Origin: Streptomyces virus StarPlatinum
Taxonomy: Duplodnaviria > Heunggongvirae > Uroviricota > Caudoviricetes
DNA: 64,000 nucleotides
Virus record (IMG/VR): IMGVR_UViG_2974628900_000001
Coordinates: 60,305 to 124,304 of that record
Strand: one strand, 5' to 3'
Of the stretch, positions 1 to 64,000 are shown piece after piece (the first letter of the stretch is position 1; the number at the start of each line of letters is the position of its first letter). Position numbers and translations under genes: made by a program. The notes beneath the pieces are model-generated. The model did no database searches. It saw nothing but the letters and a program-made list of their open reading frames with translations, and was not told the origin of the DNA.

Positions 1-1970
1 CAATCAACAAGTTCCAGGGTAAGGCTGCCGTAAAGGCTGCTGCTCGTGTATTCCGAGTCCCGGTGGGAGAGGTCAACTCTGCTACTAAGGACGTAGACGC
101 ACCTGCGGATAAGCCAGACCTATTCTTTGATCTGTTTAGCAAGTCAGATAAGGGTCGGAAGTTCACCGAGAAGTATCCAGAGGTTCTTGAGCTTGCTCAT
201 CACCTCAGTGGTCGCATTCAGTCAATGGGTAAGCACCCTGCTGGTATCGTAGTAGCGAAGGAAGAAATTGCTCGCTACGCTCCAATCGAGACGGCAAAGG
301 ACCCCAACGACGCAAATGCACCACGACTTCCTATCGTTGCGTATGACATGAATGAGGCGGCGGACATTGGGCTGATTAAGCTTGACGCCCTTGGTCTAAA
401 GACTCTGACTGTTATCGATGACACCCTTGCGATGATCAAGGATCGTACTGGTAAGGACATTGATCTGCATAAGATCAATCTGGAAGACCGAAGTGTATAT
501 CAGATGCTTGCAGATGGTTACACACTCGGTGTATTCCAGGCAGAAGGAAATACCTTTACCAAGTGGATTCTTGAGGCCGGTGCTAGTGAGTTCAACGATC
601 TAGTCATTGGTACATCAATCGCCCGTCCTGGTCCTCTCAACACCGTTGGTGTTAGCTACAAGGCTAGGAAGAAGGGTAAGGAAAAGGTTGAGTATGACCA
701 CTTCATCATGAAGAGACACACAGAGGAAACTCTTGGTCTCATCATTTATCAGGAGCAGGTCATGCTTGCGATGACTGAGCTTGCCGGAATGTCTATGACA
801 GAGGCAAACAAGGTCCGTAAGATCATCGGTAAGAAGCGTGACGCAAAGGAATTCGAACAGTACAAGGACAAGTTCATTGAGGGAGCCAGCACGAAGGTTC
901 ATCGAGCTGTAGCCGAAAAGCTGTGGCACGACTTCGAGCAGCACGCTGGTTACTCATTCAACAAGTCTCACGCGGTTGTATACTCTATGATCACGTACTG
1001 GACTGCTTGGTTGAAGAAGCATTATCCTCTGGAGTTCATGTGCGCTCTGCTCAAGAACGAAAAGGACACAAGCAAGAAGACTTCAAAGCTGACTGACTAT
1101 CTGATCGAGGCAAAGCGTTTGGGGATTAAGATCCTTCTTCCTCACGTGAACGCCTCCAAGGAGGAATTCAGCATTGAAGAAAACTCCATCAGGTTTGGTA
1201 TCACCAACGTAAAGTACATTCGTGGAAACACGGGTAAGAGGCTTCTGGAGCATGCTCCGTACGCCAACTACGCCGAGCTTGAGGCGAAGGTGATGGAGAA
1301 GGGCAGTGGAATGACTGTCCGAGTGCTTACAGCGCTTAATGCCGTTGGTGGTGCAGCCTTTGAGGACAATCCACGAAGGGGTAACGAGCGTGAGAACTTC
1401 TACGAGTATCTGATGATTCCTGCTTTCGGTACTCAGAGGGTTCCTCCGCGTGTTCAGAATCAGTTCAGGACTTTGGACGAATATTCTGGCACTGGAGCCT
1501 TCCCTGTCCTTGCAATGGTCAAGGATGTTCGTAGGGGTGAAGGATGGGCGCGGGTGGAAATGGTTGACGAAACAGGTACGGCTGGTGTGTTCACCGATAA
1601 GGAAACTCCTATCGAAGCAGGCCAGATGTATGCTATCCTGGTATCTGACAACCGAGTCCACAGGTATGCTACGATGGATGAGTTGATCGGAAAGATCGAC
1701 ACTCCGTTTGTCGAGTATCTGTATGCGAAGGACTACAGTGACATTCCTCCGGGCATGTACAAGGTCTTGAGCTTCATGCCATACAAGACAAAGGCAGGAA
1801 AGATGATGGCCTACACTATCCTTGCAGATTCTGAAAAGGCTCTGCTTCCTGTGATGGCCTTTCCGACTACATTCCACAAGGCTTATGGAAAGTGCAAGCC
1901 TGGTGCAGTGATCGATCCTGTATTGAAGCAGACCCAAGAGGGCTCATTCTTCTACGACAACATTCTCTAG
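1..1970 (+). CDS. dnaE: DNA polymerase III alpha subunit (DnaE), C-terminal part; 5' end lies outside window
   Basis: Reading frame open to window start; motifs HPAGIVV, GYSFNKSHAVVYSMITYW, YPLEFMCALL match DnaE palm/fingers-thumb region. Confidence 0.85.
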   Translation, partial: INKFQGKAAVKAAARVFRVPVGEVNSATKDVDAPADKPDLFFDLFSKSDKGRKFTEKYPEVLELAHHLSGRIQSMGKHPAGIVVAKEEIARYAPIETAKDPNDANAPRLPIVAYDMNEAADIGLIKLDALGLKTLTVIDDTLAMIKDRTGKDIDLHKINLEDRSVYQMLADGYTLGVFQAEGNTFTKWILEAGASEFNDLVIGTSIARPGPLNTVGVSYKARKKGKEKVEYDHFIMKRHTEETLGLIIYQEQVMLAMTELAGMSMTEANKVRKIIGKKRDAKEFEQYKDKFIEGASTKVHRAVAEKLWHDFEQHAGYSFNKSHAVVYSMITYWTAWLKKHYPLEFMCALLKNEKDTSKKTSKLTDYLIEAKRLGIKILLPHVNASKEEFSIEENSIRFGITNVKYIRGNTGKRLLEHAPYANYAELEAKVMEKGSGMTVRVLTALNAVGGAAFEDNPRRGNERENFYEYLMIPAFGTQRVPPRVQNQFRTLDEYSGTGAFPVLAMVKDVRRGEGWARVEMVDETGTAGVFTDKETPIEAGQMYAILVSDNRVHRYATMDELIGKIDTPFVEYLYAKDYSDIPPGMYKVLSFMPYKTKAGKMMAYTILADSEKALLPVMAFPTTFHKAYGKCKPGAVIDPVLKQTQEGSFFYDNIL

Positions 1971-1977
1971 GAGTACA

Positions 1978-2175
1978 ATGGAAGAGGCAGTAAAGGCGGA
2001 GGATCTTCTTCGCCTTCTGCTCCTCGCAAAGGGTGATATCGTAATCACCGCAGAGGAGCTAGAAAGAGCGGTCAATGATCGCACACGTTATTCAGTGGGT
2101 CTGAGTCATGATCCGCTTAAGAAGGAATTCACCTTTCACCTGATTGGAAACGATGAACGACCTGTCAATGACTGA
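1978..2175 (+). CDS. hypothetical protein
   Basis: 65-aa ORF directly after dnaE, co-oriented; no motif recognised. Confidence 0.4.
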   Translation: MEEAVKAEDLLRLLLLAKGDIVITAEELERAVNDRTRYSVGLSHDPLKKEFTFHLIGNDERPVND

Positions 2176-2503
2176 TTACCAGATGGCTGCCGCTGAGACT
2201 GGCATCTATCCTGGTCATGGCGAAGCTACCACCGAGGCAATTGGATACACTGTTCTTGGCCTTGTGGGAGAAGCTGGTGAAATCGCCAATGGATTCAAGA
2301 AGTCAATCCGAGATGAGGATGGCGTAGTAACTGCCGAAAAGGCACAGGCGCTGGCCGCTGAGCTAGGAGATGTGCTTTGGTATGTTGCCAATCTTGCCAG
2401 CGAGCTTGGATATCCGCTTGAGCTAATCGCCAAGCAGAATCTACAGAAGCTAAAGTCTCGGGCCGCCCGTGGAGTGATTTCAGGTAGCGGAGACAACCGA
2501 TAA
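2144..2503 (+). CDS. mazG: MazG-like nucleoside triphosphate pyrophosphohydrolase
   Basis: All-alpha NTP-PPase signature EAGEIAN...LGDVLWYVANLASELG typical of MazG/HisE family. Confidence 0.75.
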   Translation: METMNDLSMTDYQMAAAETGIYPGHGEATTEAIGYTVLGLVGEAGEIANGFKKSIRDEDGVVTAEKAQALAAELGDVLWYVANLASELGYPLELIAKQNLQKLKSRAARGVISGSGDNR

Positions 2504-2664
2504 CTGATATACTTGCTCCATGAGCACAGAAGCATATTTCCTCCGGGGAGTCGAAGAAGAACACCTATTGGTATTCCGAGGCGATGACCCGGAGGAAATT
2601 TTGTTTATCATTAAGCGGTTGGCCGCCTGCCGCGATAAGAAAATAAAGGCAATGGCAGAAAAAC

Positions 2665-3696
2665 TTGAAGAGGAATGGAACCAGAGAGAATATGGAAATC
2701 GAAGAGGAGATCCTAGCAAAGCTAAGTCCCAAGGTGCTGGCGCGGGCGAAGATGGGCTCAGAAGTAATTCTTCAAAAGCAGCCGACTCCAAGCACCGGAC
2801 TTAATGCTGCATTGCGTGGAGGCATCGGCTATGGCCGTCAGACACTAATCTGGGGTAGCAAGTCAGCCGGTAAGTCAACCTTCTGCCTAGGAACACTAGG
2901 TCTAGCGCAAGCAGCGGGCAAGAAGGTAGCGTTCATCGACTCAGAGCAGTCCTTTGATCCATCATGGGCTGAAAGACTGGGAGTCGATACAAGAAAGCTG
3001 ATCTATACAGACGTAAAGACGATTGAAGATATGGTTGGGGCCGGTGTCGAGTTTATGAAGGCTGGCATCGATGTTGTAACTGTAGACTCAATCTCAGCCC
3101 TACTGTCATCTGCATACTTTGAGAAGGACAAGAAGGGTGACGAACTAAAGGAACTTAGCGGAACTAAGCAGATTGGTTCAGAGGCCCGTGAGCTTGCAAA
3201 TGGTGTAAAGATGCTTAACTACGCAAACAAGAATACGGCACTTCTGCTAATCTCACAGGTGAGAAACAAGATCACAACTTATGGTGCAATGCACCAGGCT
3301 ACTGGTGGACATGCTGTAGACTTCTTTAGCAGCACGGTTATCAAGCTTTGGTCATCTGCACGTGAGGCCGATCAGATTCAGGGAGAAGTCTACAATGGAG
3401 ACATGATCCTTAAGGAGCCTATCGGACGTGAGGTAACCTGGAGCATTGACAAGAACAAGCTAGGTCCACCAAACAAGACAGGTAGTTACAACCTATTCTA
3501 CGATGGTTCATTCATCGGAATTGACAATCTTGGCGAAGCCATTGATCTGGCAATCGCTCTGGGAATTGTTGAAAAGAAGGGCAACTGGCTTTACTACCAA
3601 GACATTAAGGAAAACGGCAAGGCCGGATTCACTGCTGTTTTGAGGGCAAGCGAGGAGCTTTCTGCCAAGCTAATTGGGGAGGTGGAAAGTGCATAA
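2665..3696 (+). CDS. RecA/UvsX-family recombinase
   Basis: Walker A GSKSAGKST at about residue 66 (same position as RecA), IDSE Walker B-like, 343 aa. Confidence 0.8.
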   Translation: MKRNGTRENMEIEEEILAKLSPKVLARAKMGSEVILQKQPTPSTGLNAALRGGIGYGRQTLIWGSKSAGKSTFCLGTLGLAQAAGKKVAFIDSEQSFDPSWAERLGVDTRKLIYTDVKTIEDMVGAGVEFMKAGIDVVTVDSISALLSSAYFEKDKKGDELKELSGTKQIGSEARELANGVKMLNYANKNTALLLISQVRNKITTYGAMHQATGGHAVDFFSSTVIKLWSSAREADQIQGEVYNGDMILKEPIGREVTWSIDKNKLGPPNKTGSYNLFYDGSFIGIDNLGEAIDLAIALGIVEKKGNWLYYQDIKENGKAGFTAVLRASEELSAKLIGEVESA

Positions 3697-3886
3697 TCCT
3701 TTCGAAGAAGTCCCGGCGCAAGAGAAGCCAATTCAGCCAGGCATCCTGATTGATGGAAGCTTCTCTTGCATGACCTGCGGCGAAGTAGTTGACGAAGCGG
3801 AGTATTTGCCAGTCGATAAGATTCTCGGCTGGCTTTGCTCAGAAGGACACAAGTCCTTGATTGAAAACTTTAACCTGGGAGCGTAA
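3674..3886 (+). CDS. small Cys-containing protein (possible zinc ribbon)
   Basis: 70 aa, CxxC pair CMTCGE plus C/H. Confidence 0.4.
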   Translation: MGRWKVHNPFEEVPAQEKPIQPGILIDGSFSCMTCGEVVDEAEYLPVDKILGWLCSEGHKSLIENFNLGA

Positions 3887-4206
3887 TGACAGAACTAAAC
3901 GAGATTAAGAGAGACGGCGGAAAGGCTCAGAAGAATTCCGGCCGTGGAAAGATTCAAAAGGGCGATGCCAAGCTAGGTCCGTTCTGCTACGACATCAAGG
4001 AGTATGCTAATTCCTTTAGTGTCTCCAAGGATGTCTGGGGAAAGGTTTGCACAGATGCCTTCCGATCTGGTAGGATGGTACCGGCACTCAAGCTAGTTCT
4101 TGGAGCTGGCAATGAGAAGACCCGAGTATGGGTCATCGGAGACAATATGTTTCACGAGATGCTAGAAGCATGGGAGGAGAAGTATGGCGAAGCTAATGAG
4201 AGTTGA
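3886..4206 (+). CDS. hypothetical protein
   Basis: 106-aa ORF, start overlaps upstream stop (ATGA). Confidence 0.45.
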   Translation: MTELNEIKRDGGKAQKNSGRGKIQKGDAKLGPFCYDIKEYANSFSVSKDVWGKVCTDAFRSGRMVPALKLVLGAGNEKTRVWVIGDNMFHEMLEAWEEKYGEANES

Positions 4207-4396
4207 GTTTATCCGTCGTGACAATGGCGGATGGATGGTTTACGAGAAGTTTGAAGATGGAGCTGAGCAGGGCGGCCCGGTGGGATATGAAGAAGCCCGC
4301 CACGTCCTTGCAAACGCCTTCGGTGAAACCAATACCGAACCATTCAATATGGATCTAGTTAAGGAATCAGATGAAGCTAGTAATCACGGTTCCTGA
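4184..4396 (+). CDS. hypothetical protein
   Basis: 70-aa ORF in co-directional array. Confidence 0.4.
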   Translation: MAKLMRVEFIRRDNGGWMVYEKFEDGAEQGGPVGYEEARHVLANAFGETNTEPFNMDLVKESDEASNHGS

Positions 4397-4553
4397 GCAA
4401 GTATTCGAGTACGAGATTCCAGACTATGTTGCTGAGCGCTATCGTGAAATGATGGCCGAACCTCACGAAGAGTGGGAGGAGCAAGACTTCTGGGATACTT
4501 GGACATCTGATACATGGCCCGAAACATATTTGGAGGTAGTTGATGACGACTGA
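4371..4553 (+). CDS. hypothetical acidic protein
   Basis: 60-aa acidic, Trp-rich ORF. Confidence 0.35.
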   Translation: MKLVITVPEQVFEYEIPDYVAERYREMMAEPHEEWEEQDFWDTWTSDTWPETYLEVVDDD

Positions 4554-4884
4554 GGAAAACCCTCTCGTCCTCATTTCAAGGATTTCTGAGTTCCAGGAAG
4601 TTCATGAGTTCATGGAAGACGAAGATCTTGACAGGGCTCTGCACTATGTGATTAAGTTGATGATGAAGCCGGACGTAAAAAACCCGGTGGCAGCACAGCA
4701 GCTTATCATTCAGCTACAAGCATATGCAGCCAAGTTTGCCATGATGGCTACGATTTATTCTACAATCAAGAAGGATCGTGGTGGAACAGTAAATGGAATG
4801 AAGAAGAACATCTACTATACAGCCGCAGCCGAACTGGATAAGGTTGTTCAGTCCTTGAAGTATTCATTCAAGACTCAAGTATGA
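4540..4884 (+). CDS. hypothetical protein
   Basis: 114-aa ORF, overlaps upstream stop. Confidence 0.45.
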   Translation: MMTTEENPLVLISRISEFQEVHEFMEDEDLDRALHYVIKLMMKPDVKNPVAAQQLIIQLQAYAAKFAMMATIYSTIKKDRGGTVNGMKKNIYYTAAAELDKVVQSLKYSFKTQV

Positions 4885-4907
4885 TACAATGATATTCGTT
4901 AAGAGAA

Positions 4908-5690
4908 ATGGATACTATGTCTACAGGACTAATCAAAACAGTACGGCTAGGGAAGAAGCTGTCTTTCGACACTAAGAAGTTTCTTTCTATCGTTGAGCAG
5001 GCTTATGTCAACTCACGGCCGAAGAGTAAGTATTCCAAGAAGGTTTCCTTTTCTCCATCTTCTGTAGGCTATGGTGCTGGTACTTGTCCAAGGTACTGGT
5101 ACCTAGCCTTTACAGGTGGAGAATTCGAGAACACATTCGACGGACTAAGTGTCGCCAATATGGCTAATGGTACGGCAGCTCACGATAGAATCGAAAAGCT
5201 ATTTGCTGACGCGGGCGTACTTGAAGAAGCAGAGCGTGAAATCACACATCAGAATCCCCCAATCAGGGGGTTTGTTGATGTTATCGTGAATTTTGAGGGA
5301 AAGCGTGTAGTCGGAGAGTTTAAGACAACTCGACAGGAGTCCTACATTCATCGTGAGGCAACTGGAACGGCTATCGATTACCACAAGGTTCAGGTCCTTA
5401 TTTATATGCGTGTCCTCGGTCTAGACGAGGGCTTTGTTCTTTACGAGAACAAGAATACGCAGGAGCTTTTCCTTGTACCTGTAATCATGGACGAGGCAAA
5501 TGCTGAATATACGGACTACATCTTCAACTGGATGAATGAAGTTCGAAAGCTGTGGGAGGAAGAGAAGCTTCCTACGCGGCCATTCAGTCAGAAGAATAAG
5601 GCATGCAAGTCATGCGCGCTATTCAATCTGTGTTGGAACGAATCTCCAGAAGGCGACGTTACTAAAGCACCATTGGAGGTGAAGAAGTAA
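4908..5690 (+). CDS. PD-(D/E)XK nuclease, Cas4/RecB-like with C-terminal Cys cluster
   Basis: N-terminal Cys (CPRYWY), D...E.K nuclease core (DVIVNFEGKRVVGEFKT), C-terminal CKSCALFNLC: the Cas4-like Fe-S exonuclease pattern. Confidence 0.65.
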   Translation: MDTMSTGLIKTVRLGKKLSFDTKKFLSIVEQAYVNSRPKSKYSKKVSFSPSSVGYGAGTCPRYWYLAFTGGEFENTFDGLSVANMANGTAAHDRIEKLFADAGVLEEAEREITHQNPPIRGFVDVIVNFEGKRVVGEFKTTRQESYIHREATGTAIDYHKVQVLIYMRVLGLDEGFVLYENKNTQELFLVPVIMDEANAEYTDYIFNWMNEVRKLWEEEKLPTRPFSQKNKACKSCALFNLCWNESPEGDVTKAPLEVKK

Positions 5691-5972
5691 TTGATTTGCG
5701 CCTATGGAGAGTGCGGCAACATGTTCGAGCCCAAGACTCATAATCAGAAGTTTTGCAGCTCAGCATGTTGCCGTAAGGCGACCAACGCACGTATCATGGA
5801 AAAGTATTACGCCAGACGTGATCGCAAGAGAGGTAAAGTGCGAACATGTTCTGAGTGCCCGACTGTTCTTTCCCGATATAACAGCTCAGAAAAGTGCGAG
5901 GGTTGTCAGGGAAAGACGCGGCGGGACGAGAGAGCCGAACTTTTGGAGTTGATTGGTAGTGCCTCTTTCTGA
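5691..5972 (+). CDS. zinc-ribbon protein
   Basis: TTG start; two CxxC pairs (CAYGEC..CSSACC; CSEC..CEGC); basic. Confidence 0.45.
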   Translation: MICAYGECGNMFEPKTHNQKFCSSACCRKATNARIMEKYYARRDRKRGKVRTCSECPTVLSRYNSSEKCEGCQGKTRRDERAELLELIGSASF

Positions 5973-6528
5973 CCTTCACAAGACGAAGGCTCAGAAGGTA
6001 ATGGGTATCGACTGCTCAACTAAGTCTATTGCATTTACCATCTTCGATGGAGAGAACTTCTACAGATGTGGAGAGGTTAATTTCAACGGTGAAACAGTTT
6101 TTGACAGAACTTATGACGCTCACGTAAAGACTTTGGCACTATTCGAAGAGTTCACTCCTGACTTTGTAGCAATCGAAGCAGCAATTATGGTTCGAAGCAC
6201 ATCAGTAGCTATTAAGATGGCTTATGTGTTTGGCGCAGTAATTGCTGCATTGCTCAAGAATGGAGCGAAGGTAATTGAAGTACCTCCTATGAGCTGGCAG
6301 TCATTTATTGGAAACAAGATTTTGACTAAGGCTGAGAAGGATGCAATTAAGGCTGAGTTCCCTGGGAAGTCTGCAAGCTGGTATCAGAATAAGGGCAGAC
6401 AGATCAGGAAGCAGCGAACCATCACCTTTGCCAAGGAAAAATTTGGCATTGAGCTAGAAAGCGATAACGTGGCTGACTCACTGGGAATTGGCTGGTGGGC
6501 AGTACAGAACAAAACTAGAAGGAGCTAA
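5953..6528 (+). CDS. RuvC-like Holliday junction resolvase
   Basis: MGIDCSTKSIAF (RuvC motif I-like Asp), acidic residues, DSLGIGWW C-terminal motif; 191 aa. Confidence 0.7.
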   Translation: MVVPLSDLHKTKAQKVMGIDCSTKSIAFTIFDGENFYRCGEVNFNGETVFDRTYDAHVKTLALFEEFTPDFVAIEAAIMVRSTSVAIKMAYVFGAVIAALLKNGAKVIEVPPMSWQSFIGNKILTKAEKDAIKAEFPGKSASWYQNKGRQIRKQRTITFAKEKFGIELESDNVADSLGIGWWAVQNKTRRS

Positions 6529-6529
6529 C

Positions 6530-6994
6530 ATGATAGTAGCGGGAACTGGACATCGAGATCTGAGGGACCGTGACTGGATTGCTGGCCAAATCGAGAAGGC
6601 CCTCATTGATATGGGGGCCTCTCTTGTTTACGTCGGCATGGCCTCTGGAGCTGATCTCCTAATGGCGAAAATCTCTTGGGGTCTAGGTATTCCATTCATT
6701 GCTGCAAAGCCATGGAGGGGCCACAAGCCTCGCCAGGCCGATGAGTATGACTATGGCCGAGCGCTTCACTACGCAGAAGAGGTTGTCAACGTTACTAACT
6801 ATGACAGCTACCCTGGAGCATGGGTGTACGACGAGCGAAACCGGTTCATGGTTGACAACGCTGATGCCTATCTGGCAGTATTGGAAGCCGGTAGGACTGG
6901 CGGCACTTACAATTGCGTTAAGTACGCATCCCGCAAGGGCAAGTCAGGCATAATCATCGATCCTCTGATGAGGGAGGTGACAAAGCTTGGCTAA
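6530..6994 (+). CDS. SLOG/DprA-like Rossmann-fold protein (DUF1273/DUF2493-like)
   Basis: AGGAG RBS before ATG 6530; GTGHRD...GMASGADLL motifs; family assignment tentative. Confidence 0.45.
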   Translation: MIVAGTGHRDLRDRDWIAGQIEKALIDMGASLVYVGMASGADLLMAKISWGLGIPFIAAKPWRGHKPRQADEYDYGRALHYAEEVVNVTNYDSYPGAWVYDERNRFMVDNADAYLAVLEAGRTGGTYNCVKYASRKGKSGIIIDPLMREVTKLG

Positions 6995-7137
6995 GCTATA
7001 TGAGAGCAAGGCGTGGTTGCAGGAAAGATATCGCAGAAAGACTGCGGCTCAGATTGCTAAGATCTGTGGCGTCTCTGAAATGACGATCACTCGATGGCTC
7101 GCAAAACATAACATTCCAATCAGGAGGAGCCGATGAG
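6988..7137 (+). CDS. small helix-turn-helix protein
   Basis: 49-aa ORF (TTG start) with HTH-like AKICGVSEMTITRWLAKHNI; below 60-aa track cutoff. Confidence 0.35.
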
Positions 7138-7924
7138 ATACAATTCTCGTCAAGAAGTCGAGCGTGCTGGAGAGCGCGGCGCAAAGAGTGAAACGGATGA
7201 CTTCGGTACTAGATACTGGATGCTAGACAGCTTTTGGATGTATGCCGAAGACAATGACTATGCAATGACTCCGCATTTTGCAGCGGGCCGGTGCTATTGG
7301 GAATCATGGGTTACTGCCTACATTTCTCAAAGAGTAGAGCCAGGATCAGTATTTGTAGACGTTGGTGCTAATCTAGGCTACTACTCCTTGTGGGCGGCAA
7401 AGCATGGATGCAATGTCATGGCATATGAACCAAACAGAGATCTGTTTATGAAGCTATTCAATTCAAAGCTTCTGAATAATGTGAAGATTTATCAGGGGTC
7501 TGTAGCGCTTGGCGATAGCTGGGAGCCCACTGAAAGAGTTCTCTATATTCCAGAGGGTCATTCTGGCGGAGCAAATATGTACGGAGCTAGTGGATCTTAC
7601 ACAATGCAGCACATGTATGTGCAGAGCTTTGACAGCGGCGTTCCAATTCCACGAGACTACGATGGCACGATCTATGTAAAGATTGATGCAGAAGGCGCGG
7701 AGCCAGAGATCTTTTCTGGCATGAAGTGGTGCTGGAAGCAAAAGCCAATGGTTCTATTCATGGAGTGGGATATCAGCCGTTACGATTCTTCATTTGGTGA
7801 GAAGCTTCTTGACAGTGGCAAGGTAAGCCTGATAGAGTACGATGGTACAGCCAGGGAGCTGGATCTTGATGGCCTATTGAGCCTAAAGGAACTACGAATG
7901 ATTGTGGTGGAAAACGACAAGTGA
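7133..7924 (+). CDS. FkbM-family SAM-dependent methyltransferase
   Basis: VFVDVGANLGYYSLWAA glycine-rich SAM motif and FkbM-like architecture. Confidence 0.7.
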   Translation: MRYNSRQEVERAGERGAKSETDDFGTRYWMLDSFWMYAEDNDYAMTPHFAAGRCYWESWVTAYISQRVEPGSVFVDVGANLGYYSLWAAKHGCNVMAYEPNRDLFMKLFNSKLLNNVKIYQGSVALGDSWEPTERVLYIPEGHSGGANMYGASGSYTMQHMYVQSFDSGVPIPRDYDGTIYVKIDAEGAEPEIFSGMKWCWKQKPMVLFMEWDISRYDSSFGEKLLDSGKVSLIEYDGTARELDLDGLLSLKELRMIVVENDK

Positions 7925-8544
7925 TTAAGATCGGAATGACCGGTGCCCAAGGCACTGGAAAAACATCCATGGCTCAGGCCATGGCACAAAGCCCGGCGTT
8001 CAAGGATTTCGTCCTTGTTCCATCAACAGCTAGACAGATCAAGGATTACGGTTATCCTATCAACAGGGAAGCAACCGAGCTAAGTCAGATCCTTGTTCCA
8101 GTTCTTAGAATGGTGGACGAGTGGGAAACCATGACCAGTCCACAGAACACTCTGTATAAGCAGGGAATCATTTCTGACAGAACACTGATCGATTCACTAG
8201 CATACACCTATTACCAGAATGAATACGTCTGGGAGAACGGTGCGCTTATTGAGAATGTGACCAGGCGACTGACAGAAATGCACATGCAGTCATACCACTT
8301 CGTTCTATATTTCCCGGTGTACTGGGAGGCAGAAGAAGACGGTGTGAGAGACGCAGACGAATCATATAGAAATCGTATTGATGACTATGTCATTCAGTCT
8401 CTAGAAATGCTCAACGTTCCCTATCTGACAGTTCCAGATGTTTCACCAGAAGAACGAGTAGAATGGTTCATTGGTGAAGTGCAGGAGCTATACGCCGAAG
8501 CAGAGAAGCAGTACCTGCGCCGATACGGCAATGGTCTGCTATAA
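7921..8544 (+). CDS. P-loop NTPase (AAA_28/NadR-kinase-like)
   Basis: Walker A GAQGTGKTS at N-terminus, 207 aa. Confidence 0.55.
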   Translation: MIKIGMTGAQGTGKTSMAQAMAQSPAFKDFVLVPSTARQIKDYGYPINREATELSQILVPVLRMVDEWETMTSPQNTLYKQGIISDRTLIDSLAYTYYQNEYVWENGALIENVTRRLTEMHMQSYHFVLYFPVYWEAEEDGVRDADESYRNRIDDYVIQSLEMLNVPYLTVPDVSPEERVEWFIGEVQELYAEAEKQYLRRYGNGLL

Positions 8545-8565
8545 TAATCTTGAAAGCGAGGAGAT

Positions 8566-8886
8566 ATGGGAACACCTACTAGAAGACGTTCCAAGGTAAA
8601 GAACCCGGATGCGTGGTGGCAGCAAGCCTACCTTGGGATTGATTACATCGTTCCCGCGTTTGAATTCGAGCTTGATGGAGAAGTGATCTTGCCAAAGGCA
8701 CTCATCAAGTTTAAGAACACGCGAGGCACTTACAAGTTTCGATGCGTTGCTACGAATGTGAGGACTGGAAAGACCTGGATCGATTGCATTAATGCAGATA
8801 CAGGGGAATGGAAGTCTTTCTACGTAGAACGTCTAAAGGGACTGGTGAAGCCTAAGCGTTCACGTAGAAGGAGAAAGGTTGCCTAA
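8566..8886 (+). CDS. hypothetical basic protein
   Basis: 106-aa ORF, Arg/Lys-rich termini. Confidence 0.45.
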   Translation: MGTPTRRRSKVKNPDAWWQQAYLGIDYIVPAFEFELDGEVILPKALIKFKNTRGTYKFRCVATNVRTGKTWIDCINADTGEWKSFYVERLKGLVKPKRSRRRRKVA

Positions 8887-9403
8887 AGAACTAGCAGAAA
8901 TCGACAGAATTGAGCGAATGAATGAAGTCGTAACTGCATACCTTAAGGGCGACAATCCTACTCAGATTGCCAAGATCACTGGGCTTAAGCGCGCAGAGGT
9001 GCTTGAATATATTGAAGAGTGGCGCGTAGTCGCTCAGAACAACAAGACTATTCAGGCACGAGCCACTGAGGCATTGACCTCAATGGATGAGCATTACAAT
9101 ATGATCATCCGTGAACTGTGGGAAACCATGGAACAGGCTGACCTCAATAACGACTTCAAGCTAAAGGCAACTGTTCTAAAGTCTCTTGCAGATGTTGAAG
9201 GCAAGAGGGTCGATCTGCTACAGAAGGCAGGACTTCTCGATAACCAGCAAATTGGTGATGAAGTCATCGAGATGGAGAAGAAGCACGAAATCCTTATCGG
9301 AATTCTGCGAGAAGTAACCTCCGACTGTCCTCACTGCAAGGTCGAAGTTGCCAGAAGGCTTTCCAGCGTAACGGGCAAGACAGAAACCATTGTCGTCCCC
9401 TGA
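8879..9403 (+). CDS. putative terminase small subunit
   Basis: N-terminal HTH-like segment, coiled C-terminus, immediately upstream of terminase large subunit. Confidence 0.5.
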   Translation: MPKELAEIDRIERMNEVVTAYLKGDNPTQIAKITGLKRAEVLEYIEEWRVVAQNNKTIQARATEALTSMDEHYNMIIRELWETMEQADLNNDFKLKATVLKSLADVEGKRVDLLQKAGLLDNQQIGDEVIEMEKKHEILIGILREVTSDCPHCKVEVARRLSSVTGKTETIVVP

Positions 9404-9408
9404 TCAAT

Positions 9409-9464
9409 AATCCTATATCCTTTCATGATATACTATTCAATATGAAAGGATATAGGATTTTTTG
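9409..9464 (+). terminator. perfect 18-bp stem-loop plus T-run immediately before terL start
   Basis: AATCCTATATCCTTTCAT-15 nt loop-ATGAAAGGATATAGGATT followed by TTTTT; ends 1 nt before ATG 9465. Confidence 0.6.
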
Positions 9465-11285
9465 ATGTCAACAGACTTTACCGAGTTCTTTAATGCTCTC
9501 TCTGACGAGGACTTTGAAGAGATTCCAGTAGATATTGAAACATTCGTGCAGAGCCAAGACTACTTGGGAATGCCTCATCTGTCCGAATATCAGTATCAAC
9601 TTATTCGTGCTTCCAGTCAGATTTACAAGGAGAGCACTCTTTACAACATCTACGAGGTACAAAAGGCCCGGCAGAGATGGGCGGAGACATGTAACGAAGT
9701 CATTGCCTGTCTAGGTAAGGGTAGCGGTAAGGACTTCACATCCACCATCGCCTGTGCGTATATCGTATACCTCTTGCTATGTCTACGCAATCCAGCTAAG
9801 TATTTTGGTAAGCCTGCTGGAGACTCCATTGACATTCTGAACATTGCTATCAACGCAGCCCAGGCCAACAACGTCTTCTTCAAGGGCTTCAAGAGCCGCA
9901 TCGAGGGGTCACCATGGTTTGTAGGAAAGTTCACGACTAAGGCGGGCCACATCGCATTTGATAAAAACGTGAACGTGTACTCAGGCCACTCCGAACGTGA
10001 AGCCTGGGAGGGTTACAACCTGATCTACTGCGTGCTTGACGAGATCTCCGGTTTTGCACTAGACTCTACATCAGGTAACGAGCAGGCTAAGACGGCCGAT
10101 GCTGTCTATAAGATGTATCGAGCATCTGTAGACTCTCGATTCCCAGCAGAAGGAAAGGTAGTTCTTCTATCATTCCCTCGCTTCAAGAACGACTTTATCT
10201 CTCAGAGATACGAAGCTGTTGTTGCTGATAAGCAGGTAATCGAACGTACACATACGTTTAAGCTTGATCCAGATCTTCCCGATGAGATTGAAGAGAACAA
10301 GTTCACAATCAAGTGGGAAGAGGACCATATCATTTCCTACAACATTCCACGTGTATACGCATTGAAGCGTCCTACGTGGGAGGTTAATCCTACTCGTAAG
10401 ATTGAAGACTTTACCACTGCATTCTTCACTGATCCTGTTGATGCATTGTCTCGATTTGCATGTATGCCACCTGATGCAATTGACGCCTTCTTCAAGGATA
10501 AGGAGAAGGTAGAAGCGGCGTTCTGTCGTCAAAATCCAATTGACGAAGATGGAACATACAGCCCTGACTTTGTGCCAAAGGAAGGCGTGCGCTACTATGT
10601 TCACGTTGACCTTGCGCAGAAGCATGACCGTTGTGCCGTAGCGCTAGCACATGTGGAGAAGTTTGTCCAGAAGAAAATCGGTGGACAGCTAAACGAAGTC
10701 TTGCCTTTTGTTGTAGTTGATGCTGTAAGATGGTGGACGCCGAAGCCAGGTCAGGACATTGACTTTGCCGACGTTCGAGAGTATATTACAGGATTGAAGC
10801 GAAGAGGATTCGACCTCAGACTTGTGACCTTTGACCGATGGAACTCTAATGACCAAATGAAGTATTTGCGAGGAGTTGGAATCAATTCAGAGGTTTTGTC
10901 TGTGGCAAAGAAGCATTACGAAGATCTGAGCTGGGTCGTCTATGACCAGAGGCTTGTTGGTCCGGATGCTGGTGTTCTTCGCAGAGAGCTGCTACAGTTG
11001 AGAATCATGCCGAACGACAAGATTGATCACCCAAGAACGGGATCAAAGGACTTGGCGGACGCGGTGTGTGGAGCAGTTCACAATGCAATTACATACACTC
11101 CTCGTGAAGAGAGCGCTGTCATTGAAGTTCAGACTTATCAGACTCTTCGACGTGCTGAGATTCAGGCTCGTCAGGAAGAGGTTGACAGCCAGCGAGAACG
11201 TGATAATGTAATTATAGCTCCTCGTGAGAGGCGTGAGATGCCTGATGACATTCAGGAATATCTCACAAGGCTAGAAATTATCTAA
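9465..11285 (+). CDS. terL: terminase large subunit
   Basis: Walker A-like LGKGSGKD, Walker B YCVLDEISGF, C-terminal RNaseH-like nuclease region with acidic residues (VHVDLAQKHDR); 606 aa. Confidence 0.85.
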   Translation: MSTDFTEFFNALSDEDFEEIPVDIETFVQSQDYLGMPHLSEYQYQLIRASSQIYKESTLYNIYEVQKARQRWAETCNEVIACLGKGSGKDFTSTIACAYIVYLLLCLRNPAKYFGKPAGDSIDILNIAINAAQANNVFFKGFKSRIEGSPWFVGKFTTKAGHIAFDKNVNVYSGHSEREAWEGYNLIYCVLDEISGFALDSTSGNEQAKTADAVYKMYRASVDSRFPAEGKVVLLSFPRFKNDFISQRYEAVVADKQVIERTHTFKLDPDLPDEIEENKFTIKWEEDHIISYNIPRVYALKRPTWEVNPTRKIEDFTTAFFTDPVDALSRFACMPPDAIDAFFKDKEKVEAAFCRQNPIDEDGTYSPDFVPKEGVRYYVHVDLAQKHDRCAVALAHVEKFVQKKIGGQLNEVLPFVVVDAVRWWTPKPGQDIDFADVREYITGLKRRGFDLRLVTFDRWNSNDQMKYLRGVGINSEVLSVAKKHYEDLSWVVYDQRLVGPDAGVLRRELLQLRIMPNDKIDHPRTGSKDLADAVCGAVHNAITYTPREESAVIEVQTYQTLRRAEIQARQEEVDSQRERDNVIIAPRERREMPDDIQEYLTRLEII

Positions 11286-11298
11286 GGAAGGTCATGCC

Positions 11299-11826
11299 AT
11301 GCCTGCTTTAAAGCAGAACCGTAAGGAAATTGTCAAGACTCTCCTAGTGCGTGATGGTAACCTATGTCGTCACCCCGATTGTGGGTTGCCATTCACCAAG
11401 GAGAAGCCTGCTACTATCGACCACTGGATACCGTTGAGTGCTGGTGGAACTTGGGAACTAACTAACCTAGTTCTCATGCACCAGAAGTGTAATGCCGCTA
11501 AGGGCGACAAGATCCCTCTTGACGACGGCACACTTCCTGTGGTACAAAAGAAGCAGAGGGTTGATCGCGCTGTGAAGCGTGCGGCTCGTCCAGTAGTTTG
11601 TGAACGTTGTCAGTCTGGTAGGCTGCTCGGTCCAGACGAAGAGTGCGAGCAGTGTGGAAGCGGTCCTATGCCGCCAACATACCCTCAATGGTCTAAGATG
11701 AAGCCAAACGAGTGTACGCACGAAGGCATCTGGTGGTGCTGGTGCTGCATGTCTGGTATCATACAAAGACAACCAGCAAGTAAGTACGTCTTTAATGGCG
11801 GTGAGCCGGGCATAGATCCGGCGTGA
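11299..11826 (+). CDS. HNH endonuclease
   Basis: HNH core DHWIPLSAGGTWELTNLVLMHQKCNAAK plus extra Cys-rich C-terminus. Confidence 0.75.
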   Translation: MPALKQNRKEIVKTLLVRDGNLCRHPDCGLPFTKEKPATIDHWIPLSAGGTWELTNLVLMHQKCNAAKGDKIPLDDGTLPVVQKKQRVDRAVKRAARPVVCERCQSGRLLGPDEECEQCGSGPMPPTYPQWSKMKPNECTHEGIWWCWCCMSGIIQRQPASKYVFNGGEPGIDPA

Positions 11827-11835
11827 AAGGATTAA

Positions 11836-12456
11836 ATGTCTACTACTACAGCAATGTTGCTCATCCTCGACCGGTCTGGTAGCATGTCTAGTATCCAGAT
11901 GGAGGCAGAGCAAGCGCTGAATGACTTCCTGACTAAGCAGAAGGCCGTTGACGGTCGATGTGGAGTCAAGGTTGTTCAGTTCGACAGCGAAGTAGAAGAT
12001 CTATTTGGTCCAGTTTCTCTAGCTAACGCACCTGAGATCAAGATCGTCCCTCGTGGAATGACAGCACTACTTGACGCAATCGGCAAGTCTGTGACAGAAT
12101 TCAGAGAGACGATGGACCACATGCCTGTGGATAAGCGACTCGTCGTTATCATGACAGATGGTCTAGAGAATGTTTCTCAGGAGTGGAATCTAGAAGCAGT
12201 TAACAAGCTGATTAGCGAGTCAAGGGAGTTGGGCTATGAGTTCATCTTCCTTGCCGCTAACCAGGATGCAATTGCGACTGGCGCTCAAATGGGTATTCCA
12301 ACAGCTTCAAGTTTGACCTTTGCGGCTAGTCCGGCTGGTGTGCGTGGCATGGGAATGACCATGGACATGTACGTCACCAACTATCGTGAGGGTAAGTCAG
12401 CAGAATTCACTGATCAGGACAGGGCAACAGCTTCTGGCTTGACAGACGAAGACTAA
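11836..12456 (+). CDS. von Willebrand factor A (vWA) domain protein
   Basis: MIDAS motif LDRSGSM, later TDG; 206 aa. Confidence 0.7.
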   Translation: MSTTTAMLLILDRSGSMSSIQMEAEQALNDFLTKQKAVDGRCGVKVVQFDSEVEDLFGPVSLANAPEIKIVPRGMTALLDAIGKSVTEFRETMDHMPVDKRLVVIMTDGLENVSQEWNLEAVNKLISESRELGYEFIFLAANQDAIATGAQMGIPTASSLTFAASPAGVRGMGMTMDMYVTNYREGKSAEFTDQDRATASGLTDED

Positions 12457-12476
12457 GCTGCTAAAGTAGTAAATGT

Positions 12477-12560
12477 GGGTCGAAGGGCTCGGTCGGTTAT
12501 CTTACATTGGAAATAGAAAGCCATTAAATTGGCACCCGACTCCCAACACTTATCCACATT
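12477..12560 (+). ncRNA. Y-RNA-like element, copy d (GGGTCGAAGGG...CGGTTATCTTACA module)
   Basis: 5' sequence tGGGTCGAAGGGctcggtCGGTTATC resembles the conserved metazoan Y RNA 5' end (GGUCCGAAGG...GUUAUC); GGTCGG/CCGACT can pair; no T-loop. Confidence 0.4.
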
Positions 12561-12562
12561 AT

Positions 12563-12633
12563 GCGTCGGTAGTTTAATGGTAGAACGAGAGACTTCCAAT
12601 CTTTCAGCGCGGGTTCGATTCCCGCTCGGCGCT
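12563..12633 (+). tRNA. tRNA-Gly (anticodon TCC)
   Basis: Cloverleaf parsed by hand: acceptor gcgtcgg/tcggcgc, T-loop GGTTCGATTCC, anticodon loop cTTCCAa. Confidence 0.75.
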
Positions 12634-12641
12634 CTCACCAT

Positions 12642-12713
12642 TCCCCATTGGTGTAATCGGCAACACAACAGGCTCTGACCCTGTTATTCCTAGTTCGAAT
12701 CTAGGGTGGGGAG
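12642..12713 (+). tRNA. tRNA-Gln (anticodon CTG)
   Basis: Acceptor tccccat/gtgggga, T-arm cctagTTCGAATctagg, anticodon loop ctCTGac. Confidence 0.7.
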
Positions 12714-12943
12714 CTGGTCCGACTTTACGATATCGGCGGAAATAACGGAACCGGAACTCACATAATAACCATGGTAAAAGTGAGGAATGGCGAAGGGAAA
12801 TATGCGGGAAGCGATGGGTAAAACCTCCTCGGATCGACAATTTAAGGCCAGTTGCAGGCCAGCATAGAACAATAGATCTCCCTGGGTTAGGCGCTTACGC
12901 CGTCTATTGTTTGAATGCGAAGGGGTCACGCCCAAGCAACTAT

Positions 12944-13014
12944 ATGTCCTAAGTGTTACGGTAGCACGGTGGTCTCCAAAACCACAAGCGAGGGTTCAAC
13001 TCCTTCAGGACATG
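12944..13014 (+). tRNA. tRNA-Trp (anticodon CCA)
   Basis: Perfect acceptor atgtcct/aggacat, anticodon stem gtggt/accac, loop ctCCAaa. Confidence 0.8.
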
Positions 13015-13020
13015 CTCTAT

Positions 13021-13056
13021 AAGGGTTCCAAACTTGCAATAAGATTTGGAACCCTT
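13021..13056 (+). terminator. 12-bp stem hairpin after tRNA-Trp, followed by TATAAT
   Basis: AAGGGTTCCAAA-12 nt-TTTGGAACCCTT then TATAAT and the HNH start. Confidence 0.5.
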
Positions 13057-13068
13057 TATAATTGCCTC

Positions 13069-13422
13069 ATGGCATACGCAGATATTGAGAAGAGTCGGGC
13101 AGCGAAGCGCGCCCACTATCACAAGAACAAGGAACAGTACAAGCTTAGGAACACTCAGAGAAAGCTGGAGATGAGAAACTATCTCATTGAGCTTAAGAGG
13201 GTTCCGTGTATGGACTGTGGAAATTCATACCCATTCTATTGCATGGATTTCGATCACAGAGATCCTTCTGAAAAGGAAGGGAACATTGGTCAAATTGTAA
13301 ACAATGGATCATGGAATAAACTTTACGCAGAGGTCGCCAAGTGCGATGTTGTCTGCGCAAACTGTCACAGAATTCGAACGGCGAAGAAGTCTAACTGGAC
13401 TCCTGACCAGCTATATAAGTGA
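13069..13422 (+). CDS. HNH endonuclease (small, tRNA-cluster associated)
   Basis: CMDCGNSYPFYCMDFDHRDP...CANCHRIRT HNH/zinc motif; paralogue of 29307..29651; extended ORF from 12907 would overlap tRNA-Trp. Confidence 0.7.
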   Translation: MAYADIEKSRAAKRAHYHKNKEQYKLRNTQRKLEMRNYLIELKRVPCMDCGNSYPFYCMDFDHRDPSEKEGNIGQIVNNGSWNKLYAEVAKCDVVCANCHRIRTAKKSNWTPDQLYK

Positions 13423-13876
13423 GGCAACATGGGATACTACACTTCGATACCAAGTTGAGATTGTCAGAGACAGCGAGAGAGCTAAGGATCTCATTGACAA
13501 CGCTGATAGTGTCACCATTCCTGGAAGCTACGAACTGAATCTATCTAGACTGCTCAACGGCAACTATGATACGATGAAGTGGTACGACTGGGAAGACGAC
13601 ATGGCTAGCCTCTCTAGAGATTGGCCGAATGTCCTCTTTGCCCTGAGTGGTGAAGGAGAGGAGCCCGGTGATCTCTGGAAGGCTTGGGTAAGAAACGGCA
13701 AGGTTGTCAAGGTAGAAGGTAGAATCGTCTACGATGTGCCAGACCTTGACAAGGTGCTTCCGATCAACGATACTGTAGAAGAGAAGTACAAGGCACAGAA
13801 GAAGGCAGAGCTTCAAGCCACGATCAAGGATCTTGAGAACAGGCTACAGGAGCTTAAGGGTCTATCTAAGGATTGA
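13304..13876 (+). CDS. hypothetical protein (start uncertain)
   Basis: 190-aa ORF; first 119 nt overlap HNH gene in another frame, so true start may be internal. Confidence 0.4.
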   Translation: MDHGINFTQRSPSAMLSAQTVTEFERRRSLTGLLTSYISEATWDTTLRYQVEIVRDSERAKDLIDNADSVTIPGSYELNLSRLLNGNYDTMKWYDWEDDMASLSRDWPNVLFALSGEGEEPGDLWKAWVRNGKVVKVEGRIVYDVPDLDKVLPINDTVEEKYKAQKKAELQATIKDLENRLQELKGLSKD

Positions 13877-13877
13877 G

Positions 13878-14045
13878 ATGGCACTAGTTGGAAACGGCAA
13901 TACATGCTGGTTTCAGCGATGTGGCAACAAGCCAATCCATCGAATTAGGTACTACAACAAGACCGTAATGGTTTGCAACAAGCACAAGAATCTCGATGGA
14001 GCTGGTTGTGCGCCTAGTCGCAGAAGGCCAAAAGATTCAGCTTGA
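13878..14045 (+). CDS. small Cys-rich protein
   Basis: AAGGA RBS, 55 aa, CWFQRC...CNKHK...C. Confidence 0.4.
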   Translation: MALVGNGNTCWFQRCGNKPIHRIRYYNKTVMVCNKHKNLDGAGCAPSRRRPKDSA

Positions 14046-14077
14046 CAGACGCTAGCGGGTCTGTTAGTATTAAGTAC
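14042..14077 (+). promoter_or_regulatory. sigma-70-like promoter before tRNA cluster
   Basis: TTGACA-17 nt-TAGTAT. Confidence 0.5.
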
Positions 14078-14099
14078 AACGCAGCGACAACGCTGCTAT

Positions 14100-14171
14100 C
14101 TGGCACGGGGAAGATGGTAATCCATTCGCTTTGGAAGCGTAAGAAACCCGGTTCGATTCCGGGGTGCCAGA
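14100..14171 (+). tRNA. tRNA-Pro (anticodon TGG), copy 1
   Basis: Acceptor ctggcac/gtgccag, T-arm cccggTTCGATTccggg, anticodon loop ttTGGaa (one stem mismatch). Confidence 0.6.
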
Positions 14172-14194
14172 CTCGGACTGCAAAAGCAGTCTAT

Positions 14195-14269
14195 CGGGAT
14201 GTAGCTCAGCTTGGTCAGAGCGCGCCGTTTGGGGCGGTGAAGTCGCAGGTTCGAATCCTGTCATCCCGA
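14195..14269 (+). tRNA. tRNA-Pro (anticodon TGG), copy 2
   Basis: Acceptor cgggatg/catcccg, D-arm GCTCAGCTTGGTCAGAGC, anticodon loop ttTGGgg. Confidence 0.65.
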
Positions 14270-14275
14270 CAATTT

Positions 14276-14346
14276 GGGTCGAATGGGACACGGTTATCAC
14301 TCAATGGATAATAGGTTCGATTCCTATCGCTGGGTTCGCTCGGTAG
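14276..14346 (+). ncRNA. Y-RNA-like element, copy a (5' module plus canonical T-arm, no pairing acceptor)
   Basis: GGGTCGAATGGGacaCGGTTATCACTCAATGG then T-arm ataggTTCGATTcctat; 5' and 3' ends do not form a tRNA acceptor stem. Confidence 0.4.
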
Positions 14347-14432
14347 ATACAAGTCATCCGAGATTGTGTGTGGTAGGATGACGTTAAGGACTACACACTA
14401 TCCGTTCCCGCCATATACCTAAAGGACTTACT

Positions 14433-14954
14433 ATGACTGTACTATTGAGAACAATTCATGGTTCCCATCTGTATGGGCTCGCTCACAAGGGTTCTGACAA
14501 AGACATTTACGAAGTAATTGCAACCAGTCGAACCAAGCGTAAGCGAAACATCAAGCAAACCATTGTGAATGGTGTTGACAAGACGACGGTAGATATGTCA
14601 ACATTTATGAATATGGTTGACGAATGCGTACCTCAAGCACTTGAAGCGCTATGGACGCCGGTCGCTGAGATCGATAAGATCCACGAATTCCGGACTCAAT
14701 ATCGAGTGAATCGCGCCAAGATGAAGGAAGTATACATTCGAACCGCTCTGAACTTCGCTAAGAGTGATGGAGTAAAGCAGAGGCGTCACGCTATCCGCCT
14801 GCTTCTGAATCTCGGTGCAGCTTTGGAATACGGTAAGTTTAATCCCCAGCTTTCCAACATGGACAAGTTCATTCTTGAATCTTCCATGGGCGAGACTGGA
14901 GCATATGAGGATGTCTTTCTAGGCGTCCTTGACGAAGTACAAAAGTGGGTCTGA
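14433..14954 (+). CDS. Pol-beta-superfamily nucleotidyltransferase domain protein
   Basis: hGSxxYGL(x9)GSDxD motif (HGSHLYGLAHKGSDKD) near N-terminus; 173 aa. Confidence 0.55.
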   Translation: MTVLLRTIHGSHLYGLAHKGSDKDIYEVIATSRTKRKRNIKQTIVNGVDKTTVDMSTFMNMVDECVPQALEALWTPVAEIDKIHEFRTQYRVNRAKMKEVYIRTALNFAKSDGVKQRRHAIRLLLNLGAALEYGKFNPQLSNMDKFILESSMGETGAYEDVFLGVLDEVQKWV

Positions 14955-14971
14955 AAGATGGCTCACGCCAC

Positions 14972-15048
14972 TGGGGCGTATACCCTCTGTCTGATAAACA
15001 GTTGAAAGGTTAAGTGGTCACATGTGGGTTCAACTCCCACCGTCCCAA
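14972..15048 (+). tRNA. probable tRNA, identity unresolved
   Basis: Canonical T-arm gtgggTTCAACTcccac and pairing acceptor tggggcg/cgtccca, but D and anticodon arms could not be folded by eye. Confidence 0.35.
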
Positions 15049-15087
15049 CTGGTCTCCTTGGTGAGACAATAGCAGAAAAACTAAATC

Positions 15088-16899
15088 ATGGTAGATTTCG
15101 ACAAGAAGCATTCAAAAGAACTTGTGAAACTCCCTGACTCAGACCTAGAGCTTAGCTCTAGGTCTTTTAGGCTTTCCAGTCAGGGTGCGCTTAAGCATGT
15201 CTCAGGAGGGGCACGCCTAAGCATGAAGAATCTGATTGACTGGTTGACTGTCGCAGACTACAAGATTGAGATTGCTAAGGCTAGACACGAAGGCAATCAT
15301 GAGAAGGCTCGCAAGCTGCGAATGGAACAACAGAAGCACGCACAACCACGCAGGAAGAGATTCTACATTTGCGTGGCGGCGTCTCTGGCCATCACAGCAT
15401 GGCTTACAAGCGCCTTCGGTGCTGTCACATTTGGCGCGGTGGCAGTCAGCCTCTTGATCGCCTTTGCCATAGTAGGAGTGACTAACAAGACTTACATCTT
15501 TGGTGAGGAAGAAGAAGATCAAGAAGAGGATGCTATGGCACCTTTCCCAATTGCAGATGCTCGTAACAGAGAAGAAGCGATTGAGTGCCTACGCAGAGCA
15601 TTGCTTGCAGAAGGAATCACTCCTCGGAATATCCTTGAACCAACTCGATACAATTGGGGCTGGGAATTCCCAGTCATTCTACGTAAGGGAACACCTGATG
15701 ATGTAATGGCTAAGACCAAGGATATGGAAACTCTGATGAGACTTCCCGCTGATGGAATGCTTGTTGCAGCTACCAGATTCCGAGCCGAAGTGATTATTCG
15801 TCTTATGCAGTCCGACCCATTTGCTGATATGACTGGACAGGGCAGAGCAGAGCCTCTATCTCGTTCAATCAAAAACAAGTACAAGGTCGCCCAGCGTATG
15901 GACGGACAGTTCCTTGAGATGTCTCTTCTAAGGAATCACGCAGTCATCATCGCCGCGCCTGGTGGTGGTAAGTCTATGTTCATGCGAACACTAGCAGACA
16001 TTACGACTAGCTGTCGTGATTGTGTAACCTGGGACATTGACCCCGGTGGAAATGGTCTTGAAGTATTCGGAGATGCTATTGCACGTAGAGGTAGAACAGA
16101 AGCTGAAATTGAGGAAATGCTCACTGAGGCTCTTGAATACACCAAGATTCGTGCAAAGAAGCTGACAAAGCTTCGCATGGGAGATAACTGGCAGCCAACG
16201 AGGGAACACCCTGCATTGGTCATCTTCATTGATGAGTTTATCCAGCTCAACAAGAAGTGCAAGGATCTCGCTGTAGACATCATTCGTAATGGACGTAAGT
16301 CAGCAATCACAGTCATTCTAGCTGCACAGCAGGCAACCAAGGATCAGCTTGGAGCGGCCATTGCAGACGCTGTATCAATTAAGGTAATGTTCGCCTCACG
16401 TCACGCCGATGTTCCTTTGGTATTTGGAGAGGGAGCCATCAGTCAGGGCTGGAGGCCAGATAAGCTACATCCTGCATCTGGAGAAGATCCAGAGGACGCA
16501 GGTAAGTGCTACATTATGGGCGGTGGCTCAAGAGAGCCATATCTCTACAAGGCATTTCCAATTGATCCAGACGAAGCAATTGAGATTGGTGATGAACGAG
16601 CCGGTGAAGGAATTGTCCAGCTAGATAAGGATACTTATCTAGACGTAACAGTCACAGATGTAACAGACAGAAGACTGCTCGAAGACATCATGGACATCTT
16701 TGAGAACTTTGACGAGCATGACTGGCTACCTGCTAGCATCTTGACCAAGGAACTACGAGGCTACGGACACATCTTGACAGCTCGTCAGCTTCATGAGATT
16801 CTAGGTAACACCGGTCGGGAGAGCCGAGTATGGGAAGGCTCTAAGTACAAGGTTGCCGGTTACTTTAGAAAGAACATCGAGAAGCAACTGGAGCAGTAA
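15088..16899 (+). CDS. FtsK/SpoIIIE-family DNA translocase-like ATPase with N-terminal membrane anchor
   Basis: TM segment FYICVAASLAITAWLTSAFGAVTFGAVAVSLLIAFAIVG, acidic linker, Walker A IIAAPGGGKSMF, Walker B LVIFIDEF. Confidence 0.75.
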   Translation: MVDFDKKHSKELVKLPDSDLELSSRSFRLSSQGALKHVSGGARLSMKNLIDWLTVADYKIEIAKARHEGNHEKARKLRMEQQKHAQPRRKRFYICVAASLAITAWLTSAFGAVTFGAVAVSLLIAFAIVGVTNKTYIFGEEEEDQEEDAMAPFPIADARNREEAIECLRRALLAEGITPRNILEPTRYNWGWEFPVILRKGTPDDVMAKTKDMETLMRLPADGMLVAATRFRAEVIIRLMQSDPFADMTGQGRAEPLSRSIKNKYKVAQRMDGQFLEMSLLRNHAVIIAAPGGGKSMFMRTLADITTSCRDCVTWDIDPGGNGLEVFGDAIARRGRTEAEIEEMLTEALEYTKIRAKKLTKLRMGDNWQPTREHPALVIFIDEFIQLNKKCKDLAVDIIRNGRKSAITVILAAQQATKDQLGAAIADAVSIKVMFASRHADVPLVFGEGAISQGWRPDKLHPASGEDPEDAGKCYIMGGGSREPYLYKAFPIDPDEAIEIGDERAGEGIVQLDKDTYLDVTVTDVTDRRLLEDIMDIFENFDEHDWLPASILTKELRGYGHILTARQLHEILGNTGRESRVWEGSKYKVAGYFRKNIEKQLEQ

Positions 16900-17114
16900 T
16901 GGAAATGTTGATGGTTGGTCCGGTGTTCCTGTGGGGTCTGGTCAGTCTCTTTCTTGTAAAGAAGAAGGGTAGGCAGTGGCCAGACCTCATTTGGGGAATT
17001 CTCGGCGGACTCATTCTCGCCAAGCTATTTCCGCAAACCGTAGACAGCGTGTTCAACCTGTTTAGCGGTGCCTGGGACACTATCGTCAGCCTCTTCAACA
17101 GCGTCAGTGCTTGA
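16899..17114 (+). CDS. small membrane protein (2 predicted TM helices)
   Basis: 71 aa, hydrophobic segments GPVFLWGLVSLFLV and ILGGLILAKLF. Confidence 0.45.
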   Translation: MEMLMVGPVFLWGLVSLFLVKKKGRQWPDLIWGILGGLILAKLFPQTVDSVFNLFSGAWDTIVSLFNSVSA

Positions 17115-17162
17115 CAGACAAGCTGACACGTTGTAAGCTGTAGCTAAAGGTCTTCGGACCGA

Positions 17163-17236
17163 GCGCCTGTAGCATATGTGGTTGATGCGCCAGTCTTATA
17201 AACTGGAGAAAGCGGGTTCAAATCCCGCCAGGCGTA
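17163..17236 (+). tRNA. tRNA-Ile (anticodon TAT)
   Basis: Acceptor gcgcctg/caggcgt, D gcat/atgc, anticodon stem ccagt/actgg, loop cTTATAa; preceded by TTGACA-17-TAAGCT and a UUCG hairpin. Confidence 0.7.
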
Positions 17237-17262
17237 CTTTGTAATCAACCGAAGGGACAGAA

Positions 17263-17436
17263 ATGGCTCTGTCAAAGCTATTTCCGGTGGGAACTCGGGT
17301 GAAGGTTACTCGTGGTTCTTACAAGAACAAGTACGGCAAGGTTACACTTGTGGGCGGCGATCATAAGATCGTCATCCTTGAAAGGGAAGGCACTCCGCTG
17401 TATGGTGTGAGTGACGAGATGGTTCAGAAGGCATGA
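17263..17436 (+). CDS. small KOW/SH3-like protein (family member)
   Basis: 57 aa, VGTRVKVTRGSYKNKYGKVTLVG KOW-like; starts 27 nt after tRNA-Ile; below 60-aa cutoff. Confidence 0.5.
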   Translation: MALSKLFPVGTRVKVTRGSYKNKYGKVTLVGGDHKIVILEREGTPLYGVSDEMVQKA

Positions 17437-17747
17437 TGAATCTGAATGAGCTAATGAAGTGCAGGCGTTGCCATCGACATGAGCCTTTGTGGTCCCATGC
17501 TTTGGGAACATTTTGCACTGAATGCGCACATCTGGCAGACAAGATCATGGATGATGATTGCAAGATTCTTGCGTTTCTTGCTTATGAAGTTCATGAGTTT
17601 GTCGAAGGAGATCTTGTCTGGGATCTTGAAACTGGAGATCACGGATACTTCTTCACGGAAGGATTGCAGTGCCATCATGTGCTAGTCGATGGCGAAATCC
17701 GTCAGTACAACAAGATGAACGTCTATCTCTCAAACGTGGAGGTCTAA
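17433..17747 (+). CDS. Cys/His-rich hypothetical protein
   Basis: 104 aa, CRRCHRHE...CTEC...C..HH. Confidence 0.45.
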   Translation: MMNLNELMKCRRCHRHEPLWSHALGTFCTECAHLADKIMDDDCKILAFLAYEVHEFVEGDLVWDLETGDHGYFFTEGLQCHHVLVDGEIRQYNKMNVYLSNVEV

Positions 17748-17923
17748 TGGACAGCAAGAAGGGTCTTGAAGTCGGGACAAAGGTCATTGTTGGTTCAGAC
17801 AAGAAGAAGGGTGAGATCTGGGAGCTTGGAACCAATCCAACTCTCGTTAAAGTTCTCATGAAGGAAGGACCCTGGGAGGGACAGGTTATGCTTGTCGTTC
17901 TTAAGCAGGTGAAGATTGCCTGA
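17747..17923 (+). CDS. small KOW/SH3-like protein (family member)
   Basis: 58 aa from ATG 17747 (TAATG overlap), VGTKVIVGSDKKKGEIWELG. Confidence 0.5.
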   Translation: MDSKKGLEVGTKVIVGSDKKKGEIWELGTNPTLVKVLMKEGPWEGQVMLVVLKQVKIA

Positions 17924-18125
17924 GTTCAAGTCAGGTGATATAATCAGAGTGAAGCCAGACAATCCGAAGATGCCCAAGAAGTATTGGAGGTTGACTGGAG
18001 TCATCGCTTCAAGGGAGACCTTTCTTGTTCGGAAGATATTTCGGACAGACTATCTTGTGATCATGCATGGTAGTTTGGAAGCTGCGACTTTCAAAGAAAG
18101 TGACATAGAGCTTTACCGCCCCTAA
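17916..18125 (+). CDS. small KOW/SH3-like protein (family member)
   Basis: 69 aa, SGDIIRVKPDNPKMPKKYWRLTGVI. Confidence 0.5.
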   Translation: MPEFKSGDIIRVKPDNPKMPKKYWRLTGVIASRETFLVRKIFRTDYLVIMHGSLEAATFKESDIELYRP

Positions 18126-18135
18126 CAGGGCACAT

Positions 18136-18220
18136 GGAAGGTAAGCGATTGGTTAGCAGGCGTCTTGGAAAGGCGCTAAGGGTGTCAAAGCCCGGCAGGG
18201 TTCAATTCCCTGGCCTTCCG
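18136..18220 (+). tRNA. tRNA-Ser (anticodon GGA), type II
   Basis: Acceptor ggaaggt/gccttcc, anticodon stem gcgtc/ggcgc, loop ttGGAaa, long variable arm, T-arm cagggTTCAATTccctg. Confidence 0.75.
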
Positions 18221-18231
18221 CTGGAGGTGCT

Positions 18232-18459
18232 ATGATTATCTGTGGCGACATGGTTCAAGTAAAGCACAACCGTGAGAATGTTGATCCTGCTTATTACGGT
18301 AAGCGTGGTCGGGTTCACAAGCGTACTCGATTTCTCAAGAGGCTCGGTGCCGGTGAGTACGAAATTATGTTCTTCGAAAGGGATCTCAATCATCCTATCA
18401 TGGGTGTAATGGGAGGATTCCTTGAGGAAGATCTAGAAGTTGTTGGCGGTAAGTGCTGA
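18232..18459 (+). CDS. small KOW/SH3-like protein (family member)
   Basis: 75 aa, GDMVQVKHNRENVDPAYYGKRGRVHK. Confidence 0.5.
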   Translation: MIICGDMVQVKHNRENVDPAYYGKRGRVHKRTRFLKRLGAGEYEIMFFERDLNHPIMGVMGGFLEEDLEVVGGKC

Positions 18460-18468
18460 CAGCTTTAT

Positions 18469-18556
18469 GGAGGCGTTAACGTTGGCAGTGTGGAGGGCTC
18501 TTGAAAAGCCCACGGTATAGTGATATGCCGCGAGAGTTCGAATCTCTCCGCCTCCG
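18469..18556 (+). tRNA. tRNA-Ser (anticodon TGA), type II
   Basis: Acceptor ggaggcg/cgcctcc, anticodon stem gggct/agccc, loop ctTGAaa, 20-nt variable arm. Confidence 0.8.
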
Positions 18557-18559
18557 CTT

Positions 18560-18590
18560 AGTCCGGTACATTATTGTGCCGGACTTTTTC
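18560..18590 (+). terminator. rho-independent terminator after tRNA-Ser
   Basis: AGTCCGG-12 nt loop-CCGGACT followed by TTTTT. Confidence 0.65.
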
Positions 18591-18601
18591 ATAGGAGCAC
18601 T

Positions 18602-18754
18602 ATGCTAAGAAAAGGAAAGAAACAAAAGGACTGCTATCACGTCAACGTGAGAAAGATCTACGGAGACGAGATTATCGCAGCCGGATTCAACAGAGCCTAT
18701 TGCTATGATTGCAAGAGGTTTTTGCCAACACTTCCGCCCGAAAGGACTAAATAA
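18602..18754 (+). CDS. small Cys-containing protein
   Basis: AGGAG RBS, 50 aa (MLRKGKKQKDCYHVN...CYDCKRF). Confidence 0.4.
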   Translation: MLRKGKKQKDCYHVNVRKIYGDEIIAAGFNRAYCYDCKRFLPTLPPERTK

Positions 18755-18969
18755 TGGCAATGAGCGATCAGGAAGAAGTTCGCTTTTACTACAGGCTTGT
18801 GCGTGAACTTCCTGAAAAGGAAAGGGCCTACAAGGAGATGCTTAAGAACATCCGTGGTCTTAAGGGTGCAGAAAAGGATAAGGCTTCAAGGAAAGCCCTT
18901 CCTTATGGCATGGAGATTGGTGGAATGAAGGAAACCATCAAGGCTCTAAAGAAGAAGCACAAGCTGTGA
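18754..18969 (+). CDS. hypothetical protein
   Basis: 71-aa charged ORF. Confidence 0.4.
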   Translation: MAMSDQEEVRFYYRLVRELPEKERAYKEMLKNIRGLKGAEKDKASRKALPYGMEIGGMKETIKALKKKHKL

Positions 18970-19358
18970 ACGCTGTGCTCATTGGCGTTCTACTGCATTT
19001 CGTTGGTGACTATCTAATCCAGACGGATTGGATGGCCCAATTGAAGACAAAGAGATGGACACCGGCCATTCTTCACGGAGTGACCTATGGTGCTCCATTT
19101 CTTTTTGTCACGCAGTCATGGCTAGCTCTACTAGTCATCATTGGAACGCACATCATAATTGACCATTATCGCCTGGCTCGTCATGTAGTCTGGGCGAAAA
19201 ACCAATTGGCTCCGCGCGAGTTTAGATACTCCTGGGCCGAAGGTAGCAAGACGGGATACAGAGACGATGCACCTGTGTGGCTTACCACATGGCTTATGAT
19301 CATCGCTGACAACACTATTCATATTGCTATCAATACACTAGCCATCCTCTACCTATGA
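18966..19358 (+). CDS. integral membrane protein
   Basis: 130 aa with about 4 hydrophobic helices. Confidence 0.5.
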   Translation: MNAVLIGVLLHFVGDYLIQTDWMAQLKTKRWTPAILHGVTYGAPFLFVTQSWLALLVIIGTHIIIDHYRLARHVVWAKNQLAPREFRYSWAEGSKTGYRDDAPVWLTTWLMIIADNTIHIAINTLAILYL

Positions 19359-19370
19359 GGGTGGCTTTTG

Positions 19371-19510
19371 TCATGTCACAACTGTCATGACATCGGGGTG
19401 ACATGTCACGGTGACAGTGACACTTCTGTCACGGCCTCTGTCACGCTGTCACGCATTGAAGAATGTCACGGTGTCACTCTGTCACGTGACACTTTTCTGA
19501 TTTGTCACGG
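19371..19510. repeat. array of about 7 direct TGTCACG heptamers plus inverted GTGACA copies
   Basis: catGTCACGgtg, tcTGTCACGgcc, tcTGTCACGctg, gcTGTCACGcat, aaTGTCACGgtg, tcTGTCACGtga, ttTGTCACGggc within 140 bp of intergenic DNA. Confidence 0.7.
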
Positions 19511-19694
19511 GCGCGGCGGGCCGGTGCGGAGGGGTTACGTCTTTGCGGTTCTCCATATATCTAAAGGATACAAGGAAGGAGTTGACAGAACGACAGAGAC
19601 CTGTTAAGGTAAATTATACTGGGAAGAGAAAAGAAATAGAGTACAAGAAATCGATACGGGTATCGATACAAGATAGTATATTAGGATAATATAT

Positions 19695-19949
19695 ATGAGA
19701 CTGTTCGAGCTACATAGAGACATCGACTCATCAGGAGTCAGCGGCACGGGCATCGTTGCTCAGGGCGTAGAGTTTGACAACGGGCAGTGTGCTATGTCAT
19801 GGTTGTCTCAGTGGACCTCAGTCGCCTTGTATCCAGACATTGAGACTCTGGAGGCGATTCATGGACACAATGGCAACACTCGTGTAGTATGGCTAGAAGA
19901 TGATGACGATTACTGGGCAGGCTATCAGTCAGCACCAGTTGGATCTTAA
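19695..19949 (+). CDS. hypothetical protein
   Basis: 84-aa ORF downstream of TTGACA promoter-like site and palindrome ATCGATACGGGTATCGAT. Confidence 0.45.
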   Translation: MRLFELHRDIDSSGVSGTGIVAQGVEFDNGQCAMSWLSQWTSVALYPDIETLEAIHGHNGNTRVVWLEDDDDYWAGYQSAPVGS

Positions 19950-19957
19950 GGACTCAG

Positions 19958-20122
19958 ATGTTCAACGGCTTCGGTGACTTCCTTGACATGGTAGACAGGA
20001 ATATGACACAGTGGGAAGCAGAACAAGAAAAGATCCGAGAAGCATTTGCTGAGGGTGTTACTGTTGAGTTTGATGACGGTGAAGTACGAGAGTACGGCCC
20101 GTTTGACAAGCCCTCACCTTGA
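19958..20122 (+). CDS. small hypothetical protein
   Basis: AAGGA RBS, 54 aa (MFNGFGDFLDMVDRNMTQWEAEQEK...). Confidence 0.35.
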   Translation: MFNGFGDFLDMVDRNMTQWEAEQEKIREAFAEGVTVEFDDGEVREYGPFDKPSP

Positions 20123-20188
20123 TGCTACTGTAGTTAGTAGGTGGTCAGTCGTAAGGGTTACAAAATCCGAATCGGCCCGCCACCCTTT

Positions 20189-20265
20189 GGCCTCTGGGAC
20201 TGCTAGGTTGTGGTCACTGCCCTGTCAAGGCAGACATCAGGCGGGTTCGATTCCCGTAGGGGTCG
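20189..20265 (+). tRNA. tRNA-Asp (anticodon GTC), copy 1
   Basis: Acceptor ggcctct/aggggtc (two G-U pairs), anticodon stem ctgcc/ggcag, loop ctGTCaa; variable region slightly long. Confidence 0.55.
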
Positions 20266-20295
20266 CTTCAATAAGAAAACAACAAGCGAGGTTCA

Positions 20296-20487
20296 ATGAC
20301 CAAGCGAGAAGCTGCCGTTGTGGCAGTATTTACTGGAATACTCATCGGTGACTTTGCCGATATGCACGAGTACATTGAAGAACTGGCTGGCCGTCCTGTA
20401 TGGACACATGAGCTAGCGTCAGAAGAGTTTGCTGCTGAGCTTAAGGAACTAGCCCGGCCAGACTTTATGGAAATCGTTGTAGAGTAA
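20296..20487 (+). CDS. hypothetical protein
   Basis: 63-aa ORF. Confidence 0.4.
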   Translation: MTKREAAVVAVFTGILIGDFADMHEYIEELAGRPVWTHELASEEFAAELKELARPDFMEIVVE

Positions 20488-20502
20488 CCAACAAGGGATA
20501 TT

Positions 20503-20745
20503 ATGGCTGATAAGCTGTGGGAAGTCAGCGGCACATTCGTTCGAAATGGTGCCAAGCGAGAGTTCAACAACGTTTACTCTGGCAAGAACGCTGATGCTGC
20601 AAAGAGCGCGGCGATGAAGGACTACAACACTCATGTTCGAGCTGGTTACGAGAAGAAGGTAAGCTACGGCAAGCTTTCTATTACCAAGGTCGAAGAGTGG
20701 ACCAAGGAGAGGGCTCGCGCCTTTGCCAAGAGTAAGGGCTTCTGA
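20503..20745 (+). CDS. small Lys-rich protein (tandem paralogue 1)
   Basis: 80 aa; pattern WEVSG...SGKNADAAKSAAMKDY echoes next ORF. Confidence 0.45.
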   Translation: MADKLWEVSGTFVRNGAKREFNNVYSGKNADAAKSAAMKDYNTHVRAGYEKKVSYGKLSITKVEEWTKERARAFAKSKGF

Positions 20746-20957
20746 TGGGTAGGGCTAACTGGGATGTCAAAGGAAAGTATGACGTAAAGTACCCTGACGC
20801 AAAGAAGCCGGTGACAGAAGCATACCATCTGTCATTCGAGGCAAAGAGCAAGTCCGATGCTTTGAGTCAGGCGAAGAACGATTTCAGGGCAAACTCCAAG
20901 GTTAATGGATTAGTTTACTCCAATCTCCGCGACCTTGTGGCAACGCCAATCAAGTAA
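20745..20957 (+). CDS. small Lys-rich protein (tandem paralogue 2)
   Basis: 70 aa; WDVKG...KSKSDALSQAKNDF. Confidence 0.45.
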   Translation: MGRANWDVKGKYDVKYPDAKKPVTEAYHLSFEAKSKSDALSQAKNDFRANSKVNGLVYSNLRDLVATPIK

Positions 20958-20977
20958 GACTTGCCCTTCGGGGCTAA

Positions 20978-21048
20978 CCCGGCGTAGTGTAATGGAAACA
21001 CGATACGTTGTCAGCGTATTATCGAGGGTTCGATTCCCTTCGTCGGGA
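20978..21048 (+). tRNA. tRNA-Asp (anticodon GTC), copy 2
   Basis: Acceptor cccggcg/cgtcggg, D gtgt/acac, anticodon stem atacg/cgtat, loop ttGTCag; preceded by GCCC-UUCG-GGGC hairpin. Confidence 0.65.
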
Positions 21049-21053
21049 CTTTT

Positions 21054-21128
21054 GGGTCGAATGACTATCGGTTATCTGTCTATGAAACAGACTGAAACAC
21101 GGTTCGAATCCGTGGATTGCTTTGGATG
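21054..21128 (+). ncRNA. Y-RNA-like element, copy b (5' module + GAA-loop hairpin + canonical T-arm)
   Basis: GGGTCGAATGActatCGGTTATCTGTCTatgaaacAGAC then cacggTTCGAATccgtg; no complementary 3' acceptor; 0.5 kb upstream of Ro60 gene. Confidence 0.45.
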
Positions 21129-21171
21129 CTAGGTTTACGGTCGATGTCAACAACTTACCCATACAACTTAA

Positions 21172-21246
21172 TTCGGGCCGAATGGAATCGGTTATCTTAC
21201 ACTGCAAATATAAGGTCGATTCCTACCAACTTGCCCGATCTTTTCA
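21172..21246 (+). ncRNA. Y-RNA-like element, copy c (closing stem TCGGGC/GCCCGA + U-tail)
   Basis: tcGGGCCGAATGGaatCGGTTATCTTACA...aaggTCGATTCct...GCCCGAtcttttc; 5' and 3' ends pair, T-rich tail; 0.4 kb upstream of Ro60 gene. Confidence 0.45.
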
Positions 21247-21267
21247 TTTCTACGGAAGGATCAAAGG

Positions 21268-21603
21268 TTGGACACCGAAGCACGCATTGCGCGTTTCAAG
21301 GAGCTATGGTCATCAGGCCAGAGCTATTGGGCAGAAGATATCGTTGACGAAATCAACGAAGAACTCGGTGAAGATGAGTTCAAGCTAAAGCATGTAGAGA
21401 CAGTCGAAGAGGCTACTTCTCGCTGGATGGATCACATGCTAGATATCGTTGAGATTGATGAAGGTGTCTTTGTCGGAGTACGCTGGGAAAGCGGTAAGAC
21501 AGAGATGCAAGAAAACATGTATGAAGACGATGATGTCTATCTGCTTGAACGAGTAGAGAAGGTCGTCACCACTGTTGAGTGGAATGACGTAAAGACTCTC
21601 TAA
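21268..21603 (+). CDS. hypothetical acidic protein
   Basis: 111 aa, TTG start with GGAAGGA RBS. Confidence 0.45.
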   Translation: MDTEARIARFKELWSSGQSYWAEDIVDEINEELGEDEFKLKHVETVEEATSRWMDHMLDIVEIDEGVFVGVRWESGKTEMQENMYEDDDVYLLERVEKVVTTVEWNDVKTL

Positions 21604-21638
21604 AACTAAATGCCCTACAAGGGCCGGAAAGGAAAGAA

Positions 21639-23267
21639 ATGTCCAACGCACTAACTAATGCCGCAAAGGCAACCAACAAGACTTCTCAGAATCTGCCAGC
21701 AAAGGCAGGACAGGTCAAGAACAACGCTGGTGGATTCGTCTTCCAGGTTTCTGATCAGTCTCGCCTTGAGCGATTTCTGATTCTTGGAACTGATGGAGGA
21801 ACGTATTACGTTTCTGAGGTTAACCACACTCAGTCAAACGTGACCTTCCTCAACGAGATGATTGCCCGAGACGAAGCCTCTGTACTGAACACAATCGTTG
21901 ATGTATCTGTCAATGGTCGTGCGTACAAGCAGTCTCCTGCCCTGTTCGCTCTAGCCTCTGTCATTGTCAACGGCAAGGATAAGCAGGCGGTCAAGGCGGT
22001 ATTCAACAAGGTCGTAAGGACTGCTACTCACCTCTACGAGGTAGTTAACTATCTTAACGAGCTTGGTGGATGGGGTCGCGCAAAGCGAGAAATCGTAGCT
22101 GGCTGGTTCGACAAGGACGCTGATAAGCTTGCTTATCAGGCTGTCAAGTATCGTTCCCGCACGTTCGGTGGAAACACCTGGACGCTACGAGACGTAATGC
22201 GAAAGGCTCACCCACAGAACGTTAACACGTCTGTTGCTGATTTCGTCCTAGGCAAGGAGCACGCGGCTGTAGATGACCTTCGGGTTATCGAGGGCTTCAA
22301 GCTTATGCAGAAGGCGGAGTCTGTAGAGGCTGTGCACGCAGTTCTGCGGGATTACGAGATGCTTAGCTGGGAGACCATTCCAACGCAGTTCCTCACGGAT
22401 GCTAGCGTTTGGAAGCGACTCTTTGCTAATGGTCAGCTTCGTGGTCAGGCTGCTGTTCGAAACATTACTCGCCTCGCGCGTATTGGTGCTTTCAAGGACA
22501 TGCGGTTCGCTGCGAACTTTGCTAGCCAGCTAGCGAATGAGGAAATGATTCGTCAATCTCGACTGCACCCAATTAACTTCCTTAACGCTGCCGTTGTTTA
22601 TGCCGATGGCCAGGTGGATCGAAAGAACATCTGGGGTGGACGTGTAAAGAACTGGGAGACTGAGGGTGTTATTGTCGATGCAATCGATGAGGCGTTCCAC
22701 AAGTCATTCAAGACCATTGAGCCAGCCGGTAAGAGGACGATGCTAGCCATCGACTGTTCCGGTTCAATGAGCACACAGGCTATGGGTCTCGACCTAAGCT
22801 GTGCGCAGGTTGCTGGCGCTATGGCAATGACCATTGCTCGTACTGAGCCAGCTCACATCATCCGTGGTTTCTCTTCCAAGGGATACAACTGGCGTGATAG
22901 CGGTATGGCCGAACTAAAGATCACCAGCCGTAGCTCTCTTGCTCAGGCAATGAGTGCAATGCGTGCGGTGAACTGGGGAGGCACAGACTGCTCACTTCCA
23001 ATGACGTGGGCGCTTGAGAATGGCGTAGAGGTTGACACCTTCGTCGTTATCACTGATAACGAGACGTGGGCTGGAAAGATTCACCCATTCCAGGCTCTTA
23101 AGAAGTACCGCAAGGAAATGGGAATTGACGCAAGGCTCGCTGTTCTAGGAGTCGCTTCAACTCCATTTACTATCGCTGATCCTAGCGATAGCGGCATGAT
23201 GGACTTCGTTGGCTTTGATAGCAACGCTCCACGTGTTCTTGCTGACTTCTCCGCAGGTCGCATCTGA
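21639..23267 (+). CDS. rsr: Ro60/Rsr-like ribonucleoprotein (TROVE domain + vWA domain)
   Basis: RLERFLILGTDGGTYY matches Ro60 signature RLHRFLCFGSEGGTYY; PALFALASV matches PMLFALAIC; C-terminal vWA MIDAS AIDCSGSM; 542 aa. Confidence 0.9.
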   Translation: MSNALTNAAKATNKTSQNLPAKAGQVKNNAGGFVFQVSDQSRLERFLILGTDGGTYYVSEVNHTQSNVTFLNEMIARDEASVLNTIVDVSVNGRAYKQSPALFALASVIVNGKDKQAVKAVFNKVVRTATHLYEVVNYLNELGGWGRAKREIVAGWFDKDADKLAYQAVKYRSRTFGGNTWTLRDVMRKAHPQNVNTSVADFVLGKEHAAVDDLRVIEGFKLMQKAESVEAVHAVLRDYEMLSWETIPTQFLTDASVWKRLFANGQLRGQAAVRNITRLARIGAFKDMRFAANFASQLANEEMIRQSRLHPINFLNAAVVYADGQVDRKNIWGGRVKNWETEGVIVDAIDEAFHKSFKTIEPAGKRTMLAIDCSGSMSTQAMGLDLSCAQVAGAMAMTIARTEPAHIIRGFSSKGYNWRDSGMAELKITSRSSLAQAMSAMRAVNWGGTDCSLPMTWALENGVEVDTFVVITDNETWAGKIHPFQALKKYRKEMGIDARLAVLGVASTPFTIADPSDSGMMDFVGFDSNAPRVLADFSAGRI

Positions 23268-23272
23268 GCAAA

Positions 23273-23298
23273 ACCCCTTCTTCGGAAGGGGTTTTTGC
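23273..23298 (+). terminator. rho-independent terminator after rsr
   Basis: CCCCTTC-TTCG-GAAGGGG followed by TTTTT. Confidence 0.75.
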
Positions 23299-23482
23299 TA
23301 TACTAGATAGATGATAAGTAAAGAAGAACGAAAAGAACTCAAGCTTGCAAGATCAAAGGCAGAACTTGTAAGAACTGTGACAAGCATCTTTCAGATGATT
23401 ATTGCTTCTGCCACTCTCATCATCCTGGTGTACGTCAACTTCCTACGTTGACAAGCTGATCGAGATGCGATAGCTTAGAGAC

Positions 23483-23668
23483 ATGAAAGAGGACGAGCCA
23501 GGAGTAACACTCTCCAGTCTGTTCCATATGATCTTTCGCAGGTCTGCCAAGGAACGCCCGGCGATAGAAGAGTCTACTTGTGGTCATTGTAAGACTAAGT
23601 ACAATGTCAACGTAGGACACATGTGTCCCTACATCAGAGAACTCTACTCCAAACTGGGGGAGCAATGA
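23483..23668 (+). CDS. small Cys/His protein
   Basis: 61 aa, CGHC...HMCPY. Confidence 0.4.
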   Translation: MKEDEPGVTLSSLFHMIFRRSAKERPAIEESTCGHCKTKYNVNVGHMCPYIRELYSKLGEQ

Positions 23669-23877
23669 ATTACGAGACTCGAACGTATCGATTCTCTGGA
23701 TCAATGAAGCTTGCCGACGAGATTGCTATGCTTGCAATTAAGTATCAGCTTCGAGTGAGCACCCGCACGAACACAGGCATCATCAAGAAGTCTCACTTCT
23801 TTGAGATCTTCGGTGACACCCCTGCCTTTGCCCGATTTGAGTCAGCAATGGAAAGCACTAAGCGGAGGCTTAAGTGA
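23665..23877 (+). CDS. hypothetical protein
   Basis: 70 aa from internal ATG (ATGA overlap). Confidence 0.4.
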   Translation: MNYETRTYRFSGSMKLADEIAMLAIKYQLRVSTRTNTGIIKKSHFFEIFGDTPAFARFESAMESTKRRLK

Positions 23878-24245
23878 CATTTGAACAGAAGTTCAAGCAG
23901 GCTTTCAAGAATACTCGCAAGGCGAACGTTACTGCTAAGATGCAGGTTCAGGAGTGTTGTCGAGGCTGCATCAATAAGGAAAAGCTTGGCATGGATTCTG
24001 ACTCCGATCCGTATGTTTACACATATGCTGGTCAGGGTTCAAGGCTTCGGTTCGCGGGTGATTCAGTTGTGTATGCTGACACCCGTAACCCTGTTCCTCA
24101 CATCTACGTCTATCACGGAAACGGCGGCGGCGAGAAGTTCGCAGAGGTTGCCAAGTCTCTTGGTCTTGATGTAGAGTGGGACGGAAGTCAGTGGTCAGCA
24201 ATCGTGGTAAAGGTGCCCAATGAAGGAATGCCCGGTCTGCGGTAA
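23874..24245 (+). CDS. hypothetical protein
   Basis: 123-aa ORF. Confidence 0.45.
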   Translation: MTFEQKFKQAFKNTRKANVTAKMQVQECCRGCINKEKLGMDSDSDPYVYTYAGQGSRLRFAGDSVVYADTRNPVPHIYVYHGNGGGEKFAEVAKSLGLDVEWDGSQWSAIVVKVPNEGMPGLR

Positions 24246-24537
24246 CGAAAAGGAACTTGATGAGTTTGGCAGGCAGATCACTAATCCTGCCAAGTTTTAC
24301 AAGTGGTGTCGTGACTGCCGCCTCGCCCTGAATCGCAAGAAGCGAAACAATTTCGATGAAGGCCGAGAGCTTCGGTCAAAGACCATTCAGCTTCGTAAGC
24401 TGACCGATTCACAAGTGACAGAGGTCAAGCTTCTTGCCGAGTGGGATACTCCTTATTCAGAGATCGCTAGTCAATATGGTGTGTCTGTAACTACAATTTC
24501 AAAGGTCGTAAACAGAGGCTATGCAAACGTTTACTGA
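24220..24537 (+). CDS. zinc-ribbon + HTH putative transcription regulator
   Basis: CPVCG...CRDC then HTH-like YSEIASQYGVSVTTISKVVNRG. Confidence 0.5.
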   Translation: MKECPVCGNEKELDEFGRQITNPAKFYKWCRDCRLALNRKKRNNFDEGRELRSKTIQLRKLTDSQVTEVKLLAEWDTPYSEIASQYGVSVTTISKVVNRGYANVY

Positions 24538-24763
24538 CATGACTGGTCGCCTGCTGAATGTGGGCGATAAAGTCATTTTCGCTAGGCCACGAGGTGGCAA
24601 TTCAAATGGTGGAATACTGGACGCTGGCACTATTGTCAAGATCAATAGTGATTCAGGCGTGATTTCCATCCGTGTTGACAACGGTCCTAAGTCCAAGTAT
24701 GGTAAAAGGACAGTAGCCACTCCGTGGCACGAAAGAAAGTTCTATAAGCTGGAGGACCAGTGA
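24521..24763 (+). CDS. small KOW/SH3-like protein (family member)
   Basis: 80 aa, VGDKVIFARPRGGNSNGGILDAGTIVKI. Confidence 0.45.
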   Translation: MQTFTDMTGRLLNVGDKVIFARPRGGNSNGGILDAGTIVKINSDSGVISIRVDNGPKSKYGKRTVATPWHERKFYKLEDQ

Positions 24764-24963
24764 GAAAGATCGCAGAAGCATATGTTGATGATGAAAACGG
24801 CCTGGTGCTGGTAAAGACCAAGAGCGGAACATACACAACATATCTTTCAACCGATACAGTAGAAGACGAACTCAGGCGCTATAGAATTCGTAGCGATATT
24901 CCAAAGCTCGTGGCGGCTTCTCTCAAGCGTCTCATTGGCTTCCTTGGGAGGACCAATGTCTAA
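24760..24963 (+). CDS. hypothetical protein
   Basis: 67-aa ORF. Confidence 0.4.
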   Translation: MRKIAEAYVDDENGLVLVKTKSGTYTTYLSTDTVEDELRRYRIRSDIPKLVAASLKRLIGFLGRTNV

Positions 24964-25348
24964 TAGCTGGTTTCATGCTGTAAGCAGCTCTCGTAAGTGG
25001 GGCGGAAAGCCAGAAGACTACCTAGCTATCCATGAATGGATTGATGGATCAAAGGCACATTTTGGTGACGCTCGTCACCGTGCTCTGCGCCACCACACCG
25101 AAGGGTGTTGGGAGGCTGAGAGAGTCTTTGGACCAACTATCACGGTAATGAAGAAAAACGGTATGGGCTCCCATCAGGTTCCTGTTAGGGAAATTGCAGA
25201 GCAGCACGTTTTCGAGGATCTAGGGCGCATTCCTAGTCTCGCTGACTGGCTGGAGTGCATGACCTTGAAGACCTGGATGGGTGGAAAGATCAAGAAGTTC
25301 TTGGGACGCGAGGACGTTCTAAACAACATTGTTAAGGATGCAAAGTGA
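24935..25348 (+). CDS. hypothetical protein
   Basis: 137-aa ORF. Confidence 0.45.
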   Translation: MASLGGPMSNSWFHAVSSSRKWGGKPEDYLAIHEWIDGSKAHFGDARHRALRHHTEGCWEAERVFGPTITVMKKNGMGSHQVPVREIAEQHVFEDLGRIPSLADWLECMTLKTWMGGKIKKFLGREDVLNNIVKDAK

Positions 25349-25890
25349 GTGAACTAGAAGAAGTAACCGGACGCCCAATTACGGGTGATCGTCAGTACGC
25401 CTCAAGCCATATGGTTGAGCAGCGTGATCCAAGAGAGTTCGTAGAGGCTATGGATGCTGTACTTGCGCATCCTAATGTAGTTGCTGTAAAGTGGACTCAG
25501 TACACACCGGGATTTAACGACGGAGAGCCATGTACCTTTGATGGTCATTCTCCAGAGGTCAAGGTTGTAGGCTTCCCAAATCCAGAAGAGGATGTTGAGC
25601 TGGAGTCCGGAGACTACCTCAATGACTCAGAAGATGGAGTTTGGCTATCTGAGTACGATCTCTATGAGTATCGTAACGAGGCCGGTGAGAGAGATTACCG
25701 TAATGGTAAGAGAGTCTATGAAGTAGGTGGACTCGACACTACTGAAATCTCTAAGCTACTTGGAGACTTCGAAGGCTGTGTAACTTCTGGTGCACACGAC
25801 GTATGGATGAATACCAACTTTGGTGATCCTGCGGAAGTTGTTGCTACACCAGAGGGCTTCGAGGTAGAATACTACGAGTGCGGTTACTGA
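25345..25890 (+). CDS. hypothetical acidic protein
   Basis: 181-aa ORF. Confidence 0.45.
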   Translation: MSELEEVTGRPITGDRQYASSHMVEQRDPREFVEAMDAVLAHPNVVAVKWTQYTPGFNDGEPCTFDGHSPEVKVVGFPNPEEDVELESGDYLNDSEDGVWLSEYDLYEYRNEAGERDYRNGKRVYEVGGLDTTEISKLLGDFEGCVTSGAHDVWMNTNFGDPAEVVATPEGFEVEYYECGY

Positions 25891-25898
25891 GGAGTTAA

Positions 25899-26084
25899 AT
25901 GTCTATTGACAAGATCGATGCTGAGCGCATCCTAGACGTTCTGACCAGTCATGTTGACGGAGACTGGAACGATGGTCTAGAGTGTTATGTATCAGCAAGT
26001 CACGACGGCGAGACCTTGAAGGTTACCGTTACTGACGATGATGAGAAGAAGAAGGTTTTCTATCTCACACTCGAAAGTGACTGA
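25899..26084 (+). CDS. hypothetical acidic protein
   Basis: 61-aa ORF. Confidence 0.35.
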   Translation: MSIDKIDAERILDVLTSHVDGDWNDGLECYVSASHDGETLKVTVTDDDEKKKVFYLTLESD

Positions 26085-26138
26085 TCCTCTTTCATAATCA
26101 TTAGTCATATATAATGGCTAATGAAAGAGAGGTGAAGC

Positions 26139-26411
26139 ATGGCTTACTACCAGATTTCTCAGTTCTACTACAACTCAGAGACGAACAACATCGTTGTTCA
26201 GTTCTCCCTAGTTGGTGAGCCACCAGAGTATGAAACAAACGCTGGTGACCTACCTTACGACGTTTACGAAGCTGAAATCTTCCTAGACGCAGGGCAGAAC
26301 AAGGTGGGACAGTACATTCCTGGATCTGCTGATGGAACAATTCTTCCGCAGACTCTTGGGCGTGACATCGGTCAATCTCCTGCGGAGATTCCTGAGAACC
26401 CACTACCTTGA
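26139..26411 (+). CDS. hypothetical protein
   Basis: 90-aa ORF with RBS GAGAGGTG. Confidence 0.45.
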   Translation: MAYYQISQFYYNSETNNIVVQFSLVGEPPEYETNAGDLPYDVYEAEIFLDAGQNKVGQYIPGSADGTILPQTLGRDIGQSPAEIPENPLP

Positions 26412-26480
26412 GTTGACAGAGCTTGAGGACTACGATAGACTAGCTATACAGCGCAGGACGGAGCGCTTTAATCCGTTCAT

Positions 26481-26556
26481 GCCCCGGTAGGATAGTCCGG
26501 TCCAATCCGCCAGACTCTCAATCTGGAGAACACGGGTTCAAATCCCGTTCGGGGTA
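26481..26556 (+). tRNA. tRNA-Glu (anticodon CTC)
   Basis: TTGACA-17-TAGACT promoter and AGCGC hairpin upstream; acceptor gccccgg/tcggggt, anticodon stem ccaga/tctgg, loop ctCTCaa. Confidence 0.7.
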
Positions 26557-26557
26557 C

Positions 26558-26806
26558 GTGCCAGCAAAGATACCAACCCAAATAGAAGCAAGAATAGTAG
26601 TGGCCATTTTAAGTGGAATCATCGGCGCACTACTACTAAGCTTCCTCTTAATGGGATGTATCGCTGAAAGCAATGAAACAAGCAAGATGAAAGCTTGTGT
26701 TTCTAAGAACATGGAGTGGGTAAACGCGCCCGGTGGCCCGGAGTGCAGGAAGCCACTTGACAGACTACCAGAACCAAGCTACAGTAGTACAAGTAAGCCA
26801 GAGTAA
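26558..26806 (+). CDS. putative lipoprotein
   Basis: GTG start; hydrophobic N-terminus ending in lipobox-like LLMGC. Confidence 0.4.
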   Translation: MPAKIPTQIEARIVVAILSGIIGALLLSFLLMGCIAESNETSKMKACVSKNMEWVNAPGGPECRKPLDRLPEPSYSSTSKPE

Positions 26807-26848
26807 ATCCTCACGAAGTCACATAAGAAGTTGACAAGAGGAGGCACA

Positions 26849-27088
26849 ATGGATACGATGGAATACATCGAGTACATCAAGCAGTTCCCGAAGTGCGAGC
26901 GGTGTGAGAAGTATGCTTGTCCACCACACGTATATAAGGATCGCTCAATTACTCGATATGATTACAGCATGGTCTGTGATGGGATTCCTACCTGGGGTCC
27001 TGATCCATTCGCAGAAGAGATTCACGGCGATCACTCTGATTACTTCATGTGTGATGGTGAACGTTATGAATCTGGTCAGGATATCTGA
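26849..27088 (+). CDS. Cys/His-rich small protein
   Basis: AGGAGG RBS, 79 aa, CERCEKYACPPH...C...H.DH...C. Confidence 0.5.
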   Translation: MDTMEYIEYIKQFPKCERCEKYACPPHVYKDRSITRYDYSMVCDGIPTWGPDPFAEEIHGDHSDYFMCDGERYESGQDI

Positions 27089-27105
27089 CAGCCCGGAAGG
27101 GCAAT

Positions 27106-27179
27106 GCCCCGTTGGTCTAGTGGTTTAGGATACCGGACTTTCAATCCGTGTGAACGTCGGTTCGAATCCGACACGGGGT
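27106..27179 (+). tRNA. tRNA-Glu (anticodon TTC)
   Basis: Glu-type D-arm GTCTAGTGGTTTAGGATAC, anticodon loop cTTTCaa; GCCC-GGAA-GGGC hairpin upstream. Confidence 0.75.
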
Positions 27180-27248
27180 ACGTGGGCCGTGACGCAACAA
27201 ACTCTTTAAGAGAAAATCCTGTAGTGTACATGCAGGAACACGGCTTAT

Positions 27249-27321
27249 GCGGGTGTCGTCTAGCGGCAAAGGCTCCTGCCTTACAAGCAGGTAATCGGAG
27301 GTTCGAGTCCTCTCACCCGTA
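27249..27321 (+). tRNA. tRNA-Val (anticodon TAC)
   Basis: Acceptor gcgggtg/cacccgt, anticodon stem cctgc/gcagg, loop ctTACaa. Confidence 0.8.
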
Positions 27322-27464
27322 CACTGAGGTAGCAGGGCTTGTCAGAGCCAAGTTAACGTGCTACAGTCATTGGAGAGCTGACACTCTCGTGAATGATGTC
27401 CTCTAGCTAGCAGCTAGTAGAGTGGGGGCGAAGTGACCTTAGTCGTCACACAAAACCACTCAAT

Positions 27465-27542
27465 GGGTCTGACAGGTGTGACGTTACTGAAAGCCGACAA
27501 TGGACCGGTAACGGATAGTGGGTTCGACTCCCACCAGATCCA
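27465..27542 (+). ncRNA. tRNA-like element (acceptor + T-arm, non-canonical middle)
   Basis: gggtctg/cagatcc acceptor pairing and gtgggTTCGACTcccac T-arm, but no standard D/anticodon arms could be folded. Confidence 0.3.
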
Positions 27543-27562
27543 CTTGGTGATAATTCACCTAT

Positions 27563-27637
27563 GCTCCCATAGCCCAACTGGTAGGAGGCACAAGGCTTAG
27601 ACCCTTGGTAGTGTCAGTTCGAATCTGACTGGGAGTA
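27563..27637 (+). tRNA. tRNA, class I body with anticodon TAG (Leu-like anticodon)
   Basis: Acceptor gctccca/tgggagt, anticodon stem caagg/ccttg, loop ctTAGac, 5-nt variable loop (unusual for Leu). Confidence 0.55.
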
Positions 27638-27650
27638 CGCAAGAATTGAT

Positions 27651-27731
27651 GGGCTCGTGGTGGAATGGTATACACGCTAGTCTTAGGAACTAGTGCCGAA
27701 AGGATTGTGAGTTCGAGTCTCACCGGGCCTA
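27651..27731 (+). tRNA. tRNA-Leu (anticodon TAG), type II
   Basis: Acceptor gggctcg/cgggcct, anticodon stem ctagt/actag, loop ctTAGga, 13-nt variable arm. Confidence 0.7.
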
Positions 27732-27785
27732 CTTTGATATGTAACGTACGGCATATCAAATGCATATCAGGTCGCTCCTGATATG

Positions 27786-27901
27786 AGGAGTGTAGTTTAA
27801 TTGGCAAAACCGCGAAATGCAATGTCGAAAGCGTCTGTGGCGTGAGCCCACGGTTAGTAGATATCAAAGTAGCAGTTGCGGGTTCGAGTCCCGTCACTCC
27901 G
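27786..27901 (+). ncRNA. tRNA-like element with about 40-nt internal insertion
   Basis: Acceptor aggagtg/cactcc (1:72 mismatch), D-arm GTTTAATTGGCAAAAC, canonical T-arm gcgggTTCGAGTcccgt, but 65 nt between D- and T-arms. Confidence 0.3.
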
Positions 27902-28041
27902 CTAGCCTGAGATGACGATCCGATGTAGGTCCCCTAGGGCTTGCGCAGGCCCGAAGGGCATTCGGGAAAGGTGCCTAGCTAGGTCCGTCTACCAACAAGG
28001 TGAGAGTTTTTCACGGTTTTCCTCATAATTAAACCGTGTTT

Positions 28042-28113
28042 GGTCCTTTGGCAGAGATGGTAATGCACTCGGTTGAAGCCCGAGATATCTCAGTTCGATT
28101 CTGAGGGGGACCA
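28042..28113 (+). tRNA. tRNA-Phe (anticodon GAA)
   Basis: Acceptor ggtcctt/ggggacc, anticodon stem ctcgg/ccgag, loop ttGAAgc. Confidence 0.75.
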
Positions 28114-28117
28114 CAAT

Positions 28118-28181
28118 GAATAAGCCAGGAACGGTTCGATTCCGTGTTACCTAGGTTGGTGTATGGCGCATAGGCTTATTC
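28118..28181 (+). ncRNA. T-arm-containing stem-loop (tRNA fragment-like)
   Basis: 9-bp closing stem GAATAAGCC/GGCTTATTC enclosing aacggTTCGATTccgtt T-arm hairpin; too short for a tRNA. Confidence 0.35.
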
Positions 28182-28186
28182 AGCAA

Positions 28187-28257
28187 TCCGCAGTGGTGAA
28201 ATGGTATCATGCGACCTTGCCAAGGTTGTGGCGCGAGTTCGATTCTCGTCTGCGGGA
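28187..28257 (+). tRNA. tRNA-Gly (anticodon GCC)
   Basis: Acceptor tccgcag/ctgcggg, anticodon stem cgacc/ggttg, loop ttGCCaa. Confidence 0.7.
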
Positions 28258-28334
28258 CTTTGCCGGAAGATGATAGACTCTGGGGAAGGCCAGATAAATA
28301 ACGAAAGCGCGGTGCGAGTCCGTCAACGGTTTAT

Positions 28335-28407
28335 GCCTCGGTAGCGTAGTGGATAACGCGACTGTCTTCTAAACAGTTATAGGCAGGTTCGATTCCTGTC
28401 CGGGGTA
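28335..28407 (+). tRNA. tRNA-Arg (anticodon TCT)
   Basis: D gcgt/acgc, anticodon stem actgt/acagt, loop ctTCTaa. Confidence 0.8.
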
Positions 28408-28427
28408 CTTTCTACAATGGAGGCATC

Positions 28428-28613
28428 ATGCCTGTAACGATGACAGAGCTTTTTCTGGCCGGTGTGATCGAGCATCACGGAGTAGAAGATAACGGCGAAG
28501 CTCTCATAAAGATCAATTGGGACATCCTTCGTGAATACAACTATGATCTCTATGTTCACATGAAGGCGGCGGAGATTGACGCCGACCTAGATGGTGATAC
28601 AATGGAGCCATGA
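28428..28613 (+). CDS. hypothetical acidic protein
   Basis: 61-aa ORF with GGAGG RBS. Confidence 0.4.
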   Translation: MPVTMTELFLAGVIEHHGVEDNGEALIKINWDILREYNYDLYVHMKAAEIDADLDGDTMEP

Positions 28614-28937
28614 ATACATACGAAGTAGCTGTAAGCCTATTGGTTACAGTGGAAGCACCCGATGAGTCAGATGCAAGAGAAGCGGTCCGCGATGCATTTG
28701 ATGTTGGCGAGTTTTGCGGACTAGATGTTAAAGACGTAGAGGTCGAGATCCTTGAGTCTTGATTTCAATACGATCTCTAACATGGTTCAAGATGTAGAGT
28801 TCCTACTTAAGTGTACATTCTGTCCAGAACCAGCAACTACAGAGTTGACAGTAGAGGTTGGACCTGATACAGTAGTACCAATGCCAAGCTGCGAATCATG
28901 CAAGATTGCAGAGGCACAATGAGGCCGGAAGGCCAAT

Positions 28938-29009
28938 GGGCGATTAGTGTTAATGGTAGCACGTCTGTTTTGCAAGCAGATAGAGGGGGTTCGAGTCCCC
29001 CATTGTCCA
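28938..29009 (+). tRNA. tRNA-Ala (anticodon TGC)
   Basis: Acceptor gggcgat/attgtcc with G3:T70 wobble, anticodon loop ttTGCaa; GGCC-GGAA-GGCC hairpin upstream. Confidence 0.7.
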
Positions 29010-29174
29010 CAACTTCCTGCGCAGGAGGTGGTAACATGAGTCTAGAACGTGTGCTAGTGATTGTAATCCTAGTGATTCTAGTTGTGTGGCTAGCTGTCAC
29101 ACTGCTCTAAAAGAATTGGCTGGCCGATACGAACCCCATCGTATCCTTTGCCCGAGGGTTAGGGACCAGCATCT

Positions 29175-29247
29175 GATCCGGTAGCTCAGTCTGGCCGAGC
29201 GGAGGGCTCTTAACCCTTGGACGTGAGTTCGAATCTCACTCGGATCA
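29175..29247 (+). tRNA. tRNA-Lys (anticodon CTT)
   Basis: Acceptor gatccgg/tcggatc, anticodon stem gaggg/ccctt, loop ctCTTaa. Confidence 0.75.
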
Positions 29248-29256
29248 CATAAAACA

Positions 29257-29283
29257 CCCAGTCCCTTGTGGACTGGGTTTCTT
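29257..29283 (+). terminator. rho-independent terminator after tRNA-Lys
   Basis: CCCAGTCC-cttgt-GGACTGGG then TTTCTT. Confidence 0.7.
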
Positions 29284-29306
29284 AATTTCTGTGATACAAT
29301 TAAGAT

Positions 29307-29651
29307 ATGACAGAAGAAGAGAAGAAGCTTGCAAAGGCTGCCGCTCAAAAGCGGTGGTATGAAAAGAACAAAGAGAAGCATGCTGCGAACACTGCTAAAC
29401 GAGCTAAGCTTCACAGGGAGATAGCGAGAGCACATGTACAGAAGCTTAAGGAAGCTTCACCATGTACTGATTGCGGAAATCATTTCCCTCACTATGTAAT
29501 GCAATGGGATCATCTTGGAGACAAGAAGATGGACGTTAGCAGAATGGTTCAAAGCGGCAACTCTATTCAAACTATTGAGAAGGAGATTGCGAAGTGCGAG
29601 CCAGTATGTGCTAACTGTCATTGCATTAGAACGCACAATCGTAGACAATGA
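29307..29651 (+). CDS. HNH endonuclease (small, tRNA-cluster associated)
   Basis: CTDCGNHFPHYVMQWDH...CANCHCIRT; paralogue of 13069..13422. Confidence 0.7.
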   Translation: MTEEEKKLAKAAAQKRWYEKNKEKHAANTAKRAKLHREIARAHVQKLKEASPCTDCGNHFPHYVMQWDHLGDKKMDVSRMVQSGNSIQTIEKEIAKCEPVCANCHCIRTHNRRQ

Positions 29652-29655
29652 AATT

Positions 29656-30210
29656 ATGACTACACCAAAGAAGTACACACCAAAGCCCGGTGACATTGGG
29701 CTCACTCGTATTGGTGGTCTCACAGGCGTCCTAGTAGGTCTAGGGCAATTCATCATTAGAGACGCAAGCCGATACACCCACGTGTTTGTCGTATTGGACA
29801 ACAACGAAGTCATCGAAGCTATGCCTGGCGGAGCGATCATCAGTCCTCTGTCTAAGTATGAAGGAACTACCAAGTATGGTAGCCCTCTAGCTGCCTACCT
29901 CGACATCAAGTTGACAGCAGAGCAGCGAGCACGTATCGTAGAAGAAGCTAGACAGCTCGTAGGAACGCCGTACAGCTTCCTTGACTACATTGCTCTAGCC
30001 CTGGAACGATTTGGTTTCAATTGGAAGTGGCTAGAGAACTATGTCACATCTACCAAGCATATGATCTGCTCTCAGCTAGCTGATGAAGTATACAAGCGTG
30101 CTGGCGTTCATCTGTTCGAAGATGGTAGACTACCTCAGAAGGTCACGCCTGGTGATCTTACCTACGTTGGAATGGACCAGCGATATGAAGAAGAACTGCC
30201 TGGGCTGTAA
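29656..30210 (+). CDS. putative permuted papain-fold (NlpC/P60, YiiX/DUF830-like) peptidase
   Basis: His before Cys order (HVFVVLD ... MICSQLADEVY ... GVHLFEDG); start taken at ATG 29656 after HNH stop. Confidence 0.4.
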   Translation: MTTPKKYTPKPGDIGLTRIGGLTGVLVGLGQFIIRDASRYTHVFVVLDNNEVIEAMPGGAIISPLSKYEGTTKYGSPLAAYLDIKLTAEQRARIVEEARQLVGTPYSFLDYIALALERFGFNWKWLENYVTSTKHMICSQLADEVYKRAGVHLFEDGRLPQKVTPGDLTYVGMDQRYEEELPGL

Positions 30211-30376
30211 GAAGGACAAGCCTGTCAGTGATTTTGGAACGTCTGGCATGCAGAAGGCGTTGTGCAAGAGCTGCCGATCTGGTAGAGTAGTTTCCAGTGG
30301 GAAGAAGTCCGGTGGCAAGGGCCTTGTTGATGCCATTGGTGACTTGTTCGACGGGATCGGTGATCTGTTCTCTTGA
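30185..30376 (+). CDS. small Cys4 protein
   Basis: 63 aa, CLGC...CKSC, Gly/Asp repeat GDLFDGIGDLF. Confidence 0.4.
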   Translation: MKKNCLGCKKDKPVSDFGTSGMQKALCKSCRSGRVVSSGKKSGGKGLVDAIGDLFDGIGDLFS

Positions 30377-30553
30377 CAAGAACCAAGTTGCTTGCTATCT
30401 TGGACAGGAAGGCCAAGCTTGCTAAGCGAAAGATGTCAGAAGCCAATCAGCGTGATGACCGAATTGAAACTCGTGCATATGCTGTTGAGCTTACAGAAAC
30501 AAATGCCTTTATTCAGGCACTCAAAGGACTGACAAGTCTTAACTAGGAGAAAA

Positions 30554-30826
30554 ATGTACCTACGTGATAAGATTGTTGAAGTTCAAGGTGACGTGCTTGC
30601 TACCATCACTCGATGGCGTTATGATTACAAGGGGGCGCGCAGGGCGACAAAGCATCTTGCCAGCCTTCTTCTAATAAAAATGCTTGTTCTTGTTGCGGCC
30701 TTTGTGTTCAATGCAGCAGGAATGAGTCTGGCAGTCACAATCTGTCTTGCAACATCACTTGCTATAAGTGTTGTTATGTATAGCGTTTACGCTGTAGATG
30801 TCAAGCTTGAAAAGTCCAGAGCTTGA
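30554..30826 (+). CDS. membrane protein
   Basis: 90 aa, two hydrophobic helices. Confidence 0.45.
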   Translation: MYLRDKIVEVQGDVLATITRWRYDYKGARRATKHLASLLLIKMLVLVAAFVFNAAGMSLAVTICLATSLAISVVMYSVYAVDVKLEKSRA

Positions 30827-30859
30827 TGCTAGACTAAGTACAATGCCCGAAAGGGTTAT

Positions 30860-30935
30860 TCCGGTGGGGCTACTATTGGCAGTAGCGACGAGCTGTTAAC
30901 TCGTTTCCCTGTAGGTTCGATTCCTGCCTCCGGAG
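30860..30935 (+). tRNA. tRNA-Asn (anticodon GTT), copy 1
   Basis: Anticodon stem acgag/ctcgt, loop ctGTTaa, D gcta/tagc; acceptor has one T:T mismatch; GCCC-GAAA-GGG hairpin upstream. Confidence 0.6.
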
Positions 30936-31102
30936 CTGGCCGCCAAAGCTTGAGGAGATAGCTACCTCGGGCAAGGATAAACCGGATGGTAGGTCATAGT
31001 TTTCTAGATAAGCTATGACTGAGGACAAGGTGGAAACCCGGAGGCAAACCGGGGCACGGCCAACCACTTGACACAGTAGCTATCAACTACTAGGATGGAC
31101 AC

Positions 31103-31270
31103 ATGACAGAAAACGAAGGATACCTGGTTACCTCACGCGGGCTCTTTAAGGGTCTCTATAAGGATGAGGTAGTAATGAAGCAGGGTCGTCTGTGGGTCTG
31201 GTTCAAGCATGAAAATGGCAAGGAATGGGCTCTCCAGTGCCCTAACCAAATTGTAGTTGACACTGACTGA
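31103..31270 (+). CDS. small hypothetical protein
   Basis: TTGACA-17-TAGGAT promoter, AGGATGG RBS, 55 aa. Confidence 0.35.
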   Translation: MTENEGYLVTSRGLFKGLYKDEVVMKQGRLWVWFKHENGKEWALQCPNQIVVDTD

Positions 31271-31473
31271 CAAGCTTGACTCACAGCACGTAGATTCTAA
31301 GATCGAAGGGGTTTTACGTCTTTTCAAATTCCGGCGTCGAAGATGAAGAACAGTTTAGCGGCTGTACTTGTACAAGAGGAAGACGTTGAGTACAATCGTG
31401 CTAGAGTGAAAGAAGCTGACGGACAGCTTAGAGCAAGAGACCCGGCTCAAACGGGGAGTGCTGCATCCGACTA

Positions 31474-31546
31474 TGGCCTATAGCTTAATTGGCAGAGCGG
31501 TTGGTTGTTACCCAATCTGGTGCAGGTTCGAGTCCTGCTAGGTCAG
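31474..31546 (+). tRNA. tRNA-Asn (anticodon GTT), copy 2 (tentative)
   Basis: Acceptor tggccta/taggtca, D-arm GCTTAATTGGCAGAGC, anticodon stem gttgg/ccaat, loop ttGTTac. Confidence 0.55.
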
Positions 31547-31574
31547 CTCCAACAATGGCTAACAAAGGAATCAA

Positions 31575-32441
31575 ATGGCATATCTGGTATTCGCCATCAT
31601 CATGGTGGTAATTATCCTTGGCGGCGCAGCAGGTTATCTGTTCACTAAGGATAAGCTGGGTGTACTAGTAGCTGTTGGTGGCGTAGCGGTGCTAGGTGCT
31701 GTATCACTAATCTGGTCCATCACTAGCGTCGATAGTCGTAGCGTCGGTATCCAGACCTCATTTAACCGATACCAGGGAACACTTGACAGTGGCTTCCAGC
31801 TTACGGCTCCTTGGACAGAGCACGAAGACTTTACTACCCGCATTCAGTACCTCGACCTTGACGGTGAGAAGTGGTCCGATGGAGCACCTGTTACTTTTAA
31901 GGGCGGCGGTCGTGGTGTAGTCTTCGCAACCCCTCGTTGGAAGATCGATGAGGCTTCCGCTGGTAAGCTTTGGAACAAGTACAAGACTTTTGACAATGTT
32001 CAGGAGCAGCTTGTGCGTTCCTCAGTGAAGGATTCATTCCGAGCTGTGCTTACCGACTACACTCCGAATGAGGCTCGTGAGAATGTTCGTGAGATCACCG
32101 GAGCTGTTGAGAGGGATCTAGCCAAGACCCTTACTGATGATGGTATTAAGATCGACTCCATTAGCATTAAGGACATCAAGCTTGACGACCGTACTCAGGC
32201 TTCTCTAGACAAGATCGTTCAGGCCAACAACGATATTGAGCGTGCTCGTGCTGAGCAGGAGCGTGCAAAGATCGATGCTGAGACCTTGAAGATCAAGGAG
32301 AAGGCTGGTAACCTGACTGAGGGTGGTCTTCGTGACAAGTGCCTGACTGTCATGGACAAGTGGGATGTCAAGAAGAACGGTAACCTGCCTGCTGGCTTTA
32401 GCTGCAATGGTAGCGTTCCGTTCACCGTCACTAACAAGTAA
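31575..32441 (+). CDS. SPFH/band-7 (prohibitin/HflK-like) domain membrane protein
   Basis: N-terminal TM helix, SPFH-like core, C-terminal coiled coil ERARAEQERAKIDAETLKIKEKAG. Confidence 0.65.
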   Translation: MAYLVFAIIMVVIILGGAAGYLFTKDKLGVLVAVGGVAVLGAVSLIWSITSVDSRSVGIQTSFNRYQGTLDSGFQLTAPWTEHEDFTTRIQYLDLDGEKWSDGAPVTFKGGGRGVVFATPRWKIDEASAGKLWNKYKTFDNVQEQLVRSSVKDSFRAVLTDYTPNEARENVREITGAVERDLAKTLTDDGIKIDSISIKDIKLDDRTQASLDKIVQANNDIERARAEQERAKIDAETLKIKEKAGNLTEGGLRDKCLTVMDKWDVKKNGNLPAGFSCNGSVPFTVTNK

Positions 32442-32481
32442 CAATTCTCGCAGTGAGATGACTTCAATCTGCTCTCGTCAT

Positions 32482-32507
32482 GCCGGTCCTTCGGGACCGG
32501 CTTTTGG
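32482..32507 (+). terminator. rho-independent terminator
   Basis: GCCGGTCC-TTCG-GGACCGGC then TTTTGG. Confidence 0.75.
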
Positions 32508-32624
32508 CGGTTAGAGGCCCGGTGCAGAAGATGTTGACAGCACTCCTTGCCTCTAGTAGAGTAGTAACTAAGCGAGCAAGGCAAAAGTGTGGTATCCTTT
32601 AATACACAATTAAAGGAGCCGCAT

Positions 32625-32792
32625 ATGTATAAGTTCGCTAAGAGTCTACAGCCTGGAGACGTAACACCGTATGGACGGATCGTTGCGAATCAGCTACTAT
32701 GGACTAACAAGACTGTTCAGCTAACAATTGCCGAACAGAGCGAGAACGTTTACCTAAAAAAGTATAAGATCGTTCGGACTAACAAAGGATAA
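32625..32792 (+). CDS. small hypothetical protein
   Basis: TTGACA-17-TAGAGTAGT promoter, AAGGAG RBS, 55 aa. Confidence 0.45.
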   Translation: MYKFAKSLQPGDVTPYGRIVANQLLWTNKTVQLTIAEQSENVYLKKYKIVRTNKG

Positions 32793-32795
32793 AAA

Positions 32796-33182
32796 TTGAG
32801 CATCGAAGACGACATTGCCAAGGAAATTGCGGGCGAGGCTGAGGCTGAGGTCGCTGCTGGTAAGTCTTGGAAGCGCGTTGCCGCTGAGGCAGCATGGAAG
32901 TTTTCTAAGGAAAAGGGCTACCCTGCTTTCCGCGCTGGTGTAAAGTATCTTTACGCACAGGGCAAGGATCTCAAGAACAAGCCCATGAAGCCCGGTGAGA
33001 AGAAGGCATCAGCCCTTCGCCCTGGTGACATGACTGTTCTTGGTCAGGTCTCAGAGGCTAAGCGAGACCCGATTCAGAAGAATAACTACCAGATCTCATT
33101 CATTTCCTCAACTGGGGTTAAGGTTGAGAGCGTGCCTGGCAACAAGAAGTTCGGCGTATTCGAGCGTCGAAGCATTCGTTGA
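32796..33182 (+). CDS. hypothetical protein
   Basis: 128-aa ORF (non-ATG start likely). Confidence 0.4.
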   Translation: MSIEDDIAKEIAGEAEAEVAAGKSWKRVAAEAAWKFSKEKGYPAFRAGVKYLYAQGKDLKNKPMKPGEKKASALRPGDMTVLGQVSEAKRDPIQKNNYQISFISSTGVKVESVPGNKKFGVFERRSIR

Positions 33183-33201
33183 TCGTCGGCCTTCGGGCCT
33201 A

Positions 33202-33273
33202 GTCTCCATAGTTTAATGGACAGAACGGTTGCCTCCTAAGCAACAGATTCCGGTTCGAATCCGGGTGGGGACA
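33202..33273 (+). tRNA. tRNA-Arg (anticodon CCT)
   Basis: Acceptor gtctcca/tggggac, anticodon stem gttgc/gcaac, loop ctCCTaa; GGCC-UUCG-GGCC hairpin upstream. Confidence 0.8.
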
Positions 33274-33354
33274 CGTTGACAGATCGGCCCGGTGAGGGTA
33301 GAGTAGTTAACAGATCGACAGTGAGCGTCTGGAGTACACTACACTGGAGGTCAA

Positions 33355-33501
33355 ATGAAGGTATACATCGTAACGACGGACATCTGCTGCTGCGGCGAAG
33401 AAATCTTGGAAGTCTTTTCAACAGAAGAGAAGGCCAAGGAGTTTGTTGACAGCGGAGAGAAGTTCAAGTACGCTGATATCAACGAGTGGGAAGTGAAGTA
33501 A
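33355..33501 (+). CDS. small Cys-cluster protein
   Basis: TTGACA-17-TAGAGTAGT promoter, GGAGG RBS, 48 aa with CCCGEE. Confidence 0.45.
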   Translation: MKVYIVTTDICCCGEEILEVFSTEEKAKEFVDSGEKFKYADINEWEVK

Positions 33502-33515
33502 GGCCGAAAGGCCCT

Positions 33516-33588
33516 GGGGTTGTAGCTCAATTGGAAGAGCATCTGCATGGCATGCAGAAGGTTGTGGGTTCGAGTCCCATCTTCTCCA
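33516..33588 (+). tRNA. tRNA-like (Ala GGC anticodon?) with mismatched acceptor stem
   Basis: D-arm GCTCAATTGGAAGAGC, anticodon stem tctgc/gcaga, loop atGGCat, T-arm gtgggTTCGAGTcccat; acceptor has two T:T mismatches (possible pseudogene). Confidence 0.35.
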
Positions 33589-33823
33589 CTCTTTTAATGG
33601 TTCTTCACAGAGGTGATAGTAACCATGCGGGTCAGCTCTAGCAGGCTGATATTGGGTGCAAGGTAATAGCCCGTATACACCCCTTGCAGCAGACGCACCA
33701 CATGTGCTAGCATGGTCTGTAGATGGCAACGAGCTGGTAACTTGAAGCCATCGATTATTTCCCGAGGAACTGACGCGCTATGCGCTAAGCCTCTATTCGC
33801 TGTAAGGTACCTTGCAGCGACCA

Positions 33824-33896
33824 GCTCCGGTAGCTCAGTTGGTAGAGCAGTTGACTCTTAATCATCAGGTCCACGGTTCGAGTCCGTGTCGGAGTA
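33824..33896 (+). tRNA. tRNA-Lys (anticodon CTT), copy 2 (tentative)
   Basis: D-arm GCTCAGTTGGTAGAGC, anticodon loop ctCTTaa (one stem mismatch), T-arm cacggTTCGAGTccgtg. Confidence 0.55.
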
Positions 33897-33923
33897 CAAA
33901 GCAAGGTTGCAAACTTGCTCAAT

Positions 33924-33960
33924 CATGTTGGGGTTCGATTCCCTCTGGTGAAACAACATG
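33924..33960 (+). ncRNA. T-arm-containing stem-loop (tRNA fragment-like)
   Basis: 7-bp closing stem CATGTTG/CAACATG enclosing gggTTCGATTccc. Confidence 0.3.
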
Positions 33961-34021
33961 GTGTAATTGAGTAGGAAAAGGCGACGGCGGAATGAGCCGT
34001 GCTGTCTAGCCTCTCTCTTAT

Positions 34022-34095
34022 GATCCAGTCGCACAATTGGCCGTGCAATGGGCTCTTAACCCTTGTGAATGTGAGTTCGAGTCTCACCTGGATCA
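34022..34095 (+). tRNA. tRNA-Lys (anticodon CTT) paralogue
   Basis: Shares gggCTCTTAAcccttg anticodon arm and gtgagTTCGA(A/G)Tctcac T-arm with tRNA at 29175 but has a different D-arm; acceptor gatccag/ctggatc. Confidence 0.6.
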
Positions 34096-34096
34096 C

Positions 34097-34267
34097 GTGG
34101 CTAATAACAAGGTATGGAAGGTCGGGGACAAGGTAAAGTCCAACGACAACAAGTATAGTGGAACTGTCAACAAGATCATCGACGAAGGACATGTCAATGT
34201 CAACGTCACTGGTCATGGAGATATGCAATTTCGTAACAGGGAGCTAAAGCGCCAATTCAGGGGCTGA
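34097..34267 (+). CDS. small KOW/SH3-like protein (family member, GTG start abutting tRNA)
   Basis: GTG 2 nt after tRNA 3' end (caCGTGGCT); 56 aa, VWKVGDKVKSNDNKYSGTVNKIIDEG. Confidence 0.45.
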   Translation: MANNKVWKVGDKVKSNDNKYSGTVNKIIDEGHVNVNVTGHGDMQFRNRELKRQFRG

Positions 34268-34275
34268 GGCTCTAT

Positions 34276-34350
34276 GATTCCTTAGCTCAGTTGGTAGAGC
34301 ACCAGACTTTTAATCTGTTGTGGTCCTCGGTTCGAGTCCGAGAGGAATCA
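34276..34350 (+). tRNA. tRNA-Lys (anticodon TTT)
   Basis: Perfect acceptor gattcct/aggaatc, anticodon loop ctTTTaa. Confidence 0.75.
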
Positions 34351-34351
34351 C

Positions 34352-34504
34352 GTGGCTTACAAAACGAATGATATAGTGAAGATAATAGAAGGTCCGCACA
34401 AGGGGAAGTCGGGTATAGTTCAAGGCAAGGCTGGCAAGACTTACATTGTGAGAACCAACTCAGGGACGTTCTACGTGCACGAGAATCATTTGAAAGAGGC
34501 ATAA
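34352..34504 (+). CDS. small KOW/SH3-like protein (family member, GTG start abutting tRNA)
   Basis: GTG 2 nt after tRNA (caCGTGGCT again); 50 aa, NDIVKIIEGPHKGKSGIVQGKAGKTYIV KOW motif. Confidence 0.45.
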   Translation: MAYKTNDIVKIIEGPHKGKSGIVQGKAGKTYIVRTNSGTFYVHENHLKEA

Positions 34505-34511
34505 GCCTCAT

Positions 34512-34584
34512 CCCTCTGTGGCGCAACGGATAGCGCAGCGGTCTTCGAAGTCGTTGGTTGGGGGTTCGAATCCCTCCAGAGGGG
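34512..34584 (+). tRNA. tRNA, anticodon uncertain (TCG, Arg?)
   Basis: Perfect acceptor ccctctg/cagaggg, D gcgc/gcgc, T-arm gggggTTCGAATccctc; anticodon stem needs 3 G-U pairs (loop cTTCGAa). Confidence 0.5.
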
Positions 34585-34789
34585 CTTTGACATAGCCAGA
34601 CTGGCATGTCATACTGTCAACAGGACACAGCGGACAAGGCTTAGGCGGATGAAATAAGCCGGTGGGATGCGAGTGGCTGACCAGTCCTGTTGACACAAGC
34701 GGGGAACGTTGAGTATGCTAACCTCATAGAGGAACGACGACTAACAAGTTCCCCGCTTTTATAATATCAATTCCTATTCAAGGAGCAAC

Positions 34790-35584
34790 ATGGGATTCCT
34801 TTCCCGCAAGATTAAGCCGACCTTCGTTCCGGCTCAGAACCTTTCAGCGAAGAAGACTGTGACGCTTACTCCAATTGTGTCCGGTCAGCCTGCTGCGAAT
34901 GTCAGCCTGATTAAGCAGAATGGTGTCAGCTTCGAGAAGAAGGTTGAAAGCGCTGTCAAGCTACAAAAGGACGCTGGCGTTACAAACCGATTCGATGTAA
35001 TTGGCATGGTGGATGAATCCTACTCAATGGATTACATGTTCGCCGATGGCACGGTTCAGACGATCACTGAGCGAGTGCTTGCATGGACTGCTGGTGTAGA
35101 TGCTGACGGCATGGCACCGGTTGGTGGCTTTGCTAGCGGATTCCAGTGGCATGGTGAAATTGACCTGACTAACGTCATGGGTTGTGCATCAAGCTGGGGT
35201 TGCTGGGGAGGCACTGACCTTGCGGCTGGTCTTCGAGAGGCTTTCGAGGTTGCCAAGGATGCCGACAACCCTGTCTATCTGTTCATTGTCACCGATGGTG
35301 CTCCGAACGATCAAAAGGCTGTGATTGATCTAGTTTCTCAGATGAGCGAGTACCCGATCTTCATCAAGATTGTTCTTGTTGGTAATGACCCGATGGGTAA
35401 GCGTTTCGTTGAGTACCTGGATGACCTTGAGAAGCACGAGCCTGGTCGTCGTCTCTTCGACAATGTAGACACTCAGCACATCCGTGACGCCTCTCGTGTG
35501 AGCGATGACGATTTCAACAAGGCGATGACGGAGGAAGTTCCGTCTGCGATTGACGCAATGCGTCAGGTCGGTCTAGTCGCCTGA
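34790..35584 (+). CDS. vWA domain protein (second)
   Basis: MIDAS VDESYSM, later TDGAPND; upstream inverted repeats and GCGGGGAAC/GTTCCCCGC hairpin. Confidence 0.65.
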   Translation: MGFLSRKIKPTFVPAQNLSAKKTVTLTPIVSGQPAANVSLIKQNGVSFEKKVESAVKLQKDAGVTNRFDVIGMVDESYSMDYMFADGTVQTITERVLAWTAGVDADGMAPVGGFASGFQWHGEIDLTNVMGCASSWGCWGGTDLAAGLREAFEVAKDADNPVYLFIVTDGAPNDQKAVIDLVSQMSEYPIFIKIVLVGNDPMGKRFVEYLDDLEKHEPGRRLFDNVDTQHIRDASRVSDDDFNKAMTEEVPSAIDAMRQVGLVA

Positions 35585-35705
35585 TTTGACAAGGTCTGCT
35601 TGATCCTGTAGAGTAGTTACTACAAACCAGCTCATGCTTGGCCGAAAGGCCCGGTGGCGTTCAGGGAAGCTGGGTAGTGTGGTAGAGTGAACGTACCCAC
35701 ACAAT

Positions 35706-35777
35706 GGCTCGGTAGTGAAACGGCTATCACGCTTCGCTCATAACGAAGTATTTCGGGTTCGAGTCCCGGCTGAGCTA
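35706..35777 (+). tRNA. tRNA-Met (anticodon CAT)
   Basis: TTGACA-17-TAGAGTAGT promoter upstream; acceptor ggctcgg/ctgagct, anticodon stem cttcg/cgaag, loop ctCATaa. Confidence 0.75.
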
Positions 35778-35780
35778 CAA

Positions 35781-35849
35781 AGCGGATTAGTGAAACGGTA
35801 TCACGCGAGGCTCATAATCTCGTATTCCTGTTCGAATCAGGGTCCGCCC
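35781..35849 (+). tRNA. tRNA with CAT anticodon and 1:72 mismatch (initiator-like or Ile2)
   Basis: Same D-arm as previous (GTGAAACGGTATCAC), anticodon stem cgagg/tctcg, loop ctCATaa; terminal acceptor pair unpaired. Confidence 0.55.
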
Positions 35850-35930
35850 CCACGTGATAGTGAAAGGAAGCATCATACCGATGCGATACGATTAAACTCC
35901 TTCTACCGTAAAAAGTAGAAGGAGGTGCAA

Positions 35931-36050
35931 ATGCCAGGACCAATGAGTCGCCCTGATGGTGTTCGAGAGAATGCCGAACAGCGCAAGGAGCGCGGGCGAA
36001 AGATTATTGCCGGTAAGCCTGTTAAGACAGGCAAGACTGCGAAGAAGTGA
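35931..36050 (+). CDS. small basic protein
   Basis: 39 aa; its GAAGGAGG RBS lies inside hairpin CTCCTTCTAC/GTAGAAGGAG. Confidence 0.3.
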   Translation: MPGPMSRPDGVRENAEQRKERGRKIIAGKPVKTGKTAKK

Positions 36051-36057
36051 GGTGTTC

Positions 36058-36243
36058 ATGGCTGAACGCTTCGTCAAGGATCTTGGCGAGGCCGATAGTG
36101 AAGAACATGCTTGGGCAATCTGTGTAGAACTTCGGCAGAAGATGTCAAAGGGCGCAGTTGCAGAATTCAAGCGTAAGAATTACGTCTTCAAGGCTCACAA
36201 GATTAAGAGCAGATGGCATGCCTGTCTGTTCCAGAAAACATGA
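36058..36243 (+). CDS. hypothetical protein
   Basis: 61 aa from internal ATG of track ORF 35956..36243. Confidence 0.4.
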   Translation: MAERFVKDLGEADSEEHAWAICVELRQKMSKGAVAEFKRKNYVFKAHKIKSRWHACLFQKT

Positions 36244-36263
36244 CAAACGGCCTTCGGGCCTAT

Positions 36264-36345
36264 GCGTAAGCGACGAAGTTGGAGAGTCGTGGCGGTCTGT
36301 AAAACCGTTCCTTCGGGTGAGTCAGTTCGAATCTGACCTTACGCA
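36264..36345 (+). tRNA. tRNA-Tyr (anticodon GTA), type II
   Basis: Perfect acceptor gcgtaag/cttacgc, anticodon stem gcggt/accgt, loop ctGTAaa, 12-nt variable arm; GGCC-UUCG-GGCC hairpin upstream. Confidence 0.8.
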
Positions 36346-36420
36346 CGCGAGGTTTGTAGTTCGCCCTCTGTACGGCAAGAGCGCAGCATCCATTAAGTTG
36401 GGGTACAGGAAAACTACACT

Positions 36421-36492
36421 GGTTGCAAGCCAGGGATAAGCTAGGCGGGCCTGTAAAGCCCTACCTCGTTGGTTCGAATCCAACTGCAACCA
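36421..36492 (+). tRNA. tRNA, class I body with anticodon GTA (tentative)
   Basis: Perfect acceptor ggttgca/tgcaacc, T-arm gttggTTCGAATccaac, anticodon loop ctGTAaa with 4-bp stem. Confidence 0.45.
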
Positions 36493-36494
36493 CT

Positions 36495-36567
36495 GTGACG
36501 TAAGCCGAGCGGTTAAGGCACTTGGTTGTGACCCAAGGTTTGGCGGGTTCGACTCCCGTACGTCACC
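36495..36567 (+). tRNA. tRNA-His (anticodon GTG)
   Basis: Perfect acceptor gtgacgt/acgtcac, anticodon stem cttgg/ccaag, loop ttGTGac. Confidence 0.8.
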
Positions 36568-36598
36568 CTCTACAAGTCCCTCTAACATTGGAACAAAC

Positions 36599-36976
36599 AT
36601 GGAAGACAAGTGGGGCAAGCAGGGTTTTCTCAATCCCGTAGACAGTCGTGATGACGGCTGGTACAAGTTCGCTACTGAGTTCACCAAGGATGATCGTAAG
36701 ATCTGTGTGAACACTCAGTTCACAATTTCAGACTGTTCAAACAAGGCTTATCTTGAGTTTGATGTCCGATATCTTTACTTCGGTACAACTTCTCTGGACG
36801 AGATCTCTGAGCGCCAGAAGGAAATAAACGCCCGGCGCAAGAAGGTCAAGGAACTTCGTGATGCTGTAGCAGAATGGGCAGAAGAAACCCTCGCTATTTA
36901 CGACAAATACGAGGATGCCCTAAAGAGCATCAAGAAGGAAGCCAAGAAGAATGGGAAGAAGAAGGGTAGCAAGTAG
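36599..36976 (+). CDS. hypothetical Lys-rich protein
   Basis: 125-aa ORF. Confidence 0.45.
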   Translation: MEDKWGKQGFLNPVDSRDDGWYKFATEFTKDDRKICVNTQFTISDCSNKAYLEFDVRYLYFGTTSLDEISERQKEINARRKKVKELRDAVAEWAEETLAIYDKYEDALKSIKKEAKKNGKKKGSK

Positions 36977-37283
36977 TCTTGCGATCATGCTACTGAGTGT
37001 AGTAGCATGTAGTCGTGGGGAGTCAGACTTCTCTACTAAGGACAAAGCATTTGTCAAGACTGTGAGACAAGAGATCACAGCAAGTAGAGACATGTCTGAT
37101 GGTCAATTGATTGAGTCTGCAAAGGCTGTCTGCAACATCGCAGAAGAGGAAGACAACTTCCTTGACGTTGTTGACAGAACACGCCCGGCGCTAGGATTCA
37201 CCCCAAGTGATACTAGCTATTACGTAGGCGCATCAATTGCTGCTTACTGCCCTGAAAACAAAAACATCATTCCTGGAGCATAA
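36951..37283 (+). CDS. putative lipoprotein
   Basis: Signal-like SLAIMLLSVVAC with lipobox Cys. Confidence 0.45.
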   Translation: MGRRRVASSLAIMLLSVVACSRGESDFSTKDKAFVKTVRQEITASRDMSDGQLIESAKAVCNIAEEEDNFLDVVDRTRPALGFTPSDTSYYVGASIAAYCPENKNIIPGA

Positions 37284-37284
37284 G

Positions 37285-37539
37285 ATGCAGATTGGTTTTG
37301 AATACATTGAGGGCAACGGTCCATTCACTGTAGTTGGATATATCGGAGACAGCTTCAATCCCTTGAAACAGCCTTTCGAGCTTCACTATCATGATGGATT
37401 CGCAGAACTGATTGTCATCACCGATGACTATGTAGTTCGTGCCACTGGAGAATACAACAGAGGCATTGGCGTTCTCAATGCTGGAGAAACTGGTCAGCTT
37501 ATCTTTAACCTAGTCCATCAACTTGACAATGGGGACTAA
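37285..37539 (+). CDS. hypothetical protein
   Basis: 84 aa from internal ATG (TAAGATG junction). Confidence 0.4.
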   Translation: MQIGFEYIEGNGPFTVVGYIGDSFNPLKQPFELHYHDGFAELIVITDDYVVRATGEYNRGIGVLNAGETGQLIFNLVHQLDNGD

Positions 37540-37558
37540 CTCCTGTAATGTAGTTAAT

Positions 37559-37633
37559 GGCGGCGTCGTAGAGAGTTTCTACCGGTAGTCTGCAAAACTA
37601 CTCGATTAGAGGGTGCGACTCCCTCCGTTGCCT
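37559..37633 (+). tRNA. tRNA (Cys GCA?) with non-canonical T-loop
   Basis: Acceptor ggcggcg/cgttgcc, D gtag/ctac, anticodon stem gtagt/actac, loop ctGCAaa; T-loop TGCGACT rather than TTCGAxT. Confidence 0.45.
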
Positions 37634-37635
37634 CT

Positions 37636-37710
37636 GCCGGATTAGCTCATTTGGTGTAGAGCGGCTGTCTTGTAAACAGCAGGTGATCGGTTCGAAACCG
37701 ATATCCGGCT
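37636..37710 (+). tRNA. tRNA-Thr (anticodon TGT)
   Basis: Perfect acceptor gccggat/atccggc, anticodon stem gctgt/acagc, loop ctTGTaa. Confidence 0.8.
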
Positions 37711-37802
37711 CAATGGAGGACCAACCCAGGGAGAATGCAACCGAACTGGGCAATGGGAATTCAGGACGGTCTAGTACCTAGTTGCAGGGGAACGGCCTTT
37801 AT

Positions 37803-37874
37803 GCCCCCATAGTGCTAGTGGTAACACGGTATCTTGGTAAGATACTATCGTCAGTTCGATTCTGACTGGGGGAT
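37803..37874 (+). tRNA. tRNA-Thr (anticodon GGT)
   Basis: Anticodon stem gtatc/gatac, loop ttGGTaa, T-arm gtcagTTCGATTctgac. Confidence 0.7.
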
Positions 37875-37997
37875 CTGGAAGGATGTGATTTCATGTACAG
37901 GCTAAAGTCTCTAGTGGCAAAGCTTAAGCCATATCTACCAGCAGCCCTTGCTTGGTGGAGTGCACGAAAGCGTAAGACCAGGGTGTAACAGCCCTTT

Positions 37998-38069
37998 CTC
38001 TCCGTAGGCTAATGGATAAACCGAGAGGCTACGAACCTCTAATTCTCAGTTCGAGTCTGGGCGGAGAGG
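37998..38069 (+). tRNA. tRNA-Arg (anticodon ACG)
   Basis: Perfect acceptor ctctccg/cggagag, anticodon stem agagg/cctct, loop ctACGaa. Confidence 0.8.
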
Positions 38070-38071
38070 CT

Positions 38072-38096
38072 GGCCCCGATCATTTGATCGGGGCCT
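38072..38096 (+). terminator. rho-independent terminator after tRNA cluster
   Basis: GGCCCCGATC-attt-GATCGGGGCC then T-rich. Confidence 0.7.
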
Positions 38097-38121
38097 TACT
38101 TCATGTTTAAGGTGATTTAAC

Positions 38122-38268
38122 ATGTGTGAAATGAACCGGTGGGAGAACGAGGGAGGTAAGACAACTAAGCTTCCTTGCATCTTTCATGGAAAAGAATATA
38201 AAGAACATGACTTCTACTATGGTGATCAATGCCGTAGGTGTGGAGTCTGGAAGGATGAGCAAGATTGA
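38122..38268 (+). CDS. small Cys-containing protein
   Basis: 48 aa, C...CIFH...CRRC. Confidence 0.35.
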   Translation: MCEMNRWENEGGKTTKLPCIFHGKEYKEHDFYYGDQCRRCGVWKDEQD

Positions 38269-38822
38269 AGATTTTTTACGACACCGAATTTTATGAGACT
38301 GGACCGGAGGAGCCTGTTAGGTTCATCAGTCTAGGCGCGGTGCGCGAGGATGGCGAACGACTGTACCTGATCACCAACAACCTCTACGTGCTCAACAGAG
38401 CAAATGAGAATGAGTGGATGAGGGAGAACGTCATCGCCCATTTGCCAGTAAAGCAGACGGACACTGGAAGCCTCGCATGGGACACTCAGCATCCCGACTA
38501 CGCAAGGGTTCTGCCCAACGAGGCGATTGCTGGATTGTGGAGAGATTTCGTCCTGGACTACGACGAGGCACATGAGTTTGACAAGCCCGAGCTGTGGGCC
38601 TACTATGGAGCCTATGACCATGTGGTTGTCAGCCAGCTCTTTGGGCGTATGATTGACTTGCCAGATGGCATGCCGATGTATACAATGGATCTAAAGCAGC
38701 GTTGGCACAACGAGGGAAGACCTCCGCTACCAAAGCAAGACGGTGGAGAGCACAACGCCCTTGACGATGCCTTGTGGAACAAGATAGTATCAGACTATCT
38801 AGACGCTTACGGCGAAAGGTAA
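38265..38822 (+). CDS. DEDDh 3'-5' exonuclease (DnaQ/RNase T-like)
   Basis: Exo I FYDTEF, Exo II YGAYDHVV, Exo III HNALDDA. Confidence 0.75.
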   Translation: MKIFYDTEFYETGPEEPVRFISLGAVREDGERLYLITNNLYVLNRANENEWMRENVIAHLPVKQTDTGSLAWDTQHPDYARVLPNEAIAGLWRDFVLDYDEAHEFDKPELWAYYGAYDHVVVSQLFGRMIDLPDGMPMYTMDLKQRWHNEGRPPLPKQDGGEHNALDDALWNKIVSDYLDAYGER

Positions 38823-38826
38823 TTAA

Positions 38827-39222
38827 ATGGGTGATCGCACCAATGTTGGCGTAGTCATGCGTGGCAGCAATGGACAAGAGAAGCTTGGTATCCTGTGGGT
38901 TTATTCACACTGGGGTCTACCTGGCATTACGGCTTCCATTGCGAAGGCTCTTGACAACGCCAAGGGTCGATGGGATGATGATATGTATGGACAGCGAATC
39001 TTCGTTCAGTCCATCATGGAGGCCGGTGGCATGGAAGGTAGCTCTGAGCTAGGCGGTGGACTAAGCTTTAACTTCATCGCTGACAATGAGCACAAGCTTT
39101 GGGTGGCTGACTTCTACGACCAAACGATGTATCTCTTCCCTGAGTACAGCGGTGGTCTTGACACACCCGAGCCTCTTGTGGCAACATCATTTCAGAACTT
39201 CGTCACTAAGTATCTTAAGTGA
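38827..39222 (+). CDS. hypothetical protein
   Basis: 131-aa ORF. Confidence 0.45.
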   Translation: MGDRTNVGVVMRGSNGQEKLGILWVYSHWGLPGITASIAKALDNAKGRWDDDMYGQRIFVQSIMEAGGMEGSSELGGGLSFNFIADNEHKLWVADFYDQTMYLFPEYSGGLDTPEPLVATSFQNFVTKYLK

Positions 39223-39243
39223 CGTAGGCCCTTCGGGGCTCTA

Positions 39244-39522
39244 GGGGATGCCTTGGTTTCGACTGGGGTGGATGACTTTAGTTTGCAGCCTGACATTGAG
39301 GAGATGTCATTAAAAAGCCTCAAACCTATAAATGCCAACTCTAACGTTGCATCTGCCTACGCCCTAGCGGCGTGATGGCCGGGCGGCGACTGCCTAGGAA
39401 CAGAAAGTTGCGAATGTTTGGCCCGGTGGGGATAAACACATCGTAGTATCTGCTTGACACATGGCTGTGTATAGACTACTGTTTGAAGCATCAGGACGCG
39501 GGTTCGACTCCCGCCATCTCCA
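39244..39522 (+). ncRNA. ssrA: tmRNA (SsrA), tag peptide (A)NSNVASAYALAA
   Basis: 5' GGGGATGCCTTGGTTTCGACTGGGG and 3' GGACGCGGGTTCGACTCCCGCCATCTCCA parallel E. coli tmRNA ends; G3:U70 in acceptor; internal ORF GCC AAC TCT AAC GTT GCA TCT GCC TAC GCC CTA GCG GCG TGA. Confidence 0.85.
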
Positions 39523-39535
39523 CTTAAGGATCATC

Positions 39536-39850
39536 ATGAACTTGACAGGTCGCTCCACTATGGTAGACTTCGATCTGAGCGAGCAAGACGCTCGAACGAT
39601 TCAGAAGAGCATGCGAACTGGTCCTGTGACTCTCAAGGTTACTAGGATTCAGATCAGCTACACATACGGCGCGGTGCTTGTTGGCCTTGATCGTAACCCT
39701 GGCCCTCACTACAAGGTGAGAGTATCAGGATATCGAATGAAGGCTGGCATGAAGCAACGTGATACTGTTGTTCAGCACAGCTATCTTAACCCTGACCTGC
39801 CAGACTGGCTTGAGCAGATGGTTGTTGACAACGCTCCCAACTGGTACTAG
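39536..39850 (+). CDS. hypothetical protein
   Basis: AAGGA RBS; 104 aa; start placed after tmRNA 3' end. Confidence 0.45.
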   Translation: MNLTGRSTMVDFDLSEQDARTIQKSMRTGPVTLKVTRIQISYTYGAVLVGLDRNPGPHYKVRVSGYRMKAGMKQRDTVVQHSYLNPDLPDWLEQMVVDNAPNWY

Positions 39851-39859
39851 GATGTAAAC

Positions 39860-40084
39860 ATGCCGAAATGGATGCGACTTCCGGGAACGGATAAGGAAGC
39901 CAGCCTTAGTGATAGGGTTGGCTCTGCCTTCGAAAATGGTTATGGCGATGAAGGCCCTTTGGCCAAGGGAATCGTCATTGGAGGATGTGTTTTCCTCCCT
40001 CTCATAGTTACTCTTGGCATCTTTGGTGGTGCTGCGTATGGACTCTGGAGGCTTGCCGAATGGCTCTGGACTATGATAGCCTGA
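39860..40084 (+). CDS. membrane protein
   Basis: 74 aa with C-terminal hydrophobic helices. Confidence 0.45.
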   Translation: MPKWMRLPGTDKEASLSDRVGSAFENGYGDEGPLAKGIVIGGCVFLPLIVTLGIFGGAAYGLWRLAEWLWTMIA

Positions 40085-40132
40085 TGAAGAAGTGGATGGA
40101 CACCATCCGAAAGATGAATCAGAAAGGCTGAC

Positions 40133-40537
40133 ATGCGTACCAAAACAGTTACTAAACTGGTGCGTAATCTCACGCAAAAAGAATACAGTCAGTGCAAGTC
40201 TCTGAACTTCCGCTATGACGGCTGTATGATGTATGATCTCCCCTGGTCAAAGAAGGCTTTTCCAAAGCAGGCCAGAGTGGTTATGATCAAAGACGCTGAG
40301 ACTGATATGCTTATCGCTTGGTGTCTCGCATATCCGAACAATGCGGGTGACAACTTCATCACTCAGTATTACACTAGAGTGAAGTTCCGCAACATGGGTT
40401 ATGGAAGCCGTCTGATTTACCATGTCAGAAAGTTCGCTCCAAGCCCTGTAGTAATGCCGCACGATCCAAATAGTCGTGCGTTTTTCCGTAAGCACGAAGA
40501 CAAGATCACTGTCCGTGCTTCTCACTCTCTCTACTGA
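40133..40537 (+). CDS. putative GNAT-family acetyltransferase
   Basis: RNMGYGSRLIYHVRKF resembles GNAT motif A; weak. Confidence 0.35.
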   Translation: MRTKTVTKLVRNLTQKEYSQCKSLNFRYDGCMMYDLPWSKKAFPKQARVVMIKDAETDMLIAWCLAYPNNAGDNFITQYYTRVKFRNMGYGSRLIYHVRKFAPSPVVMPHDPNSRAFFRKHEDKITVRASHSLY

Positions 40538-40547
40538 AAGGCCCAAA

Positions 40548-40763
40548 ATGGCTAAGCGTGTCAAGGCTCTTGAGCTTCGTTCCACCGACCGTGACAACTT
40601 CTTCAACCTGTACGTTTCTGGTTCTTGGAAGGGTCTCGTTGAGACCAGCAAGGTCGGCCGTAAGACCAACTTCCGTATCCACGGTGCAAAGCGTAACTTC
40701 GAGGACTTCACTGGCACCAAGAAGGACTTTGAGGCTTTCGCCAAGGAGCGCTTCTCCAAGTGA
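40548..40763 (+). CDS. hypothetical basic protein
   Basis: 71 aa from internal ATG; overlapping minus-strand ORFs judged spurious. Confidence 0.4.
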   Translation: MAKRVKALELRSTDRDNFFNLYVSGSWKGLVETSKVGRKTNFRIHGAKRNFEDFTGTKKDFEAFAKERFSK

Positions 40764-40767
40764 GGTA

Positions 40768-41016
40768 ATGATGTTTGACAGGGTTGTCAAGAGTTACGAC
40801 TACTCCTGCTACGCTTGTCCGGTAATTGTAGATGGCTTCCTTAAGTCTGGGGAGCCATTCTATTTCCGACTTCGTCACGGTGTCGCCAGGCTCGTTCTGG
40901 AGGACACAAAACGCGCGGCGGTGATGGAAGCAATTGACGGTCTAGACGGCACATGTAGCAATGAGCAGTTCAAGCAAATGTTCAATCGCCTGTACCTTGA
41001 AATCGTAATGGGCTGA
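40768..41016 (+). CDS. hypothetical Cys-containing protein
   Basis: GAGGTAA RBS; 82 aa (MMFDRVVKSYDYSCYACPV...). Confidence 0.4.
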   Translation: MMFDRVVKSYDYSCYACPVIVDGFLKSGEPFYFRLRHGVARLVLEDTKRAAVMEAIDGLDGTCSNEQFKQMFNRLYLEIVMG

Positions 41017-41027
41017 AAGGCCCTAAT

Positions 41028-41086
41028 GCTACGTAGCTTAATATGGCAAAGCAACTCTTGGCCAGAGTGTCATGTGGTTCGAACCC
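41028..41086 (+). ncRNA. degenerate tRNA-like element
   Basis: Acceptor gctacgt/tcgtagc and D-arm GCTTAATATGGCAAAGC present, but weak T-stem and 4-bp anticodon stem. Confidence 0.3.
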
Positions 41087-41176
41087 CATCGTAGCAGCAA
41101 TATCAATTAGACTTCATAATCACTCTCCTGTTATACTATAGATGCCTAATTCATCAGAGGCAGGAGGATTGATTAT

Positions 41177-41617
41177 ATGGATTTTGTAGAACATTTGGGC
41201 TACCAATACCTCACTGACCTTCTGACGGAAATCCGCGTAGGCCAGCAGGGATTGGAGGAACGAATGGCAGACCTAACAACTGAGGTTGCAAACCTCCGTG
41301 AGGCAGTAAGCGGTGTTAGCGCACGTGTAGATGCTCTTGTTGGTCCACTAACGGACGCCGTTAGAGAGGCCCAGGATGCACTAGCAGCCGAGCGTCAGGC
41401 AGCAGCAGATCTTGCAGCAGCCGAAGACGCAGAGGACGTAGCGCAGAACCAGGCTCTTGCAGATGCGCAGGCTGCAACAGATGCCGCACTTGCAAACGCT
41501 CAGACAGCAGCCGACGAGATCAGTGCAGAAACTGCACGTCTTAACGAGGTTGCAAAGCCAGCCGAGGAGCCTACTCCAGAGCCAGAGCAGCCATCTGGTC
41601 CAGTAGTAGAAGGTTGA
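41177..41617 (+). CDS. Ala/Glu-rich coiled-coil protein
   Basis: 146 aa, low complexity AAADLAAAEDAEDVAQNQALADAQAA; RBS partly sequestered by CTCCTG/CAGGAG inverted repeat. Confidence 0.5.
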   Translation: MDFVEHLGYQYLTDLLTEIRVGQQGLEERMADLTTEVANLREAVSGVSARVDALVGPLTDAVREAQDALAAERQAAADLAAAEDAEDVAQNQALADAQAATDAALANAQTAADEISAETARLNEVAKPAEEPTPEPEQPSGPVVEG

Positions 41618-41673
41618 TAAAAAAGGAGTTGACAGCCCCTATAGGTCTCTAGTAGACTAGCTGTCATAAGCAT

Positions 41674-41801
41674 GGCCCCAAAGAGCCACTAGCGGTCTAC
41701 GGTAGCGCTGCCGCCCGTTAGACTCCATGCGGCACCAGGCTTGTGCAACCGACGGGTTGAGAACATAAGCAAAGGGGAGGGTTCGAATCCCTCTGGGGTC
41801 C
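41674..41801 (+). ncRNA. long tRNA-like element (about 128 nt)
   Basis: TTGACA-18-TAGACT promoter upstream; ggcccca/tggggtc acceptor pairing and canonical T-arm gagggTTCGAATccctc separated by about 95 nt. Confidence 0.3.
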
Positions 41802-41872
41802 ACTATGATTATAAACTATGACCCTGGTTAAGTAGCTTGACAAGCTACACTACAACAACTAGGATGTGATGT

Positions 41873-42169
41873 ATGGCTACCATCAAGGAACGCGGAACCG
41901 ACAAGTGGAACATGAGCAAGGCGACTCGTCGCAGTGCCCGCAACTTTGTCGAGCGTGAGAAGGTTGGCAAGGCTAAGAAGAAGAACACTCGCAAGTGGTG
42001 CAAGGGTAAGGAAGGGCGTAAGCACACTCTCGCTCTTTACAACAAGTACACCTGGCGTCACGGATACAAGTGCTTCAAGTGCAGCAAGGAATTCTACTTC
42101 CCCATCAACCGCGAGGACTTTGACTTCGTTGAGCGCAAGTGGGAAGATGACTACAACTGGGGCAACTGA
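41873..42169 (+). CDS. basic Cys-containing protein
   Basis: TTGACA-17-TAGGAT promoter; 98 aa, Lys/Arg-rich, CKGK...CFKC. Confidence 0.45.
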   Translation: MATIKERGTDKWNMSKATRRSARNFVEREKVGKAKKKNTRKWCKGKEGRKHTLALYNKYTWRHGYKCFKCSKEFYFPINREDFDFVERKWEDDYNWGN

Positions 42170-42354
42170 TGCAGCTTAAGATGTACGCTATTGCCTGTGA
42201 CCAAGCAGAAGCTATCAAAAACTGCTACACAGGCAAGTACACAAATCAACCATTCTGGCCAGAGCATAAGACTCTGGTACCATATCTGCAAAGGGCCAGG
42301 GAGGAAAACCCTGACCTTCCACTAAAGATCTTTGTCATTAAGGTGAGTGGATAA
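42169..42354 (+). CDS. hypothetical protein
   Basis: 61-aa ORF (ATGA overlap). Confidence 0.4.
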   Translation: MQLKMYAIACDQAEAIKNCYTGKYTNQPFWPEHKTLVPYLQRAREENPDLPLKIFVIKVSG

Positions 42355-42356
42355 AA

Positions 42357-42617
42357 TTGGCCGGTAACAAGAACAGCCGTAAGAAGTGGCTTTGTCTTGA
42401 CTGTGGTGTTGACACTGGCAAGATTGGCGAACACTTCTTTCTGATCAACGATGTCTGGTCCTTGACAGGACTTGGACACAAGGGTATGCTCTGTGTAGAG
42501 CACGTTGAGAAGCGCATCGGCAGGCGTCTTGTTCCGGCCGATTTTGCTTCTGTATGGATTAACGGACCGCGAGGCGGCGTCAAGAGCCAGCGCCTTGCTA
42601 ATCGATTGGGATTGTAA
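42357..42617 (+). CDS. zinc-finger protein
   Basis: 86 aa, CLDCG...CVEH. Confidence 0.45.
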   Translation: MAGNKNSRKKWLCLDCGVDTGKIGEHFFLINDVWSLTGLGHKGMLCVEHVEKRIGRRLVPADFASVWINGPRGGVKSQRLANRLGL

Positions 42618-42829
42618 TGGTGTGGAATTGGGTTGAGGCAGCGCCAGAAGCTGTCGAATACTACAAAAAGAAGAAGGCTGCACATGTTGCCGACGTTGGT
42701 GACATTGAGGTCTGGCGAGACGCCTACGGTTATTCTCGTCTGATCAAGGAGTCTGACGGCAAGATCTACATCAGCGGCCGAGACTTCTTCACGATCAAGG
42801 ACGCCAAAGATGCAGCCGCTGCGTGTTAA
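42617..42829 (+). CDS. hypothetical protein
   Basis: 70-aa ORF. Confidence 0.4.
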   Translation: MVWNWVEAAPEAVEYYKKKKAAHVADVGDIEVWRDAYGYSRLIKESDGKIYISGRDFFTIKDAKDAAAAC

Positions 42830-43001
42830 TGTTGGCGATATAGTCTGTGACTGTCGCTACCTTCACCTAAAGGTCTTGAAGATCTGGCCCGATGGTGATA
42901 CAGTATCTCTAGAAGATGGATCAAGTTGCTCCATCAGACATTGCTTGGATGCTGCTGATCATGAATGGCAGCATCCGGAAAACTACTAATCTGGAGGACC
43001 G

Positions 43002-44078
43002 ATGAAGTTCACCAAGATCTTCTCACAGGAGCTGCTTGACGAGATGATCTCAGAGGGCTATGTCCGGGCGCAATTTCATCCGGTTCTGCCTCTCAAGATT
43101 CTCAACTACTCCGAGAAGACTCAGTTCGCTGGAAAGTGGAATGACTGCACGCTTAACTGTCGTGGATTGATCGTTGACCTTGACGGCAACTTGATTGCTC
43201 GTCCTTTCATGAAGTTCTTCAACTTGGGTGACTCTCAGTCTGCACAACTTGACTGGGATGCTCCGGTTGAGGTTACGGACAAGAAGGACGGCTCAATGGG
43301 GGTTCTGTACTCATACGGCGGTGATTGGGCAATTGCGACTCGCGGCTCATTCATGTCAGACCAGGCGATTCACGGAACTCGTGTGCTAAATGAGCGTTAC
43401 AGCCACATCCAGTTTGTCTCAGACTACACTTTCATCTTCGAGATCGTTTACCCTGAGAACAGGATTGTTCTGGACTACGGTTCAATGGACGACCTGATTC
43501 TTCTGGGTGCGGTTCACAAGGAGTACGGTTACGTCTGCGGCCCTCTGGAGGCTCAGGCAATTGTTAATTGGGACGGGCCGGTGACGGAGGTCTTCAATTA
43601 CAACTCATTGCGTGAGGCGGCTGGAGCGCAGTACAGGAAGAACGCAGAGGGTTTCGTAGTCCGCTCTGGCAACAAGATGGTCAAGATCAAGCAGGCAGAT
43701 TACGTTGAGCTGCACCGCATGATCTCCATGCTTTCAGAGCGTTCTGTATGGAGCCAGCTCACCGAGGGCAAGACGATTCTTGAGATTTGTGAGGCACTGC
43801 CTGACGAGTTTCACGGGTTTGTCAAGGACGTTGGTGGCAAGCTTCTCACTGACTACGAGCGCATCGAGGTCGAGGTTTACGGTATCTACCAGAACCTTCT
43901 GACTTCTTTGGGCGAGGGTTTCACGCGACGTGACTTCGCAATGGCCGCAAACCGAATCGATCTCTACAGGTCTCACATGTTCAACCTGCTTGACGGGAAG
44001 AGCATCAATGAGCTAATCTGGAAGCAGATCAGGCCGGAGGCCAAGCGAGAGGACGTACACCCTACCAATGCAGGCTAA
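43002..44078 (+). CDS. rnlA: RNA ligase 1 (T4 RnlA-like) tRNA repair ligase
   Basis: NCRGLIVDLDGNLIARPFMKFFNLGD matches T4 Rnl1 ECRGIMFEMDGE..RPMEKFFNLNE; motif I KxDGS (TDKKDGSMG); FEIVYPENRIVLDY; motif V KMVKIKQADY. Confidence 0.85.
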   Translation: MKFTKIFSQELLDEMISEGYVRAQFHPVLPLKILNYSEKTQFAGKWNDCTLNCRGLIVDLDGNLIARPFMKFFNLGDSQSAQLDWDAPVEVTDKKDGSMGVLYSYGGDWAIATRGSFMSDQAIHGTRVLNERYSHIQFVSDYTFIFEIVYPENRIVLDYGSMDDLILLGAVHKEYGYVCGPLEAQAIVNWDGPVTEVFNYNSLREAAGAQYRKNAEGFVVRSGNKMVKIKQADYVELHRMISMLSERSVWSQLTEGKTILEICEALPDEFHGFVKDVGGKLLTDYERIEVEVYGIYQNLLTSLGEGFTRRDFAMAANRIDLYRSHMFNLLDGKSINELIWKQIRPEAKREDVHPTNAG

Positions 44079-44358
44079 CGAGGAGTGGCGCAAAGATCCT
44101 CACCGTAGGTATTTGGCCGAGCACCTTTGTAAGAAGCGTGCTCGGCTGTACCTAATGCTGATCGAGGATCTTGAGCGCGCCGACAGATGTCTCCAAATGA
44201 TTCGAGAGACAAAAGAAGAAATACCAAACGCCAATAATGGATATCGTGCAATGAGCTTCTATGCCGATATCGAAGAGGCCCGGCGTAAGTATAACCACTA
44301 CAACAATCCTACAGAAACCCTAATCGGCAACATGGCTGCCTTTGGGGAAGGAGCATAA
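44068..44358 (+). CDS. hypothetical protein
   Basis: 96-aa ORF. Confidence 0.4.
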   Translation: MQANEEWRKDPHRRYLAEHLCKKRARLYLMLIEDLERADRCLQMIRETKEEIPNANNGYRAMSFYADIEEARRKYNHYNNPTETLIGNMAAFGEGA

Positions 44359-44416
44359 TGAACGAGTTTATTGCCAAGCATCCTGTAGCATTCGCTGCCG
44401 CGTTCTTCGTGATGGG

Positions 44417-44623
44417 ATGGATTATCGGGTGAACGAGGCTCGTAGGAAGGCTCAAGCAGCAGTTGCCAAGGGTAAGTGTGTAAGTCTTGCTGGTCTTCCA
44501 ATAGGTTGCGGAGCGATAGTCTCAGAAAACGATTTCCGAGACGATCTTTCCAGGAGAGAATACAAGATTTCTGGTCTCTGCCAGTCTTGTCAAGACAGAT
44601 TTGAGGCGATGTTTGATGAGTGA
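44417..44623 (+). CDS. zinc-ribbon protein
   Basis: 68 aa from internal ATG; CVSLAGLPIGCG...CQSC. Confidence 0.35.
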   Translation: MDYRVNEARRKAQAAVAKGKCVSLAGLPIGCGAIVSENDFRDDLSRREYKISGLCQSCQDRFEAMFDE

Positions 44624-44826
44624 GAAGGACTTTGTCTGCATGGATTGCGGAACTCCGTTTCCGAATCATGCGCCGACGTGCCCTTGGCACCCTGACAACA
44701 TAGGCAAGCGTTGATTGCACTGACAGCAGGTCTCGTTATCGGGACCTGCGTCTTTGTTTACGGACTCATAGATGGGTTGACAGACCGAGGCAGACGCGAT
44801 ACTGTAGTTACAGATCGAACGAAGGA

Positions 44827-45723
44827 GTGAAGATGCAGCTTCTCATCCTCCGGGGCGTTCCCGGTTGTGGTAAGAGCACCTGGGCACATGACGTGTGGCT
44901 GAGGGAAAACCCGAATGGTGTTCGAGTCAATCGTGATGACATTCGTATGCAGCTCTTTGGCCGGGAGACCGGAGTAGACGAGGAGCTTGTCACTCGAATT
45001 GAGCACGGAATGGTTGATGGGGCTCTGGCAAAGGGCTACTCAGTCATTGTCGATGACACGAACATCCGACACAAGTACATCAAGGAATTCGTAAAGATCG
45101 GTCAGCGTCACGGCGCTAGCGTTGCTGTAAAGCAGTTCGACGTTCCTCTTGAGACGGCAATTGCTCGAAACAAGGCTCGTGCCGAGTCCGGTGGTCGAGA
45201 TGTTCCTGAGTCTGTGATTCGTAGAATGCATCAGTCCCTTAAGTCTAGTGGAGTCTTCACTGATTTCCACACAGACGTTACGGCCGTTCGTCCTTACGAG
45301 CGTCCCGAAGGTGCAGAGAAGGTTTACCTCTTTGACATCGACGGAACTCTTGCTGAGATGAACAATCGTGATCCCTTCAATTGGAGGGAAGTTGGGACGG
45401 ATGATCCACGACGACAGGTGATCCTTACTGCTCAGGCTCACGCCAAGGCGGGATACAAGATCATCGTTATGAGTGGACGAGACGGCTCATGTCGCAATGG
45501 AACAATCGCTTGGCTGGATCTGTACGACATTCCTTTCTCAGAATTGCACATGCGTGCTGAGGGGGATATGCGTAAGGACTCCATCGTCAAGCAAGAGTTG
45601 TTCGATGAGCACATTCGAGACATCTACGATGTTGTGGCTGTCTACGATGATCGTCAGCAGGTTGTTGACATGTGGCGTGCGATGGGCATAGACTGTTTCC
45701 AGGTAGCACCCGGAAACTTCTGA
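44827..45723 (+). CDS. pnk: polynucleotide kinase / 3'-phosphatase (T4 Pnk-like)
   Basis: P-loop GVPGCGKSTWA, RVNRDDIR, HAD phosphatase motif LFDIDGTLAEMN, C-terminal QVVDMWRAMGIDCFQVAPGNF matches T4 [21 protein letters not shown]. Confidence 0.9.
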   Translation: MKMQLLILRGVPGCGKSTWAHDVWLRENPNGVRVNRDDIRMQLFGRETGVDEELVTRIEHGMVDGALAKGYSVIVDDTNIRHKYIKEFVKIGQRHGASVAVKQFDVPLETAIARNKARAESGGRDVPESVIRRMHQSLKSSGVFTDFHTDVTAVRPYERPEGAEKVYLFDIDGTLAEMNNRDPFNWREVGTDDPRRQVILTAQAHAKAGYKIIVMSGRDGSCRNGTIAWLDLYDIPFSELHMRAEGDMRKDSIVKQELFDEHIRDIYDVVAVYDDRQQVVDMWRAMGIDCFQVAPGNF

Positions 45724-45726
45724 CAA

Positions 45727-45750
45727 AAGGGAGCTTCGGCTCCCTTTTGT
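45727..45750 (+). terminator. rho-independent terminator after pnk
   Basis: GGGAGC-TTCG-GCTCCC then TTTTG. Confidence 0.75.
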
Positions 45751-45764
45751 TGTTGGGAGAACAA

Positions 45765-45953
45765 ATGGAAATCATAGGAATAATCACAGTCACTATTCTT
45801 TTTGGATGGCTGGCAGTGATGGGAATCGCCATCAACATGATTCCAGCAGAAATGAAGATGTATCAAAGGCTGCTAGCATTGGCATGGAGTCTCGGATGGA
45901 TCTATCTCTGGTGGATATTTGTTGGTCTTAGAATTGAGGTGAGCTTCAACTGA
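45765..45953 (+). CDS. small membrane protein
   Basis: 62 aa, two hydrophobic helices. Confidence 0.45.
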   Translation: MEIIGIITVTILFGWLAVMGIAINMIPAEMKMYQRLLALAWSLGWIYLWWIFVGLRIEVSFN

Positions 45954-46159
45954 TGTTGCCAAACCCTGAGAAGTACGTTAAGGTCTATACATATCAGACC
46001 AGAAGTTGGTCTGTCCTTGGGACAGATGGTTATCGTCCCGAGATTATTAAGTCTGGCTTCAAGAGTCAAGAGCTTGCAGAAGCTTGGAAGACAGTGTATC
46101 TTGAGAACTACGTCAGGCAAAACATGTTGCGCGGCGACGAAGAGTACGAACTGTCTTGA
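45953..46159 (+). CDS. hypothetical protein
   Basis: 68-aa ORF. Confidence 0.4.
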   Translation: MLPNPEKYVKVYTYQTRSWSVLGTDGYRPEIIKSGFKSQELAEAWKTVYLENYVRQNMLRGDEEYELS

Positions 46160-46213
46160 CAGCAACACTCCAGCACGATAGAGTAGTACCAACAACAACG
46201 ACGAAGGGTCGAA

Positions 46214-46636
46214 ATGAACACTAAGCTTATCCCGTCAGTCATCGCTGGTGCGGTTGTCAGTGCTGTGATTCTGACTGGCTGCAAGGAAGCCAGCAATGAG
46301 TTTAAGCAGGACTGCAAGCAGCGCGGTGGCAAGGTTGTCCGTGAGGATGACTTTGAAGGCGAATACCTCGGTATGGCTCCAATGGCTGTGAGCGTTCCCA
46401 AGCCTCCGCCTGCTACAAAGCCTGCTGCGCCGAAGGCACCGAAGGTTGACAAGCTTCCGAAGAATAGCGCCCCGAAGCCTGCTAAGCCTGCGGCTCCTAA
46501 GACACAGGCTCCGAACGGAAACGACCTGGCCTTTGGTGGCACCACAAAGCCGAAGAAGAACAAGAAGTCCAAGAAGGACGACAACGACTTCCTCTGTGTG
46601 AAGAACGGCGAAGTGCTGTTCGAAGAGGACGAGTAA
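46214..46636 (+). CDS. lipoprotein with Pro/Ala/Lys-rich repeats
   Basis: TTGACA-17-TAGAGTAGT promoter; signal + lipobox LTGC; PKPPPATKPAAPKAPKVDKLPKNSAPKPAKPAAPK. Confidence 0.55.
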   Translation: MNTKLIPSVIAGAVVSAVILTGCKEASNEFKQDCKQRGGKVVREDDFEGEYLGMAPMAVSVPKPPPATKPAAPKAPKVDKLPKNSAPKPAKPAAPKTQAPNGNDLAFGGTTKPKKNKKSKKDDNDFLCVKNGEVLFEEDE

Positions 46637-46662
46637 GATCAACTACTAACGAAAGCTGATCA

Positions 46663-47061
46663 ATGGGACTAATGGATTTCCTCACCGGAGTTGGCAATCC
46701 TCTAAGTGCGACTTCACGCGCTGGACGGAAGCTAGAGAATGAAGCGCTTCGGTGGGCGTGTAATCGATGCAAGCTAAATACTCCGTATTACGTCCGAGCT
46801 GAGATTGCTGATAAGCATAAGGCTACTTATGCTGGCACCAATCCTGACGGATATGTTTACATGGAGTATGTCTTCACCAAGAAGAGTCTGGTTCACAAGA
46901 TTCCAATGACTGATTATGGAACTCGTGCAAATCAGATTTACTACTACTACAATGGTGAAATCACCGATAGGCGTCCGAAGAACTATCTGACAAAGAAGCA
47001 GCTCCGGGAGCTTGAGGCTCGCATCATGAAGGAGTGTCAGGAAGGTTTCACCTTCGACTGA
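46663..47061 (+). CDS. hypothetical protein
   Basis: 132-aa ORF. Confidence 0.45.
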   Translation: MGLMDFLTGVGNPLSATSRAGRKLENEALRWACNRCKLNTPYYVRAEIADKHKATYAGTNPDGYVYMEYVFTKKSLVHKIPMTDYGTRANQIYYYYNGEITDRRPKNYLTKKQLRELEARIMKECQEGFTFD

Positions 47062-47222
47062 TGGCAGAGTACACAAAGGGCGATAAGGTTGAATTTATCC
47101 GAGGTCGCCTAGATGGTAAAAGGGGTAAGGTCAAGTTCGTCACCGCTCATGGCAAGTTGCTTGTTGACTTGAATGAGGGCGGAGATGTATACTGTAACCC
47201 AGAAGATGTTAAGCCTGCGTAA
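47061..47222 (+). CDS. small KOW/SH3-like protein (family member)
   Basis: 53 aa, KGDKVEFIRGRLDGKRGKVKFVTAHG. Confidence 0.45.
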   Translation: MAEYTKGDKVEFIRGRLDGKRGKVKFVTAHGKLLVDLNEGGDVYCNPEDVKPA

Positions 47223-47231
47223 GCAGGCCCC

Positions 47232-47313
47232 GCGCCCATGGTGGAATGGCAGACACACTAGGCTGAGACCCTAGGCTCGAATGAGCGTCCGAGTTCGATT
47301 CTCGGTGGGCGTA
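47232..47313 (+). tRNA. tRNA-Leu (anticodon GAG), type II
   Basis: Acceptor gcgccca/tgggcgt, anticodon stem ctagg/cctag, loop ctGAGac, 14-nt variable arm; GCCTGC-gtaa-GCAGGC hairpin upstream. Confidence 0.75.
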
Positions 47314-47314
47314 C

Positions 47315-47518
47315 ATGGCAAAATACAGAGTAGGCCAGCAAATTGTTGTAACACAATTTGTTCAGAAGGGCGTTGAGTATGCCGGACGCCGAGGCTTTGT
47401 TGAGATTGTAGAGAGCCGAGGACGATATACGGTCCTCCTTTATGAAACAGAGTACAATGGGATCAAAGTCCCTGAATGCACTATCGATGTCAGGGAAAAC
47501 AACATCCGAAAAGCTTAA
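47315..47518 (+). CDS. small KOW/SH3-like protein (family member)
   Basis: ATG 2 nt after tRNA-Leu; 67 aa, VGQQIVVTQFVQKGVEYAGRRGFV. Confidence 0.45.
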   Translation: MAKYRVGQQIVVTQFVQKGVEYAGRRGFVEIVESRGRYTVLLYETEYNGIKVPECTIDVRENNIRKA

Positions 47519-47652
47519 GGAATCAAATGAGCTGGTGGGCAATCGTTCTCATTACTCTTGGCTGTGTAGCATCAGTCGGGTTTGGTTTGTTTGTATGGGC
47601 AATGATCCGTGTGGCTAAGTCTCCTGGTAACTGGGGACTCTGAAAGGATAAA

Positions 47653-47874
47653 ATGAGCACTGATTTCAAGAAGTTCGTAGAGGCTGGAAAGATTCTCGGC
47701 ACGATGGTTCTTGATGTTGCCGAGCTTGTTCTTCTTGCTCGAAAGGCTGACACCGCGCAGCGTAAGGCGGCTGAGGCGTACATGAGCGCTTACGAAGAGC
47801 AAAAGGGTAAGGTCAAGAGCAAGGAAGACTGGACCGTCTTCTACAACGGCGTAAAGAAGCGTCTGACGGTTTGA
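47653..47874 (+). CDS. hypothetical protein
   Basis: 73-aa ORF. Confidence 0.4.
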   Translation: MSTDFKKFVEAGKILGTMVLDVAELVLLARKADTAQRKAAEAYMSAYEEQKGKVKSKEDWTVFYNGVKKRLTV

Positions 47875-47900
47875 ACAATGGGAGTGGCAACACTCCACCA

Positions 47901-47971
47901 ACCCGCTTAGTTCAATGGTAGAGCGCCTGCTCGACACGCAGGGGACGGGAGTTCGATTCTCCCAGTGGGTA
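47901..47971 (+). tRNA. tRNA-Val (anticodon GAC)
   Basis: Acceptor acccgct/agtgggt, anticodon stem cctgc/gcagg, loop tcGACac (C33 unusual); GGAGTG-gcaa-CACTCC hairpin upstream. Confidence 0.6.
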
Positions 47972-47993
47972 CTCCATCGACCGAAGGGTTTCA

Positions 47994-48431
47994 ATGAATC
48001 TCATTCGAGCCGAGCGCCTTGCGCGCGATCTTATGTGGGAATTCGACCTTTTCACTAGAGGTTGGGATTTCGGTTGGAATCGTATGGTAAAGACATACGG
48101 AACAACTTATCACATGCAGAAGATGATTAAGCTGTCAAAGACCTGCACTCCGAATCTTACAGAAGATCAGGTTGACAACGTCATTCGACATGAAATTGCA
48201 CACGCTCTGGTTGGGCCGGGGCATGGTCACAATGCAATTTGGCGGGCAAAGGCAATCGAGATTGGTTGTACAGGAAATACCTGTGAAAACTACACTCCTG
48301 CTACGCCAAAGTGGAAGGCTGTTTGTCCTGATGGACATACCGCTGGAACACGTTACCGACGACCGGCACGAGGTAGAATCCTTGTTTGTGCCGTTCACCG
48401 CAAGCAAGTCGATTGGGTAGCCAATGGATAA
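47994..48431 (+). CDS. SprT-like zinc metalloprotease domain protein
   Basis: HExxH in VIRHEIAHALV, SprT-like YGTTYHMQKMIKLS, C-terminal Cys/His cluster. Confidence 0.65.
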   Translation: MNLIRAERLARDLMWEFDLFTRGWDFGWNRMVKTYGTTYHMQKMIKLSKTCTPNLTEDQVDNVIRHEIAHALVGPGHGHNAIWRAKAIEIGCTGNTCENYTPATPKWKAVCPDGHTAGTRYRRPARGRILVCAVHRKQVDWVANG

Positions 48432-48624
48432 ACATGAAGTAAGAGTTGCCATGATTGTTGCGTCTGTGTTCATCGCACTGTTTGCGACAATTGGAATTGC
48501 TGTCAACTACAATGATTACCTAAAGAATCAGACCATCCAGAAGTGTATTGCTTCTGACAAGGTCTGGGGCGAGGGCTCCTGTGTTGACAACGTAGAAGAT
48601 CTCAAGTATATTGATAATGACTGA
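48424..48624 (+). CDS. small membrane protein
   Basis: 66 aa, N-terminal TM helix, Cys pair. Confidence 0.4.
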   Translation: MDKHEVRVAMIVASVFIALFATIGIAVNYNDYLKNQTIQKCIASDKVWGEGSCVDNVEDLKYIDND

Positions 48625-48644
48625 TCAAAGGCCGCAAGGCCGAT

Positions 48645-48718
48645 GGCCCTGTAGCAGAATGGCATATGCGGCGGTCTCAAACACCGCGTCAATGTGGGTT
48701 CGAGTCCCATCAGGGCTA
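48645..48718 (+). tRNA. tRNA, class I body with anticodon CAA (Leu-like anticodon)
   Basis: Acceptor ggccctg/cagggct, perfect anticodon stem gcggt/accgc, loop ctCAAac, 6-nt variable loop; GGCC-gcaa-GGCC hairpin upstream. Confidence 0.55.
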
Positions 48719-48719
48719 C

Positions 48720-48947
48720 ATGGAATATACACTAGGTAAGGCACCGAAGGGTTACGAGTGGTCTCTTGAGCATGCAGATGGAGATCCGCTATTCACTGGT
48801 CGCAAAGGAACAACTTACGGAATCATTGTGACCAAGAATGGCAAGTTTGTAGAACGTCGAGGGGTATTTGTTCCAGCGGAGAGCGAGAAGGACACACAGT
48901 CCTTTATCACCGCAATGGAAGAAAGCCTTCGTCAGTCTCTTAAGTGA
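48720..48947 (+). CDS. small KOW/SH3-like protein (family member)
   Basis: ATG 2 nt after tRNA; 75 aa, GRKGTTYGIIVTKNGKFVERRGV. Confidence 0.45.
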   Translation: MEYTLGKAPKGYEWSLEHADGDPLFTGRKGTTYGIIVTKNGKFVERRGVFVPAESEKDTQSFITAMEESLRQSLK

Positions 48948-48953
48948 GACATT

Positions 48954-49044
48954 GGAAGTGTGGCTGAGTCCGGTTTAAGGCGCATCACTGCTAATGATGT
49001 GAGTGAATTAAGTAGCTCCGCAGGTTCGAATCCTGTCACTTCCG
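48954..49044 (+). tRNA. tRNA-Ser (anticodon GCT), type II
   Basis: Perfect acceptor ggaagtg/cacttcc, anticodon stem catca/tgatg, loop ctGCTaa, long variable arm. Confidence 0.8.
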
Positions 49045-49062
49045 CAATGATATAATCTTCAC

Positions 49063-49356
49063 ATGGAGATTAATCGTCATAGAAAAGAGGGGAGCTTTGT
49101 TAGGCGTCACAGTCTTTCACTAGCTCTCCTCTTTGTTTTCGTTTTGCAGTCTATTATCGTATGGTTCTCAGGTTATGAAGACTGGGCCGGTGATCAGATG
49201 GTTCACAACCAACCTGTTGACATCTGGCCCGGTTACCTGATACATTGGATCTATGAAATGGCAGTCAGCCTAGTAGCTGACACATATGGCGCACTCGTGC
49301 TGGTTCTCTTTGCTAAATGGTTTTATGAACAGGGTAGCCCAGAGAGCGAGGATTAA
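49063..49356 (+). CDS. membrane protein
   Basis: 97 aa, hydrophobic helices. Confidence 0.45.
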   Translation: MEINRHRKEGSFVRRHSLSLALLFVFVLQSIIVWFSGYEDWAGDQMVHNQPVDIWPGYLIHWIYEMAVSLVADTYGALVLVLFAKWFYEQGSPESED

Positions 49357-49470
49357 TGTTTTATTTGAACTGTAGTCGCTGTGGTCCCCACTATAGCGAC
49401 GACGACTACATGGAAGACGGAGTATGCGCCCCGTGCATCCTTGTAGAGATTACTGAGGAGTTGGGACTAT

Positions 49471-49677
49471 ATGAGAAAGACGAAGTGGATTAAGCCTGGC
49501 AATCGTGTGATGGACCGGGCTTACATGTATGACAAGAGTGGCAATGTCCACACTGGTGAAGCTCTATTGCTAGCGCTACTCCTGCATGCCAAGGGAAAGA
49601 CTCGGCGCGGCGAGAAGGAGCTTCTAGAAGTAAGCAAGATTATGAAGGACCCGAATCTACCAAAGGACAAGAAGTGA
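49471..49677 (+). CDS. hypothetical protein
   Basis: 68-aa ORF. Confidence 0.4.
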   Translation: MRKTKWIKPGNRVMDRAYMYDKSGNVHTGEALLLALLLHAKGKTRRGEKELLEVSKIMKDPNLPKDKK

Positions 49678-50057
49678 TTCAGAGCGAACTTCCCGTAGAG
49701 GTTACCCGTCTTGAGTGGCATTACATCGACATGGAAGAGTTCATTCAGAAGCTTTACGGTCAGAAGTGGGAAGGCGGGGCCGCTCTAGGCTTCCCTGCTC
49801 AGGACACCTATCATGACTTTGACGTCGATGGTGGAAGTGTGTATGATGGAATCAATGACGAAGGCAACGAGGTCAATGCTCTTTGGATGGATGAGGGGCA
49901 TACCTACGATCAGGCCAAGGCTGTGATTGAACAGTTTAAGGTTGAGGGAATGCCCAGGGAAGAATATGCTAATCCTGGTGCTGAACTGATGCTCAATTGG
50001 CTTTGCCATGAAGGTCACATTCCTGCGGGCAAGTACCGCATTATTGTTTGGTGGTGA
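49674..50057 (+). CDS. hypothetical protein (tandem paralogue 1, C-terminus IPAGKYRIIVWW)
   Basis: 127 aa; C-terminal motif shared with next ORF. Confidence 0.45.
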   Translation: MIQSELPVEVTRLEWHYIDMEEFIQKLYGQKWEGGAALGFPAQDTYHDFDVDGGSVYDGINDEGNEVNALWMDEGHTYDQAKAVIEQFKVEGMPREEYANPGAELMLNWLCHEGHIPAGKYRIIVWW

Positions 50058-50323
50058 CAATGTTTCATCCGAAGCGCGAAGTGTATTACACCATTGACGC
50101 ATTCGATCTGAATGAGCTTGTCGAAGGTGAGTTCGGATTTGCTTGGGATTTCGTTGCTGCGGAAGAGTGCAGCAATGACAGTGCCCATGTGATTCATCCT
50201 GATTCAAGTGGTCTTAGTGAAGACGACGAGATTCAGTACGTTCCGGCTCGAACCATCATTGGTGAACTTGTGAAGCGAGAGATTCTTCCTTCTGGTAAGT
50301 ATCTCGTGGAGGTGTGCTGGTAA
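50048..50323 (+). CDS. hypothetical protein (tandem paralogue 2, C-terminus LPSGKYLVEVCW)
   Basis: 91 aa. Confidence 0.45.
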   Translation: MVVTMFHPKREVYYTIDAFDLNELVEGEFGFAWDFVAAEECSNDSAHVIHPDSSGLSEDDEIQYVPARTIIGELVKREILPSGKYLVEVCW

Positions 50324-50790
50324 TGGGTTGGGGATCAGGAACAAGCTACTTTGACGTGCCTCTAGATCTCATGCTAGAGTATGTCCCAGAAGACAAGCGC
50401 AAGGAAGTGGTTGAGGCTCTTTACAACCACGTGCGTGACGGAGACTGGGATACAGTTGACGAATCCGCATACTGGGATTTGCTTGTCGAATACGACATTG
50501 ACGGCTACGGAAAGTATAAAATGACCTACGTTCAGCGTGCCATTGAGACTCTTAGTGAAAGGCTGAGTCTTCCCAATGAGCTGATGGATCTGTATACCCT
50601 GCTTGTTCTTGTGAAGGGTGAAGAGACTACCCTCAAGGACGTGCACGATGCTTGGGCAATTTGGAAGAATCGGATTCGTCCAGATCATCACTCAATTATT
50701 CCATTCGAGGAGCTGACCGAAGAGGTTCAGCAGCTTGACAAGAAGTATGCAGATGCTATCATTGAGACTGCATATGAACTTGAGGACTAA
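50314..50790 (+). CDS. hypothetical acidic protein
   Basis: 158-aa ORF. Confidence 0.45.
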   Translation: MLVMGWGSGTSYFDVPLDLMLEYVPEDKRKEVVEALYNHVRDGDWDTVDESAYWDLLVEYDIDGYGKYKMTYVQRAIETLSERLSLPNELMDLYTLLVLVKGEETTLKDVHDAWAIWKNRIRPDHHSIIPFEELTEEVQQLDKKYADAIIETAYELED

Positions 50791-50992
50791 GCAAAGAAAT
50801 GTGGGCAAGTGTAAGTGTGGTCGGGATAAGCTAACTGGCCACCTTCGCACTTACAATGGATACGACAAGAATCTCTGTCCGCAGTGCAATGCTGAAAGAA
50901 TCATTTATGAAATCACGGGTCGCACTCCTGCTGACCATCTTGATAGCAATCGGAGCGCTGGGAAATCTGGCGCTGATGATAGCACTAAATGA
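50774..50992 (+). CDS. zinc-ribbon protein
   Basis: 72 aa from internal ATG; CKCGRD...CPQC. Confidence 0.35.
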   Translation: MNLRTKQRNVGKCKCGRDKLTGHLRTYNGYDKNLCPQCNAERIIYEITGRTPADHLDSNRSAGKSGADDSTK

Positions 50993-51023
50993 GGCAGAGC
51001 AGCAATTCGTAAAGGAAATAAAT

Positions 51024-51191
51024 GAGATACAGTGATATGCGCGAAGATATGCCGATCAAGCACAGGGAGACCGGCAGAACAGCAGTAATTGCTAAGGTCA
51101 AGAACGGTAAGTTCCAGATCGTAGACAGCAAGGGTCACACTGAAACGCTTGACAGATATTACGCTGGTGAGTGGGAGCGCAATGGCTAACG
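51024..51191 (+). CDS. small hypothetical protein
   Basis: RBS GTAAAGGAAA; 55 aa. Confidence 0.35.
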
Positions 51192-51550
51192 GAGAATCGA
51201 CCGGTCTTTCTAAGAAGGACCGGTCATTCCTGTCTCTTGCGATGGAGTTGTCTGCCAACTCTAACATGAAGCAGAAGCACGGAGCTGTCATTGTTAGGTC
51301 TGGTAGGGTTCTGTCCCGAGGCTGGAACACGTTGAAGAACGATCCTAGCAATGTCAGTGATGAGCACATTGAGCGCTTCTGCTCTGTGCATGCCGAAGCA
51401 ATGGCCATTGCCCGGTGCAAGAAGGCCGCTGGAGCAATTATTTATATCGCCCGGAGCAAGGATGGGCAGCCTGTTTTCTCAAAGCCCTGCGACGCCTGTG
51501 ACAAGGCGATCAGGCTTGCTGGCATCAAGCGCGTTGTGTATACGTCTTGA
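51182..51550 (+). CDS. CMP/dCMP-type zinc deaminase
   Basis: HAE zinc ligand (CSVHAEAMAI) and PCDACDKAI motif. Confidence 0.75.
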   Translation: MANGESTGLSKKDRSFLSLAMELSANSNMKQKHGAVIVRSGRVLSRGWNTLKNDPSNVSDEHIERFCSVHAEAMAIARCKKAAGAIIYIARSKDGQPVFSKPCDACDKAIRLAGIKRVVYTS

Positions 51551-51604
51551 CGAAGTGATCAGCACTGTGTTAATGTTGTACTAACAACGAACGAAAGGAA
51601 CGAC

Positions 51605-52375
51605 ATGGCAAAGATCATGATCGCTGGTGACTGGCATGGCGATACAGTTCATGCCCGTAAGACTGTCCGACGTGCGGATGCCATGGGTGTTCGTAAGATC
51701 ATGCAGGTTGGTGACTTCGGTTACTGGGAGCATGATGAGGATGGCGTTACGTACCTTGACGCTCTGAATGAGGAGTGCCGGAAGTACGGAATCAAGGTCT
51801 ATTTCGTTGCTGGTAACCATGAGAATTGGGATCGACTCGACTGGCTTGAGAAGAACAACCCCAAGACTTACAATGGTTTGACAATCATCCGAAGCCATAT
51901 CCGTTACACTGGACGAGTGAACCGGTGGCGTTTCGATGATCGTTGGTTCCAGGCTGTAGGCGGCGCGGTGTCAATTGACAAGAATCATCGTAAGCTTGGT
52001 AAGACTTGGTGGGCGCAGGAGGCTGTTCCGGAGAGGGTCGTCAAGACTCTTGAGATCCAGGGCAACCAGTCTGACATTCTTCTTACTCATGACTGTCCGA
52101 CTCATGCACCATTTGGTTTCCGGTTGAAGGATGATCCTGATTCAACGGCTCATCGTCAGCTCATGGACAGGGTGGGTCGAGTTGTTCGGCCTACATTGTG
52201 GTTTCACGGTCACTATCACACGTGGATGGAGAATTATCCATTCGCTCATCAGCTTGGTGAGGCCAGCGTTTACGGCCTTGAGATGAACGGGATGTTCTAC
52301 AACTACTGTGTTCTTGACACGAACAACCTGTCTGTCCAGACTGCTACTGGAAAGGTCAACCATCTGCTTGCTTGA
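51605..52375 (+). CDS. calcineurin-like metallophosphoesterase (Ser/Thr phosphatase-like)
   Basis: GDWHGD, GDFGYW, GNHE motifs in order. Confidence 0.8.
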   Translation: MAKIMIAGDWHGDTVHARKTVRRADAMGVRKIMQVGDFGYWEHDEDGVTYLDALNEECRKYGIKVYFVAGNHENWDRLDWLEKNNPKTYNGLTIIRSHIRYTGRVNRWRFDDRWFQAVGGAVSIDKNHRKLGKTWWAQEAVPERVVKTLEIQGNQSDILLTHDCPTHAPFGFRLKDDPDSTAHRQLMDRVGRVVRPTLWFHGHYHTWMENYPFAHQLGEASVYGLEMNGMFYNYCVLDTNNLSVQTATGKVNHLLA

Positions 52376-52461
52376 TCCGCCTCATAAACAAGTCTGTGTT
52401 ATTCTTTTAGAGAATTCTTCAAGAATGCGCAGACTTGAAGACAAGGAGGTGAAAGTAAAAG

Positions 52462-52827
52462 ATGGCAGATAACAAGGATTACCAGTACAAGTCTTCACAG
52501 GACGTTGTTGCACCACATCTTGACCCGCTAGCGGGCGAGGATGCAAAGCGTGCTGAGGAGGCCGGTGTAAAGGATTCCGCATACGTTGACTACGAGGTAG
52601 CTCTAGACAATTACCAGTCTCGTCCAGACGTTGAGACCCTAGCGGCTCGTCGTGCACGTGAGGCAGGTTGGAAGTTTGAAGATGCTGCATTCCGTCGTTC
52701 TGTAGAGGATGACGAGCTAACCGGTGGTGGTGTAGTAACCACTGACAATGCAACCGGAAAGACAGCTACTAAGGAAGACGCTAAGACTGATGCGAATTCC
52801 TCACCAGCTCGTAAGTCAAGCAAGTAA
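52462..52827 (+). CDS. hypothetical acidic protein
   Basis: 121-aa ORF. Confidence 0.45.
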   Translation: MADNKDYQYKSSQDVVAPHLDPLAGEDAKRAEEAGVKDSAYVDYEVALDNYQSRPDVETLAARRAREAGWKFEDAAFRRSVEDDELTGGGVVTTDNATGKTATKEDAKTDANSSPARKSSK

Positions 52828-52917
52828 TCAGACTTTGTAGTACAATTGAACAGGGAGGATCTTTCCTCTCTGTTCTTTTGTATCTTACAAACAAATAAGC
52901 ACTATCTAAGGAAAAAC

Positions 52918-53157
52918 ATGTCTGTTGTTCTGGATTACAATTCAGCCGATAAGTTCGTCACTGAGCAGCGCAAGCTAAACAATGATGTTCGATGGGAAGG
53001 CTGGACACTAGTATTCTTCCGCAAGAGTCGCAAGAATCTCGGTTGGAACAAGCGTGAAGGCGCTTACCGAAATGGCAACTGGGGCTTTGAGACTCGCGTA
53101 GCGGTGGACAATGATGGGAAGTGGAGGGTACCTTCTCGCAATGTCCGGAATTCTTGA
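52918..53157 (+). CDS. hypothetical basic protein
   Basis: RBS AAGGAAAAAC; 79 aa. Confidence 0.4.
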   Translation: MSVVLDYNSADKFVTEQRKLNNDVRWEGWTLVFFRKSRKNLGWNKREGAYRNGNWGFETRVAVDNDGKWRVPSRNVRNS

Positions 53158-53452
53158 ACAGAGGGGCATAAGTCCGGATGAAGTACAGTGGGAAGACTTG
53201 GCTCTGTGTCGTGGTCTTCCCACTTCCTTCTTCTTCGAGACTTACGAAGAGGATAAAATCTCTGCCCGATACGTAGATGAAATGTGCCTTCGCTGTCCAG
53301 TCATGAAGCAATGTGCAATGGCAGCCAAGGAGAACTCAGGCTTCGGAGTCTGGGGCGGCGTTTACTGGAACGCTGCTAGAGTAGACAAGTATCGCAATGC
53401 TCATAAGACTCCGGAAACATGGGAGAGAATCAAGGAAAGGCTGAGTGAATGA
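53141..53452 (+). CDS. whiB: WhiB-like (Wbl) Fe-S transcription factor
   Basis: Four Cys arranged LCRGLP...FFFE...CLRCPVMKQCAMAA, matching the WhiB C-x(n)-C-x2-C-x5-C pattern; family largely restricted to Actinobacteria and their phages. Confidence 0.6.
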   Translation: MSGILEQRGISPDEVQWEDLALCRGLPTSFFFETYEEDKISARYVDEMCLRCPVMKQCAMAAKENSGFGVWGGVYWNAARVDKYRNAHKTPETWERIKERLSE

Positions 53453-53757
53453 GCGTAGAGAATGCTTTTGCGCTCATGGCCGTAGATAACGCTAGGAAGG
53501 CGTTCAGGGAATTCAGGTTTGAGCCGGGTACAGGATTCACATGTGACCTTGTTCAATACCCTGCAACGCAGCACGACGTTCCTAACTTCGCTCTGCGAGC
53601 CTACAGCAGCACCTTTGATCACCTCTCTGAACACAACAGGATGTTGATCACCGAGCAGATCAGCGACCTGATTAAAAAGATCCGTTCTCTTGGTGTAAAC
53701 TGTATTTTGGAGGTCCATGATGCACCGGGAAAGCCAAGTGGTTCTGGTAGTCAGTGA
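53449..53757 (+). CDS. hypothetical protein
   Basis: 102-aa ORF. Confidence 0.45.
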   Translation: MSVENAFALMAVDNARKAFREFRFEPGTGFTCDLVQYPATQHDVPNFALRAYSSTFDHLSEHNRMLITEQISDLIKKIRSLGVNCILEVHDAPGKPSGSGSQ

Positions 53758-53892
53758 AGGTGTCTACGGAATTATCACCGAAGTTCATAGCTATATGTGC
53801 AAGGTGCAGTATTCCGTAGGAGGAATCGAATTCAACGAGTATTTCGATAACGATGACCTTGAGGTCATTGGAGAGATTGGATATGAAGAGGA

Positions 53893-54123
53893 GTGAGCGA
53901 ACTGGTTTGTCAGATTTGTGACAAGCAAAGAAATTCACTGGTGAATTACAAGTCACGGCTCAATCCATCCATGGATTTCGTGGTTTGCTCCGAATGCGCG
54001 GCAAACGAACGTGAGCCTAGATGGCTTATAATTCTGATGGCTCGTTCAGGCACCAACGTAGACAGATGGCGAAACGATAGACTCTACGTTGGTGGAGACA
54101 TCACCGATGAACATTTGAATTAA
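53893..54123 (+). CDS. zinc-ribbon protein
   Basis: 76 aa, CQICD...CSEC. Confidence 0.45.
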   Translation: MSELVCQICDKQRNSLVNYKSRLNPSMDFVVCSECAANEREPRWLIILMARSGTNVDRWRNDRLYVGGDITDEHLN

Positions 54124-54129
54124 GCCATC

Positions 54130-54187
54130 AGGCCGGGTATACTAGCCAAGACTAGGGAACTATGGGGTTCGAATCCCTACCGGCCGC
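54130..54187 (+). ncRNA. mini tRNA-like element lacking D-arm
   Basis: 6-bp acceptor aggccgg/ccggccg, CTAG-ccaaga-CTAG hairpin, canonical T-arm tggggTTCGAATcccta; only 58 nt. Confidence 0.3.
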
Positions 54188-54213
54188 AATAAAATCCCCT
54201 TGACGGGAGGATA

Positions 54214-54462
54214 ATGTACTTTGATGACGAGTATTCAACAGCAGAATGCATAAAGGATCTCACAAAGAGCATCTGGATTACCATCAAGCTTGTGTTGAGA
54301 TCAGAAGCAACTCCGGAAGAAATTTCCGGTGCTGCTGAAAGGGCCAAATTTCTGCGGCTCTATATAACGAGGTATCACAATAAGAGAATGACAGCATTGA
54401 CTGATACCGAGATCTGGCTTGCACAGGAAGTGGCCGAAGCTGTTGAAGATCTGATTGATTGA
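54214..54462 (+). CDS. hypothetical protein
   Basis: 82-aa ORF after TTGAC..RBS GGGAGGA. Confidence 0.45.
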   Translation: MYFDDEYSTAECIKDLTKSIWITIKLVLRSEATPEEISGAAERAKFLRLYITRYHNKRMTALTDTEIWLAQEVAEAVEDLID

Positions 54463-54487
54463 CTTTTAACTCATCAGTGATTACAAT

Positions 54488-54895
54488 TTGCATATGTCCA
54501 AGATATCAGCAGTTCTAGTCAAGGCTTACGCGCATCCCCTCGTGATTATCGAGGTGATCATAGCTGTTGGTCTTTTGGTCTCCGGATTGTATACGATGAG
54601 TTGGTTGTATCAGCCTAGTTCCACTACACCTTTGGGCGTGGCAATTGATTCAACTTACGTGAGAATGACCATTGGTGCTTTCTATGCTTCCTCCGCACTA
54701 GCGATTATGGCCGGTGCTAAAAGAGACAAGCGAACACTAGAGGCAACAGGTCTATTTATGGCATCACTGAGCTATGGGTTCATGACATTGCTCAGATGGC
54801 TAACAATTGGGTTCGTACCTTTGACATGGGTATTCAGCCTTACTCTTATGCTCATCGTGGCATTCCTATACTTTAGGATAAGGTTGCTGAGATGA
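54488..54895 (+). CDS. membrane protein (about 4 TM helices)
   Basis: 135 aa strongly hydrophobic. Confidence 0.5.
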   Translation: MHMSKISAVLVKAYAHPLVIIEVIIAVGLLVSGLYTMSWLYQPSSTTPLGVAIDSTYVRMTIGAFYASSALAIMAGAKRDKRTLEATGLFMASLSYGFMTLLRWLTIGFVPLTWVFSLTLMLIVAFLYFRIRLLR

Positions 54896-55194
54896 TGCCC
54901 GAGATGACTACGGCTTGGATTGCCCTTTTGGGAACAGTGCTGGGTGGGGTTGGACTAAAGTTTGTCGAACACTGGCTCAGTCGTAGCAAGGTTCGGGATG
55001 ATACTGCCGCTCAGCTTAGAAATGAGCTAAGGACTGAAATTCAGGGCCTCAAGCAAGAGCTGAACAATGTTGAAGCCGACCTAGACAAGTGGCGCGGAAA
55101 GTATTACGAATTGATGGACAACTTCATCAAGGTAAAGAGTGAGCTAGAAGCAGCCATGAGGCAGCTACAAAACAATCAACCCCCTGGCCCTTAA
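54892..55194 (+). CDS. membrane-anchored coiled-coil protein
   Basis: N-terminal TM helix then coiled coil; adjacent to 4-TM protein (possible lysis or membrane module, speculative). Confidence 0.45.
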   Translation: MMPEMTTAWIALLGTVLGGVGLKFVEHWLSRSKVRDDTAAQLRNELRTEIQGLKQELNNVEADLDKWRGKYYELMDNFIKVKSELEAAMRQLQNNQPPGP

Positions 55195-55225
55195 GCTAGG
55201 GGTGTTGTGCTAAGTAAGGAGCACT

Positions 55226-55417
55226 ATGCAAACAGTTGCGGAACGTCCGCTAAAGAAGACAGAAGATCGTTGCGACAAGTGCAACGCTCAGGCATTCGTA
55301 ATTGCAGAAAAGGGAGATCTGGCCCTTCTCTTCTGCGGGCATCATGGCAAGCAATACAAGCAATCACTTGAAGTAAAGGGATGGAGTCTACTAGACTTCA
55401 CAGACGAGATCGGATGA
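55226..55417 (+). CDS. small Cys/His protein
   Basis: 63 aa, CDKC...CGHH. Confidence 0.4.
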   Translation: MQTVAERPLKKTEDRCDKCNAQAFVIAEKGDLALLFCGHHGKQYKQSLEVKGWSLLDFTDEIG

Positions 55418-55420
55418 TCA

Positions 55421-55636
55421 ATGGGTTACATCGAAGTATGGGTAGATGAAGAGGAATTCGAAGAAGGGTTCCTTGACGCACTGCGTGACGGCGAGTATGA
55501 TGAACATGTAAGGCAGAGGGCAGAGGCAATCGGCCTCGACTTCTCCATAGCTCAAAAGTTCCATGAGATGCTTCACCCGCAGGGCACCTTGACAATCGAA
55601 CGTTGTCGTGAGTATCCTTGTAACGAAGCCACTTGA
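55421..55636 (+). CDS. hypothetical acidic protein
   Basis: 71-aa ORF. Confidence 0.4.
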   Translation: MGYIEVWVDEEEFEEGFLDALRDGEYDEHVRQRAEAIGLDFSIAQKFHEMLHPQGTLTIERCREYPCNEAT

Positions 55637-55649
55637 TGAAGGGCAAAAC

Positions 55650-55925
55650 ATGAAGGTCACACGAACGCAAAGTAAGCGGCCCAATGGCAGTGTTGGACCG
55701 GTCAGGTTCTCATTTGAGATCAAGGTAGAGGGCGAGTCTGGTCAGAACACCAGAGCGCGAGCAATCGCACAAGCTGATGCGGAAGCCTGGTGTAGGGAAA
55801 TGCGCGCCAGCGGCCTGGTCTTTCAGTTTGAGCAGATAGATGACGGTTGGACTAAGCCAGGTCAGATGATTTACATTGCCTACTTTGGCACAGACCTTTG
55901 GCTGGAGAAGGGACCCGGCGAATGA
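55650..55925 (+). CDS. hypothetical protein
   Basis: 91 aa from internal ATG. Confidence 0.4.
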   Translation: MKVTRTQSKRPNGSVGPVRFSFEIKVEGESGQNTRARAIAQADAEAWCREMRASGLVFQFEQIDDGWTKPGQMIYIAYFGTDLWLEKGPGE

Positions 55926-56365
55926 GTAAGTTTGAGATCGGAACCATTGTTGTTCTCAAGAATGACCCCGAAGCGGGCGTAGGCTGGGAAGACTTGCGCT
56001 GTGAGGTAATCGAGAATGACGCGAAGCCTGGATACATGTGGGTTCAGCCTCTGTCTGATCGCCCTGATGGATTCGGAAACTCTCGATTCTTCTGGAAGAC
56101 ACGATTCATGAAGATTGATTCTGACACTCTTCCCCAAGAGGGTAATGAATCAATGCCAATCGGTACTCGCGTGATGATCGTGAACTCTTACGAGGAGATT
56201 CACGCAAAGCCGTTCCTTGAGAAGTGGCAAGGTCTTGTTGGCCGAACAACAGCAAGGCCGTTCAATGGTAAGGTCCGAATGAAGCTTGATGGTCCTCGAC
56301 CTGACGGAATCAACATCGATTCAAATGATTTCTTCTGGAATCTCAGTGGTCTGATGACTGACTGA
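55922..56365 (+). CDS. tandem-repeat small beta-barrel (KOW/SH3-like, RPDG motif) protein
   Basis: Two internal repeats IGTIVVLKNDPEAG...RPDGFGNSRFFW and IGTRVMIVNSYEE...RPDGINIDSNDFFW. Confidence 0.5.
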   Translation: MSKFEIGTIVVLKNDPEAGVGWEDLRCEVIENDAKPGYMWVQPLSDRPDGFGNSRFFWKTRFMKIDSDTLPQEGNESMPIGTRVMIVNSYEEIHAKPFLEKWQGLVGRTTARPFNGKVRMKLDGPRPDGINIDSNDFFWNLSGLMTD

Positions 56366-56386
56366 TCCAGTGCCCTTCGGGGCTAT

Positions 56387-56466
56387 TCCCCAGTTGCTCT
56401 GTTTGGCAGGGGCCGCCTGACTTTGAATCAGGATTAGCGACGTAGGTTCGAATCCTACCTGGGGAG
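56387..56466 (+). tRNA. tRNA with anticodon TTG (Gln?) and long variable region
   Basis: Perfect acceptor tccccag/ctgggga, anticodon stem cctga/tcagg, loop ctTTGaa, 9-nt variable; GCCC-UUCG-GGGC hairpin upstream. Confidence 0.55.
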
Positions 56467-56485
56467 CTTTCTATTTGGAGGGCAA

Positions 56486-56659
56486 ATGAGGTGGGATAGG
56501 TACAGATTTTCCTGGGGCAACGAAGGCCACGTTACCGTAGAACTTCTTGCCAGTGGAAAGGTAATCAATCAGTTCACAATTGACGATGTTGATTGTGACA
56601 ATTTCATTTCCGATCTAGTAAAGTCTCGCAAGCAGGCCAAGCGAGCAAAGAGGAACTGA
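56486..56659 (+). CDS. small hypothetical protein
   Basis: GGAGGG RBS; 57 aa; TGATG overlap with next gene. Confidence 0.4.
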   Translation: MRWDRYRFSWGNEGHVTVELLASGKVINQFTIDDVDCDNFISDLVKSRKQAKRAKRN

Positions 56660-56904
56660 TGGTTGCTGTATTCAGCTTTAATGATCCAAAGGGTAAGCCT
56701 GTCAACAAGGTTGACTTCGTAAAGATTAAGGGTGCACCCATTCGACTGCGTAAGTGGAATGGTGTGGTGGGAATGGTCATGAGCGTTCCGCTTCCTGACG
56801 GCACAGTCCTTCTCTCCATTGAGAAGAATAAGCCGAGGGACTACGATCAGCGGATTGTTTACATTCCGACTCAGTACCTACATCTTGACCAGAAGAGGAC
56901 TTGA
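56659..56904 (+). CDS. small beta-barrel-like protein (RPDG-family relative)
   Basis: 81 aa, VDFVKIKGAPIRLRKWNGVVGMVMSVPLPDGTVLL. Confidence 0.45.
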   Translation: MVAVFSFNDPKGKPVNKVDFVKIKGAPIRLRKWNGVVGMVMSVPLPDGTVLLSIEKNKPRDYDQRIVYIPTQYLHLDQKRT

Positions 56905-56914
56905 TTTGAAAGAC

Positions 56915-57109
56915 ATGGCTGGCAACACACTGTATGGCAACAGCACAGTAGAGCTGTACCATGATGGGCCATGGCATGGCTTCCAGGCAAAAGTATTAAA
57001 TAGGCGCGGGGAAAACCTCGTCTGGCTTTCTCCATTAGCTCCTAGGCCCGATGGAAACGGCATGAACAAGTTCGTATGGCCACTGGACAGGTTGACGGTG
57101 GTCGGATAA
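56915..57109 (+). CDS. small beta-barrel-like protein (RPDG motif)
   Basis: 64 aa from internal ATG; LSPLAPRPDGNGMNKFVWPL parallels repeats in 55922..56365. Confidence 0.4.
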   Translation: MAGNTLYGNSTVELYHDGPWHGFQAKVLNRRGENLVWLSPLAPRPDGNGMNKFVWPLDRLTVVG

Positions 57110-57141
57110 TCAACTACTATAGAGGTAGTTGAAAGGAAGAC

Positions 57142-57351
57142 ATGGACGAATACAGATTGACTGTGGAAGGAGCGGTTCTAGACTCAGACAAGGCTGCAAT
57201 TGCAAGTCTTAATAAGGGTTTCGGACTGCTTCTTTCCATTTTGACAGAGCAGATCGAAGATCCAGACCATTACACTCAACAAGCATTGATTGTGTCAGCT
57301 CAATTGCATGACGCCGTCGCTATGTACCTTGAGAGACATGGTGAATGGTGA
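57142..57351 (+). CDS. hypothetical protein
   Basis: 69-aa ORF. Confidence 0.4.
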   Translation: MDEYRLTVEGAVLDSDKAAIASLNKGFGLLLSILTEQIEDPDHYTQQALIVSAQLHDAVAMYLERHGEW

Positions 57352-57608
57352 CAGAACTAGCTCAGGAAATCAAGAAGCTTTTCGATGAGAAGCAATATCG
57401 TTGGAGAGTAAACGGAAGGCTTAAGAAGCCGACACTCCGCGACTTGACAGACGCTCTTGAAAAGATCAAGGATAGACTCAAGGATGAACCGCTCGGTTCT
57501 TGGGTTTATGTTGGTCGTCTGATTGTCGTGAAAGATGTGGAGGGCAAGCTAGACGTTTATGTTCACCACGGGACAATTGAAGAAGAAGATGCGAACGCTG
57601 ATCAATAA
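57345..57608 (+). CDS. hypothetical protein
   Basis: 87-aa ORF. Confidence 0.4.
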   Translation: MVTELAQEIKKLFDEKQYRWRVNGRLKKPTLRDLTDALEKIKDRLKDEPLGSWVYVGRLIVVKDVEGKLDVYVHHGTIEEEDANADQ

Positions 57609-57638
57609 GCTTCGCAAAGTCATCTACGAAGGAATCAA

Positions 57639-58058
57639 ATGAATCAGTACGAGTTCCCTTACACCGATCACTTCACCGCAAACAGCAGCGTTATTGATGG
57701 AGTCTACTTCAATAAGGATGAGCAGAAGCTTGCTGTCCTTTTCAATCGTGGTGATGTTCAGGTCTACAGTGGAGTAAGCGAGGATGAATTCAGTCGTCTT
57801 CACTCTGCTCTCAGTGTTGGTGTTTATTACAATCGATACATCAAGGGTCAGTACAGCTCACAGGGTTGGGGCGACAGGGTAAAGTTCTACAAGCTGGCAG
57901 AGAAGAAGCCTCTTGAGATGCATCCTGAGTTCAACACTGTCGAAGAGAAGTCCGGCGATGTGAATGTGACTGTTAACATTTACGTCAATGGTAATCCGGA
58001 AGACATTGCAAAGGCCGTTGAGCGCCTTGCTCCGTCATTCCGAGCTATGAGGAGGTAA
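57639..58058 (+). CDS. hypothetical protein
   Basis: 139-aa ORF. Confidence 0.45.
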   Translation: MNQYEFPYTDHFTANSSVIDGVYFNKDEQKLAVLFNRGDVQVYSGVSEDEFSRLHSALSVGVYYNRYIKGQYSSQGWGDRVKFYKLAEKKPLEMHPEFNTVEEKSGDVNVTVNIYVNGNPEDIAKAVERLAPSFRAMRR

Positions 58059-58067
58059 GACATTATA

Positions 58068-58364
58068 GTGAATGTTGCCTCTCCTTCTGCATTGGAGGAG
58101 CAGGTAAAGGAAAGAGCACTGGTTGTCTTTTCTGCCCCGGCGTGGTGTGCGCCTTGTCGTGCACTTGCGCCACATGTCATTGCCCTAAGCGAAGAGGTTG
58201 ATTATCCCATCGTTTATGTGGACATTGACGAGGCTGAGGCAATTAGAGTAATGTACGATGTCATGTCAGTACCGCGTATTTATGAATTCGTCAACGGCGA
58301 ACCTACACGCGAACTAAAGGGCCGTACGATTCTAGCTCTACGAACGGAACTGGCCGCTGAGTAA
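58068..58364 (+). CDS. thioredoxin-like protein
   Basis: Active-site-like WCAPC in FSAPAWCAPCRALAP. Confidence 0.65.
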   Translation: MNVASPSALEEQVKERALVVFSAPAWCAPCRALAPHVIALSEEVDYPIVYVDIDEAEAIRVMYDVMSVPRIYEFVNGEPTRELKGRTILALRTELAAE

Positions 58365-58742
58365 TCAGCGGCCTTTGCCGTACCTTGACAGATAATCGGC
58401 ACAAGAGTATGGTTTAACCATGAACGTTTACATAGCACAGGCAATTGGTTTGATTCTGGGCGTTGTCGGAGTGATCATAGGTCACTACTCATATGAGTTG
58501 GCAAGCCGTATAACTGATTCGAAGGGGATGATCATATGACGTGTGCTGCGTGTGGTGGTGAATGCGACGAAACTATTTGTTTCGAAACATTTGGCGACAA
58601 GATCAGAAGACTATTCTTCTGTAGCATTTCACATCGTGCCGCCTGGTTCTTCGGATGGATGGTATGAGAATTATTGTAATAGGAGGGGTCGTAGTATGGC
58701 TCCTTCTAATTCTTTTTATTTGCAGGTGGTTCTACGTAATCA

Positions 58743-59240
58743 GTGAGAGGCGAGAGCGTGAGGGTAAGTCCGATCGTGAAGTTCGTTGGTGAGGATTACT
58801 ACCTCTCCAATTTCTATTCAGCTCCAGTAAAGCTAGGCAATCTCACATTCAAGACTAATGAGGCTGCCTTTCAGGCGTCTAAGTATCGGGCGATGACTGG
58901 CACACAGCAAGAGCAGTACGCATATATTGCTGCAATTCTTGATTGTGAAAAGCCTGGTGAGACTAAGAAGCTTGGCAAGCAAGTAGCAATAGACCTTGAC
59001 AAGTGGGAGCAAATCAAGGTACGTTGTATGAGAGACATTGTACGAGCGAAGTTCGATCAGAACCAAGATCTAAAGACTAAGCTCATGGCAACAGGTGCAG
59101 CTCTACTGGTTGAAGGTAATGACTGGGGAGATACATTCTGGGGCCGGTGCAATGGTAAGGGTGGTAATGTCCTTGGCTCCATACTAATGGAACTAAGAGG
59201 CTTCTACTACTGGTCAGAGATGGATTCAGTTAACTTCTGA
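58743..59240 (+). CDS. NADAR (YbiA/DUF1768) family protein
   Basis: YLSNFYSAPV..FKTNEAAFQASKY...LGSILMELRG matches NADAR pattern FSNFY..F.T.E..FQA.K ... LG..LM..R. Confidence 0.7.
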   Translation: MRGESVRVSPIVKFVGEDYYLSNFYSAPVKLGNLTFKTNEAAFQASKYRAMTGTQQEQYAYIAAILDCEKPGETKKLGKQVAIDLDKWEQIKVRCMRDIVRAKFDQNQDLKTKLMATGAALLVEGNDWGDTFWGRCNGKGGNVLGSILMELRGFYYWSEMDSVNF

Positions 59241-59243
59241 GAG

Positions 59244-59741
59244 GTGCTAATGGCACTGATGAATGATCTCGCTCGAATGAGCGAGGCTGAGATGTCAAGA
59301 AAGTTCAAGGGCCTTGTCGAGGGCTATGCCAAGGATCTTGCTAAGAGCAACAAGAGTAAGGGTGATCCTGGGACAGCTTCTATCGCCTCTGTGCGAGTCG
59401 GTAAGGTAAAGAGAAAGAAGGGGCAGCTAATCCCCTCACAGATCCTTCTTGCAATGCGTGCAGCCATCTGGAAGATGGGATGGGCACAAGGTGTTCTTCA
59501 AGATGAAGAGGGAAGGCTGTGCCTTCGGGGCGCAATGGTATGGCTCTATCGTAAGGGCTATTTCCACCAGGAAGACGGCGACATTGCTGCACAGTGGCTT
59601 CACGATGAAGTTCGCAGGAAGAATGGCGATGCGCAGAAGTACAATTTCATTTACTGGAACAACGATCCTCGCCGTACACTTGCAGAGATCCTAAAGATTC
59701 TGGAGGATGCAGGTAATCGTGCCAAACTGGCGGGAGAATGA
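59244..59741 (+). CDS. hypothetical protein
   Basis: 165-aa ORF. Confidence 0.45.
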   Translation: MLMALMNDLARMSEAEMSRKFKGLVEGYAKDLAKSNKSKGDPGTASIASVRVGKVKRKKGQLIPSQILLAMRAAIWKMGWAQGVLQDEEGRLCLRGAMVWLYRKGYFHQEDGDIAAQWLHDEVRRKNGDAQKYNFIYWNNDPRRTLAEILKILEDAGNRAKLAGE

Positions 59742-60153
59742 TTGGGAGCTAGCTGGATATCTGTCTGCTGAGGATTTTCAGCTAGCTCAGGCACAATGGG
59801 AAAGGGTAGCGGAGGAGTTCGTAACGCTACGAGATCGAATGCGAGAAATAGGCCCGGTGGCAGAGGCCGCCTCTATTTCTCTCAATGCATTCAGAGAGGC
59901 ACAGGACATGGCAGTGGACATTCGACACAGTGAATACCCCATGCGTGATGGTTACGGAACTTATTGGTATGACCCAAGTGGTTTCCATGGTGACCACGAA
60001 GAGAATTGTTTCATGTGTGGAGAATTCACCAATAGAGTAGACATTGATTATCATGGCTACTTCTGCAATTCAGACGAGTGCAACGAGGCCATTCGTAAGG
60101 ATCTTGAACGTCTGAATGGTGGTCCGGAGGAAACAAATGAAGATCGGGATTGA
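59707..60153 (+). CDS. hypothetical Cys/His protein
   Basis: 148 aa, C-terminal CFMCGEF...YHGYFCNSDEC. Confidence 0.45.
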   Translation: MQVIVPNWRENDWELAGYLSAEDFQLAQAQWERVAEEFVTLRDRMREIGPVAEAASISLNAFREAQDMAVDIRHSEYPMRDGYGTYWYDPSGFHGDHEENCFMCGEFTNRVDIDYHGYFCNSDECNEAIRKDLERLNGGPEETNEDRD

Positions 60154-60364
60154 GGTCAAGACGCTCAACAAGAACACGTTCTTCTCAGACTTGCTAGACT
60201 TGTCTGGCAAGACGGATGATGAGCGAGAAAAGGTTGTCAACATTATCGAAGATGTTCTAGATGGTGTTGCTTCTGGTTCAGGAATCGGCATCAAGGTAGG
60301 GGGAAAGCAGATTGCCATTCCTTCTAGCGCAATCGAATACGCAACGACCTACGAAGCCGATTGA
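60137..60364 (+). CDS. hypothetical protein
   Basis: 75 aa from internal ATG. Confidence 0.4.
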   Translation: MKIGIEVKTLNKNTFFSDLLDLSGKTDDEREKVVNIIEDVLDGVASGSGIGIKVGGKQIAIPSSAIEYATTYEAD

Positions 60365-60399
60365 CAAACTCATAGGTTCTCGTCTAGCATAAGAACATT

Positions 60400-60636
60400 A
60401 TGAGATATACAATTGTAAAGGAGTCTCTTAAAAGAGGCAGAGTGGTGGAGGGCTACAATTACTGTATCCTTGATACCAAGGTAGACAAGGTAGTCTTCCG
60501 CCATTCATCCGAATTCAAAGCTGAGTTCATCAAGGACTCTTTCAATGAGGCAAACGTCAGTAGCCGGTTCGAATACGAATTGCCAGGCAACGAGAGCATT
60601 GAAGATCTAGATGATTCAGCATTTCAAGGGGAATAA
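60400..60636 (+). CDS. hypothetical protein
   Basis: TTGACA-17-CTAGCAT promoter upstream; 78 aa. Confidence 0.45.
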   Translation: MRYTIVKESLKRGRVVEGYNYCILDTKVDKVVFRHSSEFKAEFIKDSFNEANVSSRFEYELPGNESIEDLDDSAFQGE

Positions 60637-60915
60637 ATGCTGGAGAAAATGGCCTGGCGATATCTGGCCCGGCGCATGGAGGCCCATCGTAAAGCAGGTA
60701 GACATCATGATGCAGACCACATCAGAGCAGCCCTTGCTACTAGACCACAGAAGCAATGCGCCCTCTGCTGCATAATGGAGAATACAGACTGGCTTGCATG
60801 GGCATCACGGTTTGATCCGTCCTTTAATATGGACGAAGACAAGGAACTGTATGGAAGTGCTACTAGTAATGCCGCCCGGTTTAGAGATGTGGTTCGGAGA
60901 AGTGGACTGGACTGA
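60637..60915 (+). CDS. hypothetical protein
   Basis: 92 aa; last confident + strand gene before repeat region. Confidence 0.45.
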   Translation: MLEKMAWRYLARRMEAHRKAGRHHDADHIRAALATRPQKQCALCCIMENTDWLAWASRFDPSFNMDEDKELYGSATSNAARFRDVVRRSGLD

Positions 60916-60974
60916 CGAATACTGGGATGAGGATGAGGACTACCGTTTTGGTAGTCCTTTCCCATTTTCCTGGA

Positions 60975-61031
60975 TTTTTAGTCAGCGGCCGATTTTTTAG
61001 TCACGAACTGATTGACCAGATTTTTAGTCAC
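60975..61031. repeat. three direct repeats GATTTTTAGTCA(C)
   Basis: ggATTTTTAGTCAgcgg / cgATTTTTTAGTCAcgaa / caGATTTTTAGTCAcaaa spaced 18-27 bp. Confidence 0.7.
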
Positions 61032-61594
61032 AAAAAGCCCGGTGGCTAGAGTCCCTTCCACACATATAAGACTCATAAGACATCGTATAAGACAGACTAG
61101 TCAATAAAGACTAGACAGAAAGCTTCATACGCCTTTGTAATAAAGAAGGCGTAGTCAGACACGTCAGTTGATTAAAGCATTGTGAGAAGCCAATGCAGCT
61201 ATGCTGCTGGTCTTGTTGAGAGTGCTGGTTGGAGTGGTGAATCAGCAGGATATCTTGATGTCGAGACAATAGTTATTGTCGGCAAGCCGACTATCCACAG
61301 GTAGGTGCACAGGTTGTGGATAACTTTCTCAGATTGTTGATTATCTTGATATAGAGATACTTGTTGAAATGTAGTGTGTAATGGTGCAGGAAATCGAAGG
61401 CGAATCGTAAGCCACACATTAGATTCTAAAGTCAGAAGGGGGTTCCGGCCTTAGAATCACAGCCAACATAGCCAGCCAGCCTAATAAAGTATCGATTCAA
61501 GGGCTCAGACGGCCTCTAAAAACCAGCAAAAATAGCCCCAAAACCTGCAAAATCTGCCAATAATTGGCCCAAATCCTTTGAAAACACAGTATTT

Positions 61595-62069
61595 CCGGGA
61601 GTTTTTGCACTCATTCGTAAAGGGCATGCCAGATAGACCTTAGAATCATAGGTCAGACTGACTATTTAGCCTTAGATTCCCAGGAATTTAGCAGCCATTC
61701 GTAAAGCAGCCTACTATGACAGCCAAAGTATGCAGCCATGGCTATGCAGCCTGGATACTCAGCCAAGACAGATTGATTGTGCTGTGTCTTATATGTAGAA
61801 TTGACCCGGTGGAGTATTGGTTGTTGTTCTATGTCTTATATAGTACAAGGACACCCAATGCCACCGGCCAACAATCTCTCCTTGTCCTATGTCTTATATC
61901 GGAAAACAGAAGAAGCCTGCCAATAAAGACGGCAGGCTTTGTTGCATGTCTTATATAAGACAGACCGAACTAACAATCAGAATCTTCCGCAGATTTTAGA
62001 GCCATTCATAAATGCGCTCCGATGATCTTTGTCAGATCTTCCGGGAATTTTAGGCCCATTCGTAAAGGG
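61595..62069. repeat. four direct copies of about 30-bp repeat ccGGgAATTTTAG..CCATTCGTAAAGgg
   Basis: Copies at about 61595, 61679, 61985, 62037 (ccgggagtttttgcactcattcgtaaaggg / ccaggaatttagcagccattcgtaaagcag / cagattttagagccattcataaatgcg / ccgggaattttaggcccattcgtaaaggg). Confidence 0.7.
61785..61956. repeat. four direct repeats (C)TATGTCTTATAT spaced about 50-60 bp
   Basis: gctgTGTCTTATATgta, ttctaTGTCTTATATagt, tcctaTGTCTTATATcgg, ttgcaTGTCTTATATaag. Confidence 0.7.
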
Positions 62070-62422
62070 CGAAAACTCGGACATGTGGGACAAATCAAAA
62101 TCTAGATGTATAGTCATCGTGTTAGTTAGGCTAAGCAATGAACCGGGGCGGCTCACGCCTTTTCGGGCTTCATGCAGACAGAAGAAGCCGTGTTCTCTCC
62201 GTCGAGAACGTGCACCCAGAATCCCAGCCAAATAACGGTGGTGCCACAGTGCTTGCAGTATCCGGTGTATTCCACAATTCCTCCAGATTGAATTGAAAGG
62301 TCCCTGGGTTGCAGCCGACCATCTGCTATTTAACCCCTCGCCCGAATGGACTGATAGGGGACCCAGGAACACACCTTATGACCTCACTACAATAGTGTAA
62401 CAAGGTCATCGCTCAGTGTCAA

Positions 62423-62665
62423 TCACCACTGCAATTCGTCAGTGACGTTGTAGTGCGAGACGAACGGCACGACCCAGCGAGAATTGAGAAGCTTTCCCTT
62501 CTCCTCCCACAGAGTGAGAGTGCCAGTCTTGGGATTGAACTCAACCCCATTGGACATGATGCCTGTGAACTCCAGCTCCCTTCGGACACCTTCTTCGAGA
62601 ACGATCACGGTTACAGTCACAGTCATGTTCTGTCCCTTCGTTGATACTAGTCTAACAGAGTACAA
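62423..62665 (-). CDS. hypothetical protein (minus strand)
   Basis: 80-aa ORF; AGTCTAACAGAGT motif just upstream (plus coordinates 62645..62657). Confidence 0.45.
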   Translation of the reverse strand: MYSVRLVSTKGQNMTVTVTVIVLEEGVRRELEFTGIMSNGVEFNPKTGTLTLWEEKGKLLNSRWVVPFVSHYNVTDELQW

Positions 62666-62702
62666 GGGACATGTCTACCACCGGGCCAAAATAACCGGGG
62701 CG

Positions 62703-62729
62703 GCCAAAAGCCCCCGCCGAAGCGGGGGC
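62703..62729 (-). terminator. rho-independent terminator (minus strand) after capsid-like gene
   Basis: On minus strand GCCCCCGC-TTCG-GCGGGGGC followed by TTTTGG. Confidence 0.7.
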
Positions 62730-62736
62730 CGTTGAC

Positions 62737-63738
62737 TCAGGCAGCCAGGGAGTAACCCAGGACAACCTTACGGATCTTGTTCTTCTCGGTGTTGGTGACC
62801 GGGTCGAATCCGGAAGCGGCGGCGAACAGGTTGTCCACCTCACCCTTACGCGGCATACGGTACCAGTCCTTGAACTCGGTGAAGGCATTCAGCGCACCGG
62901 CCATGGTACCGGCCAGAGACTGAGTGGTCTTGGGACCGTCGCCCGTGTCAGTGAAGATGCCCATGTGAAGATCGCGCTTGTTGTCCCACTTGACCTGGGA
63001 CCCCTTGACGTTCTCCTTCGGACGCTCACCGTAGATCGCAGCGAACATCTCATCGAACTTGTCCTTCGTGCACTGCACGCGGAACAGCTCGTTCATCTCA
63101 CGCTCGAACTCGTCGGCGTAAGCGAAGGTGATGTTCAGTGCCTCACGCGCGGCAGCCATGCGACCCTCGATGGTCTGAGTGTGGCGCATCTTGAAACTCT
63201 GCTTCACACCGTTACGGAGTGCGAAGTTCAGGGTGTTCTGACACACGACACGGACCGGAGTGACGCTCGCCTGCACCGCGAGAGAACCGTCATGGGAGGT
63301 GTTCACGAGCAGATACATGTTCGTGACATCGTCGTCGCCCACCAGCACCTCACGACCGATGCGCAGAGATCCGAAGACCTGCGTACCGTCCTTGATAGAA
63401 CCGGCAGTCTCCCACGTTCCACCACCCGCGAGGATGCCGTCACCGAAGGCGAACAGTTCCTCATTCTGGACGACCTTATACCGCTCCGCGACGATACCAA
63501 GGCTGTCAGCCTCACCATCGAACGGGTTGGTACGGATCACCTCGAAGGCACTCTTCTTGGTGCGACCCTTACGCTCCAGCAGCTCCAGCCGAACGTTCCA
63601 GTCGGAGAGGTGGGCGAGTCGCAGCATCTCAGAGGTGGTGAGTTCCCCGTCAAAGACGGTGCCAAGCTGGTGCCACGCGGGCTCCAGACGAGAGGCGAAC
63701 GCGACCTGACCACGGGAACCGATTTCGAGACCGTGCAT
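62737..63738 (-). CDS. putative major capsid/structural protein (minus strand)
   Basis: 333 aa from ATG with AGGAG RBS (track ORF extends to 63882); strongly expressed-gene features: terminator and conserved upstream motif; product assignment tentative. Confidence 0.45.
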   Translation of the reverse strand: MHGLEIGSRGQVAFASRLEPAWHQLGTVFDGELTTSEMLRLAHLSDWNVRLELLERKGRTKKSAFEVIRTNPFDGEADSLGIVAERYKVVQNEELFAFGDGILAGGGTWETAGSIKDGTQVFGSLRIGREVLVGDDDVTNMYLLVNTSHDGSLAVQASVTPVRVVCQNTLNFALRNGVKQSFKMRHTQTIEGRMAAAREALNITFAYADEFEREMNELFRVQCTKDKFDEMFAAIYGERPKENVKGSQVKWDNKRDLHMGIFTDTGDGPKTTQSLAGTMAGALNAFTEFKDWYRMPRKGEVDNLFAAASGFDPVTNTEKNKIRKVVLGYSLAA

Positions 63739-64000
63739 TTTTGCTCCTAGTGTAGGTGTTTCTTCTAGCTTACTTGCACGGGGACTACTTGTCAAAGTAG
63801 TCAGAGAGCACACTGTTGAGTTGATCAAGAACAGATCATCCAAGGCTTCGGGCTTTCGCCTTCCCCCTTGCTGATAGCTCAAGTCTAACAGAGTCTAGGC
63901 GGATGTGTCCACATGATTCAAGGGAGATCATTTCGCCGGGGCGGCTTGTGGCCCCCGAAGGGGCCACCGCCAATTAGGGAATCATCCCCAGAGGCTCAAA

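Follow-up and report, generated by a model that had tools for sequence, protein, structure and literature searches.

A cluster of TGTCA(C) repeats in the virulent Streptomyces phage StarPlatinum as a possible clt-like site of a plasmid-derived DNA-handling module

Between two genes of a virulent Streptomyces phage lies a short stretch of DNA packed with copies of a single heptamer, and the question it raises is what such a cluster of direct and inverted repeats is for. The locus belongs to the 64,000-nucleotide stretch of DNA that we analysed (the window), whose sequence matches StarPlatinum NC_048721.1 at 100%. The phage has a linear genome of 133,886 bp and is placed in cluster BE, genus Karimacvirus, family Stanwilliamsviridae. 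Positions are given in the window (record position minus 60,304) unless the record is named.

The initial annotation of the window read the locus as clustered transcription-factor sites or an iteron array. What stands of this reading is a non-coding repeat array with the features of a protein-binding site; a simple promoter operator is not favoured, and iterons are the leading alternative. We tentatively prefer a reading in which the cluster, here called array 1, may be a clt-like cis-acting array of a plasmid-derived DNA-handling module carried by the phage. Arrays of repeats that serve as binding sites for translocases or initiators are already known. What is new here is (i) the presence of two such arrays in a virulent phage that also carries TraB-like and SpdB2-like genes, and (ii) the recurrence, in phages, satellites and plasmids, of an array placed in the linker-coding part of a DUF2637 gene, with a motif specific to each element.

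Array 1 and its surroundings

Array 1 occupies the 336-bp gap between genes 124 and 125, for which the StarPlatinum annotation lists no gene (Table 1). From left to right, the gap holds a terminator-like hairpin, array 1, a GC-rich box, a promoter, and a 5′ leader with a palindrome that runs up to gene 125. The hairpin overlaps the stop codon of gene 124, is invariant in an alignment of nine Karimacvirus phages and would close the upstream transcription unit.

Table 1 Features of the gap between genes 124 and 125 and of the candidate translocase gene (window positions)
Feature	Position	Strand	Description and basis
Gene 112	15088-16899	+	TraB-like FtsK/SpoIIIE translocase, 603 aa, annotated 'FtsK-like'; candidate array reader
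Gene 124	18966-19358	+	DUF3307 membrane protein; last gene upstream of array 1; synteny anchor
Terminator-like hairpin and T-run	19340-19372	+	10-bp stem AGCCATCCTC...GAGGGTGGCT; terminator scan
Array 1	19369-19509	both orientations	16 TGTCA/TGACA cores in 141 bp
GC-rich box	19510-19535	none	GGCGCGGCGGGCCGGTGCGGAGGGGT; between array 1 and promoter
Promoter	19582-19610	+	TTGACA-N17-TAAGGT, sigma-70/HrdB-type with TGn extended −10; motif, invariant across nine phages
Palindrome	19650-19667	+	ATCGATAC-GG-GTATCGAT; predicted 5′ untranslated region of gene 125
Gene 125	19695-19949	+	84 aa, hypothetical, phrog_7499; first gene of the downstream transcription unit

The seven direct copies of TGTCACG noticed initially are indeed found on the + strand (starting at 19404, 19427, 19439, 19447, 19464, 19480 and 19503), and an eighth lies on the − strand (19485-19491). 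Inverted GTGACA copies, put at three in the initial annotation, number four (19398, 19411, 19417 and 19486). Counted by the five-nucleotide core, the array comprises 11 copies of TGTCA on the + strand and 5 inverted ones, 13 of the 16 extending to TGTCAC and 8 to TGTCACG. Their start-to-start spacing is irregular, ranging from 5 to 23 bp, with runs of 8-bp spacing at 19439/19447 and 19464/19472/19480. Three pairs are palindromic: TGTCATGACA (19383-19392), GTGACATGTCAC (19398-19409) and TGTCACGTGACA (19480-19491).

When motif frequency is set against background, as the initial annotation had advised, the outcome depends on the scale. Over the whole window the motif is no more abundant than chance would have it (14 copies of TGTCACG against 8.0 expected, and 45 of TGTCAC against 41), whereas its local clustering is extreme. 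The background rate amounts to 0.52 cores per 141 bp against the 16 seen, giving a Poisson P of 8e-19, or 5e-14 once multiplied by 64,000 positions, and when the window was simulated 300 times with a Markov-1 model, the biggest TGTCA/TGACA cluster contained 6 cores. Fourteen of the 45 TGTCAC hexamers of the window fall inside 19374-19508. The genome-wide search for clusters that had also been proposed returned, in all 133,886 bp, two TGTCA(C) clusters only, namely array 1 and a second one, array 2, in gene 32.

The region was found in 34 Karimacvirus records at 78-100% identity. In the alignment of nine of these phages, identity is 96.5% in motif columns and 80% in spacers (Mann-Whitney p = 9e-6), and the number of cores is 16-18 in eight of the nine, with 11 in Wofford. 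Bmoc (Samistivirus) and Coruscant (Coruscantvirus) have an array at the syntenic position too, with TGTCC occurring beside TGTCA. Jay2Jay retains the promoter and a homologue of gene 125 and lacks array 1, which is probably absent from Tomas as well; in both phages a gene for a hydrolase or purple acid phosphatase follows the DUF3307 gene. Array 1 is thus dispensable, at least where array 2 is present.

No reading frame over the array is conserved among the nine Karimacvirus phages. The longest open reading frames differ between phages in frame and in the alignment columns they cover, and the alignment contains gaps of 1, 2, 4-5 and 11 nt that break the frame. The open reading frame at 19368-19607 is therefore an artefact, as the initial annotation had taken it to be, and the small genes annotated over the array in some GenBank records are probably spurious. 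Array 1 is non-random, conserved and non-coding, and only one twin of it occurs in the genome. It behaves like a multi-copy protein-binding site, for which we consider it a candidate.

The promoter-like TTGACA hexamer reported downstream of the repeats is present at 19582-19587 and is followed, after a 17-nt spacer, by TAAGGT at 19605-19610, with a TG at 19602-19603; the −35 hexamer itself includes an inverted TGACA core. This promoter is one of many: TTGACA-N17-TAnnnT has 30 matches in the window against 0.53 expected, all of them oriented with the genes, so that the family has at least 30 members there. The GC-rich box that separates it from the array has a G+C content of about 85%, compared to 48% for the genome (local GC 0.66); the relatives keep its G-runs, and the sequence inside varies.

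The palindrome in the leader, ATCGATACGGGTATCGAT, had been described with arms of 7 bp; it has perfect arms of 8 bp around a 2-nt centre. Only its two ATCGAT hexamers are kept in the relatives, the 6-7 nt between them being variable. Considered as RNA, 19650-19667 gives a fold z of −1.7, six invariant stem pairs, one G-U change and no informative covariation; we rejected a structured-RNA identity on the weak fold and the missing covariation, and an RNA element would here be indistinguishable from a DNA palindrome. An Rfam scan of 19000-20200 returned a single chance match, to mir-32 (E = 0.42).

A second array in a DUF2637 gene and its counterparts in satellites and plasmids

Array 2 lies outside the window. 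Its 18 cores span record positions 14210-14425, inside gene 32 (record 14061-14945, minus strand), whose product is a membrane protein that scores above the Pfam DUF2637 threshold. TGTCA is on the + strand in the majority of both arrays (11 of 16 in array 1, 13 of 18 in array 2) despite their opposite transcription. The AlphaFold2 model of the gene 32 product consists of four long helices, a linker (amino acids 180-242) that is predicted to be disordered (pLDDT < 50) and, at the C-terminus, a three-helix bundle (amino acids 250-292, pLDDT ~85). Array 2 encodes the disordered linker, and different copies of its motif fall in at least two frames, with GTGACA giving Val-Thr, CGTGACAAG giving Arg-Asp-Lys and ATGACA giving Met-Thr, which argues that it is the DNA motif, rather than a peptide repeat, that is under selection. 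Array 2 was present in every genus examined, Tomasvirus and Samistivirus included (Tomas, Bmoc, Jay2Jay, Paradiddles and MulchMansion), and the GACA core is common across these genera.

The relationship of gene 32 to the spread proteins of Streptomyces plasmids is indirect. Its direct BLASTP comparison with pSVH1 SpdB2 is not significant (E = 0.33), and pSVH1 SpdB2 has no Pfam match; the DUF2637 protein of pFP1, in turn, is 34% identical (E = 1e-12) to the pSVH1 protein annotated 'SpdB2', so the link between gene 32 and SpdB2 is a transitive one only. Sequence and structure searches with the C-terminal domain of gene 32 gave no relative and no match to a DNA-binding fold, and for this reason its putative role in DNA binding is suggested by its three-helix shape only. 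In the literature searched, DUF2637 is mentioned only incidentally.

Arrays in other elements were sought with a scan for locally clustered k-mers, for which the known clt of pSVH1 served as the positive control. The scan recovered this clt as four direct and one inverted copy of GACCCGGA directly after traB. It also found, directly after tra of pFP1, an array of four direct and three inverted copies of CTCTAC. In two further plasmids an array is located in the linker-coding part of a DUF2637 gene: CGGAACG in NBC_00582, and GAGCGCGC in NBC_01353, which encodes the closest plasmid homologue of gene 32. DUF2637 genes with embedded arrays were likewise found in the satellite MulchRoom (CGACA, 22 copies), in an integrated satellite-like element ([G/A]GACA, 15 copies) and in the satellite MiniFlayer (TGCGAA, 14 copies), the last with a motif different from that of its helper. 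The GACA core is common to the helper phages, MulchRoom and the integrated satellite. Five other DUF2637 genes (those of pFP1, pSVH1, L024, L030 and L031) have no clear embedded array. The embedded-array architecture is recurrent across phages, satellites and plasmids, and it is not universal. As a separate observation, gene 13 of MiniFlayer contains GTGTCTGTCCT four times.

The satellites encode no translocase. Both published ones, MiniFlayer and MulchRoom, are reported to be devoid of primase and replication genes, and the sole non-structural genes that they share are those for an HNH endonuclease and for the array-carrying membrane protein (PMC10690885), the latter also seen here. In the publications on BE phages and on their satellites we found an FtsK-like gene and a 'membrane protein' mentioned, but no description of the repeat arrays.

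A translocase gene and a clt-like reading of the arrays

The phage has, in gene 112, a candidate for the motor of a plasmid-type transfer system. The AlphaFold2 model of its product (pLDDT 78) combines the three parts that make up a TraB-type translocase: a membrane anchor (predicted helices at amino acids ~92-135), an FtsK motor with the Walker A sequence GGGKS, and a C-terminal winged helix (amino acids 525-602). Its best Foldseek matches are the FtsK motor structures 2ius and 6t8g (E = 2e-15). BLASTP aligns it with pSVH1 TraB (E = 2e-15) collinearly through the winged helix ('DWLP..L..EL...GH..TA..L'), and over amino acids 152-514 its identity with Tra translocases of Streptomyces plasmids is 35-44%. 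In NCBIfam it matches plasmid_TraB best (E = 5e-8), with 31.9 bits against a cut-off of 800, and because this score is so far under the cut-off we regard gene 112 as a distant relative of TraB and not as an equivalog.

Helix alpha-3 of the winged helix is the part of pSVH1 TraB that binds the 8-bp repeats of clt (PMC3583192, citing Vogelmann et al.; PMC4447253; PMC4170104). In pWTY27, the clt contains four TGACACC repeats bound by TraA (PMC3583192), and this repeat is close to the GTGACAC of the phage.

The phage arrays resemble plasmid clt loci in several respects. In both, repeats of 7-9 bp in direct and inverted orientation are crowded into 100-200 bp of non-coding DNA or of the 3′ part of a gene; the repeats compared were GACCCGGA of pSVH1, TGACACC of pWTY27 and CCGCACA[C/G][C/G] of pJV1. 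A clt-type site would have at least four copies of a 7-9-bp repeat, rare elsewhere in the element, within about 200 bp; array 1 has 16 cores, 8 of them as TGTCACG, in 141 bp, and in the phage genome the motif is concentrated at the two loci. The phage also encodes both protein partners: a DUF2637/SpdB2-family membrane protein, and an FtsK-like translocase that has membrane helices and whose C-terminal winged helix is a homologue of the one in pSVH1 TraB.

The setting is different, however. StarPlatinum is a virulent 134-kb phage and not a plasmid, and it has two arrays, with 16 (16-18 in relatives) and 18 copies, compared to the 4-9 repeats of plasmid clt; the repeats of array 1 are also denser. 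Characterised clt loci abut or overlap the 3′ end of tra or lie within the tra/spd region, whereas array 1 is not adjacent to the tra-like gene 112: it begins 2,470 bp past its stop codon, and 12 genes and tRNAs intervene. Array 2, in the SpdB2-family gene, lies at a distance of about 61 kb from gene 112. On Streptomyces plasmids, homologues of genes 112 and 32 sit 4-5 kb apart beside a GntR regulator; no GntR regulator of the traR type was found near array 1.

A second point of comparison is sps, a site within spdA2 of pIJ101 and related plasmids to which a spread or stability protein of the plasmid binds; it too lies in coding sequence and imposes a recurring amino-acid motif, SRDD/E in spdA2 and VT/RDK/MTK in gene 32 (PMC4170104). 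Unlike the phage arrays, which have 16-18 copies of a 5-8-bp unit and one of which is intergenic, sps is a 12-bp palindrome present in one to three copies and bound by the product of its own gene (PMC4170104).

In the clt-like reading that we tentatively prefer, the module would consist of the TraB-like FtsK translocase encoded by gene 112 and the SpdB2-family DUF2637 membrane protein encoded by gene 32. One factor would bind the 16 TGTCA(C) sites of array 1 and the 18 of array 2, multimerise, and so label the phage chromosome to be captured at the membrane or septum, from where the captured DNA might be moved by ATP-driven translocation. The model for this step is the TraB hexamer, which acts in this way on the 8-bp repeats of plasmid clt.

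That a protein binds the arrays, which protein it is and any part it has in DNA movement are inferences, and two proteins come into consideration as the reader. The winged helix of gene 112 is favoured as the reader because the homologous domain of TraB is known to read such repeats, and the C-terminal domain of gene 32 because satellites that have no translocase keep the DUF2637 gene together with its array. A single TraB-like reader would be insufficient, since the array-bearing satellites lack a translocase and the MiniFlayer motif is a different one. With a GACA core common to the helpers, MulchRoom and the integrated satellite, a factor supplied by the helper might act in trans. Covariation could not single out the reading head, as the recognition helix of gene 112 (LTARQLHE.LG) and the GACA core are both near-invariant across genera.

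A more far-reaching proposal, which we consider unlikely, is that BE-cluster phages took over the plasmid TraB/SpdB2 machinery together with clt-like arrays to pump their replicated genomes across hyphal cross-walls. The virulent phage would then spread within the mycelium with no extracellular step, and satellites would hitch-hike through their own DUF2637 gene with its embedded GACA-type arrays.

Competing explanations

Because the satellites depend on their helper and the lambda origin lies inside gene O, the strongest rival to the clt-like reading is that the arrays are the iterons of replication origins. A phage initiator would bind the TGTCA(C) repeats, the helper replisome would load there, and satellites would carry GACA-type arrays so that the helper's machinery replicates them. 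We judge this rather unlikely. Multiple short repeats in both orientations are iteron-like, as in lambda ori, SPP1 oriL (in gene 38) and pWTY27. The placement of array 2 in a linker-coding region recalls lambda, and the second array elsewhere in the genome recalls the oriL/oriR pair of SPP1. The units of the phage arrays are irregularly spaced and 5-8 bp long, however, against 18-22 bp in these origins. Downstream of array 1, at 100-250 bp, there is an AT-rich stretch (28-34% G+C) that is also the site of the promoter and the 5′ untranslated region; array 2 has no AT-rich flank (G+C 0.40-0.58).

Cumulative GC skew climbs steadily across both arrays with no inflection at either and reaches its extremes at 17 kb and 121 kb, where transcription switches; skew is a weak criterion for origins in phages where it follows transcription. 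No initiator was recognised near either array, the neighbouring genes matching no known initiator family, and gene 32, the host of array 2, encodes a four-helix membrane protein that has no similarity to initiators. The dispensability of array 1 in Jay2Jay also speaks against an origin.

The satellites argue for origins, as primase and replication genes are reported to be missing from them and they share the gene for the array-carrying membrane protein (PMC10690885), and the GACA core is common to them and the helper. Against this, StarPlatinum encodes a UvsX-like recombinase and junction resolvases, and recombination-dependent replication could serve satellites that have no origin. Furthermore, on plasmids the DUF2637 gene is part of the tra/spd operon and lies apart from rep, and pSVH1 mutants deleted for spdB2 are still maintained and transferred (PMC4447253).

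A transcriptional role is more doubtful. Array 1 would in that case be an upstream operator or activator site for the promoter at 19582-19610, and a phage or host regulator would coat the repeats and the TGACA of the −35 hexamer; such coating would time the expression of gene 125 and the genes downstream. The array ends 73 bp upstream of this conserved, strong promoter, whose −35 bears the core, and array and promoter occur together in Karimacvirus, Bmoc and Coruscant. The short direct and inverted units also resemble the heptads, WATCACW, that the omega repressor of pSM19035 and the inc18 plasmids binds in arrays upstream of promoters, which are 7-bp units with a TCAC core in both orientations. 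Omega units, however, are contiguous and overlap the promoter, whereas the spacing of array 1 is irregular (5-23 bp), with heptads that are not contiguous and an end well short of the −35.

An operator would moreover consist of phased, contiguous units that overlap or abut the promoter and be present wherever the promoter is; array 1 is neither, Jay2Jay having the promoter and the gene and not the array. Among the promoters of this type in the window, at least 30 in number, none but that at 19582-19610 has an array upstream, and the twin array is intragenic and has no promoter context. No ribbon-helix-helix protein or other regulator was found among the neighbouring genes, and nothing was found that links either of the regulators named in the initial annotation (the product of the open reading frame at 24220-24537, and WhiB) to array 1.

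It is very improbable that array 1 is a centromere-like or ParB-related site, at which host ParB or a phage protein with a ParB N-domain would act in positioning or be decoyed. Actinobacterial parS is TTTCACGTGAAA, and TGTCACGTGACA at 19480-19491 matches its inner 12 bp at 10 of 12 positions; gene 12 of the phage and plasmid NBC_01353 encode proteins that consist of a ParB N-domain only, the plasmid gene lying in the same operon as DUF2637. But the parS-like palindromic arrangement is seen in only 1 of the 16 copies, and most copies are directly oriented half-sites that stand alone. No DNA-binding domain was detected in gene 12, and the satellite and plasmid motifs are unrelated to parS.

Two host factors were considered and rejected. 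The Streptomyces DnaA box has the consensus TTGTCCACA; the motif of the phage has no CCACA part, and TGTCC is absent from both StarPlatinum arrays. WhiA recognises GACAC, which is found in only 2-3 of the 16 copies of array 1.

That the locus is an ordinary small protein-coding gene, or its repeats the product of chance, has next to no probability: the open frame of 79 aa (19368-19607, TTG start) and the genes of 48-79 aa annotated over the array in several GenBank records have frames and extents that vary among phages, an alignment with frame-breaking gaps and peptides that are mere translations of the motif (CH/VT/LSR), and the clustering has a P of ~1e-18.

Significance for phages, satellites and plasmids

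The consequences depend on which reading is correct. Even as an origin or an operator, array 1 would be a cis-regulatory element in a phage family for which none had been mapped before, and the spurious gene calls in several GenBank records would be corrected as well. The k-mer-cluster criterion flags unannotated candidate clt loci on other plasmids, pFP1 being an example. For the satellites, a DUF2637 gene with an embedded array that is conserved in MiniFlayer and MulchRoom offers a handle on their biology. If the genomes are indeed pumped across cross-walls, the array in the DUF2637 linker-coding region would represent a previously unrecognised class of cis-element common to plasmids, phages and satellites. 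If the arrays are clt-like, a family of virulent phages would possess a complete plasmid-style system for the translocation of double-stranded DNA, comprising a translocase, an SpdB2-type protein and a cis site, which bears on how phages cope with the compartmented, multigenomic mycelium of Streptomyces.

Array 1 and its surroundings in related phages

In Jay2Jay and Tomas, a gene for a hydrolase or a purple acid phosphatase lies where the terminator and the intergenic TGTCA(C) cluster between genes 124 and 125 (array 1) would be. Downstream of this inserted gene, Jay2Jay still has the promoter, as well as its homologue of gene 125. Because of this arrangement, array 1 behaves as a separable cassette. 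Between array 1 and the promoter is a GC-rich box, whose G+C content of ~85% compares with 48% for the genome; across the Karimacvirus phages its composition is kept while its sequence varies.

Several GenBank records annotate 'hypothetical proteins' of 48-79 amino acids over the array. As the frames of these genes differ from phage to phage, the calls are probably spurious.

Coordinates of arrays, promoters and associated features (window positions, or positions within the loci given by L numbers)
Feature	Coordinates	Location	Remarks
TTGACA-N17-TAnnnT sites	12439 to 63795 (n=30), e.g. 14042, 17111, 19582, 20103	window	oriented with genes
GC-rich box	19510-19535	window, between array 1 and promoter	several G-runs
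Replaced array 1 site	L017 1690-1735, L018 1690-1845, L033 200-360	Jay2Jay, Tomas	
Annotated small genes over array	L003 805-948, L005 758-985, L006 764-1003, L008 775-1014	relatives' records	
CGGAACG array	L022 8269-8750	plasmid of Streptomyces sp. NBC_00582	~14-18 copies
GAGCGCGC/GCGCTCAC array	L023 9410-9900	plasmid of Streptomyces sp. NBC_01353	~16 copies

Arrays on plasmids and satellites

The arrays of the NBC_00582 and NBC_01353 plasmids are dense and lie within the linker-coding part of DUF2637 genes that belong to tra/spd-like operons, with motifs in both orientations and several reading frames. In plasmid pFP1 (NC_006912.1), seven CTCTAC copies, four direct and three inverted, occupy positions 27713-27831, out of 13 in the entire 39 kb. 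This cluster lies directly past the stop codon of the tra translocase gene, which is absent from the PLSDB gene table, and is a candidate for an unannotated clt, the cis-acting repeat locus of Streptomyces conjugative plasmids.

An integrated, MulchRoom-related satellite-like element in a Streptomyces chromosome (GCA_029893855.1; L025 5324-18089, also L026) encodes an integrase, an HTH protein, Lsr2, DUF2637, terminase, portal, scaffold and capsid, and its DUF2637 gene carries an embedded GGACA/AGACA array. The G+C content of L026, which is mostly this element, is ~54%, versus 61% for the L025 locus as a whole. The satellite MiniFlayer has been reported to lack replication genes. Its gene 13 (L027 11911-13017) contains four copies of GTGTCTGTCCT within the coding region (12330-12410), a layout resembling an 'origin inside the initiator gene'; the product, a 368-residue hypothetical protein, had no match in Pfam.

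Repeat clusters in the terminal repeat

StarPlatinum has a 12.2-kb terminal repeat, and close to the outer end of its right copy TGTCTTATA occurs six times against 0.29 expected (window 61785-61962, also 61086-61094). Four direct copies are spaced by 47-58 bp, the last of which makes the palindrome TGTCTTATATAAGACA, and the left copy of the cluster is at record positions 402-572. Possible roles for this cluster are as an element of the terminus, of packaging or of an early promoter. Also in the terminal repeat, but in a part that the window does not cover, TGTACC is present five times in direct orientation within 65 bp (record 11350-11415) and once inverted at 11519. This iteron-like cluster, upstream of HNH gene 26, is a candidate alternative origin or translocase site.

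A promoter family of the window

The TTGACA-N17-TAnnnT pattern has 30 matches in the window, where 0.53 would be expected, and every one is in gene orientation. This promoter family suggests dense transcription of the host-sigma type in the tRNA-rich right arm.

What the first reader, a model, noticed from the sequence alone, without database searches (positions are those of the whole stretch)
21054..23267. Ro60/Rsr orthologue with two candidate Y-RNA-like genes immediately upstream
The 542-aa protein at 21639..23267 carries the Ro60 TROVE signature (RLERFLILGTDGGTYY, PALFALASV) and a C-terminal vWA MIDAS. Two about 75-nt elements lie 0.4-0.6 kb upstream (21054..21128 and 21172..21246). Both begin GGG(T/C)CGAATGG...CGGTTATC, which strongly resembles the conserved 5' end of metazoan Y RNAs (GGUCCGAAGG...GUUAUC). 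They carry tRNA-like T-arm material but have no tRNA acceptor stem; one ends in a closing stem plus U-tail. Bacterial and phage Rsr genes are known to be linked to tRNA-mimicking Y RNAs, so a Ro60-Y RNA ribonucleoprotein module is plausible here.
Basis: partly seen in the sequence, partly recalled or inferred. Interest (0 to 1): 0.9.

Follow-up and report, generated by a model that had tools for sequence, protein, structure and literature searches.

The report
Phage Ro60 gene with Y RNAs
A Streptomyces phage carries a full-length Ro60 RNA-binding protein gene preceded by two unannotated small Y RNA genes (two more sit among its tRNA genes), which adds a new phage family to a partnership already known in bacteria and other phages.

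Summary
The window is Streptomyces phage StarPlatinum (cluster BE2). The 542-aa ORF at 21639..23267 is a full-length Ro60/Rsr orthologue with TROVE and vWA-MIDAS domains. Both upstream elements are real, conserved, structured RNAs on the Ro60 strand. Each has the bacterial Y-RNA motif GNCGAANG, a 5'/3' closing stem, a second stem and an invariant GGUUAUC.

Its 3' strand lies at 21142..21161, so it spans about 21050..21164 (about 110 nt). It contains an anticodon-arm-like hairpin and a perfect T arm, making it a reduced YrlA-like RNA. Element 2 (21171..21245) is a 68-nt YrlB-like or metazoan-like minimal Y RNA. Its "T-arm material" is really the 3' strand of stem 2.

Covariance models built from related phages show strong covariation: 93% of cells paired against 36-47% in slid controls, and 16 of 19 pairs with compensatory changes. 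They find exactly four such elements in the window, adding 12473..12559 and 14273..14423. All four abut tRNA genes or each other.

Rfam YrlA and Y_RNA do not detect them, and no GenBank record examined annotates them as Y RNAs. The long-plus-short tandem upstream of rsr matches Mycobacterium smegmatis and mycobacteriophages. I file it as a new member of a known kind.

The parts
20978..21049 (+). tRNA-Asp(GUC). Its 3' end abuts element 1, so 3' processing of the tRNA would create the 5' end of the Y RNA.
   Evidence: ARAGORN. Rfam tRNA at 60.6 bits. Annotated in MH576965.
21050..21164 (+). Element 1 ('Yc'), a long, reduced YrlA-like Y RNA of about 110 nt. Its parts are:
- stem 1: 21053-57 with 21157-61
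- GUCGAAUG motif: 21056-63
- stem 2: 21063-70 with 21142-48 (U21066 bulged)
- GGUUAUC: 21070-76
- anticodon-arm-like hairpin: UCUGU/ACAGA at 21075-79/21087-91, with 7-nt loop CUAUGAA
- T arm: 21098-21114
- poorly defined GG-containing segment: 21115-21141
- AACAACUU: 21149-56
   Evidence: Sequence. Model R2 scores 101 bits (training member). The region is conserved at 96-97% where the surrounding 2.4 kb is about 91% identical. Wofford shows compensatory changes: GAUUAUCG/CGAUAUC and UGAGGGU/AUCCUCA.
21171..21245 (+). Element 2 ('Yd'), a short YrlB-like or minimal Y RNA. Its parts are:
- stem 1: 21173-78 with 21233-38
- GCCGAAUG motif: 21177-84
- stem 2: GGAAUCG 21184-90 with CGAUUCC 21217-23
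- GGUUAUC: 21190-96
- UACCAACUU: 21224-32
- tail: UCUUUUC 21239-45
   Evidence: Sequence. The MFE fold gives exactly this shape, z = -2.7. Rfam RF01656 scores 32.1 bits. Model R1 scores 79.9 bits (training member). Model R2, which was not trained on it, scores 40.3 bits with E 4.6e-7. Stem 2 shows compensatory variants in Tomas, Wofford and Yaboi.
21268..21603 (+). Conserved 111-aa acidic ORF (gp132) between the Y RNAs and Ro60. Function unknown.
   Evidence: ORF list. PHROG 13073, 7e-47, unknown function. No Pfam match. Syntenic in Tomas.
21639..23267 (+). Ro60/Rsr orthologue, 542 aa, with a TROVE ring and a vWA domain carrying an intact MIDAS.
   Evidence: Annotated 'Ro-like RNA binding protein'.
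23275..23298 (+). Intrinsic-terminator-like hairpin (CCCTTCTTCGGAAGGGG followed by TTTTTGC) that closes the tRNA-Asp / Y / gp132 / Ro60 unit.
   Evidence: Consensus scan. Function is inferred.
12473..12559 (+). Third Y-like RNA ('Ya'), short type. It has an 8-bp closing stem (12473-80 with 12552-59), the motif GUCGAAGG and GGUUAUC. It ends 3 nt before tRNA-Gly.
   Evidence: R1 scores 36.3 bits, E 3.7e-6, and R2 scores 41.5 bits, E 2.5e-7; it was in neither training set. GGG/CCC changes to GAG/CUC in Jay2Jay and Tomas. Present in 43 phage records.
14273..14423 (+). Fourth Y-like RNA ('Yb'), 151 nt. It has stem 1 (14273-79 with 14417-23), the motif GUCGAAUG, GGUUAUC, a T arm (14311-27) and extra hairpins with a candidate pseudoknot. 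It starts 1-2 nt after tRNA-Pro. Its 3' strand overlaps the Shine-Dalgarno sequence of the next gene.
   Evidence: R2 scores 30.5 bits, E 9.2e-5; the model alignment is partial. On 4 orthologues, 97.9% of cells pair against 41-51% in slid controls. Present in 83 phage records.
14433..14954 (+). Context gene: nucleotidyltransferase directly downstream of Yb, with a weak resemblance to the RlaP RNA-repair family.
Evidence: Pfam RlaP at 22.2 bits, E 1.3e-4, just under the cutoff of 23.

Best explanation
The locus is a phage-encoded Ro60-Y RNA ribonucleoprotein module.

Biogenesis (inferred). The two elements are transcribed on the same strand as the upstream tRNA-Asp and the downstream gp132-Ro60 genes. 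They are released from that precursor by tRNA-processing and other host RNases.

Binding (inferred by homology). Each RNA closes its 5' and 3' ends into a bulged helix: stem 1, GNCGAANG opposite (A/C)CAACUU, then stem 2. This is the Ro60-binding module, and it docks on the outer surface of the phage Ro60 ring.

Roles of the two RNAs (inferred).
- Element 1 carries a reduced tRNA-like effector module, with an anticodon-arm-like hairpin, a T arm and a GG-containing segment. By analogy with YrlA and Yrn1, this would recruit a tRNA-binding or exonucleolytic partner such as host PNPase.
- Element 2 is a minimal Y RNA. It probably gates or stabilises Ro60, as YrlB-type RNAs are thought to do.

Likely function (inferred). 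The phage also encodes two more paralogous Y RNAs, 43 tRNAs, a tmRNA, an Rnl1-type RNA ligase, Pnkp and an RlaP-like nucleotidyltransferase. Together these suggest that the RNP serves quality control, turnover or repair of structured RNAs, tRNAs above all, during infection.

What is shown here: the protein identity, the RNA motifs, the helices and their covariation, the conservation, the strand bias and the tRNA adjacency. Transcription, processing, Ro60 binding and the effector are all inferred.
For: - Protein: Ro60 is full length with an intact MIDAS.
- Motif: CGAANG...GGTTATC occurs 4 times, all on the + strand, against 0.02 expected.
- Short-type alignment (14 sequences): 89% of cells paired against 27-44% when slid, and 11 of 15 pairs have compensatory changes.
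- All hits in 45 sources: 69 matches, every one on the Ro60 strand, none on the other strand in 344 kb. Of the cells, 93% pair against 36-47% when slid, and 16 of 19 pairs have compensatory changes, the T arm included.
- Window scan without filters: four hits at E<1e-4, and everything else is a tRNA T arm at E>0.1. There are none in the first 50 kb of the genome.
- Rfam: element 2 aligns to the nematode Y-RNA homologue family over the Ro-binding helix.
- Cross-detection: the Streptomyces-phage model finds a long-plus-short tandem directly upstream of Ro in mycobacteriophage ScottMcG. That hit overlaps a partial Rfam YrlA hit.
- Related phages: Loccivirinae relatives carry full YrlA-type elements with T, acceptor-like and D arms at the same place.
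- Conservation: the 218-nt RNA region is 96-97% identical in phages whose 2.4-kb region is about 91% identical.
- Adjacency: 59 of 69 elements lie within 30 nt of a tRNA gene or another Y element.
- Literature: in M. smegmatis, YrlA and YrlB lie in tandem upstream of rsr, are cut from one precursor and are bound by Rsr (PMC4201824). Thermus phage phiLo Ro60 binds two upstream Yrl RNAs and host PNPase in vitro (PMC12135203).
Against: - There are no expression, end-mapping or binding data.
- Rfam Y_RNA and YrlA give no hit in the window even at E<=10. The RF01656 hit is below its gathering score.
- Element 1 has no acceptor-stem mimic and no convincing D arm, so its tRNA mimicry is incomplete.
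- The single-sequence fold of element 1 is not better than shuffles (z = -0.8). Its minimum-energy structure breaks the T arm, although enforcing the T arm costs only 1.5 kcal/mol.
- No promoter or terminator of their own was found.
- The effector is unknown. The link to the RNA-repair genes is by co-occurrence only, and the RlaP match is sub-threshold.
- Pair counts on the model-derived alignment A4 lean towards the model's own structure.
Confidence: 0.8

Rival explanations
1. The elements act in cis. They are structured parts of the polycistronic tRNA-Asp / gp132 / Ro60 transcript that serve as Ro60 autoregulatory binding sites, RNase processing signals or attenuators. In this reading they are not free trans-acting Y RNAs.
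For: No promoter or strong terminator of their own was found. Element 2 ends 22 nt before the gp132 start region with only a short U run. The 3' strand of Yb overlaps the Shine-Dalgarno sequence of the next gene.
Against: Two paralogues (Ya, Yb) lie 7-9 kb from Ro60 among tRNAs. In bacteria, Y RNAs with this same layout are cut from operon transcripts and accumulate bound to Rsr (PMC4201824). A cis role and a trans role are also not mutually exclusive.
Confidence: 0.1
2. They are decaying tRNA gene remnants in a tRNA array. Their conservation reflects recent common ancestry, and they have no relation to Ro60.
For: Element 1 contains contiguous anticodon-arm-like and T-arm segments. These weakly match genuine phage tRNA-Thr and tRNA-Arg (E 0.02-0.24). 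Annotators called the Mildred21 orthologue tRNA-Ser and part of the Trina array 'tRNA-OTHER'.
Against: The conserved parts are the non-tRNA 5'/3' module (GNCGAANG, GGUUAUC, CAACUU), and it carries compensatory changes. Elements 2 and Ya have no tRNA parts at all. The family recurs next to Ro60 genes that are only 34-58% identical, on the Ro60 strand only. ARAGORN and Rfam tRNA do not call them.
Confidence: 0.05
3. Chance similarity, or protein-coding sequence: unannotated ORFs overlap the region at 20935-21132, 21117-21347 and 21122-21388.
For: Mechanical ORFs of 65-88 aa overlap the region.
Against: The motif count is 4 against 0.02 expected. Model E-values run from 1e-6 to 1e-21. Substitutions are paired across helices rather than following codons. 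None of these ORFs is annotated in any of the records examined.
Confidence: 0.01

Closest known systems
Mycobacterium smegmatis YrlA + YrlB, and the YrlA RNAs of Bxz1-type mycobacteriophages (Chen et al. 2014, PMC4201824)
   Same: A long tRNA-like Y RNA followed by a short Y RNA, in tandem, on the same strand and just upstream of rsr/Ro60, with a GNCGAAN0-1G motif, YUAY and a T arm. The model built here from Streptomyces phages also detects the ScottMcG long-plus-short tandem.
   Different: Element 1 lacks the acceptor-stem mimic and a clear D arm. It therefore cannot be an RNase P / CCA-adding substrate in the way M. smegmatis YrlA is. Rfam YrlA gives no hit. The elements directly abut tRNA genes, and there are four paralogues spread over 9 kb.
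Salmonella Typhimurium YrlA / YrlB (Rfam RF02553; YrlA crystal structure 6cu1, bioRxiv 10.1101/312249)
   Same: A two-module design: a Ro60-binding bulged helix plus an effector module, together with a short second Y RNA that lacks the full tRNA-like domain.
   Different: In Salmonella the RNAs sit in the rsr-yrlBA-rtcBA operon under RtcR control. The full L-shaped tRNA mimic with D, T and acceptor-like arms is present there, whereas here only the T arm is canonical.
Thermus phage phiLo Ro60 with Yrl1 and Yrl2 (PMC12135203, 2025)
   Same: A phage-encoded Ro60 with two Y-like RNAs immediately upstream, recognised by a CGAA motif in a stem-bulge-stem. That system is shown to bind Ro60 and host PNPase in vitro.
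   Different: The phage lineage and host differ. phiLo Ro60 was not matched by the PDB sequence search, which found only 2nvo, 9nen and 1yvp. No tRNA-array context is described for phiLo. Nothing has been tested experimentally for the Streptomyces phage.
Metazoan Y RNAs (RF00019) and nematode stem-bulge RNAs (RF01656)
   Same: Element 2 is the size of a small Y RNA. It has GGNCCGAA...GGUUAUC on the 5' side, CAACUUG(C/A)CC on the 3' side and a terminal U run. It aligns to RF01656 across the whole Ro-binding helix. From memory, human Y1 and Y4 read UGGUCCGAAGGUAGUGAGUUAUC ... CACUUGACUAGUCUUUU.
   Different: The score is below the family threshold (32.1 against 38), and there is no hit to RF00019. 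A bacterial host has no Pol III or La context. The similarity is confined to the Ro-binding module.
Deinococcus radiodurans Yrn1 (RYPER: Ro60 / Y RNA / PNPase)
   Same: A Y RNA with a T-arm-like hairpin and an anticodon-arm-like hairpin but no full D arm, which is close to the reduced layout of element 1. It provides the mechanistic precedent of a Y RNA tethering Ro60 to PNPase.
   Different: No sequence relationship was tested. The order of the arms relative to the Ro-binding stem may differ. A PNPase interaction is purely inferred here.

Membership tests
Ro60 / Rsr (TROVE-domain ring protein) | TROVE (HEAT-repeat ring) domain followed by a vWA domain, over the full length | tested here: met
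   Pfam TROVE 5.6e-35 and vWA_Ro60 3.8e-61. Residues 22-541 align with residues 23-533 of Rsr 2nvo at 6e-99.
Ro60 / Rsr (TROVE-domain ring protein) | MIDAS motif DxSxS...T...D in the vWA domain | tested here: met
   The motifs DCSGS, GGTDCS and TDNET align with DVSGS, GGTDCA and TDNET of Rsr.
Bacterial Y RNA (sensu Chen et al. 2014) | GNCGAAN0-1G motif near the 5' end | tested here: met
   GUCGAAUG at 21056-63, GCCGAAUG at 21177-84, GUCGAAGG at 12479-86 and GUCGAAUG at 14278-85.
Bacterial Y RNA (sensu Chen et al. 2014) | 5' and 3' ends pair into a bulged helix (the Ro-binding module), supported by covariation | tested here: met
   89-93% of cells paired against 27-47% in slid controls. Stem 1 has 4-5 pairs with compensatory changes, and every stem-2 pair that varies has them.
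Bacterial Y RNA (sensu Chen et al. 2014) | Encoded within about 4 kb of the Ro60 gene, on the same strand | tested here: met
   Elements 1 and 2 lie 0.59 and 0.47 kb upstream on the + strand. Ya and Yb are 9.1 and 7.2 kb upstream, so they fail the distance criterion, but they are on the same strand. All 69 family hits are on the Ro60 strand.
Bacterial Y RNA (sensu Chen et al. 2014) | Accumulates as a discrete RNA and is bound by Ro60 | not testable with these tools
   Needs Northern blot or RNA-seq and RIP or EMSA.
YrlA (Rfam RF02553) | Score at or above the Rfam gathering threshold (69 bits) | tested here: not met
   No YrlA hit in the window at E<=10. Relatives reach only 28-43 bits, as does the mycobacteriophage positive control at 36.1 bits. 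The threshold is therefore strict even for phage members of the described group.
YrlA (Rfam RF02553) | T stem-loop with a tRNA-like T loop | tested here: met
   Element 1 has CACGG-UUCGAAU-CCGUG at 21098-21114, and Yb has AUAGG-UUCGAUU-CCUAU at 14311-27. In the family, 4 of the 5 T-stem pairs covary. Elements 2 and Ya have no T arm.
YrlA (Rfam RF02553) | Acceptor-stem-like (AS) hairpin between the T and D arms | tested here: not met
   Element 1 has only about 27 nt (21115-41) between the T arm and the 3' strand of stem 2, with at most a 2-3-bp hairpin. The AS hairpin is present in Loccivirinae relatives.
YrlA (Rfam RF02553) | D stem-loop with a conserved GG | tested here: inconclusive
   A GG-containing mini-hairpin follows the T arm in Tomas (AGCA-UGG-UGCU), Samistivirus (GCCC-AAGGCAC-GGGC) and L021 (GGA-UGGU-UCC). 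In StarPlatinum (GC-UUUGGAU-GC) it is barely a helix. MAFFT does not align these hairpins in register.
YrlA (Rfam RF02553) | Conserved YUAY after the Ro-binding module | tested here: met
   UUAUC is invariant or nearly so in both alignments.
Metazoan Y RNA / nematode sbRNA (RF00019 / RF01656) | Score at or above the Rfam gathering threshold | tested here: not met
   RF01656 scores 32.1 bits against a threshold of 38 for element 2 only. RF00019 does not appear at E<=10.
tRNA | Cloverleaf with an acceptor stem, detectable by ARAGORN or Rfam RF00005 | tested here: not met
   None of the four elements is called.

The most novel reading that the evidence does not exclude
The four paralogous Y RNAs of BE-cluster Streptomyces phages may form a distinct, minimised class. 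In this reading they are built into the phage tRNA array and matured by the tRNA-processing machinery. Each would tether the phage Ro60 to a different partner, such as host PNPase or the phage RlaP-like nucleotidyltransferase, Rnl1 ligase and Pnkp. Together they would form a phage-encoded tRNA surveillance and repair RNP that counters host anticodon-nuclease defences. The 151-nt Yb, with its candidate pseudoknot overlapping the ribosome-binding site of the nucleotidyltransferase gene, would couple that enzyme's expression to the state of the RNP.
Probability: 0.15. Interest if true: 0.7.

Novelty: new member of a known kind. Interest (0 to 1): 0.4.

Why it matters
- Annotation gap. Ro60-Y RNA modules are already documented in bacteria, mycobacteriophages and a Thermus phage, so the partnership itself is not new. 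What is new is that at least 90 sequenced Streptomyces phages (Stanwilliamsviridae) annotate only the protein. In none of the records examined here are their Y RNAs annotated as such. Standard Rfam thresholds miss them, and some are mislabelled as tRNAs.
- A natural deletion series. The family runs from a full YrlA in Loccivirinae, to a form with T arm and mini D arm in Samistivirus and Tomasvirus, to a form with little more than a T arm in BE2. This could show which parts of the tRNA mimic are needed.
- Testable biogenesis. The elements are placed flush against tRNA genes, which suggests a maturation route coupled to tRNA processing that can be tested directly.
- Experimental access. These phages are lytic and their hosts grow easily in culture, which could make them a practical system for asking what a viral Ro60 RNP does.

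Tried and rejected
- Rfam at gathering thresholds over the whole window returned only tRNAs and the tmRNA.
- Rfam at E<=10 over the locus gave no Y_RNA or YrlA hit.
This prompted the search for the true 3' strand.
- My first regular expression used the wrong YUAY pattern and missed element 1. It was corrected.
- A stem-pairing scanner that required a 6-bp stem 1 missed both elements of the finding, whose closing stems have 5-6 pairs.
- MAFFT put the 3' strand of stem 2 of the Karimacvirus sequences one column out of register. As a result, RNAalifold on A3 returned a spurious invariant CGA/UCG pairing instead of stem 2. Stem 2 was therefore specified by hand and re-aligned by the model.
- Model R1 (short type) does not span the long elements, so a second model was needed.
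- The scan of bacterial genomes for Ro60 relatives returned only 7 MAG loci and no Streptomyces host locus. The origin of the module from the host could therefore not be addressed.
- I suspected that the HNH endonuclease gene in EGole disrupts the Y RNA. It does not: the element is intact at L006:1068-1180, and the HNH CDS merely overlaps its first 19 nt.
- The promoter and terminator scans gave nothing specific to the elements. The 'terminator' reported at 21098-21114 is the T arm.
- Two DNA search patterns failed, one on syntax and one on spacing, before worked.
- The Annual Review on bacterial Ro60 (PMC10870794) and the supplementary phage table of Chen et al. 2014 are not held. I could not check whether any Streptomyces phage was among their 22 phages. 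All BE-cluster records I saw date from later.
Full report
**Identity of the window.** The 2.4 kb around the finding is 100% identical to Streptomyces phage StarPlatinum (MH576965; Stanwilliamsviridae, Karimacvirus; the relative CeilingFan, about 91% identical over this region, is assigned to subcluster BE2 in PMC13191466). Window position 20900 corresponds to record position 81204. The window carries 42 tRNA genes and one tmRNA by ARAGORN, all on the + strand. GenBank annotates the 542-aa ORF as 'Ro-like RNA binding protein'. It annotates nothing between tRNA-Asp (20978-21049) and the next CDS at 21268.

**The protein.** ORF 21639..23267 contains the quoted peptides and the MIDAS triad. It matches Pfam TROVE (5.6e-35) and vWA_Ro60 (3.8e-61). 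It aligns over its whole length with the solved structures of D. radiodurans Rsr (6e-99), human Ro60 (1.5e-85) and Xenopus Ro60 (1.3e-82). A tblastn search finds Ro60 in 358 phage records: 212 Mycobacterium, 115 Streptomyces, and others from Gordonia, Microbacterium and Rhodococcus. This part of the finding is correct and already annotated.

*Element 2* folds on its own into the expected shape (z = -2.7):
- closing stem UCGGGC/GCCCGA (21173-78 with 21233-38);
- an internal loop holding CGAAU on the 5' side and UACCAACUU on the 3' side;
- a second stem GGAAUCG/CGAUUCC (21184-90 with 21217-23);
- then GGUUAUC and a loop, with UCUUUUC after the closing stem.

The 'T-arm-like' GGTCGATTCC is simply the 3' strand of stem 2.

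Its partner strands lie further downstream:
- CGAUGUC (21142-48) pairs with GAC(U)AUCG (21063-70);
- ACCCA (21157-61) pairs with UGGGU (21053-57);
- AACAACUU lies between these two 3' strands.

The element is therefore about 110 nt (21050/53..21161/64). Inside it are:
- a 5-bp hairpin UCUGU/ACAGA with a 7-nt loop CUAUGAA (21075-91) that has the geometry of an anticodon arm;
- a 6-nt linker;
- a canonical T arm CACGG-UUCGAAU-CCGUG (21098-21114);
- a 27-nt GG-containing segment with little helix.

The minimum-energy fold of the single sequence is ambiguous in the interior. Enforcing the T arm costs only 1.5 kcal/mol.

**More than chance.** The pattern CGAANG-N3-10-GGTTATC occurs four times in 64 kb, all on the + strand, against 0.02 expected. 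The sites are 21058, 21179, 12481 and 14280.

**Comparative evidence.**
- The 218-nt RNA region is found in 37 Streptomyces phage records. It is 96-97% identical in phages whose surrounding 2.4 kb is about 91% identical.
- I fetched Ro60 loci from annotated phages and from 40 IMG/VR contigs with Ro60 34-98% identical.
- An alignment of 14 short elements from diverse phages (A2) supports the two-stem model: 89% of cells paired against 27-44% in slid controls, and 11 of 15 pairs with changes on both sides.
- Examples for stem 2 of element 2 are GGAAUCG/CGAUUCC (StarPlatinum), GAGAUCG/CGAUCUC (Tomas/Naboo), AAG(U)UCGA/UCGA(U)CUU (Wofford) and GAG(U)AUCGA/UCGAU(A)UUC (Yaboi).
- For element 1, Wofford has GAUUAUCG/CGAUAUC and UGAGGGU/AUCCUCA in place of GACUAUCG/CGAUGUC and UGGGU/ACCCA.

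**Covariance models.** Two models were built: R1 (short type, from A2) and R2 (long type, from 16 elements of Karimac-, Tomas- and Samistivirus and one metagenomic phage).

Scanning the window with filters off gave the following:

| Model | Hit | Bits | E-value | In training set? |
|---|---|---|---|---|
| R1 | element 2 (21172-21239) | 79.9 | 2.6e-16 | yes |
| R1 | 12474-12558 | 36.3 | 3.7e-6 | no |
| R2 | element 1 (21050-21164) | 101.1 | 3.2e-21 | yes |
| R2 | 12473-12559 | 41.5 | 2.5e-7 | no |
| R2 | element 2 (21171-21240) | 40.3 | 4.6e-7 | no |
| R2 | 14272 onward | 30.5 | 9.2e-5 | no |

All other R2 matches have E>0.1, and nearly all are tRNA T arms.

- Over 45 sources (344 kb, both strands), R2 gives 69 hits at E<=1e-3. 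All are on the Ro60 strand and all but one lie upstream of Ro60.
- On that alignment, 93% of cells pair against 36-47% when slid. Sixteen of 19 pairs have compensatory changes, including 4 of 5 T-stem pairs. The caveat is that a model-derived alignment leans towards its own structure.
- The first 50 kb of the StarPlatinum genome has no further copy.

**Relation to known families.** Chen et al. 2014 (PMC4201824) define bacterial Y RNAs by three things: a GNCGAAN0-1G motif near the 5' end; location within 4 kb of rsr on the same strand; and, for YrlA, a permuted tRNA-like domain with V, T, acceptor-like (AS) and D stem-loops and a conserved YUAY. They found such RNAs in 254 bacteria and 22 phages.

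In M. smegmatis a long YrlA and a short YrlB lie in tandem upstream of rsr, are cut from one precursor and co-precipitate with Rsr. The layout here is the same: a long tRNA-like RNA, then a short one, then (after one small ORF) Ro60.

Rfam's YrlA model (gathering score 69) gives no hit in the window at E<=10. However, it also scores only 36 bits on the Bxz1-type mycobacteriophage ScottMcG and 28-43 bits on related Streptomyces-type phages. My R2 model finds a 144-nt plus 70-nt tandem right upstream of the ScottMcG Ro gene, overlapping that YrlA hit. It also finds five elements upstream of Ro in Rhodococcus phage Trina.

Element 2 matches the nematode stem-bulge RNA family RF01656, a Y-RNA homologue, at 32.1 bits (E 1.5e-4, below the gathering score of 38). 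The alignment covers precisely the two strands of the Ro-binding helix and UUAUC.

**A graded series of tRNA mimicry.**
- Loccivirinae phages (Belfort, TunaTartare and metagenomic relatives) carry full YrlA-type elements with T arm, acceptor-like hairpin and D arm (GUAGUUUAACUGGCAAAACUA), plus short ones.
- Samistivirus and Tomasvirus keep the T arm followed directly by a GG-loop mini-hairpin and no acceptor-like hairpin.
- In StarPlatinum and most BE2 phages even that hairpin is marginal.

Element 1 thus fails two YrlA-defining features (the AS hairpin and a clear D arm) while meeting the others. I file it as a reduced YrlA-like Y RNA, not as a member of RF02553. Its anticodon-arm-like hairpin is supported by a G-C to A-U change in Tomas and L021. 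Positions 27-86 of R2 weakly match genuine tRNA-Thr and tRNA-Arg anticodon and T arms. This hints that the effector module derives from a tRNA gene of the array (inference).

**Context and likely biogenesis.**
- Element 1 starts directly after tRNA-Asp, and element 2 follows 6 nt later.
- Ya ends 3 nt before tRNA-Gly.
- Yb starts 1-2 nt after tRNA-Pro.
- Across all loci, 29 of 69 elements are within 30 nt of a same-strand tRNA gene, and 59 of 69 are within 30 nt of a tRNA or another Y element.
- No separate promoter was detected, and the only convincing terminator follows Ro60 at 23275-23298.

I infer co-transcription with the tRNAs and with gp132-Ro60, and release by RNase P, tRNA 3'-end processing and other nucleases. 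This is as shown for the M. smegmatis precursor.

Ya and Yb are conserved at the same positions in 43 and 83 phage records and show compensatory changes.

**Likely function.** By homology, the bulged helix binds the outer face of the Ro60 ring. The interior module of element 1 and Yb would recruit a partner, while the short RNAs would occupy or gate Ro60. Two precedents exist: the Ro60-Y RNA-PNPase machine of Deinococcus and Salmonella, and the phiLo Ro60-Yrl-PNPase complex assembled in vitro (PMC12135203).

The phage also encodes an Rnl1-type RNA ligase (43002-44078), a polynucleotide kinase-phosphatase (44833-45723) and, immediately downstream of Yb, a nucleotidyltransferase with a sub-threshold RlaP match. 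Comparative work places Ro/TROVE proteins and RlaP in RNA-repair systems of large phages (PMC7824862). A role in tRNA surveillance or repair during infection is therefore plausible but untested.

**Novelty.** The concept is established for bacteria, mycobacteriophages, CcrColossus, Bacillus phage G and phiLo. I found no paper describing Y RNAs in Streptomyces phages. The BE2 genome announcement lists only the Ro-like protein. None of the phage records I examined annotates the elements as Y RNAs. Mildred21 labels its orthologue 'tRNA-Ser(tga)' and Trina has a pseudo 'tRNA-OTHER' there.

**Verdict.** The finding is correct and well reasoned, with one boundary error. It adds new, structurally reduced members in a new phage family to a known kind of system. 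Interest is moderate.

Noticed in passing
window 12473-12559: A third Y-like RNA (short type) with an 8-bp closing stem, GUCGAAGG and GGUUAUC. It ends 3 nt before tRNA-Gly, is unannotated, and is conserved in 43 phage records with a GGG/CCC to GAG/CUC compensatory change.
   Followed up: yes
window 14273-14423: A fourth Y-like RNA of 151 nt, starting right after tRNA-Pro and containing a T arm. Inside it, GUCAUCC (14353-59) is complementary to GGAUGAC (14376-82), which lies in the loop of a 9-bp hairpin (14366-74/14390-98). This is a candidate pseudoknot, and each helix has one compensatory change among 4 phages. The 3' strand of stem 1 overlaps the Shine-Dalgarno sequence of the downstream nucleotidyltransferase gene (ATG at 14433).
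   Followed up: partly
window 14433-14954, 43002-44078, 44833-45723: A set of RNA-repair-type genes: a nucleotidyltransferase with a borderline Pfam RlaP match (22.2 bits against a cutoff of 23), a T4 Rnl1-type RNA ligase, and a polynucleotide kinase-phosphatase (HAD_PNKP plus a P-loop kinase).
   Followed up: partly
L007:1084-1155 (Mildred21) and L059:2631-2839 (Rhodococcus phage Trina): GenBank features 'tRNA-Ser(tga)' and the pseudo 'tRNA-OTHER' overlap Y-like elements found by model R2 (L007:1079-1195 at 94 bits; L059:2767-2899 at 36 bits). They are probably mis-annotated Y RNAs.
   Followed up: partly
L008, L009, L022-L029, L042 (Loccivirinae phages), upstream of Ro60: These phages carry three to five Y-like elements each, including full YrlA-type RNAs with T, acceptor-like and D arms. 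Rhodococcus phage Trina has five in a row (L059:1641-2899).
   Followed up: partly
L006:736-1086 (EGole): An HNH endonuclease gene is inserted between tRNA-Asp and the Y element. Its last 19 nt overlap the 5' end of the intact Y RNA (1068-1180).
   Followed up: partly
window 27786-27902 and 14972-15048: Rfam tRNA hits just above the gathering score (33.6 and 30.3 bits) that ARAGORN did not call. The first is 117 nt long, so it may be a tRNA with an insertion or a degenerate copy. Conversely, GenBank annotates a tRNA-Tyr at 36421-36492 that neither tool listed.
   Followed up: no
window 39244-39523: A phage-encoded tmRNA (Rfam 92.5 bits) with tag peptide ANSNVASAYALAA.
   Followed up: no
window 21268-21603: A conserved, very acidic 111-aa ORF (PHROG 13073, unknown function) always sits between the Y RNAs and Ro60 in Karimac- and Tomasvirus. 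Samistivirus has two ORFs there instead. It may be a partner of the module.
   Followed up: no
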